Shown here in pieces: positions 1 through 64,000 of a stretch of DNA of 64,000 bases. Location of the stretch: positions 620,001 to 684,000 of the forward strand of contig CM075990.1 in NCBI GenBank assembly GCA_038087875.1, given 5' to 3'. The stretch is from Malacoraja senta. Lineage: Eukaryota. Below the pieces are notes generated by a model. It saw nothing but the letters and a program-made list of their open reading frames with translations, was not told the DNA's origin and ran no database searches. How positions within the stretch are numbered: the stretch's first letter is position 1; the number at the start of each line of letters is the position of its first letter. Made by a program: the position numbers and the translations under genes.

Positions 1-266
1 GCAACGTCATGTCCGCTATTTGACTTTTCTGTTGAGCGGCATTCGGTTCGTTGGCTTGTAGGCGACGCAGCCTTTCGGGTAGGTGGCGTTTCAGCAGAGC
101 GGCCATTCGGTAAGTTTGCTTTTAGGCGACGCAGTCTTTCGGTTATTTGGCTTTTAGGCATCCCGCCCTTTTGGTTAGTTTGCTTTTAGGCTTTGTGTCC
201 ATTCGGTTATTTGGCTTCCACTTCTTTGCTTCGGCTTCTCTTCCTTCGAAGCCACGTCCGGGTACC
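1..266. mobile_element. Right half of a palindromic non-autonomous DNA element (same family as 18861-19443)
   Basis: Aligns to 19177-19440; ends in GCCACGTCCGGGTACC, the reverse complement of the family terminus GGTACCCGGACGTGGC. Confidence 0.75.
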
Positions 267-1030
267 ATGCACTTGATCTCAGCTGCCTACACCTGTCCCA
301 TGCCTCCATCTAATTCTTGACCAGAGCCTCAATTTTTCTCATCATCCAAGCTTCTTTACGTCCACCTGCCTTGCCCTTCACCCTGACAGGAACATGCAGG
401 TCCTGGGCTCTTGTCAGCACACTTTTGAAAAGATCCCACTTTCCTGAAGGTAGACAACAATGCTGGAGAAACTCAGCGGGTTTCCTGATGTTCCTGATGT
501 TCCTTTTCCTGATGTTCATGAGGTTTCCTGGTGCTCCTGATGCTCTTTTCCTTCAAACAACCTGTCCCAATTTAGAATTTTAACTCATGATCCTGCCCTG
601 TCTCTATCCATTACTATCTCAAACCCCTAATAGAACTGTGGCCGCGAGTCCCAATAGGCTCATCCATGAACATTTCATCAACTTGTCCCTCATCATTTTC
701 CAAAGAATATGTCACGTTTTGTCCTGTAGAGCCCCCTAAAATTGCCTGAGGAAACTTTTCTGAACTCATTTCACAATTTCTGTCCCATCTATCTTTTGCA
801 CAATGACAGTCCCAGTCAATATTGAGAAAGTTAAAATCTCTTACTGACCTACTCCTGAAATTAGCGTAACTCAAACCTCCAGTCCTTCCTTGCTCCCTAT
901 CATTCTCCTGCCTATTCTGTCCACTCAAATTTCTTTCAACACCATCCATAACAGCTTCCCGCCTCTCATCTACCTCGATACTTCATAGTTTCCCACCCCC
1001 CCTGGCAATCCAGTTTAAATCCACCCACAT

Positions 1031-1349
1031 GGGCGGCATGGTGGCGCGGTGATAGAGCTGCTGTGTTACAGCACTTACAGCGCCAGAGACCCGGGTTCGA
1101 TCCTGACTATGGGTGCTGTCTGTTTGGAGTTTGTATGTTCTCCCCGTGACCAAATGGGTTTCTCTGAGATCTTCGGTTTCCTCCCACACACCAAAGACAT
1201 ACAGGTTTGTATGTTAATGGCTTGGTATAAGTGTAAATTGTCCCTAGTGAGCGTAGAGTAGTATTAATGTACACAGATCGTTGGTCAGTGTGAACTCGGT
1301 GGGCTGAAGACCCTGTTTCTGCACTGTATAACTAAACTAAACTAAACTG
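1031..1349 (+). mobile_element. tRNA-derived V-domain SINE with CR1-type tail
   Basis: tRNA-like head (GGTGGCGCGGTG..GGTTCGATCC), V-domain GGAGTTTGTATGTTCTCCCCGTG..TTCCTCCCACA, (CTAAA)n tail. Confidence 0.85.
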
Positions 1350-1592
1350 AAATGTAGCCCTAGCAAACCTGTCTGCCAGGATGTTGGTTCTCCTCCAGTT
1401 AAGGTGCAACCCGTCCTTCTTATACAAGTCGCCCCTGCCCCAAGAAAGATCCCAATGGTCCAGAAATCTGAGTCCCTGCCCCCAATGCCTCAGACACACA
1501 TTCATGTGCTCTATCCTCCTGTTCTTGCCCTCACTAGCACATGGCACTGGAAGTAGTCCGGGGTTCACTACCCAGGAGGTCCTGATTCTTAA

Positions 1593-2169
1593 AGGCCTGT
1601 CTCACGAGTCTGCGGTCATTGGCGGCGAAACGGGAAGAATCTGCCGCCATAGACCGCGCACTCGTGAGAACGCACAATTCCGGGGCTGTGCGGCGGTGTT
1701 CCCAACACCGCACGGTGCTAAAATAAAACCTACACTGTTGAAAAATATTTTCCTACCGCACAGCCTCCACCAGTGATGCACGAGTGCGGCACGGCCGCCC
1801 GCACGGCCGCCGCCAGTGTGGCTCGAGCGCCGTGCGTCAAACTTGTGCCTCCACAGCCTCCGCCAGTGAGGCACGTGTGCGGCACGGCTGCAGGCACAGT
1901 CACAGCTAAAGCGCCGCGATCAGGACGGCCGCCGCCACAGCCGCCACTAGTGAGTCACGTGCGGCGGGCCGACGTCATCGCAGTCGGCCCGCCCTTTTTT
2001 TACTTACAAGCACGTGGGACCAGCCGTATTTGAATCACTCAGCCCCCGCGCAGCATCCGTGCGGCGCTCCCGTGGATAGGCTCGGCGCTCTCGCCGTTGC
2101 CGTGCGGTCCACTCTACAGGCGAAGCCGCGCTTCACCGCCGATGACCGCAAACACGTAAGACAGAGCCT
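1593..2169 (-). mobile_element. Non-autonomous Harbinger (MITE), internal-deletion derivative of the family at 32766-38064
   Basis: Termini AGGCCTGTCTCACG / GTAAGACAGAGCCT flanked by TAA / TTA; 1593-2000 matches the reverse complement of 38064-37650 and 2000-2169 that of 32945-32766. Confidence 0.9.
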
Positions 2170-2569
2170 TTACCCTTTTACCTAACTCCCTATACTCATT
2201 TTTCAGGACCTCATTCCTTTTCCTACCTCTGTCATTTGTGCCAATGTGCACAATGACTTCTGGGTGCTCACACTGTCCCTTCAGAATGTCTTGCAGCCGC
2301 TCCGAGACATCTTGAACCCTGGCACCAGGTAGTTGCATTGTACATAATGATTCACATTCTGCCCATTCATTGCCATGTGGGCATGAATCCCCAATTTCTG
2401 GAAATAATAAAATGTATGAGATTTGTAATATGGTCAACCTAAGAAAAGGATGAAGGGGAATTAGGTTAACCTAGCCTCACAGGTTGACATGGTGGTGAAG
2501 AAAGCATTTGGTACATTTTCCTTCATCAATCATGGTATTGAGTATAGAGGTTGGGATGTTATGTTATAG

Positions 2570-2866
2570 ATTAGTTTTTTTGTTTAGAAGCGCAGCGCAG
2601 AAACAGGCCCTTCGGCCCACCGAGTCCACACCAGCCAGCAATCCCCGCACATTAACACTACGCTACGCACACTAGGGACAATTTTACATTTCTACCCAGC
2701 CAATTAACCTACAAACCTGTGCGTCTTTGGAGTATGGGAGATCTCAGAGAAAGCCCACGCAGGTCACGGGGAGAACGTACAAACTCCATACAGACAGCAT
2801 CCATAGTCGGGATCTAACCCGGGTGTCTGGTGCTGTAAGGCAGTAGCTCCACCACTACACCACCAT
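2570..2866 (-). mobile_element. V-domain tRNA-SINE
   Basis: Reverse-complement copy of the 1031-1349 family. Confidence 0.85.
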
Positions 2867-3251
2867 GCAAGGTGTTCGTTTGGCTGCATTTAGAGTACTG
2901 TGTTCAGTTTTGGTTGCCCTGCTATAGAAAGGTTGTCATTAGGCTGGAAAAAGTGCAGCGAAGATTTAGGAGGATGTTGTCACTGCTCGAGTCTGAGCAA
3001 AAGGGAGATTGGGCAGGCTAGGACTTCATTCCTTGAAGCGCAGGAGGCTGAGGGATGATCTTATAGAGGTGTATAAAATGATGAGTGGAATAGATAGGGT
3101 GAATGCACAGAGTCTTATGCCCAGAGCAGAGGAATCAAGAACCAGAGAACATACGTTTAATGTGAGAAGAGTAAGATCTAAGGGGCAAATTTTTCATTCA
3201 GAGGTTGTGGGTATATGGATTAGGTTGCCTGAGGAGATAGTTCAGACAGAT

Positions 3252-3648
3252 TGTAATGGCAATTTCAAACTTTTCCAATATCTAACTTTCCGGTGCCATT
3301 ACAGGTGGTGGGAGAGATCATAGGCAGACAAGAAAAAACGGATCTTCCTGTCATTATTTCCAGCTTAATTGCTTCTTTATTGAAGTAGTTTTAGAAACAA
3401 AAAAAATAACATACCAGATCCTCTAATTCTTATACAAATTGTAGCTTTCTGTTCTTACTATCTCTAAATCCTGTGACTGGTCTGATCTGGTCAGTCCCTC
3501 TCCCTCTATCATATATGTCACGCCATAGCCTCAGAATCTACGTATCAAATGCCCACCCCCAATCATTCAAAATAACACTGCTAAAAATATCTAGACAAAA
3601 TAATACAATATACTAACATAATTAGCCTAAGCATGAATGGCTCCTACA
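3252..3648 (-). mobile_element. Solo LTR with 5-bp TSD
   Basis: TGTA...TACA termini; CAGAT at 3247-3251 and 3649-3653; minus-strand AATAAA near 3376; the CR1 resumes after it. Confidence 0.75.
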
Positions 3649-3949
3649 CAGATACTATAACAGCATTAAAAAGACAGGTAGATGGGTAGGGAATGTTTCG
3701 AGGGTATATGGGCCAAACGCATGTAAATGCAGCGAGCTTAGATGGGGCATTGGATGAGTTGGGCTGAGGGGTTTGTTTCCATGCTAATCCACAAATAAGA
3801 ACAGGATCTTGATGATTTGTTGTGAAACTGCTGAATTTCAAGGTGACTATATTAACTCGAATATTTATAATGTCGCTTAAGATTTTTGGGGTAGTTGAGC
3901 ATTTTTGGAGTTTTCTCAGAAATGGTCTGCAGTATATACTGAAATAATC

Positions 3950-4085
3950 CATCAGTCTGAAGAAGGGTTTCGGCCCGAAACGTTGCCTATTTCCTTCGCT
4001 CCATAGATGCTGCCGCACCCGCTGAGTTTCTCCAGCAATTTTGTCTACCTTCAATTTTTCAGCATCTGCAGTTACTTCTTGAACA
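3950..4085 (+). mobile_element. Short Penelope-derived element (pLTR end) with a hammerhead-like core
   Basis: CTGAAGA-A-GGGT-TTCG-GCCC-GAAAC then ATGCTGC..GCTGAGTTTCTCCAGC; the same motif ends the GIY-YIG fragment at 58037. Confidence 0.7.
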
Positions 4086-4594
4086 TATACTAAAATAAGT
4101 CTGGAATGAACTGACATGCTGCTGCATGGGAATTTTTTGTACTCTGCCCTAATCTGAGCCGTAAATACAAGGGCAACTGGACCTCACGTGAAAGACAGAT
4201 TTAGTTTGCTGCCAAACATGCATATGAACAACAGTGTTATTCAGATATGAGGCCTTCAGTGTTGCAGTTTGTGCTGTTTTCCTCTGCTTGACCATGGCTG
4301 GAATTGAAGAGGTTTTTGAGAAGCATGGGTTTGGTAGTAAGGGGGAGAGATCCAGAAAATAAGTCTGGGGAGGGATGAAGCCTGGCAAGTGATGGGTGAA
4401 CATGGGTGAGCGCAGATGGGTGGGCAAATGATAGTGATGAAAAGGAGACAGAAGGGTGTTAGATAAGTAGAGTGAAATGTAAAGCCAGAGGGAAGGATAC
4501 AGGTGTAAAGGGATGGGGTGCATGGGGAAGAGGGGTCAGATAGTGGGAGCAAGCTCATATTCCTATTGCACACTCCTTTCTCCCACTATCCCAT

Positions 4595-4902
4595 CTAGGA
4601 CTAAAGACCATAGCCTCAGAATTAAAGGACGTTCCTTTTGGAAGGAGATGAGGAGGAATTTCTTCAGTCAGAGGGTGGTGAATCTGTGGAATTTTTTACC
4701 ACAGAAGGCTGTGGAGGCTGTCAATGGATATTTTTTAAGGCAGAGATAGATATATTATTGATTTGTATAGGTGTCAGGGGTTATGGGGAGAAGGCAGGAG
4801 AATGGGGTTAGGAGGGAGAGATAGATCAGCCATGATTAAATGGAGTAGACTTGATGGGCCGAATGGCCTAATTCTGCTCCTCTCACTAATGACTTTATGA
4901 CC
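4595..4902 (+). mobile_element. CR1 LINE 3' end
   Basis: HSLRIKGRSF..EMRRNFFSQRVVNLWN, then a CR1 3' UTR and short tail. Confidence 0.85.
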
Positions 4903-5480
4903 TTTGTCTTCCCCCCCCTCCACCTTTCCAGTCTAAAGAAGGTTACCGACATGAAAAACTACCTATCCGTTCCATCCATACATGCTTCCTAACCCACGGA
5001 GTTACTCCAGCACTTTGTGTTTTACTCAAGTTTCCAGTATTTTTAGTTCTTTGTGTCTCAGTTCTTTTAGTTTTGTTGCACAAAAAACAAATAGCACCAG
5101 GTGACTCGAGATTGAAATCTATTGACACAATGTTTATTCCTTTCACTGTTGTCTTTCATGTTTATGTAATCACCATCAACCCGCCCCACGCATACACCCA
5201 ATATCATAGAGATAGGAATATAGGTGGAAGGGTCAGGGAGGGAGGGGAAAAGGTGAAATGGGTGCTCATCTAGATGGGGCACAGGGAAGAAAGGGGAAAG
5301 AAGTGAGATGGGGCATGTTTGTAAGTTAGTTACCTAAAATTGGAGAATTCAGTTTGCGTATGGCCTCACTCTAGCAACAGAGTAGATCCCCAATCCTTCC
5401 TCTGGCTTTACATGTCATGCCTCTTCTCTCCTAATTTCCTTAGCTCGCACAATTGGTCTTTTCATCGCTGGCCTTTGTCC

Positions 5481-5814
5481 AGGTGGCGCAACGGTAGAGT
5501 TGCTGCCTTCCAGCGAATGCAGCGCCAGAGGCCCGGGTTCAATCCCGATTACGGGTGCTGTCTGTACGGAGTTTGAACGTTCTCCCCGTGATCTGCGTGG
5601 GTTTTCTCGGATATCTACGGTTTCCTCGCACATTCCAAAGATGTACAGGTTTGTAGGTTAATTGGCTTGTTAAATGTGAAAATTGTCCCTAGTGGGTGTA
5701 GGATAGTGTTATTGTGCGGGGATCGCTGGTCGGCGCGGACCCGGTGGGCCGAAGGGCTTGTTTCCCCGCTGTATCCCTAAAACTAAAACTAAAACTGAAA
5801 CTAAAAAACTAAAA
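5481..5814 (+). mobile_element. V-domain tRNA-SINE
   Basis: Full head, V-domain and (CTAAAA)n tail. Confidence 0.85.
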
Positions 5815-6002
5815 CCATCTTCCAATCAAGCCCCTCCCCCCTCACGTGTATCCATCTATCACTTGCCCCATTTCTTTACCAATTTCAAGGTCGAGACCCT
5901 TCTTCAGTATGAAGTCTTGACATGAAACGTCACCCATTTCTTCTCTCCATAGATGCTGCCTGTCCCGCTGAGTTACTCCTGCATTTTGTAACTATCTTTG
6001 GT

Positions 6003-6335
6003 AATGTTCCCAATGTTGGGCGAGTCCAGAACCAGGGGCCACAGTATTAGAATAAAGAGGTCATTTGAGCCTGAGGTGAGAAAAAACGTTTTCACCCAGA
6101 GAGTTGTGGATTTATGGAATTCCCTGCCACAGAGGGCAGTGGAGGCCAAATCACTGGATTGATTTAAGAGTTAGATAGAGCTCTAGGGGCTAGTGGAGTC
6201 AAGGAATATGGGGAGAAGGCAGGCACGGGTTATAAATAGGGAACGATCAGCCATGATCACAATGAATGGCGGTGCTGGCTAGAAGGGCCGAATGGCCTCC
6301 TCCTGCACCTATTTTCTATGTTTCTATGTTTCTAT
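6003..6335 (+). mobile_element. CR1 LINE 3' end with (TTCTATGT)n tail
   Basis: FTQRVVDLWNSLPQRAVEA motif and octamer tail. Confidence 0.85.
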
Positions 6336-6499
6336 ATAACCAGCAACTGCAGTTCCTTCCTACACATTTAGTCTTTTAGTAACTGGGATTGGATTAACTA
6401 ACCTGTGTCTCATCAATCCTATTCCATAAAACCTAGGCAGTTCCAGCCAGCCATGAAGATAGTGTGCCACTTTCCTACTAGCTATGTTTCCATTTGCAG

Positions 6500-7070
6500 A
6501 CTCTAGGCAAGACTGAGCTCCTGGGACAAGCCTCATTACAGAGAACGAGAGACAGTGCACCCACAAGTGGAGCAAGACTAAGCCGCCGGGACAAGCCTGA
6601 GATTGCCAGTACCCCTTCTTAGAACAAGACTGAGCCGCTGGGTCAAGCCAACACCTCAACTTGGAGCAGGCCTGAGATGCCGGGGCAAGACTGAGATGAC
6701 TATCACCTTGCAGGTCCACAAATGACAAGGGACTGTGTACCTGCAGGGAATGCAAGACCGAGATGCTCGGACAAGCCCAGACCACCAGCTCCTCCTCTTG
6801 GAGAAAGAGTGAGATGATGCACCAAGCCCGAGACTGCCAGTACCTCCTCACCTGCCAACAGATGATGATTGACTGCATTCCCACACAGAGAACAAGACTG
6901 AGCCAAGACAAGCCCAATACCACCATTGTCTGCTCTTGGAGCCGAGCTGAGTTGCTGGGACAAGCCCAAGACCACCAGTGCCTCATCTTGGGGCAGGAGT
7001 GAGTTGTTGGGGCAAGTCTGAGACCACCTACAACTCCTCACCTTTCCACAGATGACAAGTGTAAAGTCCC
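6500..7070 (+). repeat. Degenerate ~50-90 bp repeat array (core CAAGACTGAG..GGACAAGCC)
   Basis: About 9 diverged units; a related unit lies at about 9660-9690. Confidence 0.6.
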
Positions 7071-7136
7071 TAAAGCTATTGAAGGTGTACAATTCATTAT
7101 TACATTAAACCAAGTTGCCAGTTAGTATCTGCTATT

Positions 7137-7411
7137 TAACATATTCATTTTCCCTACCTTTGTAGTCCGCTGCATGCAAAGTATAGAGGACGCCAGCTAG
7201 TATCAGTTGTAAACATATTCATTGTCCTTACCTTGACACATGGGGCTTTCAGATGCCAACGGCTGGTATTTGTTAGTAACACATTCACTGTCATTATCTT
7301 TGTATCCTGTTTCATGCAGAGCTGAGAAGTCGTGATCTAGTGTCACTTATTAACATATTAAGTATCCTTACCTTTGTACCCGGTTGCGTACAGAACCAAG
7401 AAGTCGTGACT
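7137..7411. repeat. Degenerate ~70-bp tandem repeat, 4 units
   Basis: TAACATATTCATT.TCCTTACCTTTGTA-like core near 7137, 7210, 7277 and 7351. Confidence 0.65.
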
Positions 7412-8979
7412 TTTGTATAATGTAGGAGTAAAGTATGGATCCTGTAATTAACACATCAATCTACATATGAGGGAGGGTCTGAAGATGGGCTCAACCTGGG
7501 GCATCACCAATTCCTTCGCTTCAGAGATACTACCTGTCCTGCTGAATTACTCCAGCATTTTGTGTCCATCTATCTCGCCGTTGTACTTCCTCAGTTGTCA
7601 TCTTTTTCGTGTATAAATGTCCAAGACTAATCTTGGAGATGTGATTTGCATGAGACACCTCTCCCCTTGTGCAAGTAAAATAAACCTACTGTTGATGGTT
7701 AATGATTTGGGTCCTTAAGTCTTATTACGAGTCGCGGCTTCGATACAAGGACTGTAGCTTCACATGGACTCATGCCTCTCGACCACCCTCCTTCACTGTA
7801 AATAAACCTTTCCATGTGAGTTCATCCTGCTGTGAGTGTGCCGGTGTAGTCATTGTCCACATTGTGTTTTCCCTTACACCATAGTATGAAGATGATAAAA
7901 TACTACGAGCTCAGTTCCTTATTTAACGCATCGTCAAATTTGTATCAGCCAAGGTTAATCCTATTCATGCCACATCAGTACCTTGGTGATTATATTGATG
8001 TTACCGCGCTGGTGATGTTTTGATATCACATAAGAAACAGGAGCAGGTGTAAACCATCCGGCAATTCCATCTTACATGGTTAAAGTGTTGTAGAACCATA
8101 AAGCTATACAGCACAGAAACCTGTGGTCCACCTTGTTCATGCCAACAAAGATGGCATACTGGGCTGTGTCCATTTTTTGCATTTGACCCGCATAGTCCTC
8201 TAAACCTTTCCTATTCTTATTTCTGATTAGAACGGGTGTCAAGGGTTATGGGGAGAAGGAATGTGAAAAATGGGATTAGGAGGCAGAGATCAGCCATGAT
8301 TGAATGGTGGAGTAGACTCAATGGGTCGAATGGCCTAATTCTGCTCCCATACCTTGTGAACTTGTGCCCAAATGTCTCTTAAAAGTTGTAAATGTATCTG
8401 CAACTGTAGCTTCCCCAGGCAGCTCATTCCAGATATGGACTGTGCTCAGTCCTTTGGGGAAAAGAGTCTAAGGATTTATGAATAAGGAAAACTCCTTATC
8501 CTTGTGCTAAACAGCAACTTTTCCTCCAAATTGTGCCCCCCCCCCCGATCATGCTCCTCAGCCTGATGAAACATCCTCCCAGCATTCAGCCTGTCAAGCC
8601 ACGTGCAAGAATTGTGCACATTTTGATGGGATCTCTTCACATTCATTAAAATCCAGAGAACACGGTAATTCTCCGCTATTTCTGCCTACCAGAGAAAGGC
8701 TGGCATTCCGGAAACCAGCCCCGTGACTCTTTGTTGCACTCCCTACTTCAGTAAGGAGACTAAACTGTGTACAGTACTCCTGATGTAATCTTCAGATTGA
8801 CCAAAGGCCAATACAGTCACAAGAAGAAGCCCTTACTACTGTGATGCAATGGGGGAAACATTTTATAAGGCTCCCACATGGTAGGCTGCTCTTTAGGTTA
8901 GATCGCATGGAATCCAGGGAGATCTAGCCGACTAGATAGAGAGTTACCTTCATGAAAAGAAGTAGAAAATGATGCTGGA

Positions 8980-9386
8980 AGATAGACACCAAAAGCTGGA
9001 GTAACTCGGCGGGTCAGACAGCATCGCTGGAGAAAAGGAATAGGTGATGTTTTGGGTCGAGACCCTTCTTGGAAGCTGTGTGCTAGGTGAAAACAAGTTA
9101 TGGACAATGAGACTCAACAACTTTGAAACTAGTGCCACACAGCTCGTCCACAGCTAACAATGGCCTGTTTCCTTTATCATCGTTACATTTTTACATATCT
9201 TTCATTCATTTGTTCTCCATCTCTCTATATCACCATCTATATCTCTCGTTTCCCTTTCCCCTGACTCTCAGTCTGAAGAAGGGTCTCAACCCAAAACTTC
9301 ACCGATTCCGATTTCTCCAGAGATACTGTCTGACTCGTTGAGTTACTCCAGCTTTTTGTGACTATCTTTGGTTTAAACCAGCATCT
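8980..9386. mobile_element. Penelope-derived non-autonomous element with inverted pLTR ends
   Basis: Minus-strand motif copy at 8980-9072 and plus-strand copy at 9268-9386 flank a unique core; same layout at 50563-50842. Confidence 0.65.
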
Positions 9387-9871
9387 GGAAGGTTGTTTTT
9401 TAGACAGGTGGCTAGTGACTAGTGGTGTGTCTCAGGGGTCAGTGCTGGGTCCGTTACTGTTTGTGGTTTATATCAACTTTGACAGTGCCCTCTATTTTGG
9501 ATGCCGCTCTGATCCCTATAACTGGCTGACAGGCCAGGAGATGTCAATCCTCTGCAGCATTGGTAACAACTGGGTCCAATTGGCTGAGATTATTGGCCAC
9601 TTGAACTTTCAATTGGACTGTCAGGAAGGAAACCCTAGACAGCTGGCGCCTCTATCTGAGACTAAGACTGAGTGGTTGGGGCAAGCCTGAGGTGCAGAAC
9701 CTCTTCCTGCCCACAAACAGTGGGGTTCTGTGCCCAGACACAGATCAAAGACTGGCTGCCAAAATAATACAGAGGCTGCCAGCATCACCTCTTCAAGCAC
9801 AAAGCAGAGCTTCCAGGGAGAAACCTGCACTGTCAGCACCTCCTCTTGAGGCAAGGATGAACTAGCAGGAA

Positions 9872-10474
9872 TCAATCACTTGAAAGACCACTCAGACAAA
9901 AAATAGTCACCTCTTTTTATGGCATGTCCCACCCCCAGTGCATTTCCATACCCAATCACTTGCCAACATTCTATTATCGATAACCAATCACTTGCAGCCA
10001 TTCCCTTTCATTAACCAATTATCTGCATCCAGCTGTTCCCCCTCCTTCCCCAGTTATTTTCCATTCTGTAATCCTTATTTAAACCAGATGATTTCTCCTA
10101 TCTTGGGCCCCCTTATCTCTTAGTCATGCCAACTAGGGTTGTTACAGAGTTCCAACTTGGGCCCCCTTATCTCTTAGTCATGCCAACTAGGATTGGTACA
10201 GAGTTACAAAGGTCATATAACTGTCACAAATGATTTACGATAATTACTGCGAGAGAAGAACACAAACGCGTACAACACGGTTGATATATACAAAACACAC
10301 AAAGGCGAACACAAATGGCTTATCTCAACATGGACAAGCTAATCCAAACATGCAGACTTAAAGAGCAAAAGCTAAATACAAAGGATAATAGATAAAGGAT
10401 AATAGTTAAGTATCTCAAGTATTACAAACACTAAGAATATATAAAAAAATATAACGATACTGCTCTCCCATATA
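9872..10474 (-). mobile_element. ERV-A 3' LTR (U3 and part of R; U5 missing)
   Basis: Minus-strand polypurine tract AAAAGGGGGAA at 10476-10486; TATA-like CATAAAAA near 9920; duplicated block at 10102-10191; 9872-9957 is similar to 50467-50552 plus 50845-50852. Confidence 0.7.
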
Positions 10475-10829
10475 ATTCCCCCTTTTGAGACCTAATCGGT
10501 CTCACAGAAAAAGAAAAAACAAAAGCTGCACATATCGACGCCGAATCAGACTGCAACTAGCCCCCAAAATCAGGGTCCTCATATTTGTGTTGTTCAGCTT
10601 CATGGTGCTCTTTCTCTGGGATCCTGGGTAACTGGGCCAAAAACCCATCCGCATTATGATGGGGCGGGGAAAAAAGACCCAGCTAATCTTACAGACTATT
10701 GTTCAATATTCCTCTGGTGTGTTTTGCACGTCATCGTAGTATTCTACATGCTGTCCTACATGCTGTCCTACATGCTGTCCTACATGCCAAGAGGCATAAT
10801 AGGCAGTAAGTAAGTAGTATTCTATCAGT

Positions 10830-12307
10830 TGGGTCTGCTTCTCTAAGAGCACAGATTTGCCTTTTTCCTGGAGCAACGAAGCTGCTTTGCAGTGGTGCTT
10901 AATAGGAGAGACTTAATACAGGGTAAAACACAACATAGCACAACAGTAACCACCAGCAGCGCAGCTCCAATGGTCACCCCCAACTTAGCCAACCATGCTC
11001 CCCAAGCTCCTAACATATTTTCTAGCCAATCAAAGAATTGATGTCCAAACCCCGCATTCTGCTTTAGCTCTTTTCTCAGATTCTTCAACTTATCCATTGC
11101 TTGAGTGAATGACCCCTCTGGGCTAGTATTGTTAGGTATGAAGGTGCAGCAGTGCTCCCCAAACAGGACACACACACATTGCTAATAACCTATCTAGGGC
11201 CTGCCTGTTCTGCCACGCCATCTTACTGGTGGCATCAAGCTGGTCCCAAAGGGCCGACAGTGCATCCTCAGTGTAATTAATAAATCTCTGCTGGTCAAAA
11301 TAAACATAGTTGATCCATTCTGTATTTTTTGCAGGCGTGATCCAAATGAGTATTGACTCCAACCTGGCAGCAATCTTACTCCTAGCTTTAAACTCATTGG
11401 GAATTCCTCTTGGTTGCCCTATTCCATCTAGGTAAACACCTTCAGAAAGGGTTTTATATGATCTAATCCTAGGGGTCTTTGCAAATATTTATTTTGGGCT
11501 ACGTACGAGGACGGGCTGTGCTAACATTACCCTAGCACACAATCCAGTCCAGTTGGGTGGGAGTGTGTTCCTGGCCCTGCCCCCACAAATCCAAAACCTA
11601 TCCGCTGCTGCTGCATCTGCTGTTAAAATAGTCCTGCAATCTGATAGCGAAATAGGGCTGTTAGACGTGGGCATATTTTGGGCTAACTGACTTTTTGATT
11701 GCATGTCCATATTGTGCTACAGCTGCCTGGGAAATTTCCTACTTGGGTGTACGCCTTTCACCGCAAGGCACTCATACTGTTTTGCAGTTGTAATTTCTAT
11801 CCCTAATGGTGGTTCGGGGTAGGGTTCTCTAACTCGTGTGAAGTTCCATAATGTGCATTGGTCTGCTGGAACCATCCCTTGTGTTGATCCTGCTGCGTTT
11901 AACCAATATACTGGATATTGAGAGATGTTTGACCACTGGATTATACTTTGCAGGAGTTTTGCACAATATGTATAGTTATGAGGATCCGGTACAGCCAGTG
12001 TTCTTCCTGTGGCCTTAGCACATACTATGCATTGTGGTAACCTCATAGCCTGTGCCGTGTATCGTGCCCACTTATACCAATCATTAGTGGCAGCTCTGCA
12101 CCATTCGGCCGAGCTATCGCGGTTCCTTGCCCCAAGGCCTCAAAGGCCTCGCACCTGTTCCCCTAACCCTGGTGAGGTGGTGGAGTTACCAGGCCATATC
12201 TGCCATGTTGATGGTTTCCAGGTCTGAGTGGGGAGGGACAGTATTGACATCCCCCAGCCCGCCCCTACCCATACTATCAGGAGGAGGAGAATCGTTCATG
12301 ACCTCAT
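10830..12307 (-). pseudogene. env: ERV-A envelope (gamma-type TM), frameshifted
   Basis: Signal peptide ILLLLIVWVGAG; YLDGIGQPRGIPNEFKAR; EWINYVYFDQQRFINYT; ISD-like WQNRQALDRLLA; CVLFGEHCC (CX6CC); TM helix. Confidence 0.9.
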
Positions 12308-12414
12308 TTACAACAGCCTCAGAGTCACTAGTGTCTCCAAAAACCTCACTTACTATCTGGTTAAAACTCTGCTTTTACCTTTTGTCTTCGTCCTCCTGTT
12401 CACTTACCTCAGAG

Positions 12415-14490
12415 TTAATATCGAGTCGTACCTGTGGGACAGCCCTTGTGCAATGATTGAGATGTTACCATGCAGATCAACCTTCTACCTGAACAGCGGT
12501 GGGCGAGGCCTTGGTTACCGTGTACGATCCTTCCCTTCTTGGTTCATTCCACTTCCTTCGAAGACTCGTACACAAACCTTGTCTTCGGATTTAATGGGTC
12601 CTTCCTCCTGGTCTACCTCCAGTTTCTTTAGCTTTTCCTGTGCATAAATAGATTTGTATCACAGTTAACTGTTGCATATACTGCTTAAGTTCTACCTCTA
12701 ACTGCTCCAAACTTGGTCCCTTGTAGGGACCTCTCCATTTGGGCACCGGCATGGGTTTTCCAGTGAGCATCCCATGTGTTGTCAAATGAGTTATGCGATA
12801 GCTCATCAGTGCCAATGGCAGGGCATCGATCCAATTCAACTGTATTTGCACAAATATTATTTAGCTTAGCCGTCAACGTCCCATTAATTCTTTCCACCAT
12901 GCCCTTTGAATGAGGGTGATACACACACCCAAACCTTTGTTTCATTCTCAGGGCCTGCAGCACCAGCTTGACTACTTTTTGAATAAAAGCCGATCCGTTG
13001 TCAGAGCTAATTTCTGTAGGTATACCAAACCTTGGGATTACTTCATTCATCAGAAACTTTACTACAGTCCCTGCACCTAAATCTTTGGAAGGTACTGCCT
13101 CCACCCACCTGCTAAATCTATCAATCACTACTAACATGTACATTTTCCCTCTTACCGTCTTTATCATATCCACATAGTCGATCACCAGGTGCCTAAATGG
13201 CCCTTCAGGCACAGGAATGTGACCTATAGGCGTTGTTATTCCCTTTCTAACATTGTTTTGATCACATACCTCACACTGTGACAATATGTGGTCTACCGAA
13301 GCCTGTAAATAGGGTGACCCATCCTTTGTTACCTTTCTTATTATTTCCTCCCTTGTGCAATGGTCTAACCCATGCGCTTCTGAAATGAGAATGGTCAGCA
13401 ATGGTGTGGGTGCTACCTACAATCCTTCTTCAGTAGTCCACAGACCCTCCGAGTTCTGCTCAGCTCCCCTTTGTCTCCACATTGTTTGTTCTGCTAAGGT
13501 TGCCTTATCTAGCATTTCAATTATGTTCTCCTCTGTGGGTTAAAGATCCAAGCTTACCTGAGGTGCAATAACAGCTGATCAGCATCCAGACGCTGTTCTG
13601 GCTGCTTCGTCTGCAGTGTGATTTCCCTTTGTAATCATGTCATTTCCCTTCTTATGTGCCTGGTACTTAATGACAGCTAGTGCCCTAGGCTTCATCATTG
13701 CCCTTATCAGGTCTGAAATTTGCTAATAATGGTGTATGGGGTCTCCGTTGCTTTTCTTAAAGCCTCTCTGTTTCCATACTGCCCCAAACAAGTGACAGAC
13801 TCCGTGTCCATATACTGAGTCTGCATAAATATCGACTTTCTCACCTTCCATCATTTCACATGCTGCTATTAAAGCCTTAATTTCTGCCAACTGGGCTGAG
13901 CAAGGTTGCGGGCAAGCATCCAATTTGATTATCTGAAATTCTGTTTGGTCCTATTGCACCACTGCAAACCCTGCATGATTGCCATTATGATCCCTATAAC
14001 AAGAACCATCCACAAACAAGACCTTTTTGTCCTCATCGTTCAATTGCTCTGACTAAATCCGTTCTCAACTTAGAAAATACCATCGTTTTTTCTACACAAT
14101 CATGGGGCTCTCCCTCATGACCAAACGGGACATAATCAGCCATATTACTTGTGGTACACCTTTGTATAGTAATATCTGGAAATGTCAATAACATCTGAAA
14201 CGCTGTTATCCTGGCCGGTGTCAACACAAATGTTCCCTTCTCCAACAGTCCTGCTACCTTATGGTGTGTGTATATGATCACGGGATAGCCCATGGTCATA
14301 GACGATGCTTTTCATTTGCATAGTACAATGCGGCCAATCCCTGACTGTTCCTGAGGTTGGGTATCCCTGAGCTACCTCATCTAATTTTGTACTGTAATAT
14401 GCTATAGGCTGCTTTGCTTTACCTATGCCGTTTCCTGTGTCAGTACTGCTGCAGTGTAGCCCTCCTGCGTTATCCTCACTTCTACCTGTA
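12415..14490 (-). pseudogene. pol: ERV-A pol remnant (RT tether, RNase H, integrase); protease and RT core absent
   Basis: PIAYYSTKLD; FVDGS..SAQLAE..IYADS; HGLDH..CEVC; PFRHLVIDY, DRFSRWVEA, SDNGSAF, GMVERIN. Confidence 0.92.
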
Positions 14491-14974
14491 TGTCTTCCCA
14501 TTCCAATCCTTCTTGTAGTGCATTATTTCTCATTCTAAACTCTATTTCTTGATTGTCAGATATTCTAACCTTCCTTTGCGAATCCTTCACCTTTCTTTTT
14601 AAATCCTCCACTAAATCCTCATCCTTTATTGCACTCGCATTCCCCCTATCGCTTCCCGATTCTGTTCCTCCTCACTGCCTTGCCCCCCTTTCAGTGACTA
14701 CCTGTCCATCACTTTCCAATCCTGTCTATCACTTTCCTCGCTCCACCCTTCTGCTGAATAGATGCCTCAAAACCCCTCTGGTTCCTCAGGTCCTGCAGCC
14801 TCCTGACATCCACTTCTAATTCCCTTATTTCTTGCTTCATCGTTTCTCTTTCTCTATGTCCCCTTCTCTGTTTATATTCCCTTATTTCCTTCTCATCGTC
14901 CCAAATTGCAACCTCTCCTTCTACCTCCACAATTCCCTTGGAGCACTGCTTTGTACCGTCCGGGCCTGGATAGG
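14490..14974 (-). pseudogene. gag: ERV-A gag continuation downstream of the ERV-B insertion
   Basis: Charged, frameshifted ORFs that continue the gag broken at the TAGG TSD (21872-21875 / 14971-14974). Confidence 0.6.
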
Positions 14975-15781
14975 TGTTAATCCCGGCAAAATTGGAGCAG
15001 CTAGGACTTCAAAATGGGGTTACGTTTCAGGGTTGCTGGGAGATTTGGTCAAAAATTGGAATTGTTCTCTGCAGAACTGGGACAAGCTGCAGAGAGGTGC
15101 CAGAGTGTCTGGAGCTTAGATACAATTTGCAAGCAAAGAATGGGAAGATCTGCAAACCATGTCAATCTGGTGCAAAATTTGAGGAGAAAGTGTTTAAGTT
15201 AGATATTCGTATTTGTTTAATATCGTTTTGTAAGAATCTGAATCGGGGTGGTTTGATCAGGGGTTGTACTCCGTCGATCACTGCGCCGGGGGTGGAGTCA
15301 TCCCGCTGATTGATTGCGCCATGAGGAAGATTAATTAGAGTGGGGTTTACTGGATGCTTATAGTTTATATTGGGGTGTGTTTTGGGTTATTGATAATCGG
15401 GGGAATATTTTCATTTTTAGTTATAGTTTTGTTAGCGTGGTTTGGGTTCATTTGTTTGTGCCAACTTAAAGTTATTTAAGCGAGAGAGACTGCTGCGTGA
15501 GAGACTGCGAGTGGGAGTTAGACACTTTGTTTGAAAGTTTGGAATTGAATGCAGTGATTGTGATTTAACTGATAAGAGAGTTGGAAGAGACTGAATAGGA
15601 GCGAGTGGTTTGAATAATTAAACATGAGTGATTGCTAGAGTAAGTGTGAATCAGAAAGATCGTTGACCATTGTGTGGGAGAAATTCCATTGACCTTGCAG
15701 TCTGAGAGTAGTAGTAAGAAAAAGAGGTGTTAGTGTCTGGAACCTTTATTTTACTATTTGTGTTTTGTCCCTTGTTCCGAG

Positions 15782-17291
15782 ATGGGGAATGTCTCGATCA
15801 AACAGATTGGAGAGCCCGATAAGGATAATTTGCGGGGAGCTTCCAAATGAAGCGGATAGACTGAGAGCATTATCAGGGAAATTAAATGCAATTTTAAAAG
15901 ACCAACTTTGGCCGTTGGGGGGAATAAATTCTTTAATCGGGATAAACTATATAGAGACGATCGTTAAAAAATATGGGAATAGTGAAGAAGCAAACGAGTT
16001 AATTGAGATGTGGAAGATATTCTTCACTAAAAGAAAAATAAATAAATAAATTGTTTTGCTGCCCACCCTAAGAATGGCGGCTTGTAAATTGGGAATAGGT
16101 GAAGACGATAGAAATGATCCTTCTCAGGACATTTCAGAGTGGGGACAAGGAGAACTAATAATCCAACAGCAGGAGCAGGAGAGAGTATCGTCTTTTGAAA
16201 TGGAGACTGCTGAAACGGCTCTTAAATGGAAGGTGCCGACGGAAATTAAATCGGGTAAATCGGGTAAGAATGAGAAAGGGGCTGCACACCTTGAAGGGAC
16301 TTGTATGCCAGGGTGGGCAGAATTCTTCGGAGTAGATATAGAGCCACAGTATTCCTCACAGAACTCTCATGTTCCCAATTTGGAGAAACCATGCGCAGCC
16401 TGCGAGCGGGGCACACGGGAGGAGTCAGTGTTAACTTTGGCTCCTCCCTCTAAAATTAAATCTATCGTAGAAACATCAGGGAGAGATCTTCTATCTCCCA
16501 GGGGAGGACAATAGGGGAAACCAAGGAGCTAGAAAGAAGTCTTTGTAGTGGCCTGGATGAGGTCAGGAAAAGGCCAGATGCCAGGTAGGTTCAGAAGTCG
16601 TTTTAATGAATCATGGCAAACACACAGAACGCCCGCGAGCAGGACCCGGGAAACCCCGTGGGCAGACAATTGTCCCTGTCCCTCAAGAGCTGAGGGGGAT
16701 GACCCAAGGAGTGACCTAACCCCCAGGGACCGCCACAACTTCATCCACATGGGTGCCAAAATTAATTAGGGATTCTAGTAGTGAAAGAATAAAAGAATCT
16801 TTCTTGAAGTACCGGGATAAAACAAATAGCCTTTCAGGGGATGAGATAAGGGGAGAATATGGATGGATTGGTTCGGACATAAATAATATTATGGTGTCAA
16901 ACAATTCAGCACGGAAGAGGATTTAGTAAGAACATCCTGTAGACAATGTGTTTGTAGGGAGATGCCCGCATCATGTATAAATGTTCCACAGACCACAGAC
17001 AGTCAGACATCAAGGCAACCTGGTTCAACGGCAGCCTGGCGATTAGAGGTCCGAATAAAAAAGATAAGAACAAATGAGGATAAGGAGGAAGAAGACCTTA
17101 TGGCCTGGATAGACCTCCCATTTACAGAACCAACATTTCCTAGGTTTGCCTGGCGAGGTTGTAGAGCAATCCGGCCCGATCAGCGTTTTAGTTGTGGGGG
17201 ACTAGGGCACTGGAGTCGTTCGTGTCCCATGAGAGAATATCATCAGGAAGGAAGGGGGCAGAGAAGGAAGCTATGGGGTCACGGAAACTGA
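15782..17291 (+). pseudogene. gag: ERV-B gag remnant
   Basis: ATG GGG AAT (MGN) start; matrix-like LWPLGG; degenerate zinc knuckle (R)FSCGGLGHWSRSC; many frameshifts. Confidence 0.65.
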
Positions 17292-18860
17292 TGGATTCCA
17301 AGGGGGTACCGAGGCTCCTGTGACCCTGAAGGTAGAGGATGGGGACGCTGGCATGGGGGATCAGAGGGAAGGGACATTCCAACAGTCCAACCCATTTTTG
17401 GTAGCCCTGACGTGCCAGTTAGCAGCAATACCATCTGATAAAATAAAAGGCATCCTCACCTGACCTAAGAAACAGTACTGTACATTAAACAGGAACACCA
17501 CCCCTTCCAAATAGGAGAAAATACATTGAATCTGACTCTCAGAGAACCCTCACTAAAGGAAGAAGTACGATAGGGAAACATAGTAGCTAGCGGGAGGAGA
17601 GATAACAACATAAGGAATGGAAATGGCATTAGGGAGAGAAGAAACAAAATTACCATGCAGGAGGAATGGGAGTGGGGAAAGAAGATATTGAATTAATGTA
17701 TTGCTGAGTTTTATGCCTGCAGGACAGTATGTCAACAAGAGACTGTCTGAGGTGTGAGGTAAAAGAATGCACAGACCCCTAAGAACAGGAAGAAGCCAGC
17801 AAAAGGTAATGTAGCTCTCCAGAAAAAGGTGACCAGCAGGAAGAATTGATAGTGTCCTGCCCCTTTAAGACACTTGGGAAGGCCAGCAGGCAGAGCGACA
17901 CGCTCCTCAGTATCTCCACTCCCAAGCAACTGAAACCATCAATAGAAAGGAGGAAGAAAATGACCTACCCTAGTGCCCAACTTTAATATCACCTAGCTAC
18001 TGAAGGAAAAAAAGGAAGGAGAATAAAGGACACTTTAATCATCTTTGAAAGAAACAACGCCGACGACATAATGACTTCTGGGACAAACCTCACAATAAAG
18101 TTTCAAATAAAATATTTATCTGTGGTTTGGAGTAAAATACCTGAATTGCATCTAAATTATGGGTTTTAGAAATAAATTTATAAATGTTGGACTCGGTCTC
18201 GAAATTGTATGGTGATGAATTGGAGGGACTAAAATTTTCAAGATTTGGAATAGACTTGTGGAATCTGACTTAGGACGAATTGGAGTTTGATTATCAACTG
18301 ACATTGTTATTATCTCATCCCCAGAAAGACGGACAAAGATGGAAAGGATTATTCAAAGGGCATCAAGAAGGATGGAACTTGTGAAGATCTGGTAACATGG
18401 AGTTACTTAGGGAATATGAGGGAATTAAATTCGGTATTAAAATTGGAATTAAACTCGAAAATAAAAATGGGAATGGCAATTGGAATTGGAATATAATTGG
18501 AAATGGTCAAAAGAGGAACTGTGAGCAGCAGGACTTCCCTTTGAGAGACCGGATTAAGAAATTATTCAGCAGTTAAGAACTGTAAAAGTGAGAACCCCAA
18601 GACAAAGAACGAAGCCAACATAGTAATGAGCCAACATAGTAATGAGCTGATAGAGTAAAGAATCAACATAGTGGAGAGTCAGCATAGTAACGAGTTACCA
18701 TAGTGAGGAGTGCATACATAAATAAGAGGAGATACTGGAAGAAAGACTTGGTTAACTGTAGGGGGAAACTTGAATTGTATTGGGAATAGCAGAGCCGATG
18801 TGTATTTGCCCGATGGATTTGAATTGTTTTACCTTTGATGGTAAAGCGGCTTATATTACC

Positions 18861-19443
18861 GGTACCCGGACGTGGCGCCGATAGACAAGAAGCTAAAGCA
18901 AAGATGTCGAAGCCAAAGAACGGAATGGAAACGAGGCCGAAACGCCAATAAACCGTAAGAGTCCGAAAACGAAACGCCTACTAAACGAAATTATGGGGCG
19001 CCTAAATGGAAACTAACCGAAAGGGCGGAACGCCTAAATCCCAAGGAACCGAAAAACTGCGTCGCCTAAAAGCAAACTTACCGAATGGCCGCTCTGTCGA
19101 AACGCCACCTACCCGAAAGGCGGCGTCACCTACAGGCCAAAGGACCTGGACCAATCGCTGACAAGTCCCGCCCCCCAACAACGTCAAGTCCGTTATTGGA
19201 CTTTTCTGTTGAGCGGCAGTCGGTCCTTTGGCCTGTAGGCGACGACGCCTTTTGGGTAGGTGGCGTTTCGACAGAACGGCCATTCTGTAAGTTTGCTTTT
19301 AGGCGACGCAGCTTTTCGGTTAGTAGGCGTTTCATCTTCGGACTCTTTCGGTTTATTGTCGTTTCGGCCTCACTTCCATTCCATTCTTTGGCTTCGACTT
19401 CGTTGCTTCGGCCTCTCATCGATCGGCGCCACGTCCGCACACG
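18861..19443. mobile_element. Long-palindromic non-autonomous DNA transposon, 8-bp TSD (copy 1)
   Basis: Imperfect inverted arms of ~280 bp; flanks ATATTACC / ATATTATC. Confidence 0.85.
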
Positions 19444-19867
19444 ATATTATCAAGGTGGAAAGAAATTGTCCCTGGATTTGGCATTTTTGATTGGACTTAG
19501 GATAAATGTAATAGTAAGGGAAATTGATTGTTTAAATTTGAACAGCTGGGAATTCCACAGGAATTGGAATGGAATTGTATTATCGGCTACAATGCTGTGG
19601 GATGAGAAGAGGAAATGGGCATTGAAATTCGAAAAAGTAAATTGAAGGCTGAGACTGAATTTGGTTAAATTGGAATGTTTATCATGGTTTGCTTCAAATT
19701 AAAGTCACGCCAGTAGGGGAATCTGGACCGAACCCAGCTGAAATGTATATGATTACCTGTCATCAGATATACATAGTATAACACCGTGTGAGTATGAAGA
19801 AGGCTAATTAGTGTTGATCCTAGAATAATAAAGAATAAATTGGGGAACGGAATAGGGATATAGTAAT

Positions 19868-20705
19868 AGATTCAAGATTCAAGAGACATTTATTGTCACA
19901 TGCACCAATTGGTACAGTGAAATTTGGGGTCACCATACAGCCATACGAATAAAAAAAGAACACAGAACACGATAGTCTTTAACATAAACATCCCCACACA
20001 GTGGAATCAAAGTTTCCCACTGTGAGGTAAGGCACCAAAGTTCAGTCATCCTCCTCTTGATGTTCTTTGTTGTTCACCCGTGGTTGGGGCCTCTCGAGCC
20101 CCCTGCAGTCGCCGCAACGGTGGCCCAATGTTCAGGCCCTCTCGCCGGGATGATGGAACTCCGACGTCAGAACGGAGAACACCCTCAGTGGCTTGGACTT
20201 CCGAATCAGCCACTTCTTACTGGAGACCGCGGATCCCGAAGTCCACAGGCCGGGCTGGGCGGAGATTCACACTGGCGGCCCTCGGCAAAGGGATCCCAGG
20301 ACTCCGCGATGTTGAAGTCAGCGCCGCCCGTGGCTGAAAGCTCCCCAAACCACAGCTCCACGATGTTGAAGCAGCAGGCCCAACGCTCCGGAGCTTCAAA
20401 CGGCGATCCCAGGTAAGGCATCGCCCACTCTGCGATAAATCCAGTGCTGCTGAAACTTTGGTCGGTCTCCGGCAGGAGAGGCCGTGCCAATCCAGTTGGT
20501 AGGCCACGAGGGGTGGGAGCGAGGATGCGACTTGGAGAATAATCGCATCCTGGGAAACATTTTCCCCCTTATCCTCCCCACCTACCCCACATAAAAATAC
20601 TAGGAAACTCCAACACATACTTTTTAAACAGACTAAAAATTAAAAAAAGATGGAAAAGCAGACAGACTGTAGGCAGAGGCTGCCATCATGCGGCGCCCCT
20701 AGTGG
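19868..20705 (-). mobile_element. Non-autonomous LINE-tailed (Rex1/L2-type) retroelement
   Basis: GC-rich body; minus-strand GACAATAAA followed by a (TCTTGAA)n tail; second copy at 40377-41215. Confidence 0.65.
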
Positions 20706-21875
20706 ATACGGGTGCAATATAATAGGTTCAATAGATAATAGAATAGGAATAGGTTCAAATGAAATAGAAGTAATGAATGTGTGGGAAAGTAAGAGTGCGT
20801 GATGGTAACTTGCTTTGTCCCAAACTTCTTAGGATTTTCTAGGGTTTAGGTTCAACTGTGGAAGATGATGGAAGACTGGGCAGGAACACGGATGGAGGGA
20901 ATTCACGCCCATGAAAACTCGGGAGGTGAAGACTCCTCAGACAGAACTTGTGAAGTCATGCCCATGAAAATTCAGGACGCTTGTCAAGATTCTGAGAAGA
21001 AACATCATCATCTTGTGTTACTGATGGATGGGAAATGCAAAGCACACTTATGTATATCTGGTTAGCTGATTATTGAGCCACTTTGGTTATCATTAATGAT
21101 GGGTTATCATTATGATTAAAGGAAGGAATGTTAATCCTGGCTAAATTGGAGCAGCTAGGACTTCAAAATGGGGTTAAGTTTGAGGGTTGCTGGGAGATTT
21201 GGTCAAATTGGAATTACTCTCTGCAGAGCTGGGACAAGCTGCAGAGAGGTGCCAGAGTGTCTGGAGCTTAGATACAATTTGCAAGCAAAGAATGGGATAC
21301 TCTGCAAACCCTGTCAATCTGGTGCAAAATGCATAGAATGGATTGGATGGCTGCAAACCAGACATACACCTTATAAATAGTTGTAAATAATGTTGCAGAG
21401 TTTGACTTTGCCAAGTGTTGATTGGATAAGGTGTTGAGCCTTGTCTGGGTTTTCTGTAAATCAGGGTAAATGTTTCCAAGTTGACTTCCTCTCGAAGTCC
21501 GTTTTCAATACAATGTATTGAACTGTTGTATCATTGGGTTAGGGGAATGGCTGTTATGTATGGGATTAATCGATATCTGTAATTGGGTTATTGAGAGACC
21601 ACCCGCATGTGATTCGGCCCATTGAGGACCCGGGACATATAAAAGTCTGGAAGAGCGCTCGGGAATGCGTGAACTTCATGTGTGCCTCAGTCTGAGCGAG
21701 GCCTAGAGGGCTTGAAAAGGCGGACACGAGGATCGAACCGGCGGTGGGATAGATACAGTGTGTGATCTGTGACGCGCTTTTGGTAAAATATAATTTAGTT
21801 GTTTCAAGTGCTTGATGCAGTGTTTTTACTGAAACTAGACTGGGGGGAAGCTTAGAAACGAGAAATTATCATAGG

Positions 21876-22303
21876 GAGATGCACTGCTTTGTACCATCCA
21901 GGCCTGGATTGGAGGGGGATTCCTTGGGTCTTTCAAGCTTGGATATAAGGTCGGCTTTTTTCCTTGGAGTTTCTGGCTTTTCCGTTCTCTCACCCTCTTC
22001 CCTTGTCATATTTACCACCTGGTATAATTTCCTCAACCTCTCTCCTTCCGCTCTAAAGAGCTTAAGTACATCTAACTCCTTTTCTCTCTTCTTTTTTTGC
22101 GTTTCCAACATATCTTTGGACCTATAATTCTTAATTACCACTTCCATCTCGTCACACATATTTATATCAAAAGTGCCTTCCTTGGGCCACTTTGTCAGCA
22201 ATTTTTCCGTACTTTTTTCCCATTTCTCAGAGTGCTGTATAATGTCCTCTTTAGATACAGGGAATGTTTTACTTAGTAGTTCAACTGCAGTTACCTTACT
22301 CAT
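21876..22303 (-). pseudogene. gag: ERV-A gag N-terminus (matrix), copy 1
   Basis: MSKVTAVELL...KWPKEGTFD (matrix WPxxGTFD motif); cut by ERV-B. Confidence 0.8.
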
Positions 22304-25298
22304 TGTATTATCTTGTTCAGTGCACTTTATCAATCAGTCCAGTCGAAGTCCTTATTCTTATTCCATCCCATTCCTGTAGTTACTACACTATCCTATACAC
22401 TGTCTCTTTCTAAGAATTTTGGCAGGGAACCAGATCAACCTACTACGAAGGACCTCAGTGTTCCCGGGAGCTTCTTTGGGGAGTCAGTCTCAAAGGGTCT
22501 GACTAGTGCATTTTTCTCTCCCCATCTGATCCCGGTGAACCTGCTGCCACTTACTCAGTTGTTGGTTGAAGGTCCCAACGAAATCCCAGCTGGCTTGCCA
22601 AATGATAATGTTTGCATCTTAAAAAACAGACAAAATACAATGAATTAAAGTAAACCATACAAGCTTTTACTTTTTACGTCAAACGGGAGTGGCCAAAGAT
22701 GTTACAGTCCAGAAGAATCCAGTGATACTTTTGGTTCCCCCAAAATGCCACTTTAATTAACAAAAATCCTGGGGTCTTTTATACAAAATAGTCACATATG
22801 CAGAATATCAGGGGCATTATGTAATGTCCCAAAGTGCAACAGTCCAGTCTTAACATGTTGTTTTTCTGTGCCAGCTAGTGGCTATCCTGTTGTAAGTTAG
22901 TTCCATTTTCAGGCCTCTCTTATCTGATTGAACTTTTTCAACCAGAAAGCTTGCCTGAAAACACCATAAAATCTGGTCATGTGTTCCAGCAAGCAATACA
23001 ATAGCAATTAAATTATTTTCAATTGTTCCAATCCATCTCCCCAATATTCTCAATTTCAAATTCCTAGTATAAATATATACTAATAACAATTTCCCAAATT
23101 AACATTTTTAAAAATATATTGGCTTATCCACTCTCATCTAACACATGGCCAGTGTGGCATCCAAGTTTCCTTTCGAACTCAATTCAAAAGATAAGAAATA
23201 AGAAGAAAACAAATTTAAAACATCAATAAGACAAAGCAACCTACATTTTTTTTCATCTCTCCTCTGTTAAAAGTTAAGAGAAAATAAAGAATGAACAGTT
23301 AATTTTCATAGATTGGTAACACATTTGCTAAGAACAAAGGAAAATAAAATAACTGTGTGTAGCTCCGCCCCCATACAATTGCACTTTCTTAAAGGCACAC
23401 ACTACCTCTTGAAATACATGAGACTCTACAAAGATTTATCACATAAAAGAGCAAGCTCAGTCAATGATATCCTACTTCATCTGAAGTGTAGGATTAAATC
23501 AGCATTCATCCAAAACCGCTTCCACAAACAAGCAACAGTCTTCTCATTGTCACTTCAAAGAAAACATGCAACTCTTAATACTTTGATACACCCAAATACG
23601 TTCATACATTGGTCATAAATTCAACACATACTGAAGAACAGTCGCGATCCAAAACATACATTTAGACATTCTTATGGGATGCAAGCAGAAGCCTCCACGT
23701 GGCGCATCCCGGGCAATGCTGACGACAGAAACTGTACCACAGTGACTGACTGAAGTAGCCAAATCTGCAACCACCGTCAACCGGACCGTCAACCGTCACT
23801 GACCGACCGGAAAGACATGATATAGAAGATGGCCGGACACGAGGAAGAAGAAGAAATTCTTATATCCCTCTCAACCCTCTCCCTCCCTCCGTTATTGATA
23901 CTCCTCCTCTTAGACACTGCTTATTTCATAATAGCTTCAAGGTGTAAGCAACATTCCACACATTTCACATTCCCTTTCCTCCTTCCCAACATACACAAGT
24001 TTTATCCGAGAGCAGTATGCCAGAGGGGCGCAGTCCTCTCGTTTCCATAGTTTTTATAATATACAAAGGCGTCCCCTTGTAATTAATAACTCTCCCCTTG
24101 TCTGACAAGACCGTTCTGTTTATTAGAATCTTTGGTTCTGTGGGGACTAGTATAAAGAATTTGCAAGCTGCTGTGCGGGCAGTACTGTAAGCTTGGGCCT
24201 TCCCCTGGGAGACTGCTTTGTCGGGCCACTCATATAGGCATTGCACTTAATAATGGCCAGGTGGAGTGGGAGAACTGAGGCTTGCAGTGTGGGTATCGTT
24301 GTCTTTAAGTTGGGAAAGTCTTCTTGTTGGAATGAGAGAGTTAAAATGAGACGGATTAATCTGCTAGGAATGGGCAGGCATATTTCACAGTGGGATGGTC
24401 CAATTCCCTGTCAGTCAGGATCCTGGGCGCTGTGATTGGACAATGATCCAGATTGTGATTAGTCAGACTCCCTGTCACTCAGGGTCTTGCCACATGCCAC
24501 ACCCATCAATCTCCACAAACAAAGCCACAAACTCTCCTCTTTGTCTCTCTTCACCAGAGGCAAGCTCGCTGCTTTGTACCAAAAGTTATTCAAAGTTCGA
24601 AGGCAAGTTTGTTTTAAACAAAAATACAGGCTGTTGGCTGGGATTTAAAGTTCTTGAGCAGCCTTGATTCTCATGCTTATTTTTCTTCTGGTCTGTCTGA
24701 TGTTTCTCTCTCTGTTGCTCTGTGTTGTTTAACTCTTTCACCTGGATTCAATACTGCTCCTTCTTCCTCTCCTGCCTCAGCCCTTTCCCTTCTTCTTTCT
24801 CATCTGCCTTTTCAGTCTCCAAGTCGCTATCAGTATCATTTTTGTCTGGGGGTGCCTTCCCTGTAGGGGTGCTAGAGCCTCCCCCCATGGGATATTATAT
24901 GGGGGAGGTGGTCTACACTATTCCCGACTTTGTTCCTCACTCCCCACCAAATTTGTTCCTTCATCCCCACTCTTCTATAAACAGGGTCGCTATGCCAGAC
25001 AGGTGGTCTCCAGAAAAATTACCAGCACAGGGTTTGTTCTTAACTAATAATTGCTTGTTCTCTGAACTCTTCATATCGGCGCTTTCTTTCTCTGCCTTGG
25101 CCCTTAACAATTTGCAATTTTATGTTACCTAATTAGTCCCTATTCTCCCTGACTTTACCTGTTCTGCCCGTTCAGACCCCTTACTCTTCTAAAGGGCAGT
25201 ATCCACAGAATGCTTTGTCCATTCAAACCCCTTTCTCTTCCTAGGGTGGTATCCACATGATCTTGTTCACATCACACAGAATCTACTTTCTCAGATCA

Positions 25299-28200
25299 AT
25301 TTTACTTCGGAGTCACGTGAGTGATTCCGTGAAGAAGTCCCGCCAGAGCGCATGCGCTTCATTACGTCAGTCGTATTAGCGCAGGGAGGAACAGAGCTCC
25401 TCCAGCGGTAAGTTTGAAAAATCCTGCAGGTAAGTTTAAACTTACTTTTCAGGTTGTCCGTTGCAGGAATCTCTTCTCGCAGGTTCCTACTGGATATCAA
25501 ATTGAGCATAACCCGGTGGACCGCGGGGAAATTGTTGACCGCGGGGATGCCGGCTTCAGACAGCGGAAGTGCGGTAGCAGGCGGCCGGTGGGTTTTGCTG
25601 GTTGAGTCGCAGACAGAACGGTCTGCGACTCCCGAGGTTTAATTCGGGCTGCGGGGTTTTGTTGACCGCGGGTTATGCAAGCTACGGTCATGATAGACTG
25701 CGGGTGGCTGTTGGGCTTGTTGTTTCAAGTCGCTGACAGGGAGGTCAGCAACTCCCGAGAGGGCCGTGGGGTTCTCTAGACCGCGGGGATACCGGCTACG
25801 GTCGGCGGTAATCCCCGCGGTCGGACTTTGGCAGCCCATATGAAGGAAACCATGTGGAGCCTGGCCAGGAGGGTCCCCTCTGTCATATATGTATGTCCTC
25901 ACACGTGCAGTATCCTGAAATGGTGAGCCATATCAGGGCAGGTGATCAGGGGATTGCGGCAGCACCTGTGTTTTCAGGGCTGCTTACCAATTCCCTCAGT
26001 GGAGAGAAGTACAAGGGGTCAGTGTGTGGCTGATCCCAACCCCAACCCAGGAAGTGAGACTAGTGGTTTATCATCCTTATGTGTCTATGGCAGTAGCATT
26101 TTCTGCTAATTCTGTGGAGGTTTCAGGTGTAGGTCCAAGCTGGCCTTCAAGGAGAATTTACAATTCGCGCATCCCGGCATTGCTGCCCTCCAAATTAAGG
26201 ACGAACGCAAATTTTGGAAGCGTTCAAAAGGGTAGACATTATAGTTGCCACTAGGTCACGTTGTGACTATCATACTGAGACAGATGATTATCATTTACAC
26301 AATTTAGGAAATGGGAAGCCTTGTTGAGCTGTATTATCAGTCACCTGTGGGAGTTACACCAGGCGGCGTCATAGTAATTCTGCTCATTAAAGGGACTGTG
26401 CACGTTTTCTTCCCCAAGACGCCGGATTATTCATATTAAAAGTAAATAAATCCCAGATTTAACTGGGATGGGCGTCTTCATTCACATAATGTCTTTGCCT
26501 ATGACAAATAACTGTTAAGTTGTCGAACAACATGCTTGGTACAGAGGCATGTACAAGCAAATGGAAGAGATGGATGGTGATACCTGCTTCAGCTGCGATT
26601 ACTCCCACTCTAAAAGTGTGTCTAAGTTAGTATGGATTAACTCCAAACAGGAATCCGAACATGGCTATGTGCCGGGATCCCATGCTGAATGCATAAGGCA
26701 CGACGATCGCATGAGGGAAAGCAGCGGGCGTTGCCTCTAAAATTGCTGCTCAGTCGGAGATGGACTAGCCACTACAAGAGAAGTTGGCCAGCAGCATCAG
26801 CGATCTAATGGAAAAGAAAAAAACATGGTAGTGAATCTGCTCAGGGATGAAAAGGGTAGAGCTAATAGACAGCTGTATCAAGCTAATTGAGGAGCAACAG
26901 CCTTCAATTAGACAGGTGGCAAGTCTGCTTGGAAAATTAGTGGCAGCATTTCCGGCAGTTCAATATGGGCCATTGCACTACCAACAGTTACAGAGGGCAA
27001 AGGAACAGGCACTAAGGATACATTTGGGTCATTATAATAGACCCATGCAGTTATCAGCAGAGGCTGTTGCTGATTTGCAATGGTGGATTCAGCATGTGTT
27101 CAGTAGTTCGAGCATTATAGGTGCTTGAGCAGCCTTCCATGATTTTGCAGACGGATGTCAGTGCACTCGGGTGCGGTGCCACGGATACGAGTTCAAGCTG
27201 TGGAGGCAGATGGACTGAGCAACAGGGATCGCTTCTGCAGACATGGGGAATTAACTATTTAGAGCTTTTATGAGCTTTTTATGGACTTAAGGCTTATTGC
27301 TCTAACAAAGGTAACCGGCATGTTCAGTGTCAGATTGACAACACTACGGCAGTGGCATATATTAATCACATGGGTGGAATCAAGTCGGTATCTTGTGACA
27401 GATTGGCTAATCAAATTTGGGCCTGGTGTATTGATAAAGATATTTGGCTTTCAGCTATTTATCTACCAGGTAGATTCAAACTGTAGCAGACGCCAGGTCA
27501 CGAACGTTCCATGACAACACAGAGTGGATGTTGAACCAGGAGCTGTTCAATAATATAGTAGTTACATATGGAATGCCAGATATCGATTTGTTTGCATCCA
27601 GGCTTAACCACCTGCTGCCTAAATATGTTTCATGGGAACCAGACCCGGGGGCAGTTGCAATTGATGCTTTCTCGCTACATTGGGGTGGTATGTTTTAATA
27701 TATTTTCCCACCATTCTGCCTCATAGGTCTGCAAAAAATCAAGCAGGATGCCGCTTCGGGGGTGCTTGTAATACCTAATTGGCCGACTCAAGCATGGTTC
27801 CCTTTGATGTTACAGTTAGCAATCCAACCTCCTTTGGTGGTTCCCAAGAGTAGGAATTTACTGCAGCACCCGGTAACATGGGAAAGTCATCCGTTATGTG
27901 ACCGTATTGATTTGTTAATTTGCAGGTTTTAAGAAGGCCATACCTGGGGCGAGGACTATCTGGGCAAACTGTGGAATGCTCACTGCAGCCTAGAGAAAGA
28001 GTACTCAAAAGCAGTATATTACTTATGTAAAAAATGGGAGCAATATTGTGTACAAAATAATATTGACTATAGTACTGCAGGTATTGTGGATGTTTTAGAG
28101 TTCCTGTCGACACTCTACTATGATGAGGGGCTCAGTTTTTGGCGCCATTAATACAGCTAGAAGTGCTTTGTCCTCGTATCTTTTGATGGGGTCAGGGAAA

Positions 28201-29197
28201 GATCCTATTGGTTCTCATCCTCTCATAGCTCGATTGATGAAAGGAATTTTCAACTCCAAACTAAACCCAGGTATATGGCAATCTGGGATGTAAGTGTGGT
28301 CCTCAAGGTGCTTCGTCAGTGGGTTTCAAAATTGTGTTTTCAGCATATCCTACTGATTCATGTATATGTGTAAGGACACATTTATTACATTATATTGAAG
28401 CTACTTGGGCCTTAAGAAATGTGGAAACTGGATTGTTATCAGTAACAAGAAACCACACAAGAGAGTGTCAGTGCAGACTATCTCAAGGTGGTTAAAGCAA
28501 GTGCTGATTCAGGCAGGTATTAACACTGACGTGTTTACATCTCATTCCACTAGGGCAGCAGCAACGTTGGCGGCCATATTCTCGCAGCCGCCGGGTGGTC
28601 AAATGAATTGGTTTTTCAACATTTTTACATTGGCTGATTGCCGATCGGGGGCTGTTTGCTGATTCAGTATTAAGTTCTGTTTAAGTTTCCCCCCTCGCAT
28701 AGAGGGCTTACTGTTTGTTTTGATTATTCAAACAAATTGTTACTGCATGATATTCAATTTCATGTTTAACGCATTATTGATTATTTCTCATCCAGAGTCA
28801 ATCAATGCAGTGAGAAGCCGGGATTTGAATCTACGGCATAAAATCACAGAGCTTTGAACTCTTCACGGAATCACTCACGTGACTCCGAAGTAAAATAGTA
28901 AGATTAAACGAGAACTTACCAGTTTGAAGTTTGATCTTTATTTTATGAGGAGTTACGTTGGTGATTACGTGCCCACCACGCCCAACCCTCTCTCTCATAA
29001 AGGTCATATGGTAGTTCTCATGTTGCTGATCTTACTATGTTACTTCAAATATTCTGTTATCTGTGATTTCATACCGCTGCTTTGAAGATTGACGCGCATG
29101 CGCTCTGTCGGGGCTTCTTCACGTAATCACCAACGTAACTCCTCATAAAATAAAGATCAAACTTCAAACTGGTAAGTTCTCGTTTAATCTTACTATT
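25299..29197 (+). mobile_element. DIRS1-type tyrosine-recombinase retrotransposon, internally deleted (copy 1)
   Basis: Left ITR from 25299; ICR 28861-28971; right ITR plus extension 29091-29197; ATT at both ends; RNase H (LQTDVS, INYLEL, IDNTTAVAYINHMGG), methyltransferase-like (DLFAS..FPPF..PNWPTQAWF), YR (HSTRAAAT). Confidence 0.93.
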
Positions 29198-29243
29198 ATA
29201 TTCTATTTACCGTACTGCGCAGTCTTCTCGAGTAATCCTCCGG

Positions 29244-29443
29244 NNNNNNNNNNNNNNNNNNNNNNNNNNNNNNNNNNNNNNNNNNNNNNNNNNNNNNNNN
29301 NNNNNNNNNNNNNNNNNNNNNNNNNNNNNNNNNNNNNNNNNNNNNNNNNNNNNNNNNNNNNNNNNNNNNNNNNNNNNNNNNNNNNNNNNNNNNNNNNNNN
29401 NNNNNNNNNNNNNNNNNNNNNNNNNNNNNNNNNNNNNNNNNNN
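29244..29443. other. Assembly gap (200 N)
   Basis: Run of exactly 200 N. Confidence 1.
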
Positions 29444-30056
29444 AGTATAGAAGTTGGGATGTAATGTTAAAATTGTACAAGGCATTGGTGAGGCCAATTC
29501 TGGAGTATGGTGTACAATTTTGGTCGCCTAATTATAGGAAGGATGTCAACAAAATAGAGAGAGTACAGAGGAGATTTACTAGAATGTTGCCTGGGTTTCA
29601 GCAACTAAGTTACAGAGAAAGGTTGAACAAGTTAGGGCTTTATTCTTTGGAGCGCAGAAGGTTAAGGGGGGACTTGATAGAGGTTTTTAAAATGATGAGA
29701 GGGATAGACAGAGTTGACGTGGATAAGCTTTTCCCACTGAGAGTAGGGAAGATTCAAACAAGGGGACATGACTTGAGAATTAAGGGACAGAAGTTTAGGG
29801 GTAACATGAGGGGAAACTTCTTTACTCAGAGAGTGGTGGCTGTGTGGAATGAGCTTCCAGTGAAGGTGGTGGAGGCTGGTTCGTTTTTATCATTTAAAAA
29901 TAAATTGGATAGTTATATGGACGGGAAAGGAATGGAGGGTTATGGTCTGAGCGCAGGTATATGGGACTAGGGGAGAATACGTGTTCGGCACGGACTAGAA
30001 GGGTCGAAATGGCCTGTTTCCGTGCTGTAATTGTTATATGGTTATATGGTTATATG
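29444..30056 (+). mobile_element. Young CR1 LINE 3' end, absent from the equivalent site in copy 1
   Basis: Stop-free 168-aa RT C-terminus (LYKALVRPILEYGVQFWSP..LERRRLRGDLIEVFK); (TTATATGG)3 tail joined directly to sequence matching 14858. Confidence 0.92.
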
Positions 30057-33000
30057 GTCCCCTTCTCTGTTTATATTCCCTTATTTCCTTCTCATCGTCC
30101 CAAATTGCAACCTCTCCTTCTACCTCCACAATTCCCTTGGAGCACTGCTTTGTACCGTCCGGGCCTGGATAGGTGTTAATCCCGGCAAAATTGGAGCAGC
30201 TAGGACTTCAAAATGGGTTAAGTTTCAGGGTTGCTGGGAGATTTGGTCAAATTGGAATTGCTCTCTGCAGAACTGGGACAAGCTGCAGAGAGGTGCCAGA
30301 GTGTCTGGAGCTTAGATACAAGTTGCAAGCAAAGAATGGGAAGATCTGCAAACCATGTCAATCTGGTGCAAAATTTGAGGAGAGAGTGTTTAAGTTAGAT
30401 ATTTGTTTTTGTTTAATATCGTTTTGTAAGAATCTGAATCGGGGTGGTTTGATCAGGGGTTGTACTCCTTCGATCGCTGCGCCGGGGGAGGAGTCATCCC
30501 GCTGATTGATTGCGCCACGAGGAAGATTAATTAGAGTGGGGTTTACTGGATGCTTATAGTTTATATTGGGGTGTGTTTTGGGTTATTGATAATTGGGGGA
30601 ATATTTTTTTTTTTAGTCATAGTTTTGTTAGCGTGGTTTGGGTTCGTTTGTTTGTGCCAACTTAAAGTTAATTAAGCGAGAGAGAGACTGCTGCGTGAGA
30701 GACTGCAAGTGGGAGTTAGACACTTTGTTTGAAAGTTTTGGAATTGAATGCTGTGATTGTGATTTAACTGATAAGAGAGTTGAAGAGACTGAATAGGAGC
30801 GAGTGTTTGAATAATTAAACAGGAGTGATTGGGAGATAGTTGAAAGGAAGCGATTGCTAGAGTAAGTGTGAATCGGAAAGATCGTTGACCATTGTGTGGG
30901 AGAAATTTCATTGACCTTGCAGTCTGAGAGTAGTAGTAAGAAAAAGAGGTGTTAGTGTCTGGAACCTTTATTTTACTATTTGTGTTTTGTCCATTGTTCC
31001 GAGATGGGGAATGTCTCGATCAAACAGATTGGAGAGCCCGATAAGGATAATTTGCGGGGAGCTTCCAAATGAGCGGATAGACTGAGAGAATTATCAGGGA
31101 AATAAATGCAATTTTAAAAGACCAACTTTGGCCGTTGGGGGGAATAAATTCTTTAATCGGATAAACTATATAGAGACGATCGTTAAAAATATGGGAATAG
31201 TGAAGAAGCAAACGAGTTAATTGAGATGTGGAAGATATTCTTCACTAAAAGAAAAATAAATAAATAAATTGTTTTGCTGCCACCCTAAGAATGGCGGCTT
31301 GTAAATTGGGAATAGGAGAAGACGATAGAAATGATCCTTCTCAGGACATTTCAGAGTAGGGACAAGGAGAACTAATAAACCAACAGCAGGAGCAGGAGAG
31401 AGTATCGTCTTTTGAAATGGAGACTGCTGAAACGTCTCTTAAATGGAAGTGCCGACGGAAATTAAATCGGGTAAATCGGGTAAGAATGAGAAAGGGGCTG
31501 CACACCTTGAAGGGACTTGTATGCCAGGGTGGGCAGAATTCTCGGAGTAGATATAGAGCACAGTATTCCTCACAGAACTCTCATGTTCCCAATTTGGAGA
31601 AACCGTGCGCAGCCTGCGAGCGGGGCACACGGGAGGAGTCAGCGTTAACTTTGGCTCCTCCTCTAAAATTAAATCTAACGTAGAAACATCAGGGAGAGAT
31701 CTTCTATCTCCAGGGGAGGACAATAGGGGAAACCAAGGAGCTAGAAAGAAGTCTTTGTAGTGGCCTGGATGAGGTCAGGAAAAGGCCAGATGCCAGGCAG
31801 GTTCAGAAGTCGTTTTAATGAATCATGGCAAACACACAGAACGCCCGCGAGCAGGACCCGGGAAACCCCGTGGGCAGACAATTGTCCCTGTCCCTCAAGA
31901 GCTGAGGGGGATGACCCAAGGAGTGACCTAACCGCCAGGGACCGCCACAACTTCATCCACATGGGTGCCAAAATTAATTAGGGATTCTAGTAGTGAAAGA
32001 ATAAAAGAATCTTTCTTGAAGTACCGGGATAAAACAATAGCCTTTCAGGGGCTGAGATAAGGGGAGAATATGGATGGATTCGTTTGGACATAAATAATAT
32101 TATGGTGTCAAACAATTCAGCACGGAAGAGGATTTAGTAAGAACACCCTGTAGACAATGTGTTTGTAGGGAGATGCCCGCATCATGTATAAATGTTCCAC
32201 AGACCACAGACAGTCAGACATCAAGGCAACCTGGTTCAACGGCAGCCTGGAGATTAGAGGTCCGAATAAAAAAGATAAGAACAAATGAGGATAAGGAGGA
32301 AGAAGACCTTATGCCTGGATAGACCTCCCATTTACAGAACCAACATTTCCTAGGTTTGCCTGGCGAGGTTGTAGAGCAATCCGGCCCGATCAGCGTTTTA
32401 GTTGTGGGGGACTAGGGCACTGGAGTCGTTCGTGTCCCATGAGAGAATATCATCAGGAAGGAAGGGGGCAGAGAAGGAAGCCATGGGGTCACGGAAACTG
32501 ATGGATTCCAAGGGGGTACCGAGGCTCCTGTGACCCTGAAGGTAGAGGATGGGGACGCTGGCAGGGGGATCAGAGGGAAGGGACATTCCAACAGTCCAAC
32601 CCATTTTTGGTAGCCCTAACCAGCCAGTTAGCAGCAATACCATCTGATAAAATAAAAGGCGTCCTCACCTGACCTAAGAAACAGTACTGTACATTACACA
32701 GGAACACCACCCCTTCCAAATAGGAGAAAATACATTGAATCTGACTCTCAGAGAACCCTCACTTAAGGCCGTGTCTTACCTGTTTGCGGTCATCGGCGGT
32801 GAAGCGCGGTGTAGACGGTAGCGAGGACCGCGCGGCAACGGCGAGAGCGTCGAGCCTATCCACCGGAGCATCGCGCGGATGCTGCGCGGGGGCCGAGTGA
32901 ATCAAATAGGGCGGGTCCCACGTGCTTGCGGTAGGTTAAAAAAAATGTTGATTTACCAGAAGCTTTTGTTGCACGTACGTCGGGTGATCATCGCACGGCC

Positions 33001-33785
33001 TGTCGAACGAGCATGCGATCCCGGACTTTGACGGGAGGGACGGAGGGAGGGGAACGTCCATTATTTTTTCAAGCTCGAGCCTGACGTCATTTGAAGCAGA
33101 GTCTGGAAATCTCGAGCCTGACGCCATCTTTATTTCAGGTAAACAAAAAGTAAAGGAATGTGTTTTATAAAAGTCTATTTTATAAATGACCACAGACTCG
33201 TGAGACAGGCCTTATAGTTAGCTTTAGAATTGCCCAAAAGATCTTTATTTCATCAGTTGAGTAGAACATGTTTACATTCTTAAGGAAATAAGCATATTTG
33301 GAGGGAAGGAGGGAGGGGGACGTCCATTTTGAGAGGAGTCAAGCTCGAGCCTGACGCCATTTGGAGCAGAGTCTGGAAAGCTTGAGCCTGACGCCATCTT
33401 TATTTCAGGTAAACAGAAGTCGCTGGCTATTTTTTGTTCTTAAAACAACATGTGTTATAGAAATGTGTTTTATAAAAGTCAATTTTATAAAGGGGGTTAG
33501 GGTCTAACAATTGTAGACCAGCAATAACAAAGTTAGTAATAACAATAGGATGATGTATATACAAAAATAAATCAGTGGTCACTCGTGGTTGTCTGCATGG
33601 AGTTTGTAAATCTGAGAACCATTTTCTTAGAGAGACCATGAACATAGAACAGTATAACACAGGAACAGGTCCTTTGGCCCACAAAGACCTGTCAACTCTC
33701 CACACGTTAAATTTTTCAGAATATTCACACTTATTCTCTCTTAATCTTGCAGCAAACTCGATTAGGACCTGTAAACTACTGCACA

Positions 33786-35084
33786 ATGGAAGACATTGAC
33801 ATTGCATTGCTGCTACACCAACATAATCTTCTCTTAGCAGCAGCCATCATGGTTGCAGGTCATCCGTGCAGCAGTTCAACAAAGAAGGTTATGAAGAAGA
33901 AGCCCAGGAAGAGGTCTGTGTGGATGAGGCCTTTGTTCCTGATGAGACCTACTTTGGGCCAGTATGAGACCATGATGACGGATCTGCAGCGGGTAGATGA
34001 TGCTGCCTTTAGAAATTTCACCAGGATCCCGCCTGACCTGTTTCAGGAGCTCAAGACACGAGTCGGACCTCTACTGCAGAAAATGGACACCGTCATGCGG
34101 AAGTCACTGGAACCAGGCCTGCGCCTAGCCATCACCCTCCGCTACCTTGGATCAGGGGATTCCTACAAGAGCCTGTCGTATAACTTCCGTGTGGCTCACA
34201 ACACCATCAGCGGTGTAGTCCGAGAGACGTGTGATGCCATCAACAAAACATATGATGAGCTTATTGACTGCCCAACTACACCAGACGGGTGGAGGAGTGT
34301 GGCGCACGGCTTTCAAAGCAGATGGAACTTCCTGCACACATGTGGGGCTGTTGACGGGAAGCATGTGGCCATCCGGTGTCCACCCGGGGGAGGTTCTGTG
34401 TACTTTAACTACAAGAAGTTCCATTCCATCGTGCTGTTAGCTGTGGTAGATGCAAACTACAACTTCATGTTTGTGAATGTGGGCACACCTGGCAATGCCG
34501 CAGATGGAGGGATCTGGAGAGAGACCTCTCTTGGGCAAGCATTGGAAGAAGGGAGAGCAGGCCTTCCGGATCCAGAACCTCTGCCTGGAGAAGACAACCC
34601 TGACATCCCCTACGCACTGGTTGGTGATGATGCCTTTGCACTCAGGCCATGGATGATGAAGCCATACCCTCACAGGGGGGTGTCAAGGGAGCAAAGGATC
34701 TTCAATTACAGGCTGTCCAGGGCTAGGAGGGTAGTGGAGAATGCTTTTGGTATCCTTGCTAGCAGATTCAGATGCCTGCTTACAACAATGGAGCAGGAGC
34801 CCGAGAATGTGCAGGCCATTGTCTACGCGGCATGTGTCCTCCATAACCTGATCCGCACCAGAGGTGCGTCTGCAGCCTTGGTGGAGGGTGACACGATGGA
34901 CAAACAGACAGGCGAAGTCACACCAGGTTCATGGAGAGCTGCAAGACCGGCATCACCGATGATGGCACTAGGGTCATTGCAAGGAAACACCAGCAACAGA
35001 AGAGCAAAGGAGATGAGGGACCATCTCTGTGCGTACTACAACTCAGAGCGAGGCAGTGTACCCTGGCAGGACAATGTGTTTTGA
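33786..35084 (+). CDS. Harbinger DDE transposase (HARBI1-like), 432 aa, single exon
   Basis: LAITLRYLGSG (HTH); GAVDGKHV; NYKKFHSIVLLAVVDA; LVGDDAF; FNYRLSRARRVVENAFGIL; ACVLHN; no stops; AATAAA at 35364. Confidence 0.95.
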   Translation: MEDIDIALLLHQHNLLLAAAIMVAGHPCSSSTKKVMKKKPRKRSVWMRPLFLMRPTLGQYETMMTDLQRVDDAAFRNFTRIPPDLFQELKTRVGPLLQKMDTVMRKSLEPGLRLAITLRYLGSGDSYKSLSYNFRVAHNTISGVVRETCDAINKTYDELIDCPTTPDGWRSVAHGFQSRWNFLHTCGAVDGKHVAIRCPPGGGSVYFNYKKFHSIVLLAVVDANYNFMFVNVGTPGNAADGGIWRETSLGQALEEGRAGLPDPEPLPGEDNPDIPYALVGDDAFALRPWMMKPYPHRGVSREQRIFNYRLSRARRVVENAFGILASRFRCLLTTMEQEPENVQAIVYAACVLHNLIRTRGASAALVEGDTMDKQTGEVTPGSWRAARPASPMMALGSLQGNTSNRRAKEMRDHLCAYYNSERGSVPWQDNVF

Positions 35085-35688
35085 GGATCAAAAGCAAACA
35101 GGGGATGTCAGGGTTGTGTTTTCACGGCAGAGGTACCCGATCATGAAGGCCCCAGATCTTACAAAAGTGCGATCTATGTATGTTGATGGATGGTTTTACA
35201 TTGCGAAATTATTGAATCTGTGTTAATAGTACCACCTACATCACCTATTTTAAAGTTGCCTGATCTTGAAAGGGCTTAAATGCCATTGTATTATTTTCAT
35301 GGCTTATAATGAAAATTTTTGTAATTCAATGCTATTCTATGCCTGTTTGTGTTTTATTTCTCTAATAAATCAATGATTTTGTATGTGAGATGCATTCCAT
35401 CATTTCAGGTTGTTTCCATATGAGATCTACGCCGCGATTAACAGACACTTTTTTCCACAATACTATATTAAATTTAAACTGTTTATTTAGTGGAAACAAT
35501 TAACATATTGAAAAACAAGCAATTCTTTTTAAATATGCAACACAATTCAACAGAACATTGTTCATTAGTGAAAGCAAACAAATAACGTCGTGAGAAAACA
35601 GTGAATTGAACGGTAATGTGCAACACACAAGCAGGCACAACAGTGAATTTTGGGGGCAACGTCACTCCTACGGCACATGTCATTCTTA

Positions 35689-37549
35689 TTAATTATATAA
35701 GTCTGCGTCTTCGTTGCTGGAGTTTGTGCCATCTTCGGGAACCTCAAATTGTACATGGAATTCGCCTTCCCCTAGCCTATCCATGCCACGTGATGAACTA
35801 TGTTGCCGTGGGGTGTGTCCACTGACATAGTGGGGGGGGGCTGCCATCCAGGGGTATGTCACAGGACGGTATTCCATCCTTGCCTGTGGGCAAAACACAT
35901 AAGCGTATCAATATGTATCGGTGCCAAACAAATCATATAAAACAAATCACAACCTTTCACAAGCTGTGTGTTAGAGAAAATCATGAGTCAGGCTGAAGAC
36001 TCAAAAATGTTTCACAGTGTACCTGGTGGGGATATTGTGGTGGCATCCTCGTTTGTTGCAGTGGCACTAATGGCATATGCCTTATCGGACTCTGCAACAC
36101 AAAGAAAACCGTAGTAAATGAATCATAGACGGCATTAAATTAAAACTTTTTTAATTTCAATGAACTTTGATTTAAATATTTTACTGGCTGCGGAAGTCTG
36201 TGCGCCCTTGCCAAGGACAATCCCTCCATGCTGTAACGTTGCCAATTTTCCTCAGGGATTAAGAACATCTCCTCCCTGAGGAACATTGCATATGCATGCA
36301 CAACTCTCTCATAGGACGTCCTTGGCTGTGAGAAAGAGGTGATCATGCCCGACGTTGTCTTTGCCTGTTCCATGATCTGCAACAAGAGAGTACAATCATG
36401 ATAATTATATTGTGGGATGAGATGGAGAAACGTGGAAGTAGGGCGGAGTGAAAGAGATTTGATGATGGGTAATCCAAAAGCACTTACATCCCTGAACATG
36501 TCCCGTTGCAGAGTTTGGACAGGCACCTCGCTATCTGACGCAGTTGTGCTGACCCGCTTCCGTCTTGCATGCTGCTGCAGTTCTACCGCAGTGCATGACC
36601 CGGATGGTCCATGTGAAGGTCCTTCTAGCGGATCAGGCTCACCCTCACTCGAGTCCGCGCACGTTGATGCACCCACAGTACACTAGAAGAAAGTGAATGC
36701 GTATCATACATGTGCAAGGCCATCCGGACGTAGCAGGGAAAGTGAACAAGTTATCATTGTTAAAAATGTTTTGTACTGACTTCCCAACTAATATTTATTG
36801 TCACATAATTTTCTGAGTTACTCACCTTCCTGCAACTTTCCTTCGTGTGCACTCTTACAATGTGGTCCCGGACGAACCCCCATTTGTCATATATCCACTG
36901 GTCTCTGTCAGTCAGTTTCCTACTGCCAGAGCCAGACTTGCTAAGACCTTGTGATATTTTGCCGAACCGTGTCCTCTGACTCTTTAGCCATTGGCACAGT
37001 TGGTCATCTGTGAAAAGATAGCATAAATGAAGATAAGTGTTGAGCAAATTATAATATGAATTTGAACCTCAATTACAAACACAGAAATGTAGATAAACTG
37101 AAAGATATGTACTTACAAGAGCAGGCAGGGAACTCCTTCGCCTTTTCTCCAATTATGAGGTTACGGAGACCCCTGTTCCTAAAATCACGGTTGGTCTTAT
37201 CGTACAGCTCATGGTGGGACTGATACCATTCCACCAGGTCCCCCTCTTGCTCTCGGGAAAAATTATATGGCTGTGAGCCAGACCTGTTCCACACCCATGC
37301 AGGGACATAAGCTGGAGTAGGACATGGACCAGCAGATGGAGAAGCAGATGGGGCAGCAGATGTAGAAGCAGTTGAGGCAGGAGATGGGGCAGGAGATGGG
37401 ACAGGTAATGAAGCAGGGGCAGGGGCAGGGGCAGGGGCAGGGGCAGGGCCAGTGGCTGGACCCTCCAGCACCTGAATTTTATTAGCACCCATACTAATAT
37501 TCTGTACTTTATCCTGCAGCGATCTCTTCACACTCCTTGTTCTCCTCAT
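35689..37549 (-). CDS. Harbinger MADF/Myb-SANT-like DNA-binding protein, 6 predicted exons, 421 aa
   Basis: Exons 37549-37117, 37007-36826, 36682-36488, 36376-36185, 36091-36023, 35883-35689; all introns GT-AG; 1266 nt in frame; MADF-like LVEWYQSHHELYDKTNRDFRN..QWLKSQRTRFGK..SGSG..WIYDKWGFV. Confidence 0.85.
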
Positions 37550-39371
37550 GTTGCTAGTCAACTGTCAAAATACTCCGTTTGAAAAACGCGGTAAAAATGC
37601 TACACTGTTGAAGTCTCAGATCTCGCGTGGTTTGGACGTGAACAGCAAAGAAAAAGGGCGGGCCGACTGCGATGACGTCATTTTGAATCTGATGGGCTGT
37701 GGCGGCAGCTGTCCAGATCGCGGCGCTGCAGCGGTGACTGTGCCTGCGGCCGTGCAGCACACGTGCGTCACTGGCGGCGGCACGTGCCTCACTGGTGGAG
37801 GCTGTGGCAGTGGAGGCTTGACGCACGGCGCTCGACCATACTGGCGGCGGGCCGTGCGAGCGGCCGTGCGCACTCGTGCATCACTGGTGGAGGTTGTGCG
37901 GTGAGTATAGTGTTTTCGACATTGTCGATTTTATTTTTGCACCGCGCGGTGTTGGGAACACCGTCGCACGGCCCGGGAATTGTTCTTTCTCACGAGTGCG
38001 CGGTCTATGGCAGCAGATTCTTCCCGTTTCGCCGCCAATGACCGCAGATTCGTGAGACAGGCCTTTAAGGGAAGAAGTACGATAGGGAAACATAGTAGCT
38101 AGCGGGAGGAGAGATAACAACATAAGGAATGGAAATGGCATTGGGGAGAGAAGAAACAAAATTACCATGCAGGAGGAATGGGAGTGGGGAAAGAAGATAT
38201 TGAATTAATGTATTGCTGAGTTTTATGCCTGCAGGACAGTATGTCAACAAGAGACTGTCTGGGGTGTGAGGTAAAAGAATGCACAGACCCCTAAGAACAG
38301 GAAGAAGCCAGCAAAAGGTAATGCAGCTCTCCAGAAAAAGGTGACCAGCAGGAAGAATTGATAGTGTCCTGCCCCTTTAAGACACTTGGGAAGGCCAGCA
38401 GGCAGAGCGACACGCTCCTCAGTATCTCCACTCCCAAGCAACTGAAACCATCAATAGAAAGGAGGAAGAAAATGACCTACCCTAGTGCCCAACTTTAATA
38501 TCACCTAGCTACTGAAGGAAAAAAAGGAAGGAGAATAAATGACACTTTAATCATCTTTGAAAGAAACAACGCCGACGACATAATGACTTCTGGGACAAAC
38601 CTCACAATAAAGTTTCAAATAAAATATTTATCTGTGGTTTGGAGTAAAATACCTGAATTGCATCTAAATTATGGGTTTTAGAAATAAATTTATAAATGTT
38701 GGACTCGGTCTCGAAATTGTATGGTGATGAATTGGAGGGACTAAAATTTTCAAGATTTGGAATAGACTTGTGGAATCTGACTTAGGACGAATTGGAGTTT
38801 GATTATCAACTGACATTGTTATTATCTCATCCCCAGAAAGATGGACAAAGATGGAAAGGATTATTCAAAGGGCATCAAGAAGGATGGAACTTGTGAAGAT
38901 CTGGTAACATGGAGTTACTTAGGGAATATGAGGGAATTAAAATCGGGATTAAAATTGGAATTAAACTCGAAAATAAAAATGGGAATGGTAATTGGAATTG
39001 GAATATAATTGGAAATGGTCAAAAGAGGAACTGTGAACAGCAGGACTTCCCTTTGAGAGACCGGATTAAGAAATTATTCAGCAGTTAAGAACTGTAAAAG
39101 CGAGAACCCCAAGACAAAGAACGAAGCCAACATAGTAAAAAGCCAACATAGTAATGAGCTAATAGAAAAAGAATCAACATAGTGGAGAATCAGCATAGTA
39201 ACGAGTTACCAGAGTGAGGAGTGCATACATAAATAAGAGGAGATACTGGAAGAAAGACTTGGTTAACTGTAGGGGGAGACTTGAATTGTGTTGGGAATAG
39301 CAGAGCCGATGTGTATTTGCCCGATGGATTTGAATTGTTTTACCTTTGATGGTAAAGCGGCTTATATTATC

Positions 39372-39952
39372 GGTACCCGGACGTGGCGCCGACAGACAAG
39401 AAGCCAAAGCAAAGAAGTCAAAGCCAAAGAACGGAATGGAAATGAGGCCGAAACCCCAATAAACCGTAAGTCCGAAAACCAAACGCCTACTAAACGAAAT
39501 TATGGGATGCCTAAATGCAAACTAACCGAAAGGGCGGGACGCCTAAATCCCAAGGAACCGAAAAGCTGCGTCGCCTAAAAGCAAACTTACCGAATCGCCG
39601 CTCTGTCGAAACACTACCTACCTGAAAGGGGGCGTCGCCTACAGGCCAAAGGACCTGGACCAATCGCTGACAAGTCCCGCCCCCCGACAACGTCAAGTCC
39701 GTTATTGGACTTTTCTGTTGAGCGGCAGTCGGTCCTTTGGCCTGTAGGCGACGCCGCCTTTTGGGTAGGTGGCGTTTCGACAGAGCGGCCATTCTGTAAG
39801 TTTGCTTTTAGGCGACGCAGCTTTTCGGTTAGTAGGCGTTTCATCTTCGGACTCTTTCGGTTTATTGTCGTTTCGGCCTCCCTTCCATTCCGTTCTTTGG
39901 CTTCGACTTCTTTGCTTCGGCCTCTCGTCCATCGGCGCCACGTCTGCACACG
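39372..39952. mobile_element. Long-palindromic non-autonomous DNA transposon (copy 2)
   Basis: Perfect 8-bp TSD ATATTATC at 39364-39371 and 39953-39960. Confidence 0.87.
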
Positions 39953-42414
39953 ATATTATCAAGGTGGAAATAAATTGTCCCTGGATTTGGCATTTTTGAT
40001 TGGACTTAGGATAAATGTAATAGTAAGGGAAATTGATTGTTTAAATTTGAACAGCTGGGAATTCCACAGGAATTGGAATGGAATTGTATTATCGGCTACA
40101 ATGCTGTGGGATGAGAAGAGGAAATGGGCATTGAAATTCGAAAAAGTAAATTGAAGGCTGAGACTGAATTTGGTTAAATTGGAATGTTTATCATGGTTTG
40201 CTTCAAATTAAAGTCACGCCAGTAGGGGAATCTGGACCGAACCCAGCTGAAATGTATATGATTACCTGTCATCAGATATACATAGTATAACACCGTGTGA
40301 GTATGAAGAAGGCTAATTAGTGTTGATCCTAGAATAATAAAGAATAAATTGGGGAATGGAATAGGGATATAGTAATAGATTCAAGATTCAAGAGACATTT
40401 ATTGTCACATGCACCAATTGGTACAGTGAAATTTGGGGTCACCATACAGCCATACGAATAAAAAAAGAACACAGAACACGATAGTCTTTAACATAAACAT
40501 CCCCACACAGCGGAATCAAAGTTTCCCACTGTGAGGTAAGGCACCAAAGTTCAGTCATCCTCCTCTTGATGTTCTTTGTTGTTCACAATGGCCTCTCGAG
40601 GCCCCTGCAGTCGCCGCAACGGTGGCCCAATGTTCAGGCCCTCTCGCCGGGATGATGGAACTCTGACGTCAGAACGGAGAACACCCTCAGCGGCTTGGAC
40701 TTCCGAATCAGCCACTTCTTACTGGAGACCGCGGATCCCGAAGTCCACAGGCTGGGCTGGGCGGAGATTCACACTGGCGGCCCTCGGCAAAGGGATCCCA
40801 GGACTCCGCGATGTTGAAGTCAGCGCTGCCCGTGGCTGGAAGCTCCCCAAACCACAGCTCCACGATGTTGAAGCAGCAGGCCCAACGCTCCGGAGCTTCA
40901 AACGGCGATCCCAGGTAAGGCATCGCCCGCTCCGCGATGAATCCAGTGCTGCGCCGCTGCTGAAACTCTGGTCGGTCTCCGGCAGGAAAGGCCGCGCCAA
41001 TCCAGTTGGTAGGCTGCGAGGGGGGGGAGCGAGGACGCGACTTGGAGAATAATCGCATCCTGGGAAACATTTTCCCCGTTACCCTCCCCACCTACCCCAC
41101 ATAAAAATACTAGGAAACTCCAACACATACTTTTTAAACAGACTAAAAATTAGAAAAAGATGGAAAAACAGACAGACTGTAGGCAGAGGCTGCCATCATG
41201 CGGCGCCCCTAGTGGAGACGGGTGCAATATAATAGGTTCAATAGATAATAGAATAGGAATAGGTTCAAATGAAATAGAAGTAACGAATGTGTGGGAAATT
41301 AAGAGTGCGTGATGGTAACTTGCTTTGTCCCAAACTTCTTAGGATTTTCTAGGGTTTAGGTTCAACTGTGGAAGATGATGGAAGACTGGGTAGGAACACG
41401 GATGGAGGGAATTCACGCCCATGAAAACTCGGGAGGTGAAGACTCCTCAGACAGAACTTGTGAAGTCATGCCCATGAAAATTCAGGACGCTTGTCAAGAT
41501 TCTGAGAAGAAACATCATCATCTTGTGTTACTGATGGATGGGAAATGCAAAGCACACTTATGTATATCTGGTTAGCTGATTATTGAGCCACTTTGGTTAT
41601 CATTAATGATGGGTTATCATTATGATTAAAGGAAGGAATGTTAATCCTGGCTAAATTGGAGCAGCTAGGACTTCAAAATGGGGTTAAGTTTCAGGGTTGC
41701 TGGGAGATTTGGTCAAATTGGAATTACTCTCTGCAGAGCTGGGACAAGCTGCAGAGAGGTGCCAGAGTGTCTGGAGCTTAGATACAATTTGCAAGCAAAA
41801 AATGGGATACTCTGCAAACCCTGTCAATCTGGTGTAAAATGCATAGAATGGATTGGATGGCTGCAAACCAGACATACACCTTATAAATAGTTGTAAATAA
41901 TGTTGCAGAGTTTGACTTTGCCAAGTGTTGATTGGATAAGGTGTTGAGCCTTGTCTGGGTTTTCTGTAAATCAGGGTAAATGTTTCCAAGTTGACTTCCT
42001 CTCGAAGTCCGTTTTCAATACAATGTATTGAACTGTTGCATCATTGGGTTAGGGGAATGCCTGTTATGTATGGGATTAATCGATATCTGTAATTGGGTTA
42101 TTGAGAGACCACCCGCATGTGGTTCGGCCCCTTGAGCACCCGGGACATATAAAAGTCTGCGATCACGAGGCTCAGCGTCGATCTTCTGGAAGAGCGCTCG
42201 GGACTGCATGAACTTCTGGTGTGCCTCTGTCTGAGCGAGGCCTAGAGGGCTTGAACAGGCGGACACGAGGATCGAACCGGCGGTGGGATAAGCACAGTGT
42301 GTGATCTGTGACGCGCTTTTGGTAAAATATAATTTAGTTGTTTCAAGTGCTTGATGCAGTGTTTTTACTGAAACTAGACTGGGGGGTAGCTTAGAAATGA
42401 GAAATTATCATAGG

Positions 42415-42853
42415 GAGATGCACTGCTTTGTATCACCCAGGCCTGGATTGGAGGGGGATTCCTTGGGTCTTTCAAGCTTGGATATAAGGTCGACTTTTTT
42501 CCTTGGAGTTTCTGGCTCTCATACTGCTTTTCCGTTCTCTCACCCTCTTCCCTTGTCATATTTACCACCTGGTATACTTTCCTCAACCTCTCTCCTTCCG
42601 CTCTAAAGAGCTTAAGTACATCTAACTCCTTTTCTCTCTTCTTTTTTTGCGTTTCCAACATATCTTTGGACCTATAATTCTTAATTGCCACTTCCATCTC
42701 GTCACACATATTTATATCAAAAGTGCCTTCCTTGGGCCACTTTGTCAGCAATTTTTCTGTTCTTTTTTCCCATTTCTCAGAGTGCTTTATAATGTCCTCT
42801 TTAGATACAGGGAATGTTTTACTTAGTAGTTCAACTGCAGTTACCTTACTCAT
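42415..42853 (-). pseudogene. gag: ERV-A gag N-terminus (matrix), copy 2
   Basis: MSKVTAVELL..WPKEGTFD..LYPSL. Confidence 0.8.
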
Positions 42854-45840
42854 TGTATTATCTTGTTCAGTGCACTTTATCAATCAGTCCAGTCGAAGTC
42901 CTTATTCTTATTCCAGCCCATTCCTGTAGTTACTACACTATCCTATACACTGTCTCTTTCTAAGAATTTTGGCAGGGAACCAGATCAATCTACTACGAAG
43001 GACCTCAGTGTTCCCGGGAGCTTCTTTGGGGGGTCAGTCTCAAAGGGTCTGACTAGTGCATTTTTCTCTCCCCATCTGATCCCGGTGAACCTGCTGCCAC
43101 TTACTCAGTTGTTGGTTGATGGTCCCAACGAAATCCCAGCTGGCTTGCCAAATGATAATGTTTGCATCTTAAAAAACAGACAAAATACAATGAATTAAAG
43201 TAAACCATACAAGCTTTTACTTTTTATGTCAAACGGGAGTGGCCGAAGATGTTACAGTCCAGAAGAATCCAGTGATACTTCTGGTTCCCCCAAAATGCCA
43301 CTTTAATTAACAAAAATCCTGGGGTCTTTTATACAAAATAGTCACATATGCAGAATATCAGGGGCATTAGGTAATGTCCCAAAGTGCAACAGTCCAGTCT
43401 TAACATGTTTTTCTGTGCCAGCTAGTGGCTATCCCGTTGTAAGCTAGTTCCATTTTCGGGCCTCTCTTATCTGATTGAACTTTTTCAACCAGAAAGCTTG
43501 TCTGAAAACACCATAACATCTGGTCATGTGTTCCAGCAAGCAATGCAATAGCAATTAAATTATTTTCAATTGTTCCAATCCATCTCCCCAATATTCGCAA
43601 TTTCAAATTCCTAGTATAAATATATACTAATAACAATTTCCCAAATTAACATTTAAAAAAATATATTGGCTTATCCACTCTCATCTAACACATGGCCAGT
43701 GTGGCATCCAAGTTTCCTTTCGAACTCAATTCAAAAGATAAGAAATAAGAAGAAAACAAACTTAAAACATCAATAAGACAAAGTAACCTACATTTTTTTC
43801 ATCTCTCTGTTAAAAGTTAAGAGAAAATAAAGAATGAACAGTTAATTTTCATAGATTGGTAACACATTTGCTAAGAACAAAGGAAAATAAAATAACTGTG
43901 TGTAGCTCCGCCCCCATACAATTGCACTTTCTTAAAGGCACACACTACCTCTTGAAATACATGAAACTCTACAAAGATTTATCACATAAAAGAGCAAGCT
44001 CAGTCAATGATATCCTACTTCATCTGAAGTGTAGGATTAAATCAGCATTCAGCCAAAACCGGTTCCACAAACAAGTAACAGTCTTCTCATTGTCACTTCA
44101 AAGAAAACATGCAACTCTTAATACTTTGATACACCCAAATACGTTCATACATTGGTCATAAATTCAACACATACTGAAGAACAGTCGCGATCCAAAACAT
44201 ACATTTAGACATTCTTATGGGATGCAAGCAGAAGCCTCCACGTGGCGCATCCCGGGCAATGCTGACGACAGAAACTGTACCACAGTGACTGACTGAAGTA
44301 GCCAAATCTGCAACCACCGTCAACCGGACCGTCAACCGTCACTGACCGACCGGAAAGACATGATATAGAAGATGGCCGGACACGAGGAAGAAGAAGACAT
44401 TCTTATATCCCTCTCAACCCTCTCCCTCCCTCCGTTATTGATACTCCTCCTCTTAGACACTGCTTATTTCATAATAGCTTCAAGGTGTAAGCAACATTCC
44501 ACACATTTCACATTCCCTTTCCTCCTTCCCAACATACACAAGTTTTATCCGAGAGCAGTATGCCAGAAGGGCGCAGTCCTCTCGTTTCCATAGTTTTTAT
44601 AATATACAAAGGCGTCCCCTTGTAATTAATAACTCTCCCCTTGTCTGACAAGACCGTTCTATTAGAATCTTTGGTTCTGTGGGGACTAGTATAAAGAATT
44701 TGCAAGCTGCTGTGCGGGCAGTACTGTAAGCTTGGGCCTTCCCCTGGGAGACTGCTTTGTCGGGCCACTCATATAGGCATTGCACTTAATAATGGCCAGG
44801 TGGAGTGGGAGAACTGAGGCTTGCAGTGTGGGTATCGTTGTCTTTAAGTTGGGAAAGTCTTCTTGTTGGAATGAGAGAGTTAAAATGAGATGGATTAATC
44901 TGCTAGGAATGGGCAGGCATATTTCACAGTGGGATGGTCCAATTCCCTGTCAGTCAGGATCCTGGGCACTGTGATTGGACAATGATCCAGATTGTGATTA
45001 GTCAGACTCCCTGTCACTCAGGGTCTTGCCACATGCCACACCCATCAATCTCCACAAACAAAGCCACAAACTCTCCTCTTTGTCTCTCTTCACCAGAGGC
45101 AAGCTCGCTGCTTTGTACCAAAAGTTATTCAAAGTTCGAAGGCAAGTTTGTTTTAAACAAAAATACAGGCTGTTGGCTGGGATTTAAAGTTCTTGAGCAG
45201 CCTTGATTCTCATGCTTATTTTTCTTCTGGTCTGTCTGATGTTTCTCTCTCTGTTGCTCTGTGTTGTTTAACTCTTTCACTGCTGGATTCAATACTGCTC
45301 CTTCTTCCTCTCCTGCCTCAGCCCTTTCCCTTCTTCTTTCTCATCTGCCTTTTCAGTCTCCAAGTCGCTATCAGTATCATTTTTGTCTGGGGTGCCCTTC
45401 CCTGTAGGGGTGTTAGAGCCTCCCCCCCATGGGATATTATATGGGGGAGGTGGTCTACACTATTCCTGACTTTGTTCCTCACTCCCCACCAAATTTGTTC
45501 CTTCATCCCCACTCTTCTATAAACAGGGTCGCTATGCCAGACAGGTGGTCTCCAGAAAAATTACCAGCACAGGGTTTGTTCTTAACTAATAATCGCTTGT
45601 TCTCTGAACTCTTCATATCGACGCTTTCTTTCTCTGCCTTGGCCCTTAACAATTTGCAATTTGATGTTACCTAATTAGTCCCTATTCTCCCTGACTTTAC
45701 CTGTTCTGCCCGTTCAGACCCCTTACTCTTCTAAAGGGCAGTATCCGCAGAATGCTTTGTCCGTTCAAACACCTTTCTCTTCCTAGGGTGGTATCCACAT
45801 GATCTTGTTCACATCACACAGAATCTACTTTCTCAGATCA

Positions 45841-48800
45841 ATTTTACTTCGGAGTCACGTGAGTGATTCCGTGAAGAAGTCCCGCCAGAGCGCATGCGCG
45901 TCATTACGTCAGTCGTATTAGCGCAGGGAGGAACAGAGCTCCTCCAGCGGTAAGTTTGAAAAATCCTGCAGGTAAGTTTAAACTTACTTTTCAGGTTTTC
46001 CATTGCAGGAATCTCTTCTCGCAGGTTCCTACTGGATATCGAATTGAGCATAACCCGGTGGACCGCGGGGAAATTGTTGACCGCGGGGATGCCGGCTTCG
46101 GACAGCGGAAGTGCGGTAGCAGGCGGCCGGTGGGTTTTGCTGGTTGAGTTGCAGACAGAACAGTCTGCGACTCCCGAAGTTTAATTCGGGCCGCGGGGTT
46201 TTGTTGACCGCGGGTTATGCAAGCTACGGTCATGATAGACTGCGGGTGGCTGTTGGGCTTGTTGTTTCAAGTCGCTGAAAGGGAGGTCAGCGACTCCCGA
46301 GAGGGCCGTGGGGTTCTCTAGACCGCGGGGATACCGGCTACGGTCGGTGGTAAAGTGAGGAGCCGGTGGCCGTCGGACTTCGGCAGCCCATATGAAGGAA
46401 ACCATGTGGAGCCTGGCCAGGAGGGTCCCCTCTGTCATATATGTATGTCCTCACACGTGCACTATCCTGAAATGGTGAGCCATATCAGGGCAGGTCATCA
46501 GGGAATTCCCTCAGTGGAGAGAAGTACAAGGGGTCAGTGTGTGGCTGATCCCAACCCCAACCCAGGAAGTGAGACTAGTGGTTTATCATCCTTATGTGTC
46601 TATGGCAGTAGCATTTTCTGCTAATTCTGTGGAGGTTTCAGGTCTAGGTCCAAGCTGGCCTTCAAGGAGAATTTACAATTCGCGCATCCCGGCATTGCTG
46701 CCCTCCAAATTAAGGACGAACGCAAATTTTGGAAGCGTTCAAAAGGGTAGACATTATAGTTGCCACTAGGTCATGTTGTGACTATCATACTGAGACAGAT
46801 GATTATCATTTACACAATTTAGGAAATGGGAAGCCTTGTTGAGCTGTATTATCAGTCACCTGTGGGAGTTACACCAGGCGGCGTCATAGTAATTCTGCTC
46901 ATTAAAGGGACTGTGCACGTTTTCTTCCCCAAGACGCCGGATTATTCATATTAAAAGTAAATAAATCCCAGATTTAACTGGGATGGGCGTCTTCATTCAC
47001 ATAATGTCTTTGCCTATGACAAATAACTGTTAAGTTGTCGAACAACATGCTTGGTACAGAGGCATGTACAAGCAAATGGAGGAGATGGATGGTGATACCT
47101 GCTTCAGCTGCGATTACTCCCACTCTAAAAGAGTGTCTAAGGTTAGTATGGATTAACTCCAAACAGGAATCCGAACATGGCTATGTGCCGGGATCCCATG
47201 CTGAATGCATAAGGCACGTCGATCGCATGAGGGAAAGCAGCGGGCGTTGCCTCTAAAATTGCTGCTCAGTCGGAGATGGACTAGCCACTACAAGAGAAGT
47301 TGGCCAGCAGCATCAGCGATCTAATGGAAAAGAAAAAATCATGGTAGTGAATCTGCTCAGGGAGAAAAGGGTAGAGCTAATAGACAGCTGTATCAAGCTA
47401 ATTGAGGAGCAACAGCCTTCAATTAGACAGGTGGCAAGTCTGCTTGGAAAATTAGTGGCAGCATTTCCGGCAGTTCAATATGGGCACTACCAACAGTTAC
47501 AGAGGGCAAAGGAACAGGCACTAAGGATACATTTGGGTCATTATAATAGACCCATGCAGTTATCAGCAGAGGCTGTTGCTGATTTGCAATGGTGGATTCA
47601 GCATGTGTTCAGTAGTTCGAGCATTATAGTGCTTGAGCAGCCTTCCATGATTTTGCAGACGGATGTCAGTGCACTCGGGTGCGGTGCCACGGATACGAGT
47701 TCAAGCTGTGGAGGCAGATGGACTGAGCAAGAGGGATCGCTTCTGCAGACATGGGGAATTAACTATTTAGAGCTTTTATGAGCTTTTTATGGACATAAGG
47801 CTTATTGCTCTAACAAAGGTAACCTGCATGTTCAGTGTCAGATTGACAACACTACGGCAGTGGCATATATTAATCACATGGGTGGAATCAAGTCGGTATC
47901 TTGTGACAGATTGGCTAATCAAATTTGGGCCTGGTGTATTGATAAAGATATTTGGCTTTCAGCTATTTATCTACCAGGTAGATTCAAACTGTAGCAGAGG
48001 CCAGGTCACGAACGTTCCATGACAACACAGAGTGGATGTTGAACTAGGAGCTGTTCAATAATATAGTAGTTACATATGGAATGCCAGATATCGATTTGTT
48101 TGCATCCAGGCTTAACCACCTGCTGCCTAAATATGTTTCATGGGAACCAGACCCGGGGGCAGTTGCAATTGATGCTTTCTCGCTACATTGGGGTGGTATG
48201 TTTTTATATATTTTCCCACCATTCTGCCTCATAGGTCGGTGTCTGCAAAAAATCAAGCAGGATGCCGCTTCGGGGGTGCTTGTAATACCTAATTGGCCGA
48301 CTCAAGCATGGTTCCCTTTGATGTTACAGTTAGCAATCCAACCTCCTTTGGTGGTTCCCAAGAGTAGGAATTTACTGCAGCACCCGGTAACATGGGAAAG
48401 TCATCCGTTATGTGACCGTATTGATTTGTTAATTTGCAGGTTTTAAGAAGACCATACCTGGGGCGAGGACTATCTGGGCAAACTGTGGACATGCTCACTG
48501 CAGCCTGGAGAAAGAGTACTCAAAAGCAGCATATTACTTATGTAAAAAATGGGAGCAATATTGTGTACAAAATAATATTGACTATAGTACTGCAGGTATT
48601 GTGGATGTTTTAGAGTTCCTGTCGACACTCTACTATGATGAGGGGCTCAGTTTTGGCGCCATTAATACAGCTAGAAGTGCTATGTCCTCGTATCTTTTGA
48701 TGGGGTCAGGGAAAGATCCTATTGGTTCTCATCCTCTCATAGCTCGATTGATGAAAGGAATTTTCAACTCCAAACCTAAACCCAGGTATATGGCAATCTG

Positions 48801-49738
48801 GGATGTAAGTGTGGTCCTCAAGATGCTTCGTCAGTGGGTTTCAAAATTGTGTTTTCAGCATATCCTACTGATTCATGTATATGTGTAAGGACACATTTAT
48901 TACATTATATTGAAGCTACTTGGGCCTTAAGAAATGTGGAAACTGGATTGTTATCAGTTACAAGAAACCACACAAGAGAGTGTCAGTGCAGACTATCTCA
49001 AGGTGGTTAAAGCAAGTGCTGATTCAGGCAGGTATTAACACTGACGTGTTTACATCTCATTCCACTAGGGCAGCAGCAACGTTGGCGGCCAGGGCGATGG
49101 ACGTTCCAATCGACCATATTCTCGCAGCCGCCGGGTGGTCAAATTAATTGGTTTTTCAACATTTTTACCATCGGCTGATTGCCGATCGGGGGCTGTTTGC
49201 TAATTCAGTATTAAGTTCTGTTTAAGTTTTCCCCCTGGGATAGAGGGGTTACTGTTTGTTTTGATTATTCAAACAAATTGTTACTGCATGATATTCAATT
49301 TCATGTTTAACGCATTATTGATTATTTCTCATCCGGAGTCAATCAATGCAGTGAGAAGCCGGGATTTGAATCTACGGCATAAAATCACAGAGCTTTGAAC
49401 TCTTCACGGAATCACTCACGTGACTCCGAAGTAAAATAGTAAGATTAAACGAGAACTTACCAGTTTGAAGTTTGATCTTTATTTTATGAGGAGTTACGTT
49501 GGTGATTACGTGCCCACCACGCCCAACCCTCTCTCTCATAAAGGTCATATGGTAGTTCTCATGTTGCTGGTCTTACTATGTTACTTCAAATATTCTGTTA
49601 TCTGTGATTTCATACCGCTGCTTTGAAGATTGACGCGCATGCGCTCTGTCGGGGCTTCTTCACGTAATCACCAACGTAACTCCTCATAAAATAAAGATCA
49701 AACTTCAAACTGGTAAGTTCTCGTTTAATCTTACTATT
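45841..49738 (+). mobile_element. DIRS1-type retrotransposon (copy 2)
   Basis: Same ITR/ICR architecture as copy 1; ORFs 47341-47781, 48081-48446, 48601-48888 and 48920-49147 give RNase H, methyltransferase-like and YR fragments (HSTRAAAT..ILAAAGWS). Confidence 0.93.
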
Positions 49739-49745
49739 ATATTCT

Positions 49746-50067
49746 CAGATTCAGATTCAGATTCAACTTTATTGTCATTGTGCAGTGTACAGTACAGAGA
49801 CAACGAAATGCAGTTAGCATCTCCCTAGAAGAGCGACATAAATATGAGCAGTAAATAAATAAATCTAATCTAATAAATCCTGGTGGGAGGAGTGTCCGGG
49901 GGGGGGGGGGGGGTGTGATTGGCAGTCACCGAGGTACAGTGTTGAGTAGTGTAACCGCCGCAGGGAAGAAGCTGTTCCTGGACCTGCTGGTCCGGCAACG
50001 GAGAGACCTGTAGCGCCTCCCGGATGGTAGGAGGGTAAACAGTCTGTGGTTGGGGTGAGAGCAGTCT
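49746..50067 (-). mobile_element. 5'-truncated Rex1/L2-type LINE 3' end, present only in copy 2
   Basis: Minus-strand GACAATAAA plus (TCTGAA)n tail; copy 1 reads ATTCT-ATTTACCG uninterrupted at about 29200. Confidence 0.8.
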
Positions 50068-50343
50068 ATTTACCGTACTGCGCAGTCTTCTCGAGTAATC
50101 CTCCGGGTCTCCTCTTAGAATAATTTAGTGACAGATTCTTTGGATCGGAGAGGCCCTCTGACCACCTAGATGCTTCTGCGTCCCCAGTGGCTTCCTGTTT
50201 ACAACAGGTTATTAGTCCAAATGAAGCGGAAAACTGCCTATATTTTTGTGGGTGGCCACCCTTGTCCTGTTGTCCCTGGGAACCACTGAGGGGCAGGGAA
50301 GCATCCTTGGCTGTTCGTTCTTTACTGAACGGGCTTCTTTCCG

Positions 50344-50361
50344 ACTCTGCTCACAACGCCA
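50344..50361 (-). promoter_or_regulatory. ERV-A primer-binding site, tRNA-Ser(CGA)-like
   Basis: TGGCGTTGTGAGCAGAGT, 4 nt after the LTR ..ACA; vertebrate tRNA-Ser(CGA), recalled from memory, predicts TGGCGCTGTGAGCAGGAT. Confidence 0.7.
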
Positions 50362-50365
50362 GTTT

Positions 50366-51030
50366 TGTTGTGGTTATCAATTCTCAAAATTAAGTCAGGC
50401 GACGCGGAGAATTCTTCAAGAAGTTCAAACCTTTATTTGCAAATCAAGGGTGGGACAATCAAATAGTCAATCGCTTGAAAGCCCACTCAGACAAAAAAAG
50501 TTGCCTCTTTTTATGGCATGTTTAACTCTGTTTGTCCCACGCCGAGTACATTTCCAATTAGGACAGACACAAAATGCTGGAGTAACTCAGCGGGCCAGGC
50601 AGCATCTCCGGAGAGAAGGAATGGGTGACAATGATTCTACATTTACCTTGAACTTCATCCCGTTTGATCTCTCTTTTCACACCTTTCCCTTCCATATCAC
50701 ATGTTTCCCTCTCCCCTGATTCTCAGTCTGAAAAAGGCTCTCGACCCGAAACGTCACCCATTCATTCTATCCAGAGATGCTGCCTGTCCCGCTGAGTTAC
50801 TCAAGCATTTTGTGTTTATCCTTGGTGTAAACCAATATCCTTCCTACCCAATTGGGACAACTTTGGCCTGAATGTACGAACTCCGTAAAGACAGTGCCCG
50901 TAATCAGCTTTGGCCAATGTGAACTGCCCTTGTTTTTGACATTACTTATGGTATAATTGGTCATGATTTGTGTTTGCATGGTGTGACAATCTATAACCGT
51001 AAGTGCCATTGATTTCCTGTTTAGACAACA
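50366..51030 (-). mobile_element. ERV-A 5' LTR, interrupted by a Penelope-derived element (50563-50842)
   Basis: TGTTGT/ACAACA termini; minus-strand AATAAA near 50432; TATA-like element near 50510; adjacent PBS. Confidence 0.72.
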
Positions 51031-51229
51031 GGATACTTCGTGTTCTCAATGTGTCTTCTCTAGCATTTAATGTTTATACATTACATTCATAGAATAATTA
51101 AATTAATGTTAATGGCACCTATGTTATTGGTATTGGTACAGTAAAAATAACTTGTTTTGTATGCTACCCCACACAGATAATAGCATAAACAGATATATCA
51201 GGTAATCAAGATGGATCTAGAAATGCAAG

Positions 51230-51741
51230 TGCAGAGGGACATGTGCATACATGGGCAGGCGGGGCTAGTGTAGTGTAGTGCTGCGCGGCCAGAAGGCTTC
51301 CCGGCTGTGGACTGGAAACTCAGCCAGAGGTCTTTATCGAGGAGCCGCGGTCTCAATGCCTCCCAGTTCGCCGCGTAGAAGCCTGGGTCGGGCGAAGCGG
51401 CTGACGGAGCCCGTGGCTGGGGACAAGGTCGGCACCACAGAGGTGCGAAGTGGGGCATCGACAGCGCTGAGGCCTCGGCGGCGGCAGCGGTGAAGCCTCA
51501 GCAGTGGTGAAACCTCGCAGCGGCGGCGATTGACAGTCGATGAGCGCATGGTGAACCACCTTGAGGGGGGAGGGGAAGAACAATGGAGGACCCGGCGTGG
51601 GGAACAAAAGGAGAAGCTTTGTAACTTTGTAACTTTGTCAACTTTGTCACAAGTACACACTTTGCACAGTGTGTATGCAAGCAAATAATCTCACTGTGCC
51701 TAGTCACAGGTGACAATAAAGTATTCCTATTCCTATTCCTT
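51230..51741 (+). mobile_element. GC-rich non-autonomous LINE-tailed element
   Basis: Ends GTGACAATAAAGTATTCC(TATTCC)n; relative at 54010-54347. Confidence 0.6.
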
Positions 51742-52159
51742 CTCCTATGTTGGCCGGTGTGGGCAAGATGGGCCGAAAGTCCTGTTTCTACATTGTATCA
51801 CTCTAAGATTCAAAGAAAAAATTCACTGAATGCAGAATATAATATTACAGCGAACATGCAGACAACAATAGCACAAAATGAAGTAGTTTGAAAGCTCAGG
51901 AATACATCCCCAGCATATGAGCGGTACATTGAAGATGTAGCCAACATTAAAATGTACATTCCCCAACACATATACAATGTTTTGAATACATTGAAGATAG
52001 ACACAAAAAGCTGGGTCAGACAGCATCTCTGAAGAAAAGGAATAGGTTTTGAGTCAAGACCCTTCTTCAGACTTGTAGAATGAATCTTTGGGACCTGCTA
52101 CTTGCTCATTGAGCTCTGCAATATTTTTGACAAAGGCATACATTTTACCCCTGTCCCCT

Positions 52160-52852
52160 GTCTCCATCAAGGGTGTGGATATGCTATTTTCCAAGGAGTA
52201 TAAGTAATTTGGAGTTCACCTGGACAGTAAGCTGGACTGGTCCAGGAATGCTGAGACACTGTATGAGAAGGGACAGAGCTGCCCATACTTTCTGAGGAGG
52301 CTCTGCTCTTTCAACATCTGCAGTAAGATGCTGCAGATGTTGTTCTATCAATCGGTGGTGGCCAGTACCTTTTTCTTCACTGTCGTGTGCTGGGGCAGCA
52401 GGGCAAAGGTTGCGGACACCAACAGAATGAACAAACTCATCAGGAAGGCTGGATCCATCCTGCAGGTGGTTGGATTCATTGGAGTTGATCTTGGAGGGGA
52501 GGATGCTCCTCAAACTGTGGAGCACCTTGGACAATGCATCTCACCTCCTCCATGAACAGACTGGTTCAACCAAGATGCAGCACAGAACGCCACAGGAGAT
52601 CCTTTTTCCCTATGGCTATCAAACAGTACAACTCCTCCCCCCTTCTGTCATGAGGTAGACTGACTGACTCCACTCCCCTCCCTTCCCCCCCCCCTCCTAA
52701 TCTTTGCACATCCCCAATCCTGGACTTTCCACTCGTCACTTTAATTTCATGTTTCATGTATCATGTTGTGTTTTATGACTGTTGGCAGACCAATTTCCCT
52801 CCTGGGATAAATAAAGTTATATCGTATCATATCGTAACGTATTGTATCATAT
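52160..52852 (+). mobile_element. Rex1/Babar-like LINE 3' fragment
   Basis: LGVHLDSKLDWS..FLRRL.SFNICSKMLQMFYQSVVAS; AATAAA and (TATCG)-like tail. Confidence 0.8.
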
Positions 52853-54430
52853 CTGAAACCATGTCATTCCTTCTCTCTCTACTCTCCTGCCTCGAGGCTT
52901 ATTCTAATCATTTATCTCTCTCGGTGTGAATTTTTTTGCAATAATTTACCTTCCACTCATACCCACCTGTGCCTTTTGGCCACACTTTTGTCACTTACTT
53001 TGATGTGGCTGATGTACTTTCTATTTAATATTCAGCAGATGGCGCCACCTCCTGTGCTGAAGGGGGTGTGAAGCTAAATGTGCAGAAGTCGTGCTGACAA
53101 TGTGCCTTTGAAGACTGGTAAAGAAATTTACCAAAAGCAGCTGAGTTAAGTTAGGCAGGGAAGCTTCGCACTAATTATCCGTTGGACTTTATTGCTGAGA
53201 TGAATACCCGTCACACAACAACTTAAAACTACCAAGAATAGCAATAAAGAGATATTTAAATGAGAAACTGCACATTTCATTGCCTTAAATACATCTGGAT
53301 GTTGCAGCTAATATAAAGTTCATTTAATAATTCACATTGTTCTTCCAGGTGAATGCTCTGCATGATAACCAACTTTACACATCTGTGGAAAACTGCTGAA
53401 TTTCCTGCCGGTTCTCTCACTTTGTTATACAAATCACATCTGGAGGACAAGACCTCGGTTCGGCTTTGTGCTCAACTACCAACGTTTTTTAAAAATTGAA
53501 ATATAGCAGCAAATTTAGCTCCGTCTAGAAACGATTCTCAGTGAGGTGAAAAAAGAGATTGTTTTCTTTTCATTACCATCACCTTAGTGTTTTGTTATCT
53601 CTCGGTCCTGATTTCAGAAAACTCTACACCGTTAAGACTTTAAATCAACATTAAATTCTAAAACAAAACCAGAAAATGGTGTTAATACTTAGCAGGCCAG
53701 GCAACACCATCAAGAAGAGCAATAGAGCTAAAGTTTCATGTCAAAGAACTGCGATGAAGGGCTTCAACAATAGATTTTGACTGGGTTTCACTCCCCCGGA
53801 GGCAGCCTGACCTGCTGAGTCATTTTAGTACTTTCTGCTTTTGTTTTAGATTTCCAGCATCTGCAATTTTTTCTTAATTTCACTTATTTCTTGGAATGCA
53901 ATGCCCAAAAAGTGCAAGAACTACCTTCAGTAGTAATTTTCCAAAAGGGATTTGGTATATGTTTTTTTTCCAAGGTAAATGACACAGGTATATGACACAG
54001 GTTTATAATGGTGGGGCCTCAGCGGCAACGGCGGTAAAGCCTCACGGGTCTAGCCGCGGTCGATGAGAGCGTGGAGGGATCTGCCTTGAGGGGGGGAGGG
54101 GAAGAACAATGGACAATGGGGATGTAGATGGGTGAGGGGGGTAGAACAAAGGACAATAGGGACCCGGTGTGGGAGAATTGCTGTGGGGAACGGAGAGGGA
54201 GAATAAAGGAAGAGCCAGCGTACTTTGTAACTTTGTCAGTGGCATAGGTGGCCGCTAGTTGCATACCTTGGATATGCAAGCAAAGAATTTCACTGTGCCC
54301 TGTCACATGTGACAATAAAGTATTCCATTCCATTCCACTCCACTCCATGTAAACAAATACACAACACAGTAGATCGGGGAGTGAGTCGTACTGATGGTCG
54401 TTTAAGGGAATTGGCTCAATCTTAAATCTA

Positions 54431-54710
54431 GGGTGGCATGGTAACGCAGCTGGTAGAAACCTATGTTCGATCCCGACCTCGAGTGCTGTCTGTGTGGAGT
54501 GCGCACGTTCTCCCTGTGACCGCGTGCTCTTCCTCTGGGTGCACTGGTTTCCTCCCACATCTCAAAGATGTGCTGGTTTGCAGGTGAATTGGTGTCTGTA
54601 AGTGGGTGAGAAGGTGGACTAACACAGAACTAGTTTGAACAGTTGATCGATGGTCGGTATGGACTTGTTGGGCCGAAGGGCCTATTTCCATGCTGTATCT
54701 CTAAACTAAG
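54431..54710 (+). mobile_element. V-domain tRNA-SINE
   Basis: Head, V-domain and CR1-type tail. Confidence 0.8.
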
Positions 54711-55781
54711 CTTAAGTTCCATGCACACAAATTGCCACCCTCCACCACAGCCACAGTTAGAAATACGGGCAAGTGGATATAGCTAGTCTGATAGTTAGGT
54801 CATCGCCATTTTCACTTCACTTCTGAATTCCTACAAAGGTTTTGCAGCAGATGATCCTATTTTTGCTTTCATGTAATAACTGGAAAACAAAGAACAAATA
54901 TTGATTGATTTAATTACTGAAATTTGCAGAGCGGCTATAAACGTCAAAGATAGACACAAAATGTTGGAGTAACCCAGCGGAACAGGCAGCATCTCTGGAT
55001 AAAAGGAGTGGGTGACGTTTCGGGGCTGTTCTTCAAACAAGTCACTTGGCTTTTGGTAAGTAAAACACTACCTAGATTAATTCCTACAAATAGATTAATT
55101 CCTACAAATTTGTGTTCACTTTGGAATTCTCCCAAAAGAAACAGTTTATATGTGTCAAATCAATGTAAGCATCAGAATTAGATGAACTAAATTGAAGACG
55201 AACCAACCTGCATTTTAAATTAACCCCTTATGTCTTGATTCACTTGGATGAATCTGTCTTGCATCCCTGTCTTGCAAGACTCCGGGACCTTGAGATTTTT
55301 TTTGTTTGCTTGGGATCTTCAAAGAAGAGTAACATGAATACTTAATTGTAGCGGGACATGCATACCCAATAACTGAACAGCTAAAAGCATTTTAATTTAG
55401 CTGTGAATTAGTACAAGATGTAAACAGCTGCAATGTATTGTGCCTCAACTACATCCAGGGACCCCGACAGTCCTACCAGGTGAGACAGAGGTTCAGATGC
55501 ACCTCATCTACTGCATCGGTGTTCCCGATGTGGGCTCCTGTACATCGTTGAGACCTATGGTAGACTAGGTGACTGTTTCGCTGAACACTTATTCTCGGTC
55601 CGCCAAGGCCTACTGGATCTCTCACATTAACTCCACTTCCCATTCCCATGCAGACCTTTCTGTCTTGGGCCTCCTCCATTGCCAGAGCGCGCCCACATGA
55701 AAATTGGAGGAACAGCACCTCATATTTCACTTGGGAAGCTTACACTCCAGCGGTATGAACATGGAATTTATTTAATTATAG

Positions 55782-57786
55782 TAGGTATGTTACAAAACTT
55801 ACCTTCAGCGGCGCTGCAGTTCTGCCACTGGCCGTGTGCGCTACTTTGTCGCCTTTGAGGGGGGGGGGGGGTTAAAATGCAGTTTTCTCCTGACCGTCCG
55901 AGATATATTTTCTCGGGCTGCTAGCTAATGCTGAAGAATTGTTCCGACTGCCGTTCTGTGAATTTTTTTTTTAAACCGCGGGACAATTTCAGCGCTGGAG
56001 TAAAATAAAAATCCGCTTCTAATGCCGACAACGCCGACAACGGGACGGATCTCCCGTACGGGACAGCTGTAAGCCGTTTATTTTACATATAAACGTGCTT
56101 CTTAGGATTACCTTAATCCAAATTTTACATTGCGAAAAGGTGATTTAGGCCCCATACGAACCAGCAGTGTTTTTCCTGCCGATATGGGGTATAAATTCCC
56201 CGCAAACCGCAACATTCCCATCAATCGCGTTCCACAAAATCCCATTCGCAAGATGATTTAAATGGCCATTAATTTACGGGAATTAAACACTAAATTCCTT
56301 CCATTTGGCCTATATATTCATGACAATGAGATTTAAAAATCATGTTATAATGTGAATTATTGTGTGAATGTTATTTGGACACTTAGGCTATTTAAAAATG
56401 TTAATCTTTGTTAAGAAATGGATAGTGGCGGCGCGGCACTGGCTGCAGCGGCTCATCGGCAGTCCTGTTTGTTTGTGTTTTGTGGTTTTTTGTTTTTTTG
56501 GGGGGGTTTTTTGTGTTGTTTATTTCGTTTTGGTTAGTCTAGTTTTTGGTTTTTAGTTTGTGTTTTGGGGGGGTGGGGGGTTGTAACGTGGTTTGCAGTC
56601 TCTCCCTGCGGGTAATGCGACTTTTTCCCTTTCTCTGCCTCCGTATTCCCCTTCTCTGCCTCCGTCTGCGCTGAGGCCTAATGGAGATGGCGACCTCGAG
56701 GCTCCGGAGGCAGAGCCCGTCAGGACTCGCCCTGAGCTCGCTCCTGTGAGGGTGGTCCGGCTCAGGGCTGGAACAGTGCTCCCGTGAGCGCCCAAGTCGG
56801 GGCGGCCCGGCCCAAGGGAGAAGCGACGCCCAAGTCGGGGCGGCCCTGCCGGGGGGAGAAGCGACGCCCAAGTCGGGGCGGCCCGGCCCGGGGAAGAAGC
56901 GACGCCCATGTCGGGGCAGCCCGGCCCGGGGAAGAAGCGACGCCCATGTCGGGGCAGCCTGGCCCAGGGGAGAAGCGACGCCTAGGTCGGGCGCGGCCCG
57001 GCCCGGGGGAGGTTCGGGCGGCCCAGCCCGAGGCTGAAGACGGCACGGTACTCATGTGAGAGTGAATGGGACGGTGTTCTGGTGGTGGTGGCCTGAGTCC
57101 GGGGTTCGGCCGCGGGCCAGCGGCTGCGTCTGCAGGACTGGTGGGCGGCAGCTTCGACCACCCCGGGCCGCGGTGTTTGAGACACGGGAAACATGCCCGG
57201 GGGGTATCGCCTCAGCGCAGAGGGAGAAGAGGAGGGAAGAGACTGCAGACCTAAGACTTTTGCCTCCATCACAGTGAGGAGATGTTGGGTGGACTCACTG
57301 TGGTGGATGTTAATATGTGTTTATTGTTGTTTTATGTATGACTGTTGCAATTTCGTTCAGACTTCGGTCTGAATGACAATAAAGGGCTATCTAATCTAAT
57401 CTAATCTAGTAATTGAATTTTGTAATTAGCTACAATTAGGTAACTAACTAATTATATGCTTTAATTTCAGGTCATCCAAGTAAGATTGTTTCATATTTGT
57501 TTCAGAATGCTTCAATCTATAATAATTGAAAATGTCTTTAGGTCTCTTAATTTTTAAGAACGTTATGGGCATTTGACTGTCCTCGATCACAGCTTTTGTG
57601 TTAAGTCAATGGAAAAGCAATAGGGAACAAGATGCTAATTTCCGAGTATGAAAATGGCCATAACTTTTTTAATACTTAAGATATGAAAGTCCATTAGGTG
57701 TCAAATTAAACTTCTTTTTATGCTTTATCTGATGGGATAAATTGCAGACTTGATTTTTTAAATCTCATAATTTTGTAACATTGCTA
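55782..57786. mobile_element. Non-autonomous TIR DNA transposon, 7-bp TSD
   Basis: TIRs TAGGTATGTTACAAAA / TTTTGTAACATTGCTA; ATTATAG at 55775-55781 and 57787-57793. Confidence 0.8.
56426..57408 (+). mobile_element. GC-rich non-autonomous LINE-tailed element with an internal ~38-bp minisatellite
   Basis: GAAGCGACGCCCAAGTCGGGGCGGCCC units at about 56788-57010; GACAATAAA plus (CTAAT)n tail. Confidence 0.65.
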
Positions 57787-58659
57787 ATTATAGGTAACAT
57801 CTACAAACACTTCCCTCCCATCTCCTCTCATTCGGGACCCTTCCCCCTATCCTCTACTAAAACTCAGTTAACCAGCTCCACAGTTTGCAACGGGGAGAAG
57901 GTACAAACTACGTACAGACAAGCACGCGTAGTCAGGATCGAACCTGGGTCTCTGGCGCAGTAGGGCAGCACCTCTACCGCTGCATCACCGTGCCATCTTT
58001 TCTTGCTTCCAGTTCCACTCTTCCCTTACATTCAGTCTGAAGAAGGGTCCCGAAACGAAACGTCACCTATCCATTTTCTCCAGAGATGTGGCCCGACCCA
58101 TTGAGTTTCTCCAGCAGTTTGAACCTATCTTTGGTATAAACCAGCACCTGCAGTTCCTGTTTAATACAGAATCAAGGGATATGGGGTAAAAGCAGGAACG
58201 GGGTACTAATTCTTGGATAGTCAGCCATTGATCTACTTCTGCACCTATTTTCAATGTTTCTATGTTTCTATTACAATGAATTTGTCATCGATCCTATTTC
58301 AGGAACATATTAGACAGGAAGGCAGACAAGAATTAATTTGGTTTGGGCTTCTTGCATTGCGACTATTTATATTTAGTGTCCAATAATTGTTGGAAACAAA
58401 GAGTTTCAACTCAAAAATAGCAACAATTGTTTACTTTCCAGCAAAGATTTTTTTTGGTGTGGAGAACTTTTACCAATTATTCTCTACAATAGATGATCAT
58501 TACTATTTTTGAAGTGGAATCATTTGCTTTGAAGAACCATTAACTAATCCTATTAAGACTTACTGAAAACAATCGCTGTTTGGGTAACTTCACACCTTCA
58601 ACACAGGAAATACTTTACTGAAGACATAAACACAAACAGTAGTTTAGTTTAGTTTAGTT

Positions 58660-59795
58660 ACATACATACATAGATAATAGATGTGGGAGTAGGCCATTTG
58701 GCCCTTCGAGCCAGCGGCGCCATTCAATGTGATCATGGCTGATCATCCAATATTAATACCCTGTTCCTGCCTTCTCCCCATATCCCTTGATTCCACTAGC
58801 CCTAAGAGCTCTATCTAACTCTCTTTTGAATGCATCTCCTGAATCGGCCTCCCGCTACCCCCAATACCATCTGCTCTAATTTTGCCCACTAATCTCCTGT
58901 GTGGGACCTTATCAAAGACTTTCTGAAAGTCCAGGTACACTACATCCACTGGCTCTCCCTTGTCCATTTTACTTGTTACATCCCCAGAAAATTCCAGAAG
59001 ATTTGTCAAGCATGATTTCTCTTTCCTAAATCCACGCTGACTTGGACTGCTCCAGTTACTGCTATCCAAATGCGCTGCTATTTCATCTTTAATAATCGAC
59101 TCCAGCATCTTCCCCACCACTGATGACAGGCTAACTGGTCTATAATTCCCTACTCCCTCCTTTCTTGAAAAGTGGGGTAGCATTAGCTATCATCCAATCT
59201 ACAGGAACTGATCCAGAATCTATAGAACATTGGAAAATGACCACCAATGCGTCCAAGATTTCTAGAGCCACCTCCTTGAGTACCATGGGTTGCAGACCAT
59301 CAGGCCCTGGGAATTTATCAGCCTTCAGTCCCATCAGTCTACCCAACATCATTTCCTGCCTAATGTGAATTTCCTTCAGTTCCTCCATCACCCATGGTCC
59401 TCTGTCCCCTAGTACACCTGGGAGATTGTTTGTGTCTTCCTCAGTGAAGACAGAACCTGTTCAACTCGTATGTCATTTCCTTGTTCCCCATAATAAATTC
59501 ATCTGTTTCTGTCTTCAAGGGACCCACATTTGTCTTAACTAATTTTTTCCTCTTCACATACATAAAAAAGCTTTTACTATTCTTGGCTAGCTTACCTTCG
59601 TACTTCATCTTTTCTCCCCGTATTGCCTTTTTAGTTACCATCTGTAGCTCTTTAAAAGTTTCCCAATCCTCTGGCTTCCCGCTCATCTTTGCTACGATAT
59701 TCTGTATGCCTTCTACTTTATTTTTATACTGTCCTTGACTTCCCTTGTCAGCCGCAGTCGCCTCTTACTCCCCGTAGAATCTTTCTTCCTCTTTG
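58660..59795 (-). mobile_element. CR1 LINE RT fragment with internal deletion and 3' end
   Basis: NYRPVSLSSVVGKMLE..KSCLTNLLEF..YLDFQKVFDKVPH; PGPDG. Confidence 0.9.
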
Positions 59796-59797
59796 GA

Positions 59798-60097
59798 AGA
59801 TACAGCATGGAAACAGGCCCTTCGGCCCACCGAGTCCGCACTGACCAGCGATCCCCGCACATTAACACTACCCTACGCACACTAGGGACAATTTACATTT
59901 ATACCGAGCCAATTAACGTACAAATCTCTACATCTTTGGAGAGTGGGAGGAAACCGAAGATCTCTGAGAAAACCCATGCGGTCACGGGGAGAACATACAA
60001 CTCCGTACAGACAGCACCCATAGTCAGGATCGAACCCAGGTCTTTGGCGCTGCAAGCGTTGTAAGGCAGCAACTCTACTGCTGCGCCACCGTGCCAC
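59798..60097 (-). mobile_element. V-domain tRNA-SINE
   Basis: Reverse-complement family copy. Confidence 0.85.
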
Positions 60098-60149
60098 CTG
60101 TCACGGTATGGTACTATCTATAAGGGAAATAGATAGACGATGTTTAGGA

Positions 60150-60872
60150 TGTGCAGGAAGGAACTGCAGATGCTGATTTAAACCGAAGATAGACACAAAA
60201 TGTTGGAGTAATGCGGGACAGGCAGCATCTCTGGAGAGAAGGAATGGGTAACAGACTAGAGTCAGGGGAAATGGAAACAAGTGATATAGACTGTGATGTA
60301 GAGATATACTTAGAACAAATTAATGAAAGATGTAAACAGGTCATTGTTAGCTGTTTGTTGGGTGAAAACGAGAAGCTGGTGCAACTTGGGTGGGGGGGGG
60401 GGGGATTGAGAGAGAGGGAATGCAAGGGTTACTTGAAGTTAGCGAAATCAATATTCATACCACTGGGTTGTAAGCTGCCCAAGCGAAATATGAGATGCTG
60501 TTCCTCCAATTTGCATTGAACTTCACTCTGACAATGGAGGAGGCCAAGGACAGAAAGGTCAGTGTGGGAATGAGTAAGGGAATTAAAATGTTTAGCAACC
60601 AGGGGATCAGGAAGGTCCAGGTGAACTGAACGAATGTGGTCAGAGAAACGATCACCCAGTCAACGCTTGGTCTCACCGATGTATAGTCCACATCTTGAAT
60701 AACGGATACAGAAGATGAGATTGGAGGATGTGCAAGTGAATCTCTGCCTCACCTGAAAGGACTGTCGGGGTCCCTGTCCAGAGTCGAGGGAGGAGGTATA
60801 GGGCCAGGTGTTGCATCTCCTGCGGTTGCAGGGGAAGGTACCTGGGGAGGGGGTGGTTTGGTTGGGAAGGGA
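60150..60872 (-). mobile_element. Penelope-like element (GIY-YIG remnant and pLTR)
   Basis: Minus strand QRFTCTSSNLIFCIR..RCGLYIGETKR.LGDRF..EEQHLIFRLG. Confidence 0.82.
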
Positions 60873-61334
60873 TGTCTAGGATGCAACAATGCAGCAAGAC
60901 GCAGAAGTGAACAAATTATTGCTGAAGATGTTATGGAGTCGGGTGTGTTTAATTGTGAAATGCATCAGGATTGGAACAATGAAATCCTTATTTTCTGCAG
61001 TTTTACAGACACATTAACCCAACAAAACAAGATATAAATATCACAATAAACAAAAATAGAATAAATTGTCAATTAAACCAGGTAACCAGTGCATAACATG
61101 CCAAACCCAAACCAGGCCAAAGGACGCAGTGCAAACTATAAAATAAATCATGGTAGTTCATTGCTGAGGTTGAGTTTTAAATCAATGGTTGGGGTTGCAA
61201 TGTGATTCAACACTTCAATGATTGATGGAAAGCTGTTTGTCAACCTGGGGATGATGGTTCTTAGGCTTATGTTCCTGATGGTAGCAGAGAGCATGATCAG
61301 GGTGCTATGGGTCTTTGATGAGGCAGGAGCTCCT

Positions 61335-61710
61335 ATAGTGGGCCAGGACACTCCTGGTGAGCAGGCTCCCCAATGGAGGTCTCTCCATAAGGGAGTTCTC
61401 CCCCTTTACATCGGGGACCTTGGGTGGAGAGTGTTGCACAGAGCTGTGGGGTGAAACAGATAATTGTTGGCTCACGGACTCGCCACCTGCCTGTCACTTC
61501 TGCGGCCAGGAAGAGACTGTGTTCCATGTGTATATGGAGTGTGAGAGGCTGCAGCCCCTGTACGAATAACTGAAGGGGCTGCTCCTCAAGTTTTGGCTGC
61601 ATTGTTGACAATACTTTAATCTGATAACTGTTTTTAATTGTAAACTGCCAATAGCAATCTTGATTTTGTTACTACTCTGTATTTGTGTTTGTTTAAATAA
61701 AAGGTCTTTG
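61335..61710 (+). mobile_element. Tx1/L1-clade LINE 3' end (zf-RVT region)
   Basis: DLGWRVLHRAV..ACHFCGQEETVFHVYMEC; AATAAA near 61696. Confidence 0.75.
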
Positions 61711-62006
61711 TATATATAAATATACTAGACTAAGTGGGACCCGTTGGGTCCCATGTTCACACGGGAGGGCTGGTCCCCCAATGCAATATTCCACCTATCC
61801 ACCAATTCCAATATTGGTGGCTAGTGGGGGGGGGGGGCTTTCTGGAGCGCTAGTATGGGTACTGTGGGCTGAAGGGACTGGTTAGTATGGACATTGTGGG
61901 CCAAATGGATTCTTGGGGTGGCAGCTCAGTCACTCAAGCCTGATGTGCTGGCAGCTCACTAACGGCTGGTGGGCTAGCAGTTGACTCACGGCTATTCCTT
62001 GAAATT

Positions 62007-62358
62007 CCATTTCAAGCAGGGTGCAAGGCAACCAAATTCAAGTGCAGTTTCCTACCATTTCAAGCAGGGTGTAAGGCCACCAAATTCAAGTGCAGTTTCT
62101 TACCACTTCAAGCAGGGTGCAAGGCCACCGAATTCAATTGCAGTTTCATACCACTTCAAGCAGGGTGCAAGGCCACCGAATGCTAGTGCTGTTTCATGCC
62201 ATTTCAAGCAGGGTGCAAGGCCACCAAATTCAAGTGCAGTTTCATACCACTTCAAGCAGGGTGCAAGACAACCAAATTGAAGTGCAGTTTCATACCATTT
62301 CAAGCAGGGTGCAAGGCCACCACATTCCAATGCAGTTTCATACCATTTCAAGCAGGGT
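62007..62358. repeat. 48-bp tandem repeat, ~7 units
   Basis: CCATTTCAAGCAGGGTGCAAGGCCACCAAATTCAAGTGCAGTTTCATA. Confidence 0.95.
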
Positions 62359-62763
62359 GAAACCACCATAAAACCACTATAAAATAACCACACAAAACAC
62401 CACATAAACACCACACTCACAGTTCAGTAGACATTCAGTGTGTTCAGTTGATTCACTGCTCAGACAGAGTCGTGACCTCTCTCTCCTCCATCTTGCAGAA
62501 ACTGAGCCACACCCACACTTACGGGTTTTATAATCCCTCCCCCTCCAACTGGAAGGGGCGTGGCCGTCATGGCGTGATTGACAGGAGAGAGATTCTCAAC
62601 ATGTTTTAAACACTAATAACACTTTTAATTTTCATTAATGGGAAGAATCCTCTGCACCTTATGAGTGGCGAGGAACTGAGTAAGAAGGCCTAAAATCACA
62701 GCCGTAAGTGGTAGCGTTTTATCTAAAATCAATATTCAGTGCAAACAGGAAGTTGTCAAGTTT

Positions 62764-63345
62764 CCACCAACAACAGCCATTTTTTTTGGCATTGCAGCCT
62801 TTCAAAGTAGTTACCACCACCAACAACAGCCATTTTTTTGCAGTGCAGCCTTTCAAAGCAGTTACCAAAACCAACAGCCTTTTTTTTTGGCAGTGCAACC
62901 TTTCAAAGCAGTTACCACCACCAACAACAGCCATTATTTTTGCAGTGCAGCCTTTCAAAGCAGTTACCACCACCAACAACAGCCTTTTTATTGCAGTGCA
63001 GCGATTCAAAGGAGTTACCACCACCAACAACAGCCATTTTTTTTGCAGTGCAGCCTTTTAAAAGCAGTTACCACCAACAACAACAGCCATTTGTTTTGCA
63101 GTGCAGCCTTTGAAAGCAGTTACCACCACCAACAACAGCCTTTTTTTTTGCAGTACAGCCTTTCAAAGCAGTTACAACAACCAACAACAGCCATTTTTCC
63201 CAATGCAGCCATTTTAAAGCAGTGCAGCCTTTCAAAGCAGTTACCACCATCAACAACAGCCATTTTTTTTTGCAGTGCAGCCTTTCAAAGCAGTTACCAC
63301 CATCAACAATAGCTATTTTTTTTGCAGTGCAGCATTTCAAAGCAA
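62764..63345. repeat. ~51-bp tandem repeat, ~11 units
   Basis: CCACCAACAACAGCCATTTTTTTGCAGTGCAGCCTTTCAAAGCAGTTA with variable T-run. Confidence 0.95.
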
Positions 63346-64000
63346 CCATTTTTTCATTTTCAAACCACATTTAGGGCACTCACAGTTGAGTAGCCATGTG
63401 TTCAGTATTAGTCAGAGCTCAGAGAGACGTGACCCTCTTGCTTCCTCCATCTTGCAGAGACTGAGTGAGGCTGACTATATCTCTCAATTTCCCTTATCCT
63501 TAACCAGTCTGAAGAAGGGTCTCGATCCGAAACATCACCCATTTCTCTCTCCAGGGATGCTGCCTGTCCCGCTGAGTTACTCCAGCTTTTTGTGTCTACC
63601 TTTAGTTTAGTTCAGTTTAATTAAGAGATACAGCACAGAAACAGACCCCTTGGTACTTTCTGCAGCTTCCTTCATTCTTGGGTATTCAAGTTACCGAGCC
63701 AGACTCTAATGCTACCAGTAAATATATTGGCTACCGTACACCTATAGGGGTTCGATAAAGTATTCAGTAACATGTAGAATCTCCTCAAACTTCTGAGGAA
63801 GTTGACTTTACTTTGTTGTCAAGTGTATCGAGGTGCAGTGAGAAGCTTTTGTTGTGTGCTAACCAGTCAGCAGAAAGACAATACATGATTACAATCCAGC
63901 CATTTACAGTGTATAGATACATGATAAGGGAATAACGTTTAGTGCCAGGTAAAGCCAGCAAAGCCGTTGGTTAGCTAACGTTGTGATTGCATCAACATGC

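Follow-up and report, generated by a model that had tools for sequence, protein, structure and literature searches.

We analysed a window of 64,000 nucleotides from the skate Malacoraja senta (contig CM075990.1, positions 620,001 to 684,000) and found a complete two-gene PIF/Harbinger DNA transposon of the autonomous type, which belongs to the latest wave of its family. The RAG1 sequence of the host, 96% identical to that of Amblyraja radiata, agrees with a skate. The element and its parts, together with a short relative elsewhere in the window, are:

32766..38065, forward strand: whole PIF/Harbinger element, 5,300 bp; ends set by comparison with 30 loci and 86 MITEs
32766..32801, forward strand: left terminal inverted repeat (TIR), imperfect
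38030..38065, forward strand: right TIR with terminus CCTT; the right-end motif occurs 3,908 times in the genome as an exact match, its control 0 times
33034..33491, forward strand: subterminal tandem unit of ~270 bp (direct repeats D1, D2 and D4), its number varying between copies
33185..33213, forward strand: internal copy of the right terminus (D8, 93%), next triplet ATA
33786..35084, forward strand: transposase, 432 aa; Pfam DDE_Tnp_4, E=1.2e-33; D190/D282/E318; private Gly122 and Asn237
35100..35151, no strand assigned: inverted copy (83%) of the transposase coding stretch 34560-34611, directly past the stop codon (pair I1)
37117..37549, reverse strand: MADF-type exon 1, Pro/Ala-rich N-terminus and first third of MADF
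36826..37007, reverse strand: exon 2, predicted to complete the trihelix domain
36488..36682, reverse strand: exon 3, predicted
36185..36376, reverse strand: exon 4, predicted
36023..36091, reverse strand: exon 5, predicted; other junctions possible
35689..35883, reverse strand: exon 6 with stop, containing a G9 run
1592..2169, reverse strand: non-autonomous MITE of the same family, 578 bp, flanks TAA/TAA

Structure and coding capacity of the element

The TIRs, which an earlier note on this DNA had recognized, are present though imperfect (26 of 36 positions match); their left/right asymmetry is a trait of the whole family, and the same ends are common to thousands of genomic ends. The CpG-rich ends that it described are borne out by observed/expected ratios of 1.45 and 1.18 against 0.53 across the window. 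It had placed the element at 32766 to 38064; the left end stands, whereas the family terminus ...CCTT sits one base further to the right, at 38065. Family comparison shows one to four internal right-end copies per element. The internal copy at 33185-33213 is apparently not used as an end, and a 448-bp mini-element ending there was rejected: a search pattern that permitted WWA after it matched 42 times in the genome, and the next triplet was ATA in all 42. An Rfam search of the window gave no match.

The transposase frame contains no internal stop, and D190, D282 and E318 lie in the VDGKH, GDDAF and VENAF motifs, as the earlier note had it, and agree with conserved columns of 83 homologues; the Pfam profile confirms the assignment to DDE_Tnp_4. 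Two private changes affect conserved positions (Ala in 81 and Ser in 63 of the 83 homologues), and the copy's own transposase may be weakened. The closest named protein, at 73% identity (232 of 316 aligned positions), is the uncharacterised LOC144593005 from the skate Rhinoraja longicauda, a partial sequence from a distinct family that carries no transposon annotation. Remaining named transposase matches, from sea urchins, crustaceans and teleosts, are 41-58% identical, and a PDB sequence search matched no solved structure. Membership in the piggyBac superfamily was rejected on the 3-bp TWA flanks and the Pfam assignment.

The second gene is convergent to the transposase, and its six predicted exons join through five GT-AG introns into an unbroken frame of 421 aa, in agreement with the earlier proposal. 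Five more GT-AG chains of at least 400 aa exist within the splice search windows, so the downstream junctions represent the best reading. The MADF-type label is tentative: exon 1 matches positions 1-31 of 84 of PF10545 (MADF; E=7.6e-4), at 20.2 bits below the 22-bit cut-off. Exon 2 alone gave no Pfam MADF match, and its similarity to Myb/MADF clusters in the ESM Atlas (0.76-0.82) is a lead only. Our search found no full-length spliced homologue of the protein, which is weak evidence. Both the splicing and a complete MADF domain are predictions. The G-run in exon 6 varies from 8 to 17 among copies and shifts the frame in many of them.

Family, age and activity

The genome holds 78 exact matches to the transposase motif and 3,908 to the right end, and 86 Tourist-like, non-autonomous elements that share its ends were collected, mostly 490-680 bp long. 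At 3 of the 84 loci examined both reading frames are open and the five GT-AG introns and both termini are present; these intact natural copies are L010, L007 and the copy at 32766-38065. The nearest relative of the latter differs at 24 of 4,100 sites (0.59%), and it carries 11 private substitutions relative to 13 young copies. Among full-length loci no two copies at different sites proved identical (closest pair 0.22%), nor did any among 22 young MITEs (closest pair differing at 2 of ~603 bases). For both genes in 18 copies, pN/pS was 0.30 and 0.48 for shared changes and 0.57 and 0.79 for private ones, values that point to selection on both genes along the shared branches.

At the mutation rate of the epaulette shark, 7e-10 per base per generation (PMC10587355), 11 changes in 4,100 correspond to millions of generations, a rough upper bound only, as donors that were lost and errors in the assembly would make it an overestimate. 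Because the wave is old in generations and the transposase may be weakened, the copy is unlikely to be the currently active source, and present-day activity is not supported by these comparisons. Of the earlier description as very young and possibly mobile, the recent wave survives; neither "very young" nor present mobility is supported, given the differences and private substitutions listed above, two of the latter at conserved transposase positions, and the lack of identical copies at different sites.

Target site of the copy

Three triplets define the insertion and its empty counterpart:

32763..32765, forward strand: left flank TTA, which is not the target triplet and is presumably donor-derived; all 10 matched empty homologues have TAA
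38066..38068, forward strand: right flank, identical to the target triplet TAA
17554..17556, forward strand: empty site TAA in the other block copy, probably the other haplotype

The element is missing from the second copy of the surrounding block, as had been observed before. The two block copies differ by 238 substitutions in ~14.3 kb plus 26 one-base gaps, and because a 200-N scaffold gap (29244-29443) separates them, they may be alleles rather than a duplication. The empty block is probably the other haplotype, in which case the insertion is probably not fixed and still segregating. Contigs of two runs from one study (X1 and X2) cover the element and are too fragmented for genotyping the site. 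Homologues of the insertion site comprise 12 loci, namely one filled site, one that does not match and ten matched empty sites, all of which read TAA.

The TTA target site duplication (TSD) reported earlier results from the off-by-one right end: with the family boundary at 38065, the flanks are TTA/TAA around an empty TAA, a mismatch that the perfect-duplication reading overlooked. A very recent insertion that is mobile today and flanked by an ordinary TTA duplication would fit the two open frames and the catalytic triad at one of only three such loci, the probable heterozygosity, and the TTA/TTA flanks obtained when the right end is read at 38064. We nevertheless regard it as unlikely, given the family boundary and the empty TAA, the distance to the nearest copy with none identical at different sites, the two private changes at conserved positions, and the 11 substitutions with their age bound (PMC10587355).

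Flanks across the family

We examined flanks in a position-ordered sample, the first 100 right ends among the 3,908, of which 91 were examined and 86 had both ends; all flank counts come from a single assembly. A first MITE set was kept out of the counts, its query having contained flanks and hence favoured TAA/TAA. Flanks were identical in 60 of 86 insertions. The middle base differed in 25 of 86, the first and the third in one each (Fisher p=1.6e-11). Empty sites hold one TWA and filled sites one per side, a net gain of 3 bp. Among young full-length copies (within 1.25% of the 32766-38065 copy), 7 of 14 distinct sites were discordant, and a second Harbinger MITE family was discordant at 3 of 12.

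Where empty homologues were available, individual loci showed non-target bases: L207 has a TCA flank where 5 of 6 empty homologues read TTA, L225 a TCA flank where 9 of 11 read TAA, and L080 a left flank TAA at a TAC target. Right flanks TCA or TGA were counted by hand in 17 of 100 rows of the youngest subfamily versus 13 of 100 in the main set, no clear enrichment. Loci L069, L076 and L002 have matching flanks, both unlike their few empty homologues; simple carry-over can accommodate them only if donor bases won at both ends or local target variants exist.

Insertions into a SINE provide sites with a known target. At site A, 84 loci gave 59 distinct insertions with both junctions, and 56 remained after three odd rows were dropped. 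Of 169 empty local copies none reads TAA and 117 read TTA, whereas the insertions had flanks TTA/TTA (35), TAA/TTA (13), TTA/TAA (8) and TAA/TAA (0), so that TAA stands at exactly one end in 21 of 56 (p=7e-15). All 21 discordant clean rows are A<->T swaps, the flanks belong to one continuous SINE, and the 3-base spacing is preserved. The absence of TAA/TAA did not differ significantly from independent ends (p=0.18). Site B is less clean, with TAA/TAA at 16 of 23 and polymorphism among the empty copies (20 TAA and 7 TGA of 36).

Probable donor triplet carry-over and competing explanations

We consider it probable that the mismatched 3-bp flanks arise because the excised element brings along three bases of its old site. 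The structure, the family, the host clade and flanks of the form T-x-A in which one end has a non-target base are observed; for the mechanism we infer the following steps. (i) The MADF protein would bind the ends and recruit the DDE transposase, as suggested by work on PIF/Harbinger elements (PMC2836001, PMC9179366), and both proteins would also serve in trans the MITEs, which number in the thousands and measure 500-700 bp. (ii) The transposase would cut the flanking triplets in a staggered fashion, leaving a 3-nt 5' donor overhang at each end. (iii) Once strand transfer has joined the element to a new TWA site, the overhangs would pair across the 3-nt gaps and be neither trimmed nor resynthesised. 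(iv) Where donor and target differ (TTA versus TAA, rarely TCA, TGA or TAC), a heteroduplex would form at each junction, and replication or repair would then often fix the donor base at one end. On this view the 32766-38065 copy would combine a TTA donor with a TAA target. Several observations weigh against carry-over: no donor-daughter pair was seen, the nearest-neighbour comparison given below showed no inheritance of flanks, the youngest subfamily has no clear excess of TCA or TGA right flanks, the missing TAA/TAA class at site A is not significant, site B is less clean, and L069, L076 and L002 have matching non-target flanks.

An unlikely alternative leaves the donor out: faulty gap filling or faulty repair would alter the middle base of an ordinary duplication. 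It would account for the negative results of the inheritance tests: flank inheritance along trees gave no signal, and nearest neighbours shared the left flank in 27 of 47 cases (0.54 expected) and the right flank in 14 of 47 (0.46 expected). C or G middle bases sometimes found at A/T targets are also compatible with such errors. Polymerase errors usually favour transitions, however, and the foreign base is mostly an A<->T swap that matches the make-up of the flank pool, without exception in the clean rows of site A. The TAC target gained TAA at the third base, and 30-50% per insertion would be an extreme rate.

Panhandle pairing of the ends followed by repair would make flanks complementary, and ectopic exchange would swap them. 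The commonest discordant pairs, TAA/TTA and TTA/TAA, are self-complementary (18 of 26), as panhandle pairing would have it. Where the right flank is TCA or TGA, 17 of 28 insertions are discordant, yet the left flank is the reverse complement in 0 of 28; the TIRs themselves remain mismatched at 10 of 36 positions, and the flanks at site A keep their continuity and spacing, which leaves this explanation very improbable. The last alternative is that T/A run boundaries mutated later or were misassembled. Single-base indels in the assembly (the 26 one-base gaps between block copies and the G-run length variation) could speak for it, but it is hardly credible given that A<->T changes at 56 internal T/A run boundaries affected 10 of 2,552 cells (0.4%), that the outer bases differ in only 1 of 86 each, and that discordance does not fall in the youngest MITEs (2 of 8, 6 of 19, 15 of 47 and 24 of 83).

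Discussion

Beyond the probable donor triplet carry-over in this family, we lean slightly towards the broader view that PIF/Harbinger elements make no true TSDs: in the manner of piggyBac they would bring 3-nt overhangs from the donor and need no gap-filling synthesis to integrate, so that each jump can rewrite the target base and record the donor flank. The skate family would display this in thousands of natural insertions, and L010, L007 and the 32766-38065 copy would offer a vertebrate two-component system to prove it. Carry-over in the skate would extend to natural vertebrate insertions a model proposed for rice mPing, for which staggered 5' cuts at the TSD were suggested (PMC4561436) and whose donor TTA is reported to travel along into Cas9 cuts (PMC11254759). 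Rice Ping/Pong/mPing likewise combine two proteins, a TWA target and MITE derivatives (PMC4561436, PMC2836001, PMC11254759). The parts of the rice papers used here deal with excision or with breaks that were engineered, and present free insertions as flanked by an intact duplication; there, changing the mPing TSD does not affect which target is chosen, and no mismatched flanks at new insertions are reported (PMC4561436). Natural skate insertions, unlike mPing, show a donor-like base at one end in ~30%. A search of open-access articles found mismatched Harbinger/Tourist TSDs only in engineered mPing work, and no skate Harbinger family.

The same donor-overhang logic is described for piggyBac, and the two systems would function similarly if the skate element takes its donor overhangs along and these anneal to the target site; piggyBac differs in having a different transposase family, a single protein, a 4-bp TTAA target and a demonstrated hairpin intermediate (PMC7351741). 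The invariant palindromic target of piggyBac hides a mismatch, whereas the degenerate TWA target of the skate family exposes it. Mutations at non-canonical sites have reportedly been described for piggyBac by Li et al. in 2013. The integration chemistry of PIF/Harbinger elements is poorly known, and the flank pattern makes a marked-donor test simple. Requiring identical TSDs would make an annotation pipeline miss ~30% of genuine insertions, and a Harbinger vector that inserts and is later excised could leave a single altered base behind.

The element itself is of an ordinary kind, already known from other vertebrates, and the flank pattern matters more. The earlier suggestion of an intact natural vertebrate Harbinger holds for a two-gene skate element and fails as to novelty: the sea krait Laticauda colubrina is reported to carry 269 fully intact copies of Harbinger-Snek, and RNA reads over both Harbinger genes are reported for L. 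laticaudata (PMC8437027). Both are vertebrate two-gene systems with intact copies, short non-autonomous derivatives and recent expansion; the skate element differs in its host and in its far fewer intact copies (3 of 84 loci examined). The sections of the sea krait report used here do not mention mismatched flanks (PMC8437027). Harbingers are reported lost in the elephant shark (PMC9179366), and the skate element indicates that they amplified recently in a cartilaginous fish. Zebrafish Harbinger3_DR also pairs a vertebrate transposase with a Myb-like protein, but was rebuilt from a consensus and is described with a long target preference (PMC2836001), whereas the skate copy is natural, and its family shows only a weak C/G preference adjoining TWA.

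Structure of the element and its termini

The element, L001, is almost certainly a PIF/Harbinger transposon, having a transposase, terminal inverted repeats (TIRs), a TWA target and derived MITEs. Its features in the window are:

32766–38065: element L001, with CpG-rich ends
33185–33213: copy of the right terminus within a subterminal tandem unit
33786–35084: 432-aa open frame of the transposase
34560–34611 and 35100–35151: transposase coding sequence and its 52-nt inverted copy, the latter directly past the stop codon

The intact transposase and CpG-rich ends described in the earlier note were both borne out: a profile search matches the open frame to Pfam DDE_Tnp_4 (E = 1.2e-33), and the three acidic residues D190, D282 and E318 are all present. 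On the opposite strand, we reproduced the proposed chain of six predicted exons and five GT-AG introns encoding 421 aa. Five other GT-AG chains of at least 400 aa exist within the search windows used; we prefer the present one, whose splice signals look best. Of 30 loci compared, 21 retain all five GT-AG pairs, which are also intact in several family copies that are 8–14% diverged. The product likely contains the MADF domain assigned to it earlier: in an exon-by-exon scan, exon 1 matches profile positions 1–31 of 84, with a score below the Pfam cut-off (E = 7.6e-4), and exon 2 gives weak Atlas look-alikes. The mRNA could fold back between the transposase coding sequence and its inverted copy. 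ATA invariably follows the internal right-terminus copy, which was not seen as a real element end in the genome matches checked.

Flanks often differ at the middle base across the family

The right end shared by the family reaches 38065, one base beyond the boundary drawn earlier, so that L001 is flanked by TTA and TAA and not by the perfect TTA target-site duplication (TSD) claimed for it. The other block copy is empty, as claimed; TAA stands at this empty site and in each of the 10 homologues that matched, and the left TTA of L001 is therefore not target-derived. The target sits within an unclassified dispersed repeat (17380–17600), 83–93% alike elsewhere (40 scored of 166 candidates).

We took the first 100 right ends of a position-ordered list and examined 91, of which 86 had both ends; their flanks are TAA/TAA in 42, TTA/TTA in 17, TAA/TTA in 13, TTA/TAA in 5 and other combinations in 9. 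The middle base is discordant in 25 of 86 insertions and each outer base in 1 of 86 (p = 1.6e-11). The mismatch is a family trait, not peculiar to L001: flanks are discordant in 7 of 14 young full-length copies and in 3 of 12 members of a second Harbinger MITE family (L238–L291), while A↔T changes at internal run boundaries, used as a control, amount to 0.4%. This second family has near-symmetric TIRs, a length of about 220–680 bp and a target identical to that of the main family. In element orientation, TAA is commoner than TTA. End-to-end conversion of flanks is argued against by 28 insertions with TCA or TGA as right flank, of which 17 are discordant and none self-complementary.

Insertions into known SINE targets

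At SINE site A, a single SINE position hit repeatedly by the family, 169 empty copies read TTA in 117 cases, TTT in 32 and TAA in none. We reduced 84 loci to 59 distinct insertions with both junctions and left out 3 odd rows; the flanks are TTA/TTA in 35, TAA/TTA in 13, TTA/TAA in 8 and TAA/TAA in none (p = 7e-15). Polymorphism of the target fails as the cause, since a variant target would yield TAA/TAA. The foreign base exists and sits in the middle of the flanking trinucleotide. It lies more often at the left end of the element (13 vs 5, p = 0.10).

Single junctions counted by hand across the genome agree with the paired result. They read TTA 58, TAA 16, TGA 3 and TCA 2 (n = 79) and, in the other direction, TAA 63, TTA 12 and TGA 1 (n = 76), both sets including the second MITE family; a further set gave TTA 22 and TAA 2 (n = 24), and a second SINE site TAA 49, TTA 4 and TCA 2 (n = 55).

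Proposed carry-over of donor flank

We consider it probable that the mismatches arise by carry-over, the excised element bringing 3 nt of donor flank into the new target; the donor origin of the foreign base, the overhang polarity and the roles of transposase and MADF protein are what we infer. Gilbert et al. (PMC4561436) infer that staggered TSD cleavage excises mPing and leaves 5′ overhangs of 3 nt. At Cas9 cuts, Liu et al. (PMC11254759) found donor TTA arriving with mPing. The skate element would likewise retain 3-nt overhangs of the donor site, which would anneal to the gaps at a TWA target on the model of piggyBac (PMC7351741). Where donor and target differ, one mismatch per junction would result, on opposite strands, and replication would leave one end with the donor base and the opposite end with that of the target, matching the pattern seen. 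Concordant flanks would include cases of identical donor and target and of repair towards the target.

Against carry-over, a donor–daughter pair was never observed, nearest-neighbour copies share flanks no more than by chance, and the one-end-only rule, taken on its own, is not significant at site A (p = 0.18). Three loci (L076, L069 and L002) also speak against its simple form: their flanks, TWA or TGA, match each other and differ from the few empty homologues (GAT, TAC and TTG), so that they may carry donor bases at both ends or reflect local target variants.

Family, age and activity

The host genome (1.94 Gb) encodes a RAG1 with 96% identity to its counterpart in the skate Amblyraja radiata and 84% to those of other rays. 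A skate is likewise the source of the closest named transposase (73% identity). Genome-wide, there are 78 matches to a 28-base transposase motif and 3,908 to the right-end motif (0 to a control), and MITEs of about 500–700 bp account for the majority of family ends. Among 84 loci surveyed for intactness (30 + 54 from two sets, some duplicates and fragments included), the transposase frame is open in 30, and three (L001, L007 and L010) combine both open frames, five introns and both ends. A G run in exon 6 disrupts the MADF gene in most copies, partly perhaps through errors of assembly. In 18 copies, pN/pS for the two genes is 0.30 and 0.48 for shared changes and 0.57 and 0.79 for private ones, which points to purifying selection on both genes in shared changes and less in private ones, as expected if a transposon is selected only during jumping. 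In L006, the left terminus is swapped for a fold-back that joins an inverted MITE.

The insertion had been described as very young and possibly mobile, with near-identical copies to be sought, a description that our comparisons do not support. L001 differs from its nearest copy at 24 of 4,100 sites and carries 11 private substitutions relative to 13 young copies; the closest pair at different sites is 0.22% apart (flank-sharing pairs, 0.03–0.3%), and identical copies are absent among 22 young MITEs compared. Taking the shark rate given in PMC10587355, 7e-10 mutations per generation, the private changes make L001 far from recent, though its age would come out lower given lost donors or errors in the consensus. 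Two private changes fall in conserved transposase columns (Ala in 81/83 and Ser in 63/83 homologues) and are confined to L001 among the 84 loci; present activity of L001 is unlikely.

The element lies in one of two alignable blocks:

14858–29204: block copy with the empty site
29244–29443: 200-N scaffold gap
30057–49745: block copy with L001

The copies are 97% identical (238 substitutions over about 14.3 kb). Their edges coincide with or adjoin contig ends, and both edges of the second copy enter what we take to be a LINE tail. Gap, contig-end edges and LINE-like tails are the usual look of two haplotypes; the blocks are thus probably an uncollapsed haplotype pair and the insertion probably heterozygous, a point in the earlier note's favour, with a true duplication as a possible alternative.

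Relation to published elements and other features of the window

Intact, transcribed vertebrate Harbingers are already described in PMC8437027 and PMC9179366, so that the headline of the earlier note is not new in kind; an active Harbinger is reported from a nematode in PMC13668399. In the literature searched (Repbase, subscription journals and supplements lay outside its scope), we found neither a Harbinger family from a skate nor natural Harbinger insertions with mismatched flanks. The value of the find lies almost wholly in the flank signature.

Two further features of the window are:

12688–13416, minus strand: open stretch of 243 aa whose HHCC-like motif may recall an LTR-element or retroviral integrase
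62004–63344: arrays of tandem minisatellites that yield a low-complexity open frame of 210 aa

Follow-up and report, generated by a model that had tools for sequence, protein, structure and literature searches.

The window analyzed in this study, a stretch of 64,000 nucleotides from Malacoraja senta, contains a PIF/Harbinger element of 5.3 kb (32766-38064) flanked by a TTA duplication. The 3' UTR of its transposase gene holds a reverse-complement copy of part of the transposase ORF. The features are listed below in window coordinates.

32763-32765, no strand: left target-site duplication, 3 bp, TTA, as compared with the element-free paralogous site
32766-32805, plus strand: imperfect terminal inverted repeat of about 40 bp at the left end, inner boundary approximate
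33786-35084, plus strand: intact PIF/Harbinger DDE transposase ORF, 432 aa (Pfam DDE_Tnp_4, E 1.2e-33; Plant_tran)
34560-34611, plus strand: source arm, the putative switch template, codons 259-275
35085-35099, plus strand: left flank, in which carriers and non-carriers of the inverted copy are homologous
35100-35151, plus strand: 52-nt reverse-complement copy, in place of a 30-39-nt ancestral UTR segment
35152-35162, plus strand: right junction, three unexplained bases, after which the ancestral UTR resumes
35353-35369, no strand: two poly(A)-signal-like hexamers placed back to back, one on the minus strand at 35353 and the plus-strand AATAAA at 35364, presumed to be used
35689-37483, minus strand: convergent second gene, likely spliced, with a Myb/SANT-like (MADF) start; open frames, partial domain match, approximate limits
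38025-38064, minus strand: right terminal inverted repeat, inner end approximate
38065-38067, no strand: right target-site duplication, TTA

The element was assigned to PIF/Harbinger by its Tnp4/HARBI1-type DDE transposase, its terminal inverted repeats of about 40 bp, and its 3-bp duplication. The best named relatives of the transposase were HARBI1/ALP1-like proteins, the top one being a skate protein (73%), in line with a cartilaginous fish as the likely host, and the closest foreign proteins (P0001-P0003) were 61-74% identical to it. In the convergent gene, a MADF_DNA_bdg match covered positions 1-29 of 84 (E 8e-4; 20.2 bits against a cut-off of 22), and the longer frame gave no domain match at E 1e-3; the MADF domain appears to be split by an intron. 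An Rfam search over the element returned one match, to mir-1266 (E 0.42), which was far below threshold and outside the arms.

About 14 kb of the window is duplicated in tandem (14858-29204 and 30057-49745, 97% identical), and the element is present in only one of the two copies. The other copy has a near-empty site at about 17554, where a single TAA and one further difference were found. Because this duplicate without the element lies within the window, the element ends could be fixed. A 580-bp non-autonomous derivative at 1588-2170 matched both element ends at 81-86%. In two coded public runs from one study, X1 and X2, coverage of the element ends exceeded that of the middle by tens of times, and joints skipped 4.7 kb, indicating that miniature derivatives are abundant. 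Upstream of the transposase, a duplication with a 270-bp period (33034-33186 and 33300-33491) contains a second, internal version of the right terminal repeat at 93% identity (33185-33213, 420 bp inside the left end), and 32766-33213 could be mobile as a mini-element. A self-complementary repeat of 565 bp (71%) was found at 39380-39944, with relatives at 2-258 and 18869-19437.

A BLAST self-search of the whole 64-kb window matched the two arms, 34560-34611 and 35100-35151, to each other at E 3e-7. The match is 52 nt long, gapless, complementary at 43/52 positions, and ends abruptly at either side, and the arms are separated by 488 nt. The best ungapped antisense score was 25, whereas 300 dinucleotide shuffles of the UTR gave a mean of 9.3 and a maximum of 15, none reaching 25. 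This confirmed the preliminary description, which had reported a gapless reverse complement with 43/52 pairs and a perfect first 18 nt; the 18 nt from 35100 are fully complementary. The UTR arm begins at the 16th base downstream of the TGA stop (35082-35084) and, as had also been described, lies upstream of AATAAA at 35364, the first plus-strand poly(A) signal past the stop, which presumably serves the transposase transcript. The source arm encodes GLPDPEPLPGEDNPDIP, residues 259-275 of the transposase, within the DDE_Tnp_4 match (189-354). Its earlier placement in the catalytic core by the second Asp was correct as to the domain match; the target itself, however, is a proline-rich stretch five codons ahead of the GD motif, which we take to contain the catalytic Asp, and it excludes the catalytic codons.

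The genome contains at least 40 copies at 96-100% identity over a 1-kb query (40 of 326 candidates scored) and at least 150 protein matches of 76% identity or more (150 of 1234 candidates scored). A non-random sample of 110 own-genome loci was assembled from the 30 best DNA matches, including the window copy, and 80 loci chosen across the identity range of the protein matches; eight loci missing the 3' end of the ORF were dropped. Among the remaining 102 copies, all with an intact 3' end, the inverted copy was present in 66 and absent from 36, counts that are not independent events since the copies are related. The UTR arm was also covered by X1 and X2 contigs, which are fragmented and carry older, paired bases at 35118, 35121, 34568, and 34586. 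The presence of the arm in 66 of 102 copies and in these contigs excludes an assembly artefact; with the E value, the shuffles, the 66 copies, and the independent runs all against it and no observation in its favour, the idea that the 52-nt match reflects chance or an artefact has practically no probability.

All sampled copies more than 94% identical to the window copy carried the arm, indicating that the carrier lineage is the trunk of the family. Exact matching of junctions across the whole genome, which undercounts older copies, gave 100 matches to the new, arm-bearing junction and 44 to the ancestral one. In a tree of 86 rows built from the last 785 nt of the ORF, with the UTR arm excluded, all 50 carriers fell on one side of a branch with support of 98/98 and a length of 0.011; this tree omits 16 of the 20 youngest copies, and its bootstrap is incompletely settled. 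The carrier clade was nested in a ladder of non-carriers, so that one gain is needed, and the tree was ladder-like already before the arm was gained. Within this one genome, the one-trunk ladder extends over about 25% DNA divergence, suggesting that the family has long persisted by vertical descent, with a single lineage taking over each time; this pattern is seen more typically in L1 than in cut-and-paste transposons. An arm-less family, about 76% identical, is also young, with nearest neighbours at 98.0-99.5% and open frames in 7 of 10 copies.

No ORF-to-UTR inverted match was detected in any of the 36 own-genome non-carriers (E 0.01), nor in any of 44 usable metagenome Harbingers. The metagenome set comprised 80 loci at 29-64% identity, all distant and several redundant, of which the 44 usable ones reached the C-terminus and had a tail of at least 150 nt. 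One metagenome match (L130) was rejected as a terminal repeat with no ORF-to-UTR pairing. Judged from these sequences, the antisense arm is confined to a single sub-lineage and does not characterize the family as a whole.

We consider it probable that the antisense copy had one origin in one Harbinger lineage, likely through a single template switch, and that it has likely been a neutral passenger losing its pairing ever since. In the 10 nearest non-carriers, both flanks were homologous to those of the carriers and an unrelated segment of 30-39 nt lay between them, which points to a one-time switch of the 3-2-1-4 type; the switch points are ordered 3, 2, 1, 4 as 34560 < 34611 < 35099 < about 35155. 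The left junction shares one base and the right junction has three unexplained bases. The majority arm of the nine oldest carriers paired at 50/52 positions with the majority ORF arm of 10 sister copies, and two mismatches were common to all carriers; at birth the match may have been a perfect 52/52. The arm of the oldest carriers keeps a Val-codon base that is found in the ORF of 10 of 13 near non-carriers and only 1 of 66 carriers. The preliminary description had offered a fossil template-switch inversion as its alternative, and this proposal is supported by the single gain, the shared flanks, the replaced segment, and the stepwise, uncompensated loss of pairs.

In the proposed mechanism, synthesis would have broken off about 15 nt beyond the stop (point 1) when the polymerase moved to the opposite strand some 490 nt upstream; there it would have copied 52 nt (points 2 to 3) before returning to a site 30-39 nt further along (point 4), giving the order 3-2-1-4. 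A replication fork is one possible setting and the repair of a gap left by excision another, and the template may have been a different copy of the element; filler DNA and gap repair are linked to template switching. The nearest sister (L155) has a Glu codon where the arm template had Val, and one carrier (L153) has Val; either order is therefore possible, with a fork or with gap repair. The switched element would then have founded the later master lineage, and all later copies would have inherited the arm. Counting against a switch, a jump of 490 nt and a fragment of 52 nt are long compared with short-range events. Priming by a pre-existing quasi-palindrome was rejected: the ancestral slot contains two short words resembling the template, but in 8/8 copies its score was matched by 14-76 of 113 other antisense windows. 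Arm-to-arm conversion was likewise rejected, as no shared ORF-arm variant recurs in the UTR arm. An apparent second antisense insert after the stop in one copy (L038) was in fact a deletion joining sequence 683 nt downstream.

Pairing dropped from 50/52 (against the sister coding sequence) to 47 and then to 43 in the youngest copies. Mean pairs were 47.1 in copies 93-95.6% identical to the window copy (n = 19), 44.7 (n = 12) and 44.0 (n = 15) in the intermediate groups, and 42.8 in the 20 youngest, a fall along the ladder with a Spearman coefficient of -0.83 that is inflated by shared ancestry. From the oldest to the youngest copies, duplex energy changed from -92.7 to -78.7 kcal/mol, as compared with -117.6 for a perfect helix, and the longest perfect run shortened from at most 24 to 18. 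A special status for the 18-bp perfect run was rejected, its chance probability being 0.14; a shared ORF change breaks it in 10 of 62 carriers. The 66 carriers showed 49 distinct non-Watson-Crick states, 13 of them G-U and 36 mismatches, and no compensated change. The window copy has one G-U among its nine mismatches, and one of the six fixed UTR-arm changes keeps a G-U, against 0.17 expected per change.

The rate of change in the arm was compared with that of four-fold sites, 19/188 of which differ between the old and young majority rows and which may themselves be constrained. Four trunk changes were seen in the UTR arm against 5.3 predicted, two at four-fold sites of the ORF arm against 1.0, and six in both arms against 6.3. 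Pairing was thus lost at about the background mutation rate, suggesting that the arm is likely an ordinary scar. In 62 carriers, after removal of four segmental duplicates, the arm had a ratio of shared to singleton changes of 0.26, as compared with 0.34 for four-fold sites (p 0.80), 0.44 for the downstream UTR (p 0.49), and 0.13 for second codon positions; none of the differences from the arm was significant, with little power from five shared changes, so that weak selection on the arm would still be compatible with this test. In contrast, the arm changed more slowly than the adjoining AT-rich UTR (4/52 vs 56/262 between the old and young majority rows, p 0.02) and had fewer shared variants than the downstream UTR (5/52 vs 97/263, p 7e-5). 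Singletons, which arose after insertion, were also 2.3 times rarer in the arm than downstream. In carriers, the change rates were 0.044 for the arm, 0.049 for the ORF, and 0.126 for the downstream UTR, a wider gap than in non-carriers (ancestral slot 0.100, ORF 0.099, downstream UTR 0.133).

The AT-rich region between the genes (35152-35415) changed at about twice the four-fold rate along the trunk (56/262 vs 19/188). Despite these fast surroundings, the poly(A)-like hexamers at 35353 and 35364 were kept in 5/5 subgroup majority rows. In the ORF columns of the 66 carriers, transversions outnumbered transitions among both singletons (374 vs 279) and shared variants (51 vs 38), an excess that would correspond to a weak CpG signature or to assembly errors.

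The preliminary description had proposed that the mRNA could fold back and that the helix would be a built-in dsRNA for self-regulation. The first part agrees with the predicted fold of 33786-35390, in which the summed pair probability of the two arms is 43.1 of 52, and an mRNA extending to AATAAA at 35364 is predicted to form the helix. The second part is not supported, as the segment was missing from 36/36 own-genome sister copies and from 44/44 usable metagenome Harbingers and no covariation was seen, both being outcomes that the description itself had named as refutations. A related explanation accepts the same switch and adds that the arm was then kept: the helix would dampen transposase output through slower translation, ADAR editing, Staufen-type decay, or a weak siRNA source, and would thereby aid persistence of the lineage. 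It is consistent with pair probabilities near 1 in the predicted helix, with a z of -3.2 for the fold of 34400-35390 against 20 shuffles, with the position of the carriers as the trunk and their excess of junction matches (100 vs 44, older copies undercounted), with the slower change of the arm relative to the downstream UTR, and with the fixation of no indel in the arm of 66 carriers. Each of these points has to be set against the lack of compensation, the neutral share of G-U pairs, and the neutral rate relative to four-fold sites. Moreover, the ladder shape predates the gain, a young family without the arm exists, the ancestral slot likewise changed at the ORF rate and below the downstream UTR, and helices inside ORFs are normally unwound by ribosomes. 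We therefore regard this dampening, by whichever route, as unlikely. Since template switches can found functional stems, it retains a small probability, and a mild effect of the arm would be compatible with its slower change than the adjoining UTR. With the same low probability, one slip would have given an active vertebrate DNA transposon a fold-back mRNA brake, and the braked variant would have founded every later wave.

The helix might instead be harmful by feeding host silencing, with the master lineage selected to break perfect runs below Dicer length. Eight of the nine mismatches in the window copy are true non-pairs, and the longest perfect run, at most 24 in old copies, is down to 18 in young ones, as such selection would produce; however, the rate of change was not raised (four arm changes against 5.3 expected), and a one-step deletion would have sufficed, yet none was fixed in 66 carriers. 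This explanation is less probable still than dampening. Overall, nothing in the sequence record appears to mark the helix as having been kept, and a template switch followed by neutral decay is the reading that we prefer.

As a neutral scar, the arm records a long template switch within an active transposon cleanly and with a date, and it serves to diagnose the youngest subfamily; it also cautions against taking an inverted repeat as functional simply because it is strong and present in many copies. If the arm did act as a brake, it would be a self-limiting mechanism new for Harbingers within the literature searched. The approximately 100 dated copies, ranging from 49 to 42 pairs, would then form a natural allele series in which a cis-antisense regulator was born and then tuned down.

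Cis-antisense to a transposase message is found in IS10 (RNA-OUT) and IS200 (art200), as separate conserved RNAs that block the ribosome-binding site. The Harbinger arm is likewise antisense to the transposase message, but its target lies in the middle of the ORF and it is not conserved. Inverted duplications of transposase sequence have reportedly been described in a study of Ac/Ds. Mu killer of maize is a hairpin of roughly 4 kb (PMC3440606). Both systems resemble the arm in being inverted duplications of transposase sequence and a possible source of dsRNA against the element. However, they consist of kilobase hairpins at one rearranged non-autonomous locus that silences in trans, whereas the Harbinger arm is 52 bp, imperfect, and inside the active master. 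The long, near-perfect dsRNA of Mu killer is absent from the arms, whose 52 bp have a longest perfect run of 18 in young copies and at most 24 in old ones. PIF/Harbinger elements are described as having a DDE transposase, a second Myb-like gene, TIRs of 25-50 bp, and a 3-bp duplication (PMC9179366); the element analyzed here resembles them in its transposase, TIRs, and duplication, may do so in its second gene, and differs in its antisense arm. Neither an antisense copy in a Harbinger UTR nor a self-limiting brake of this type for Harbingers was found in the literature searched, the scope of which excluded subscription journals and Repbase.

Template switching has reportedly been advanced in another study as an origin of RNA stems and miRNAs. 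That template switches can found functional RNA stems is also stated in a further source (PMC8794818). The Harbinger stem was similarly made in one event, but, unlike the kept or repaired stems described there, it has a loop of 488 nt and shows neither repair nor compensation. The arm is classed here as a template-switch mutation inside a PIF/Harbinger element; the compensation and the presence in relatives by which a conserved RNA helix is judged were both absent. In work on four-point switches, the 3-2-1-4 class together with its mirror accounts for 31% of high-confidence human-chimp events and requires no prior repeat (Loytynoja and Goldman 2017, PMC5453318). As in those events, unrelated bases gave way to the reverse complement of nearby sequence, and a single step with little or no prior similarity yielded a new inverted repeat, the Harbinger arm having one shared base at its left junction. 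Template-switch fragments in great apes have a median length of 12 and do not exceed 128 (Walker et al. 2021, PMC7954356), and, compared with most reported four-point switches, both the Harbinger fragment (52 nt) and its jump (about 490 nt) are longer. Unlike the switches reported there, the Harbinger event affected a mobile element, whose spread multiplied it about 100-fold, and its decay can therefore be followed one step at a time.
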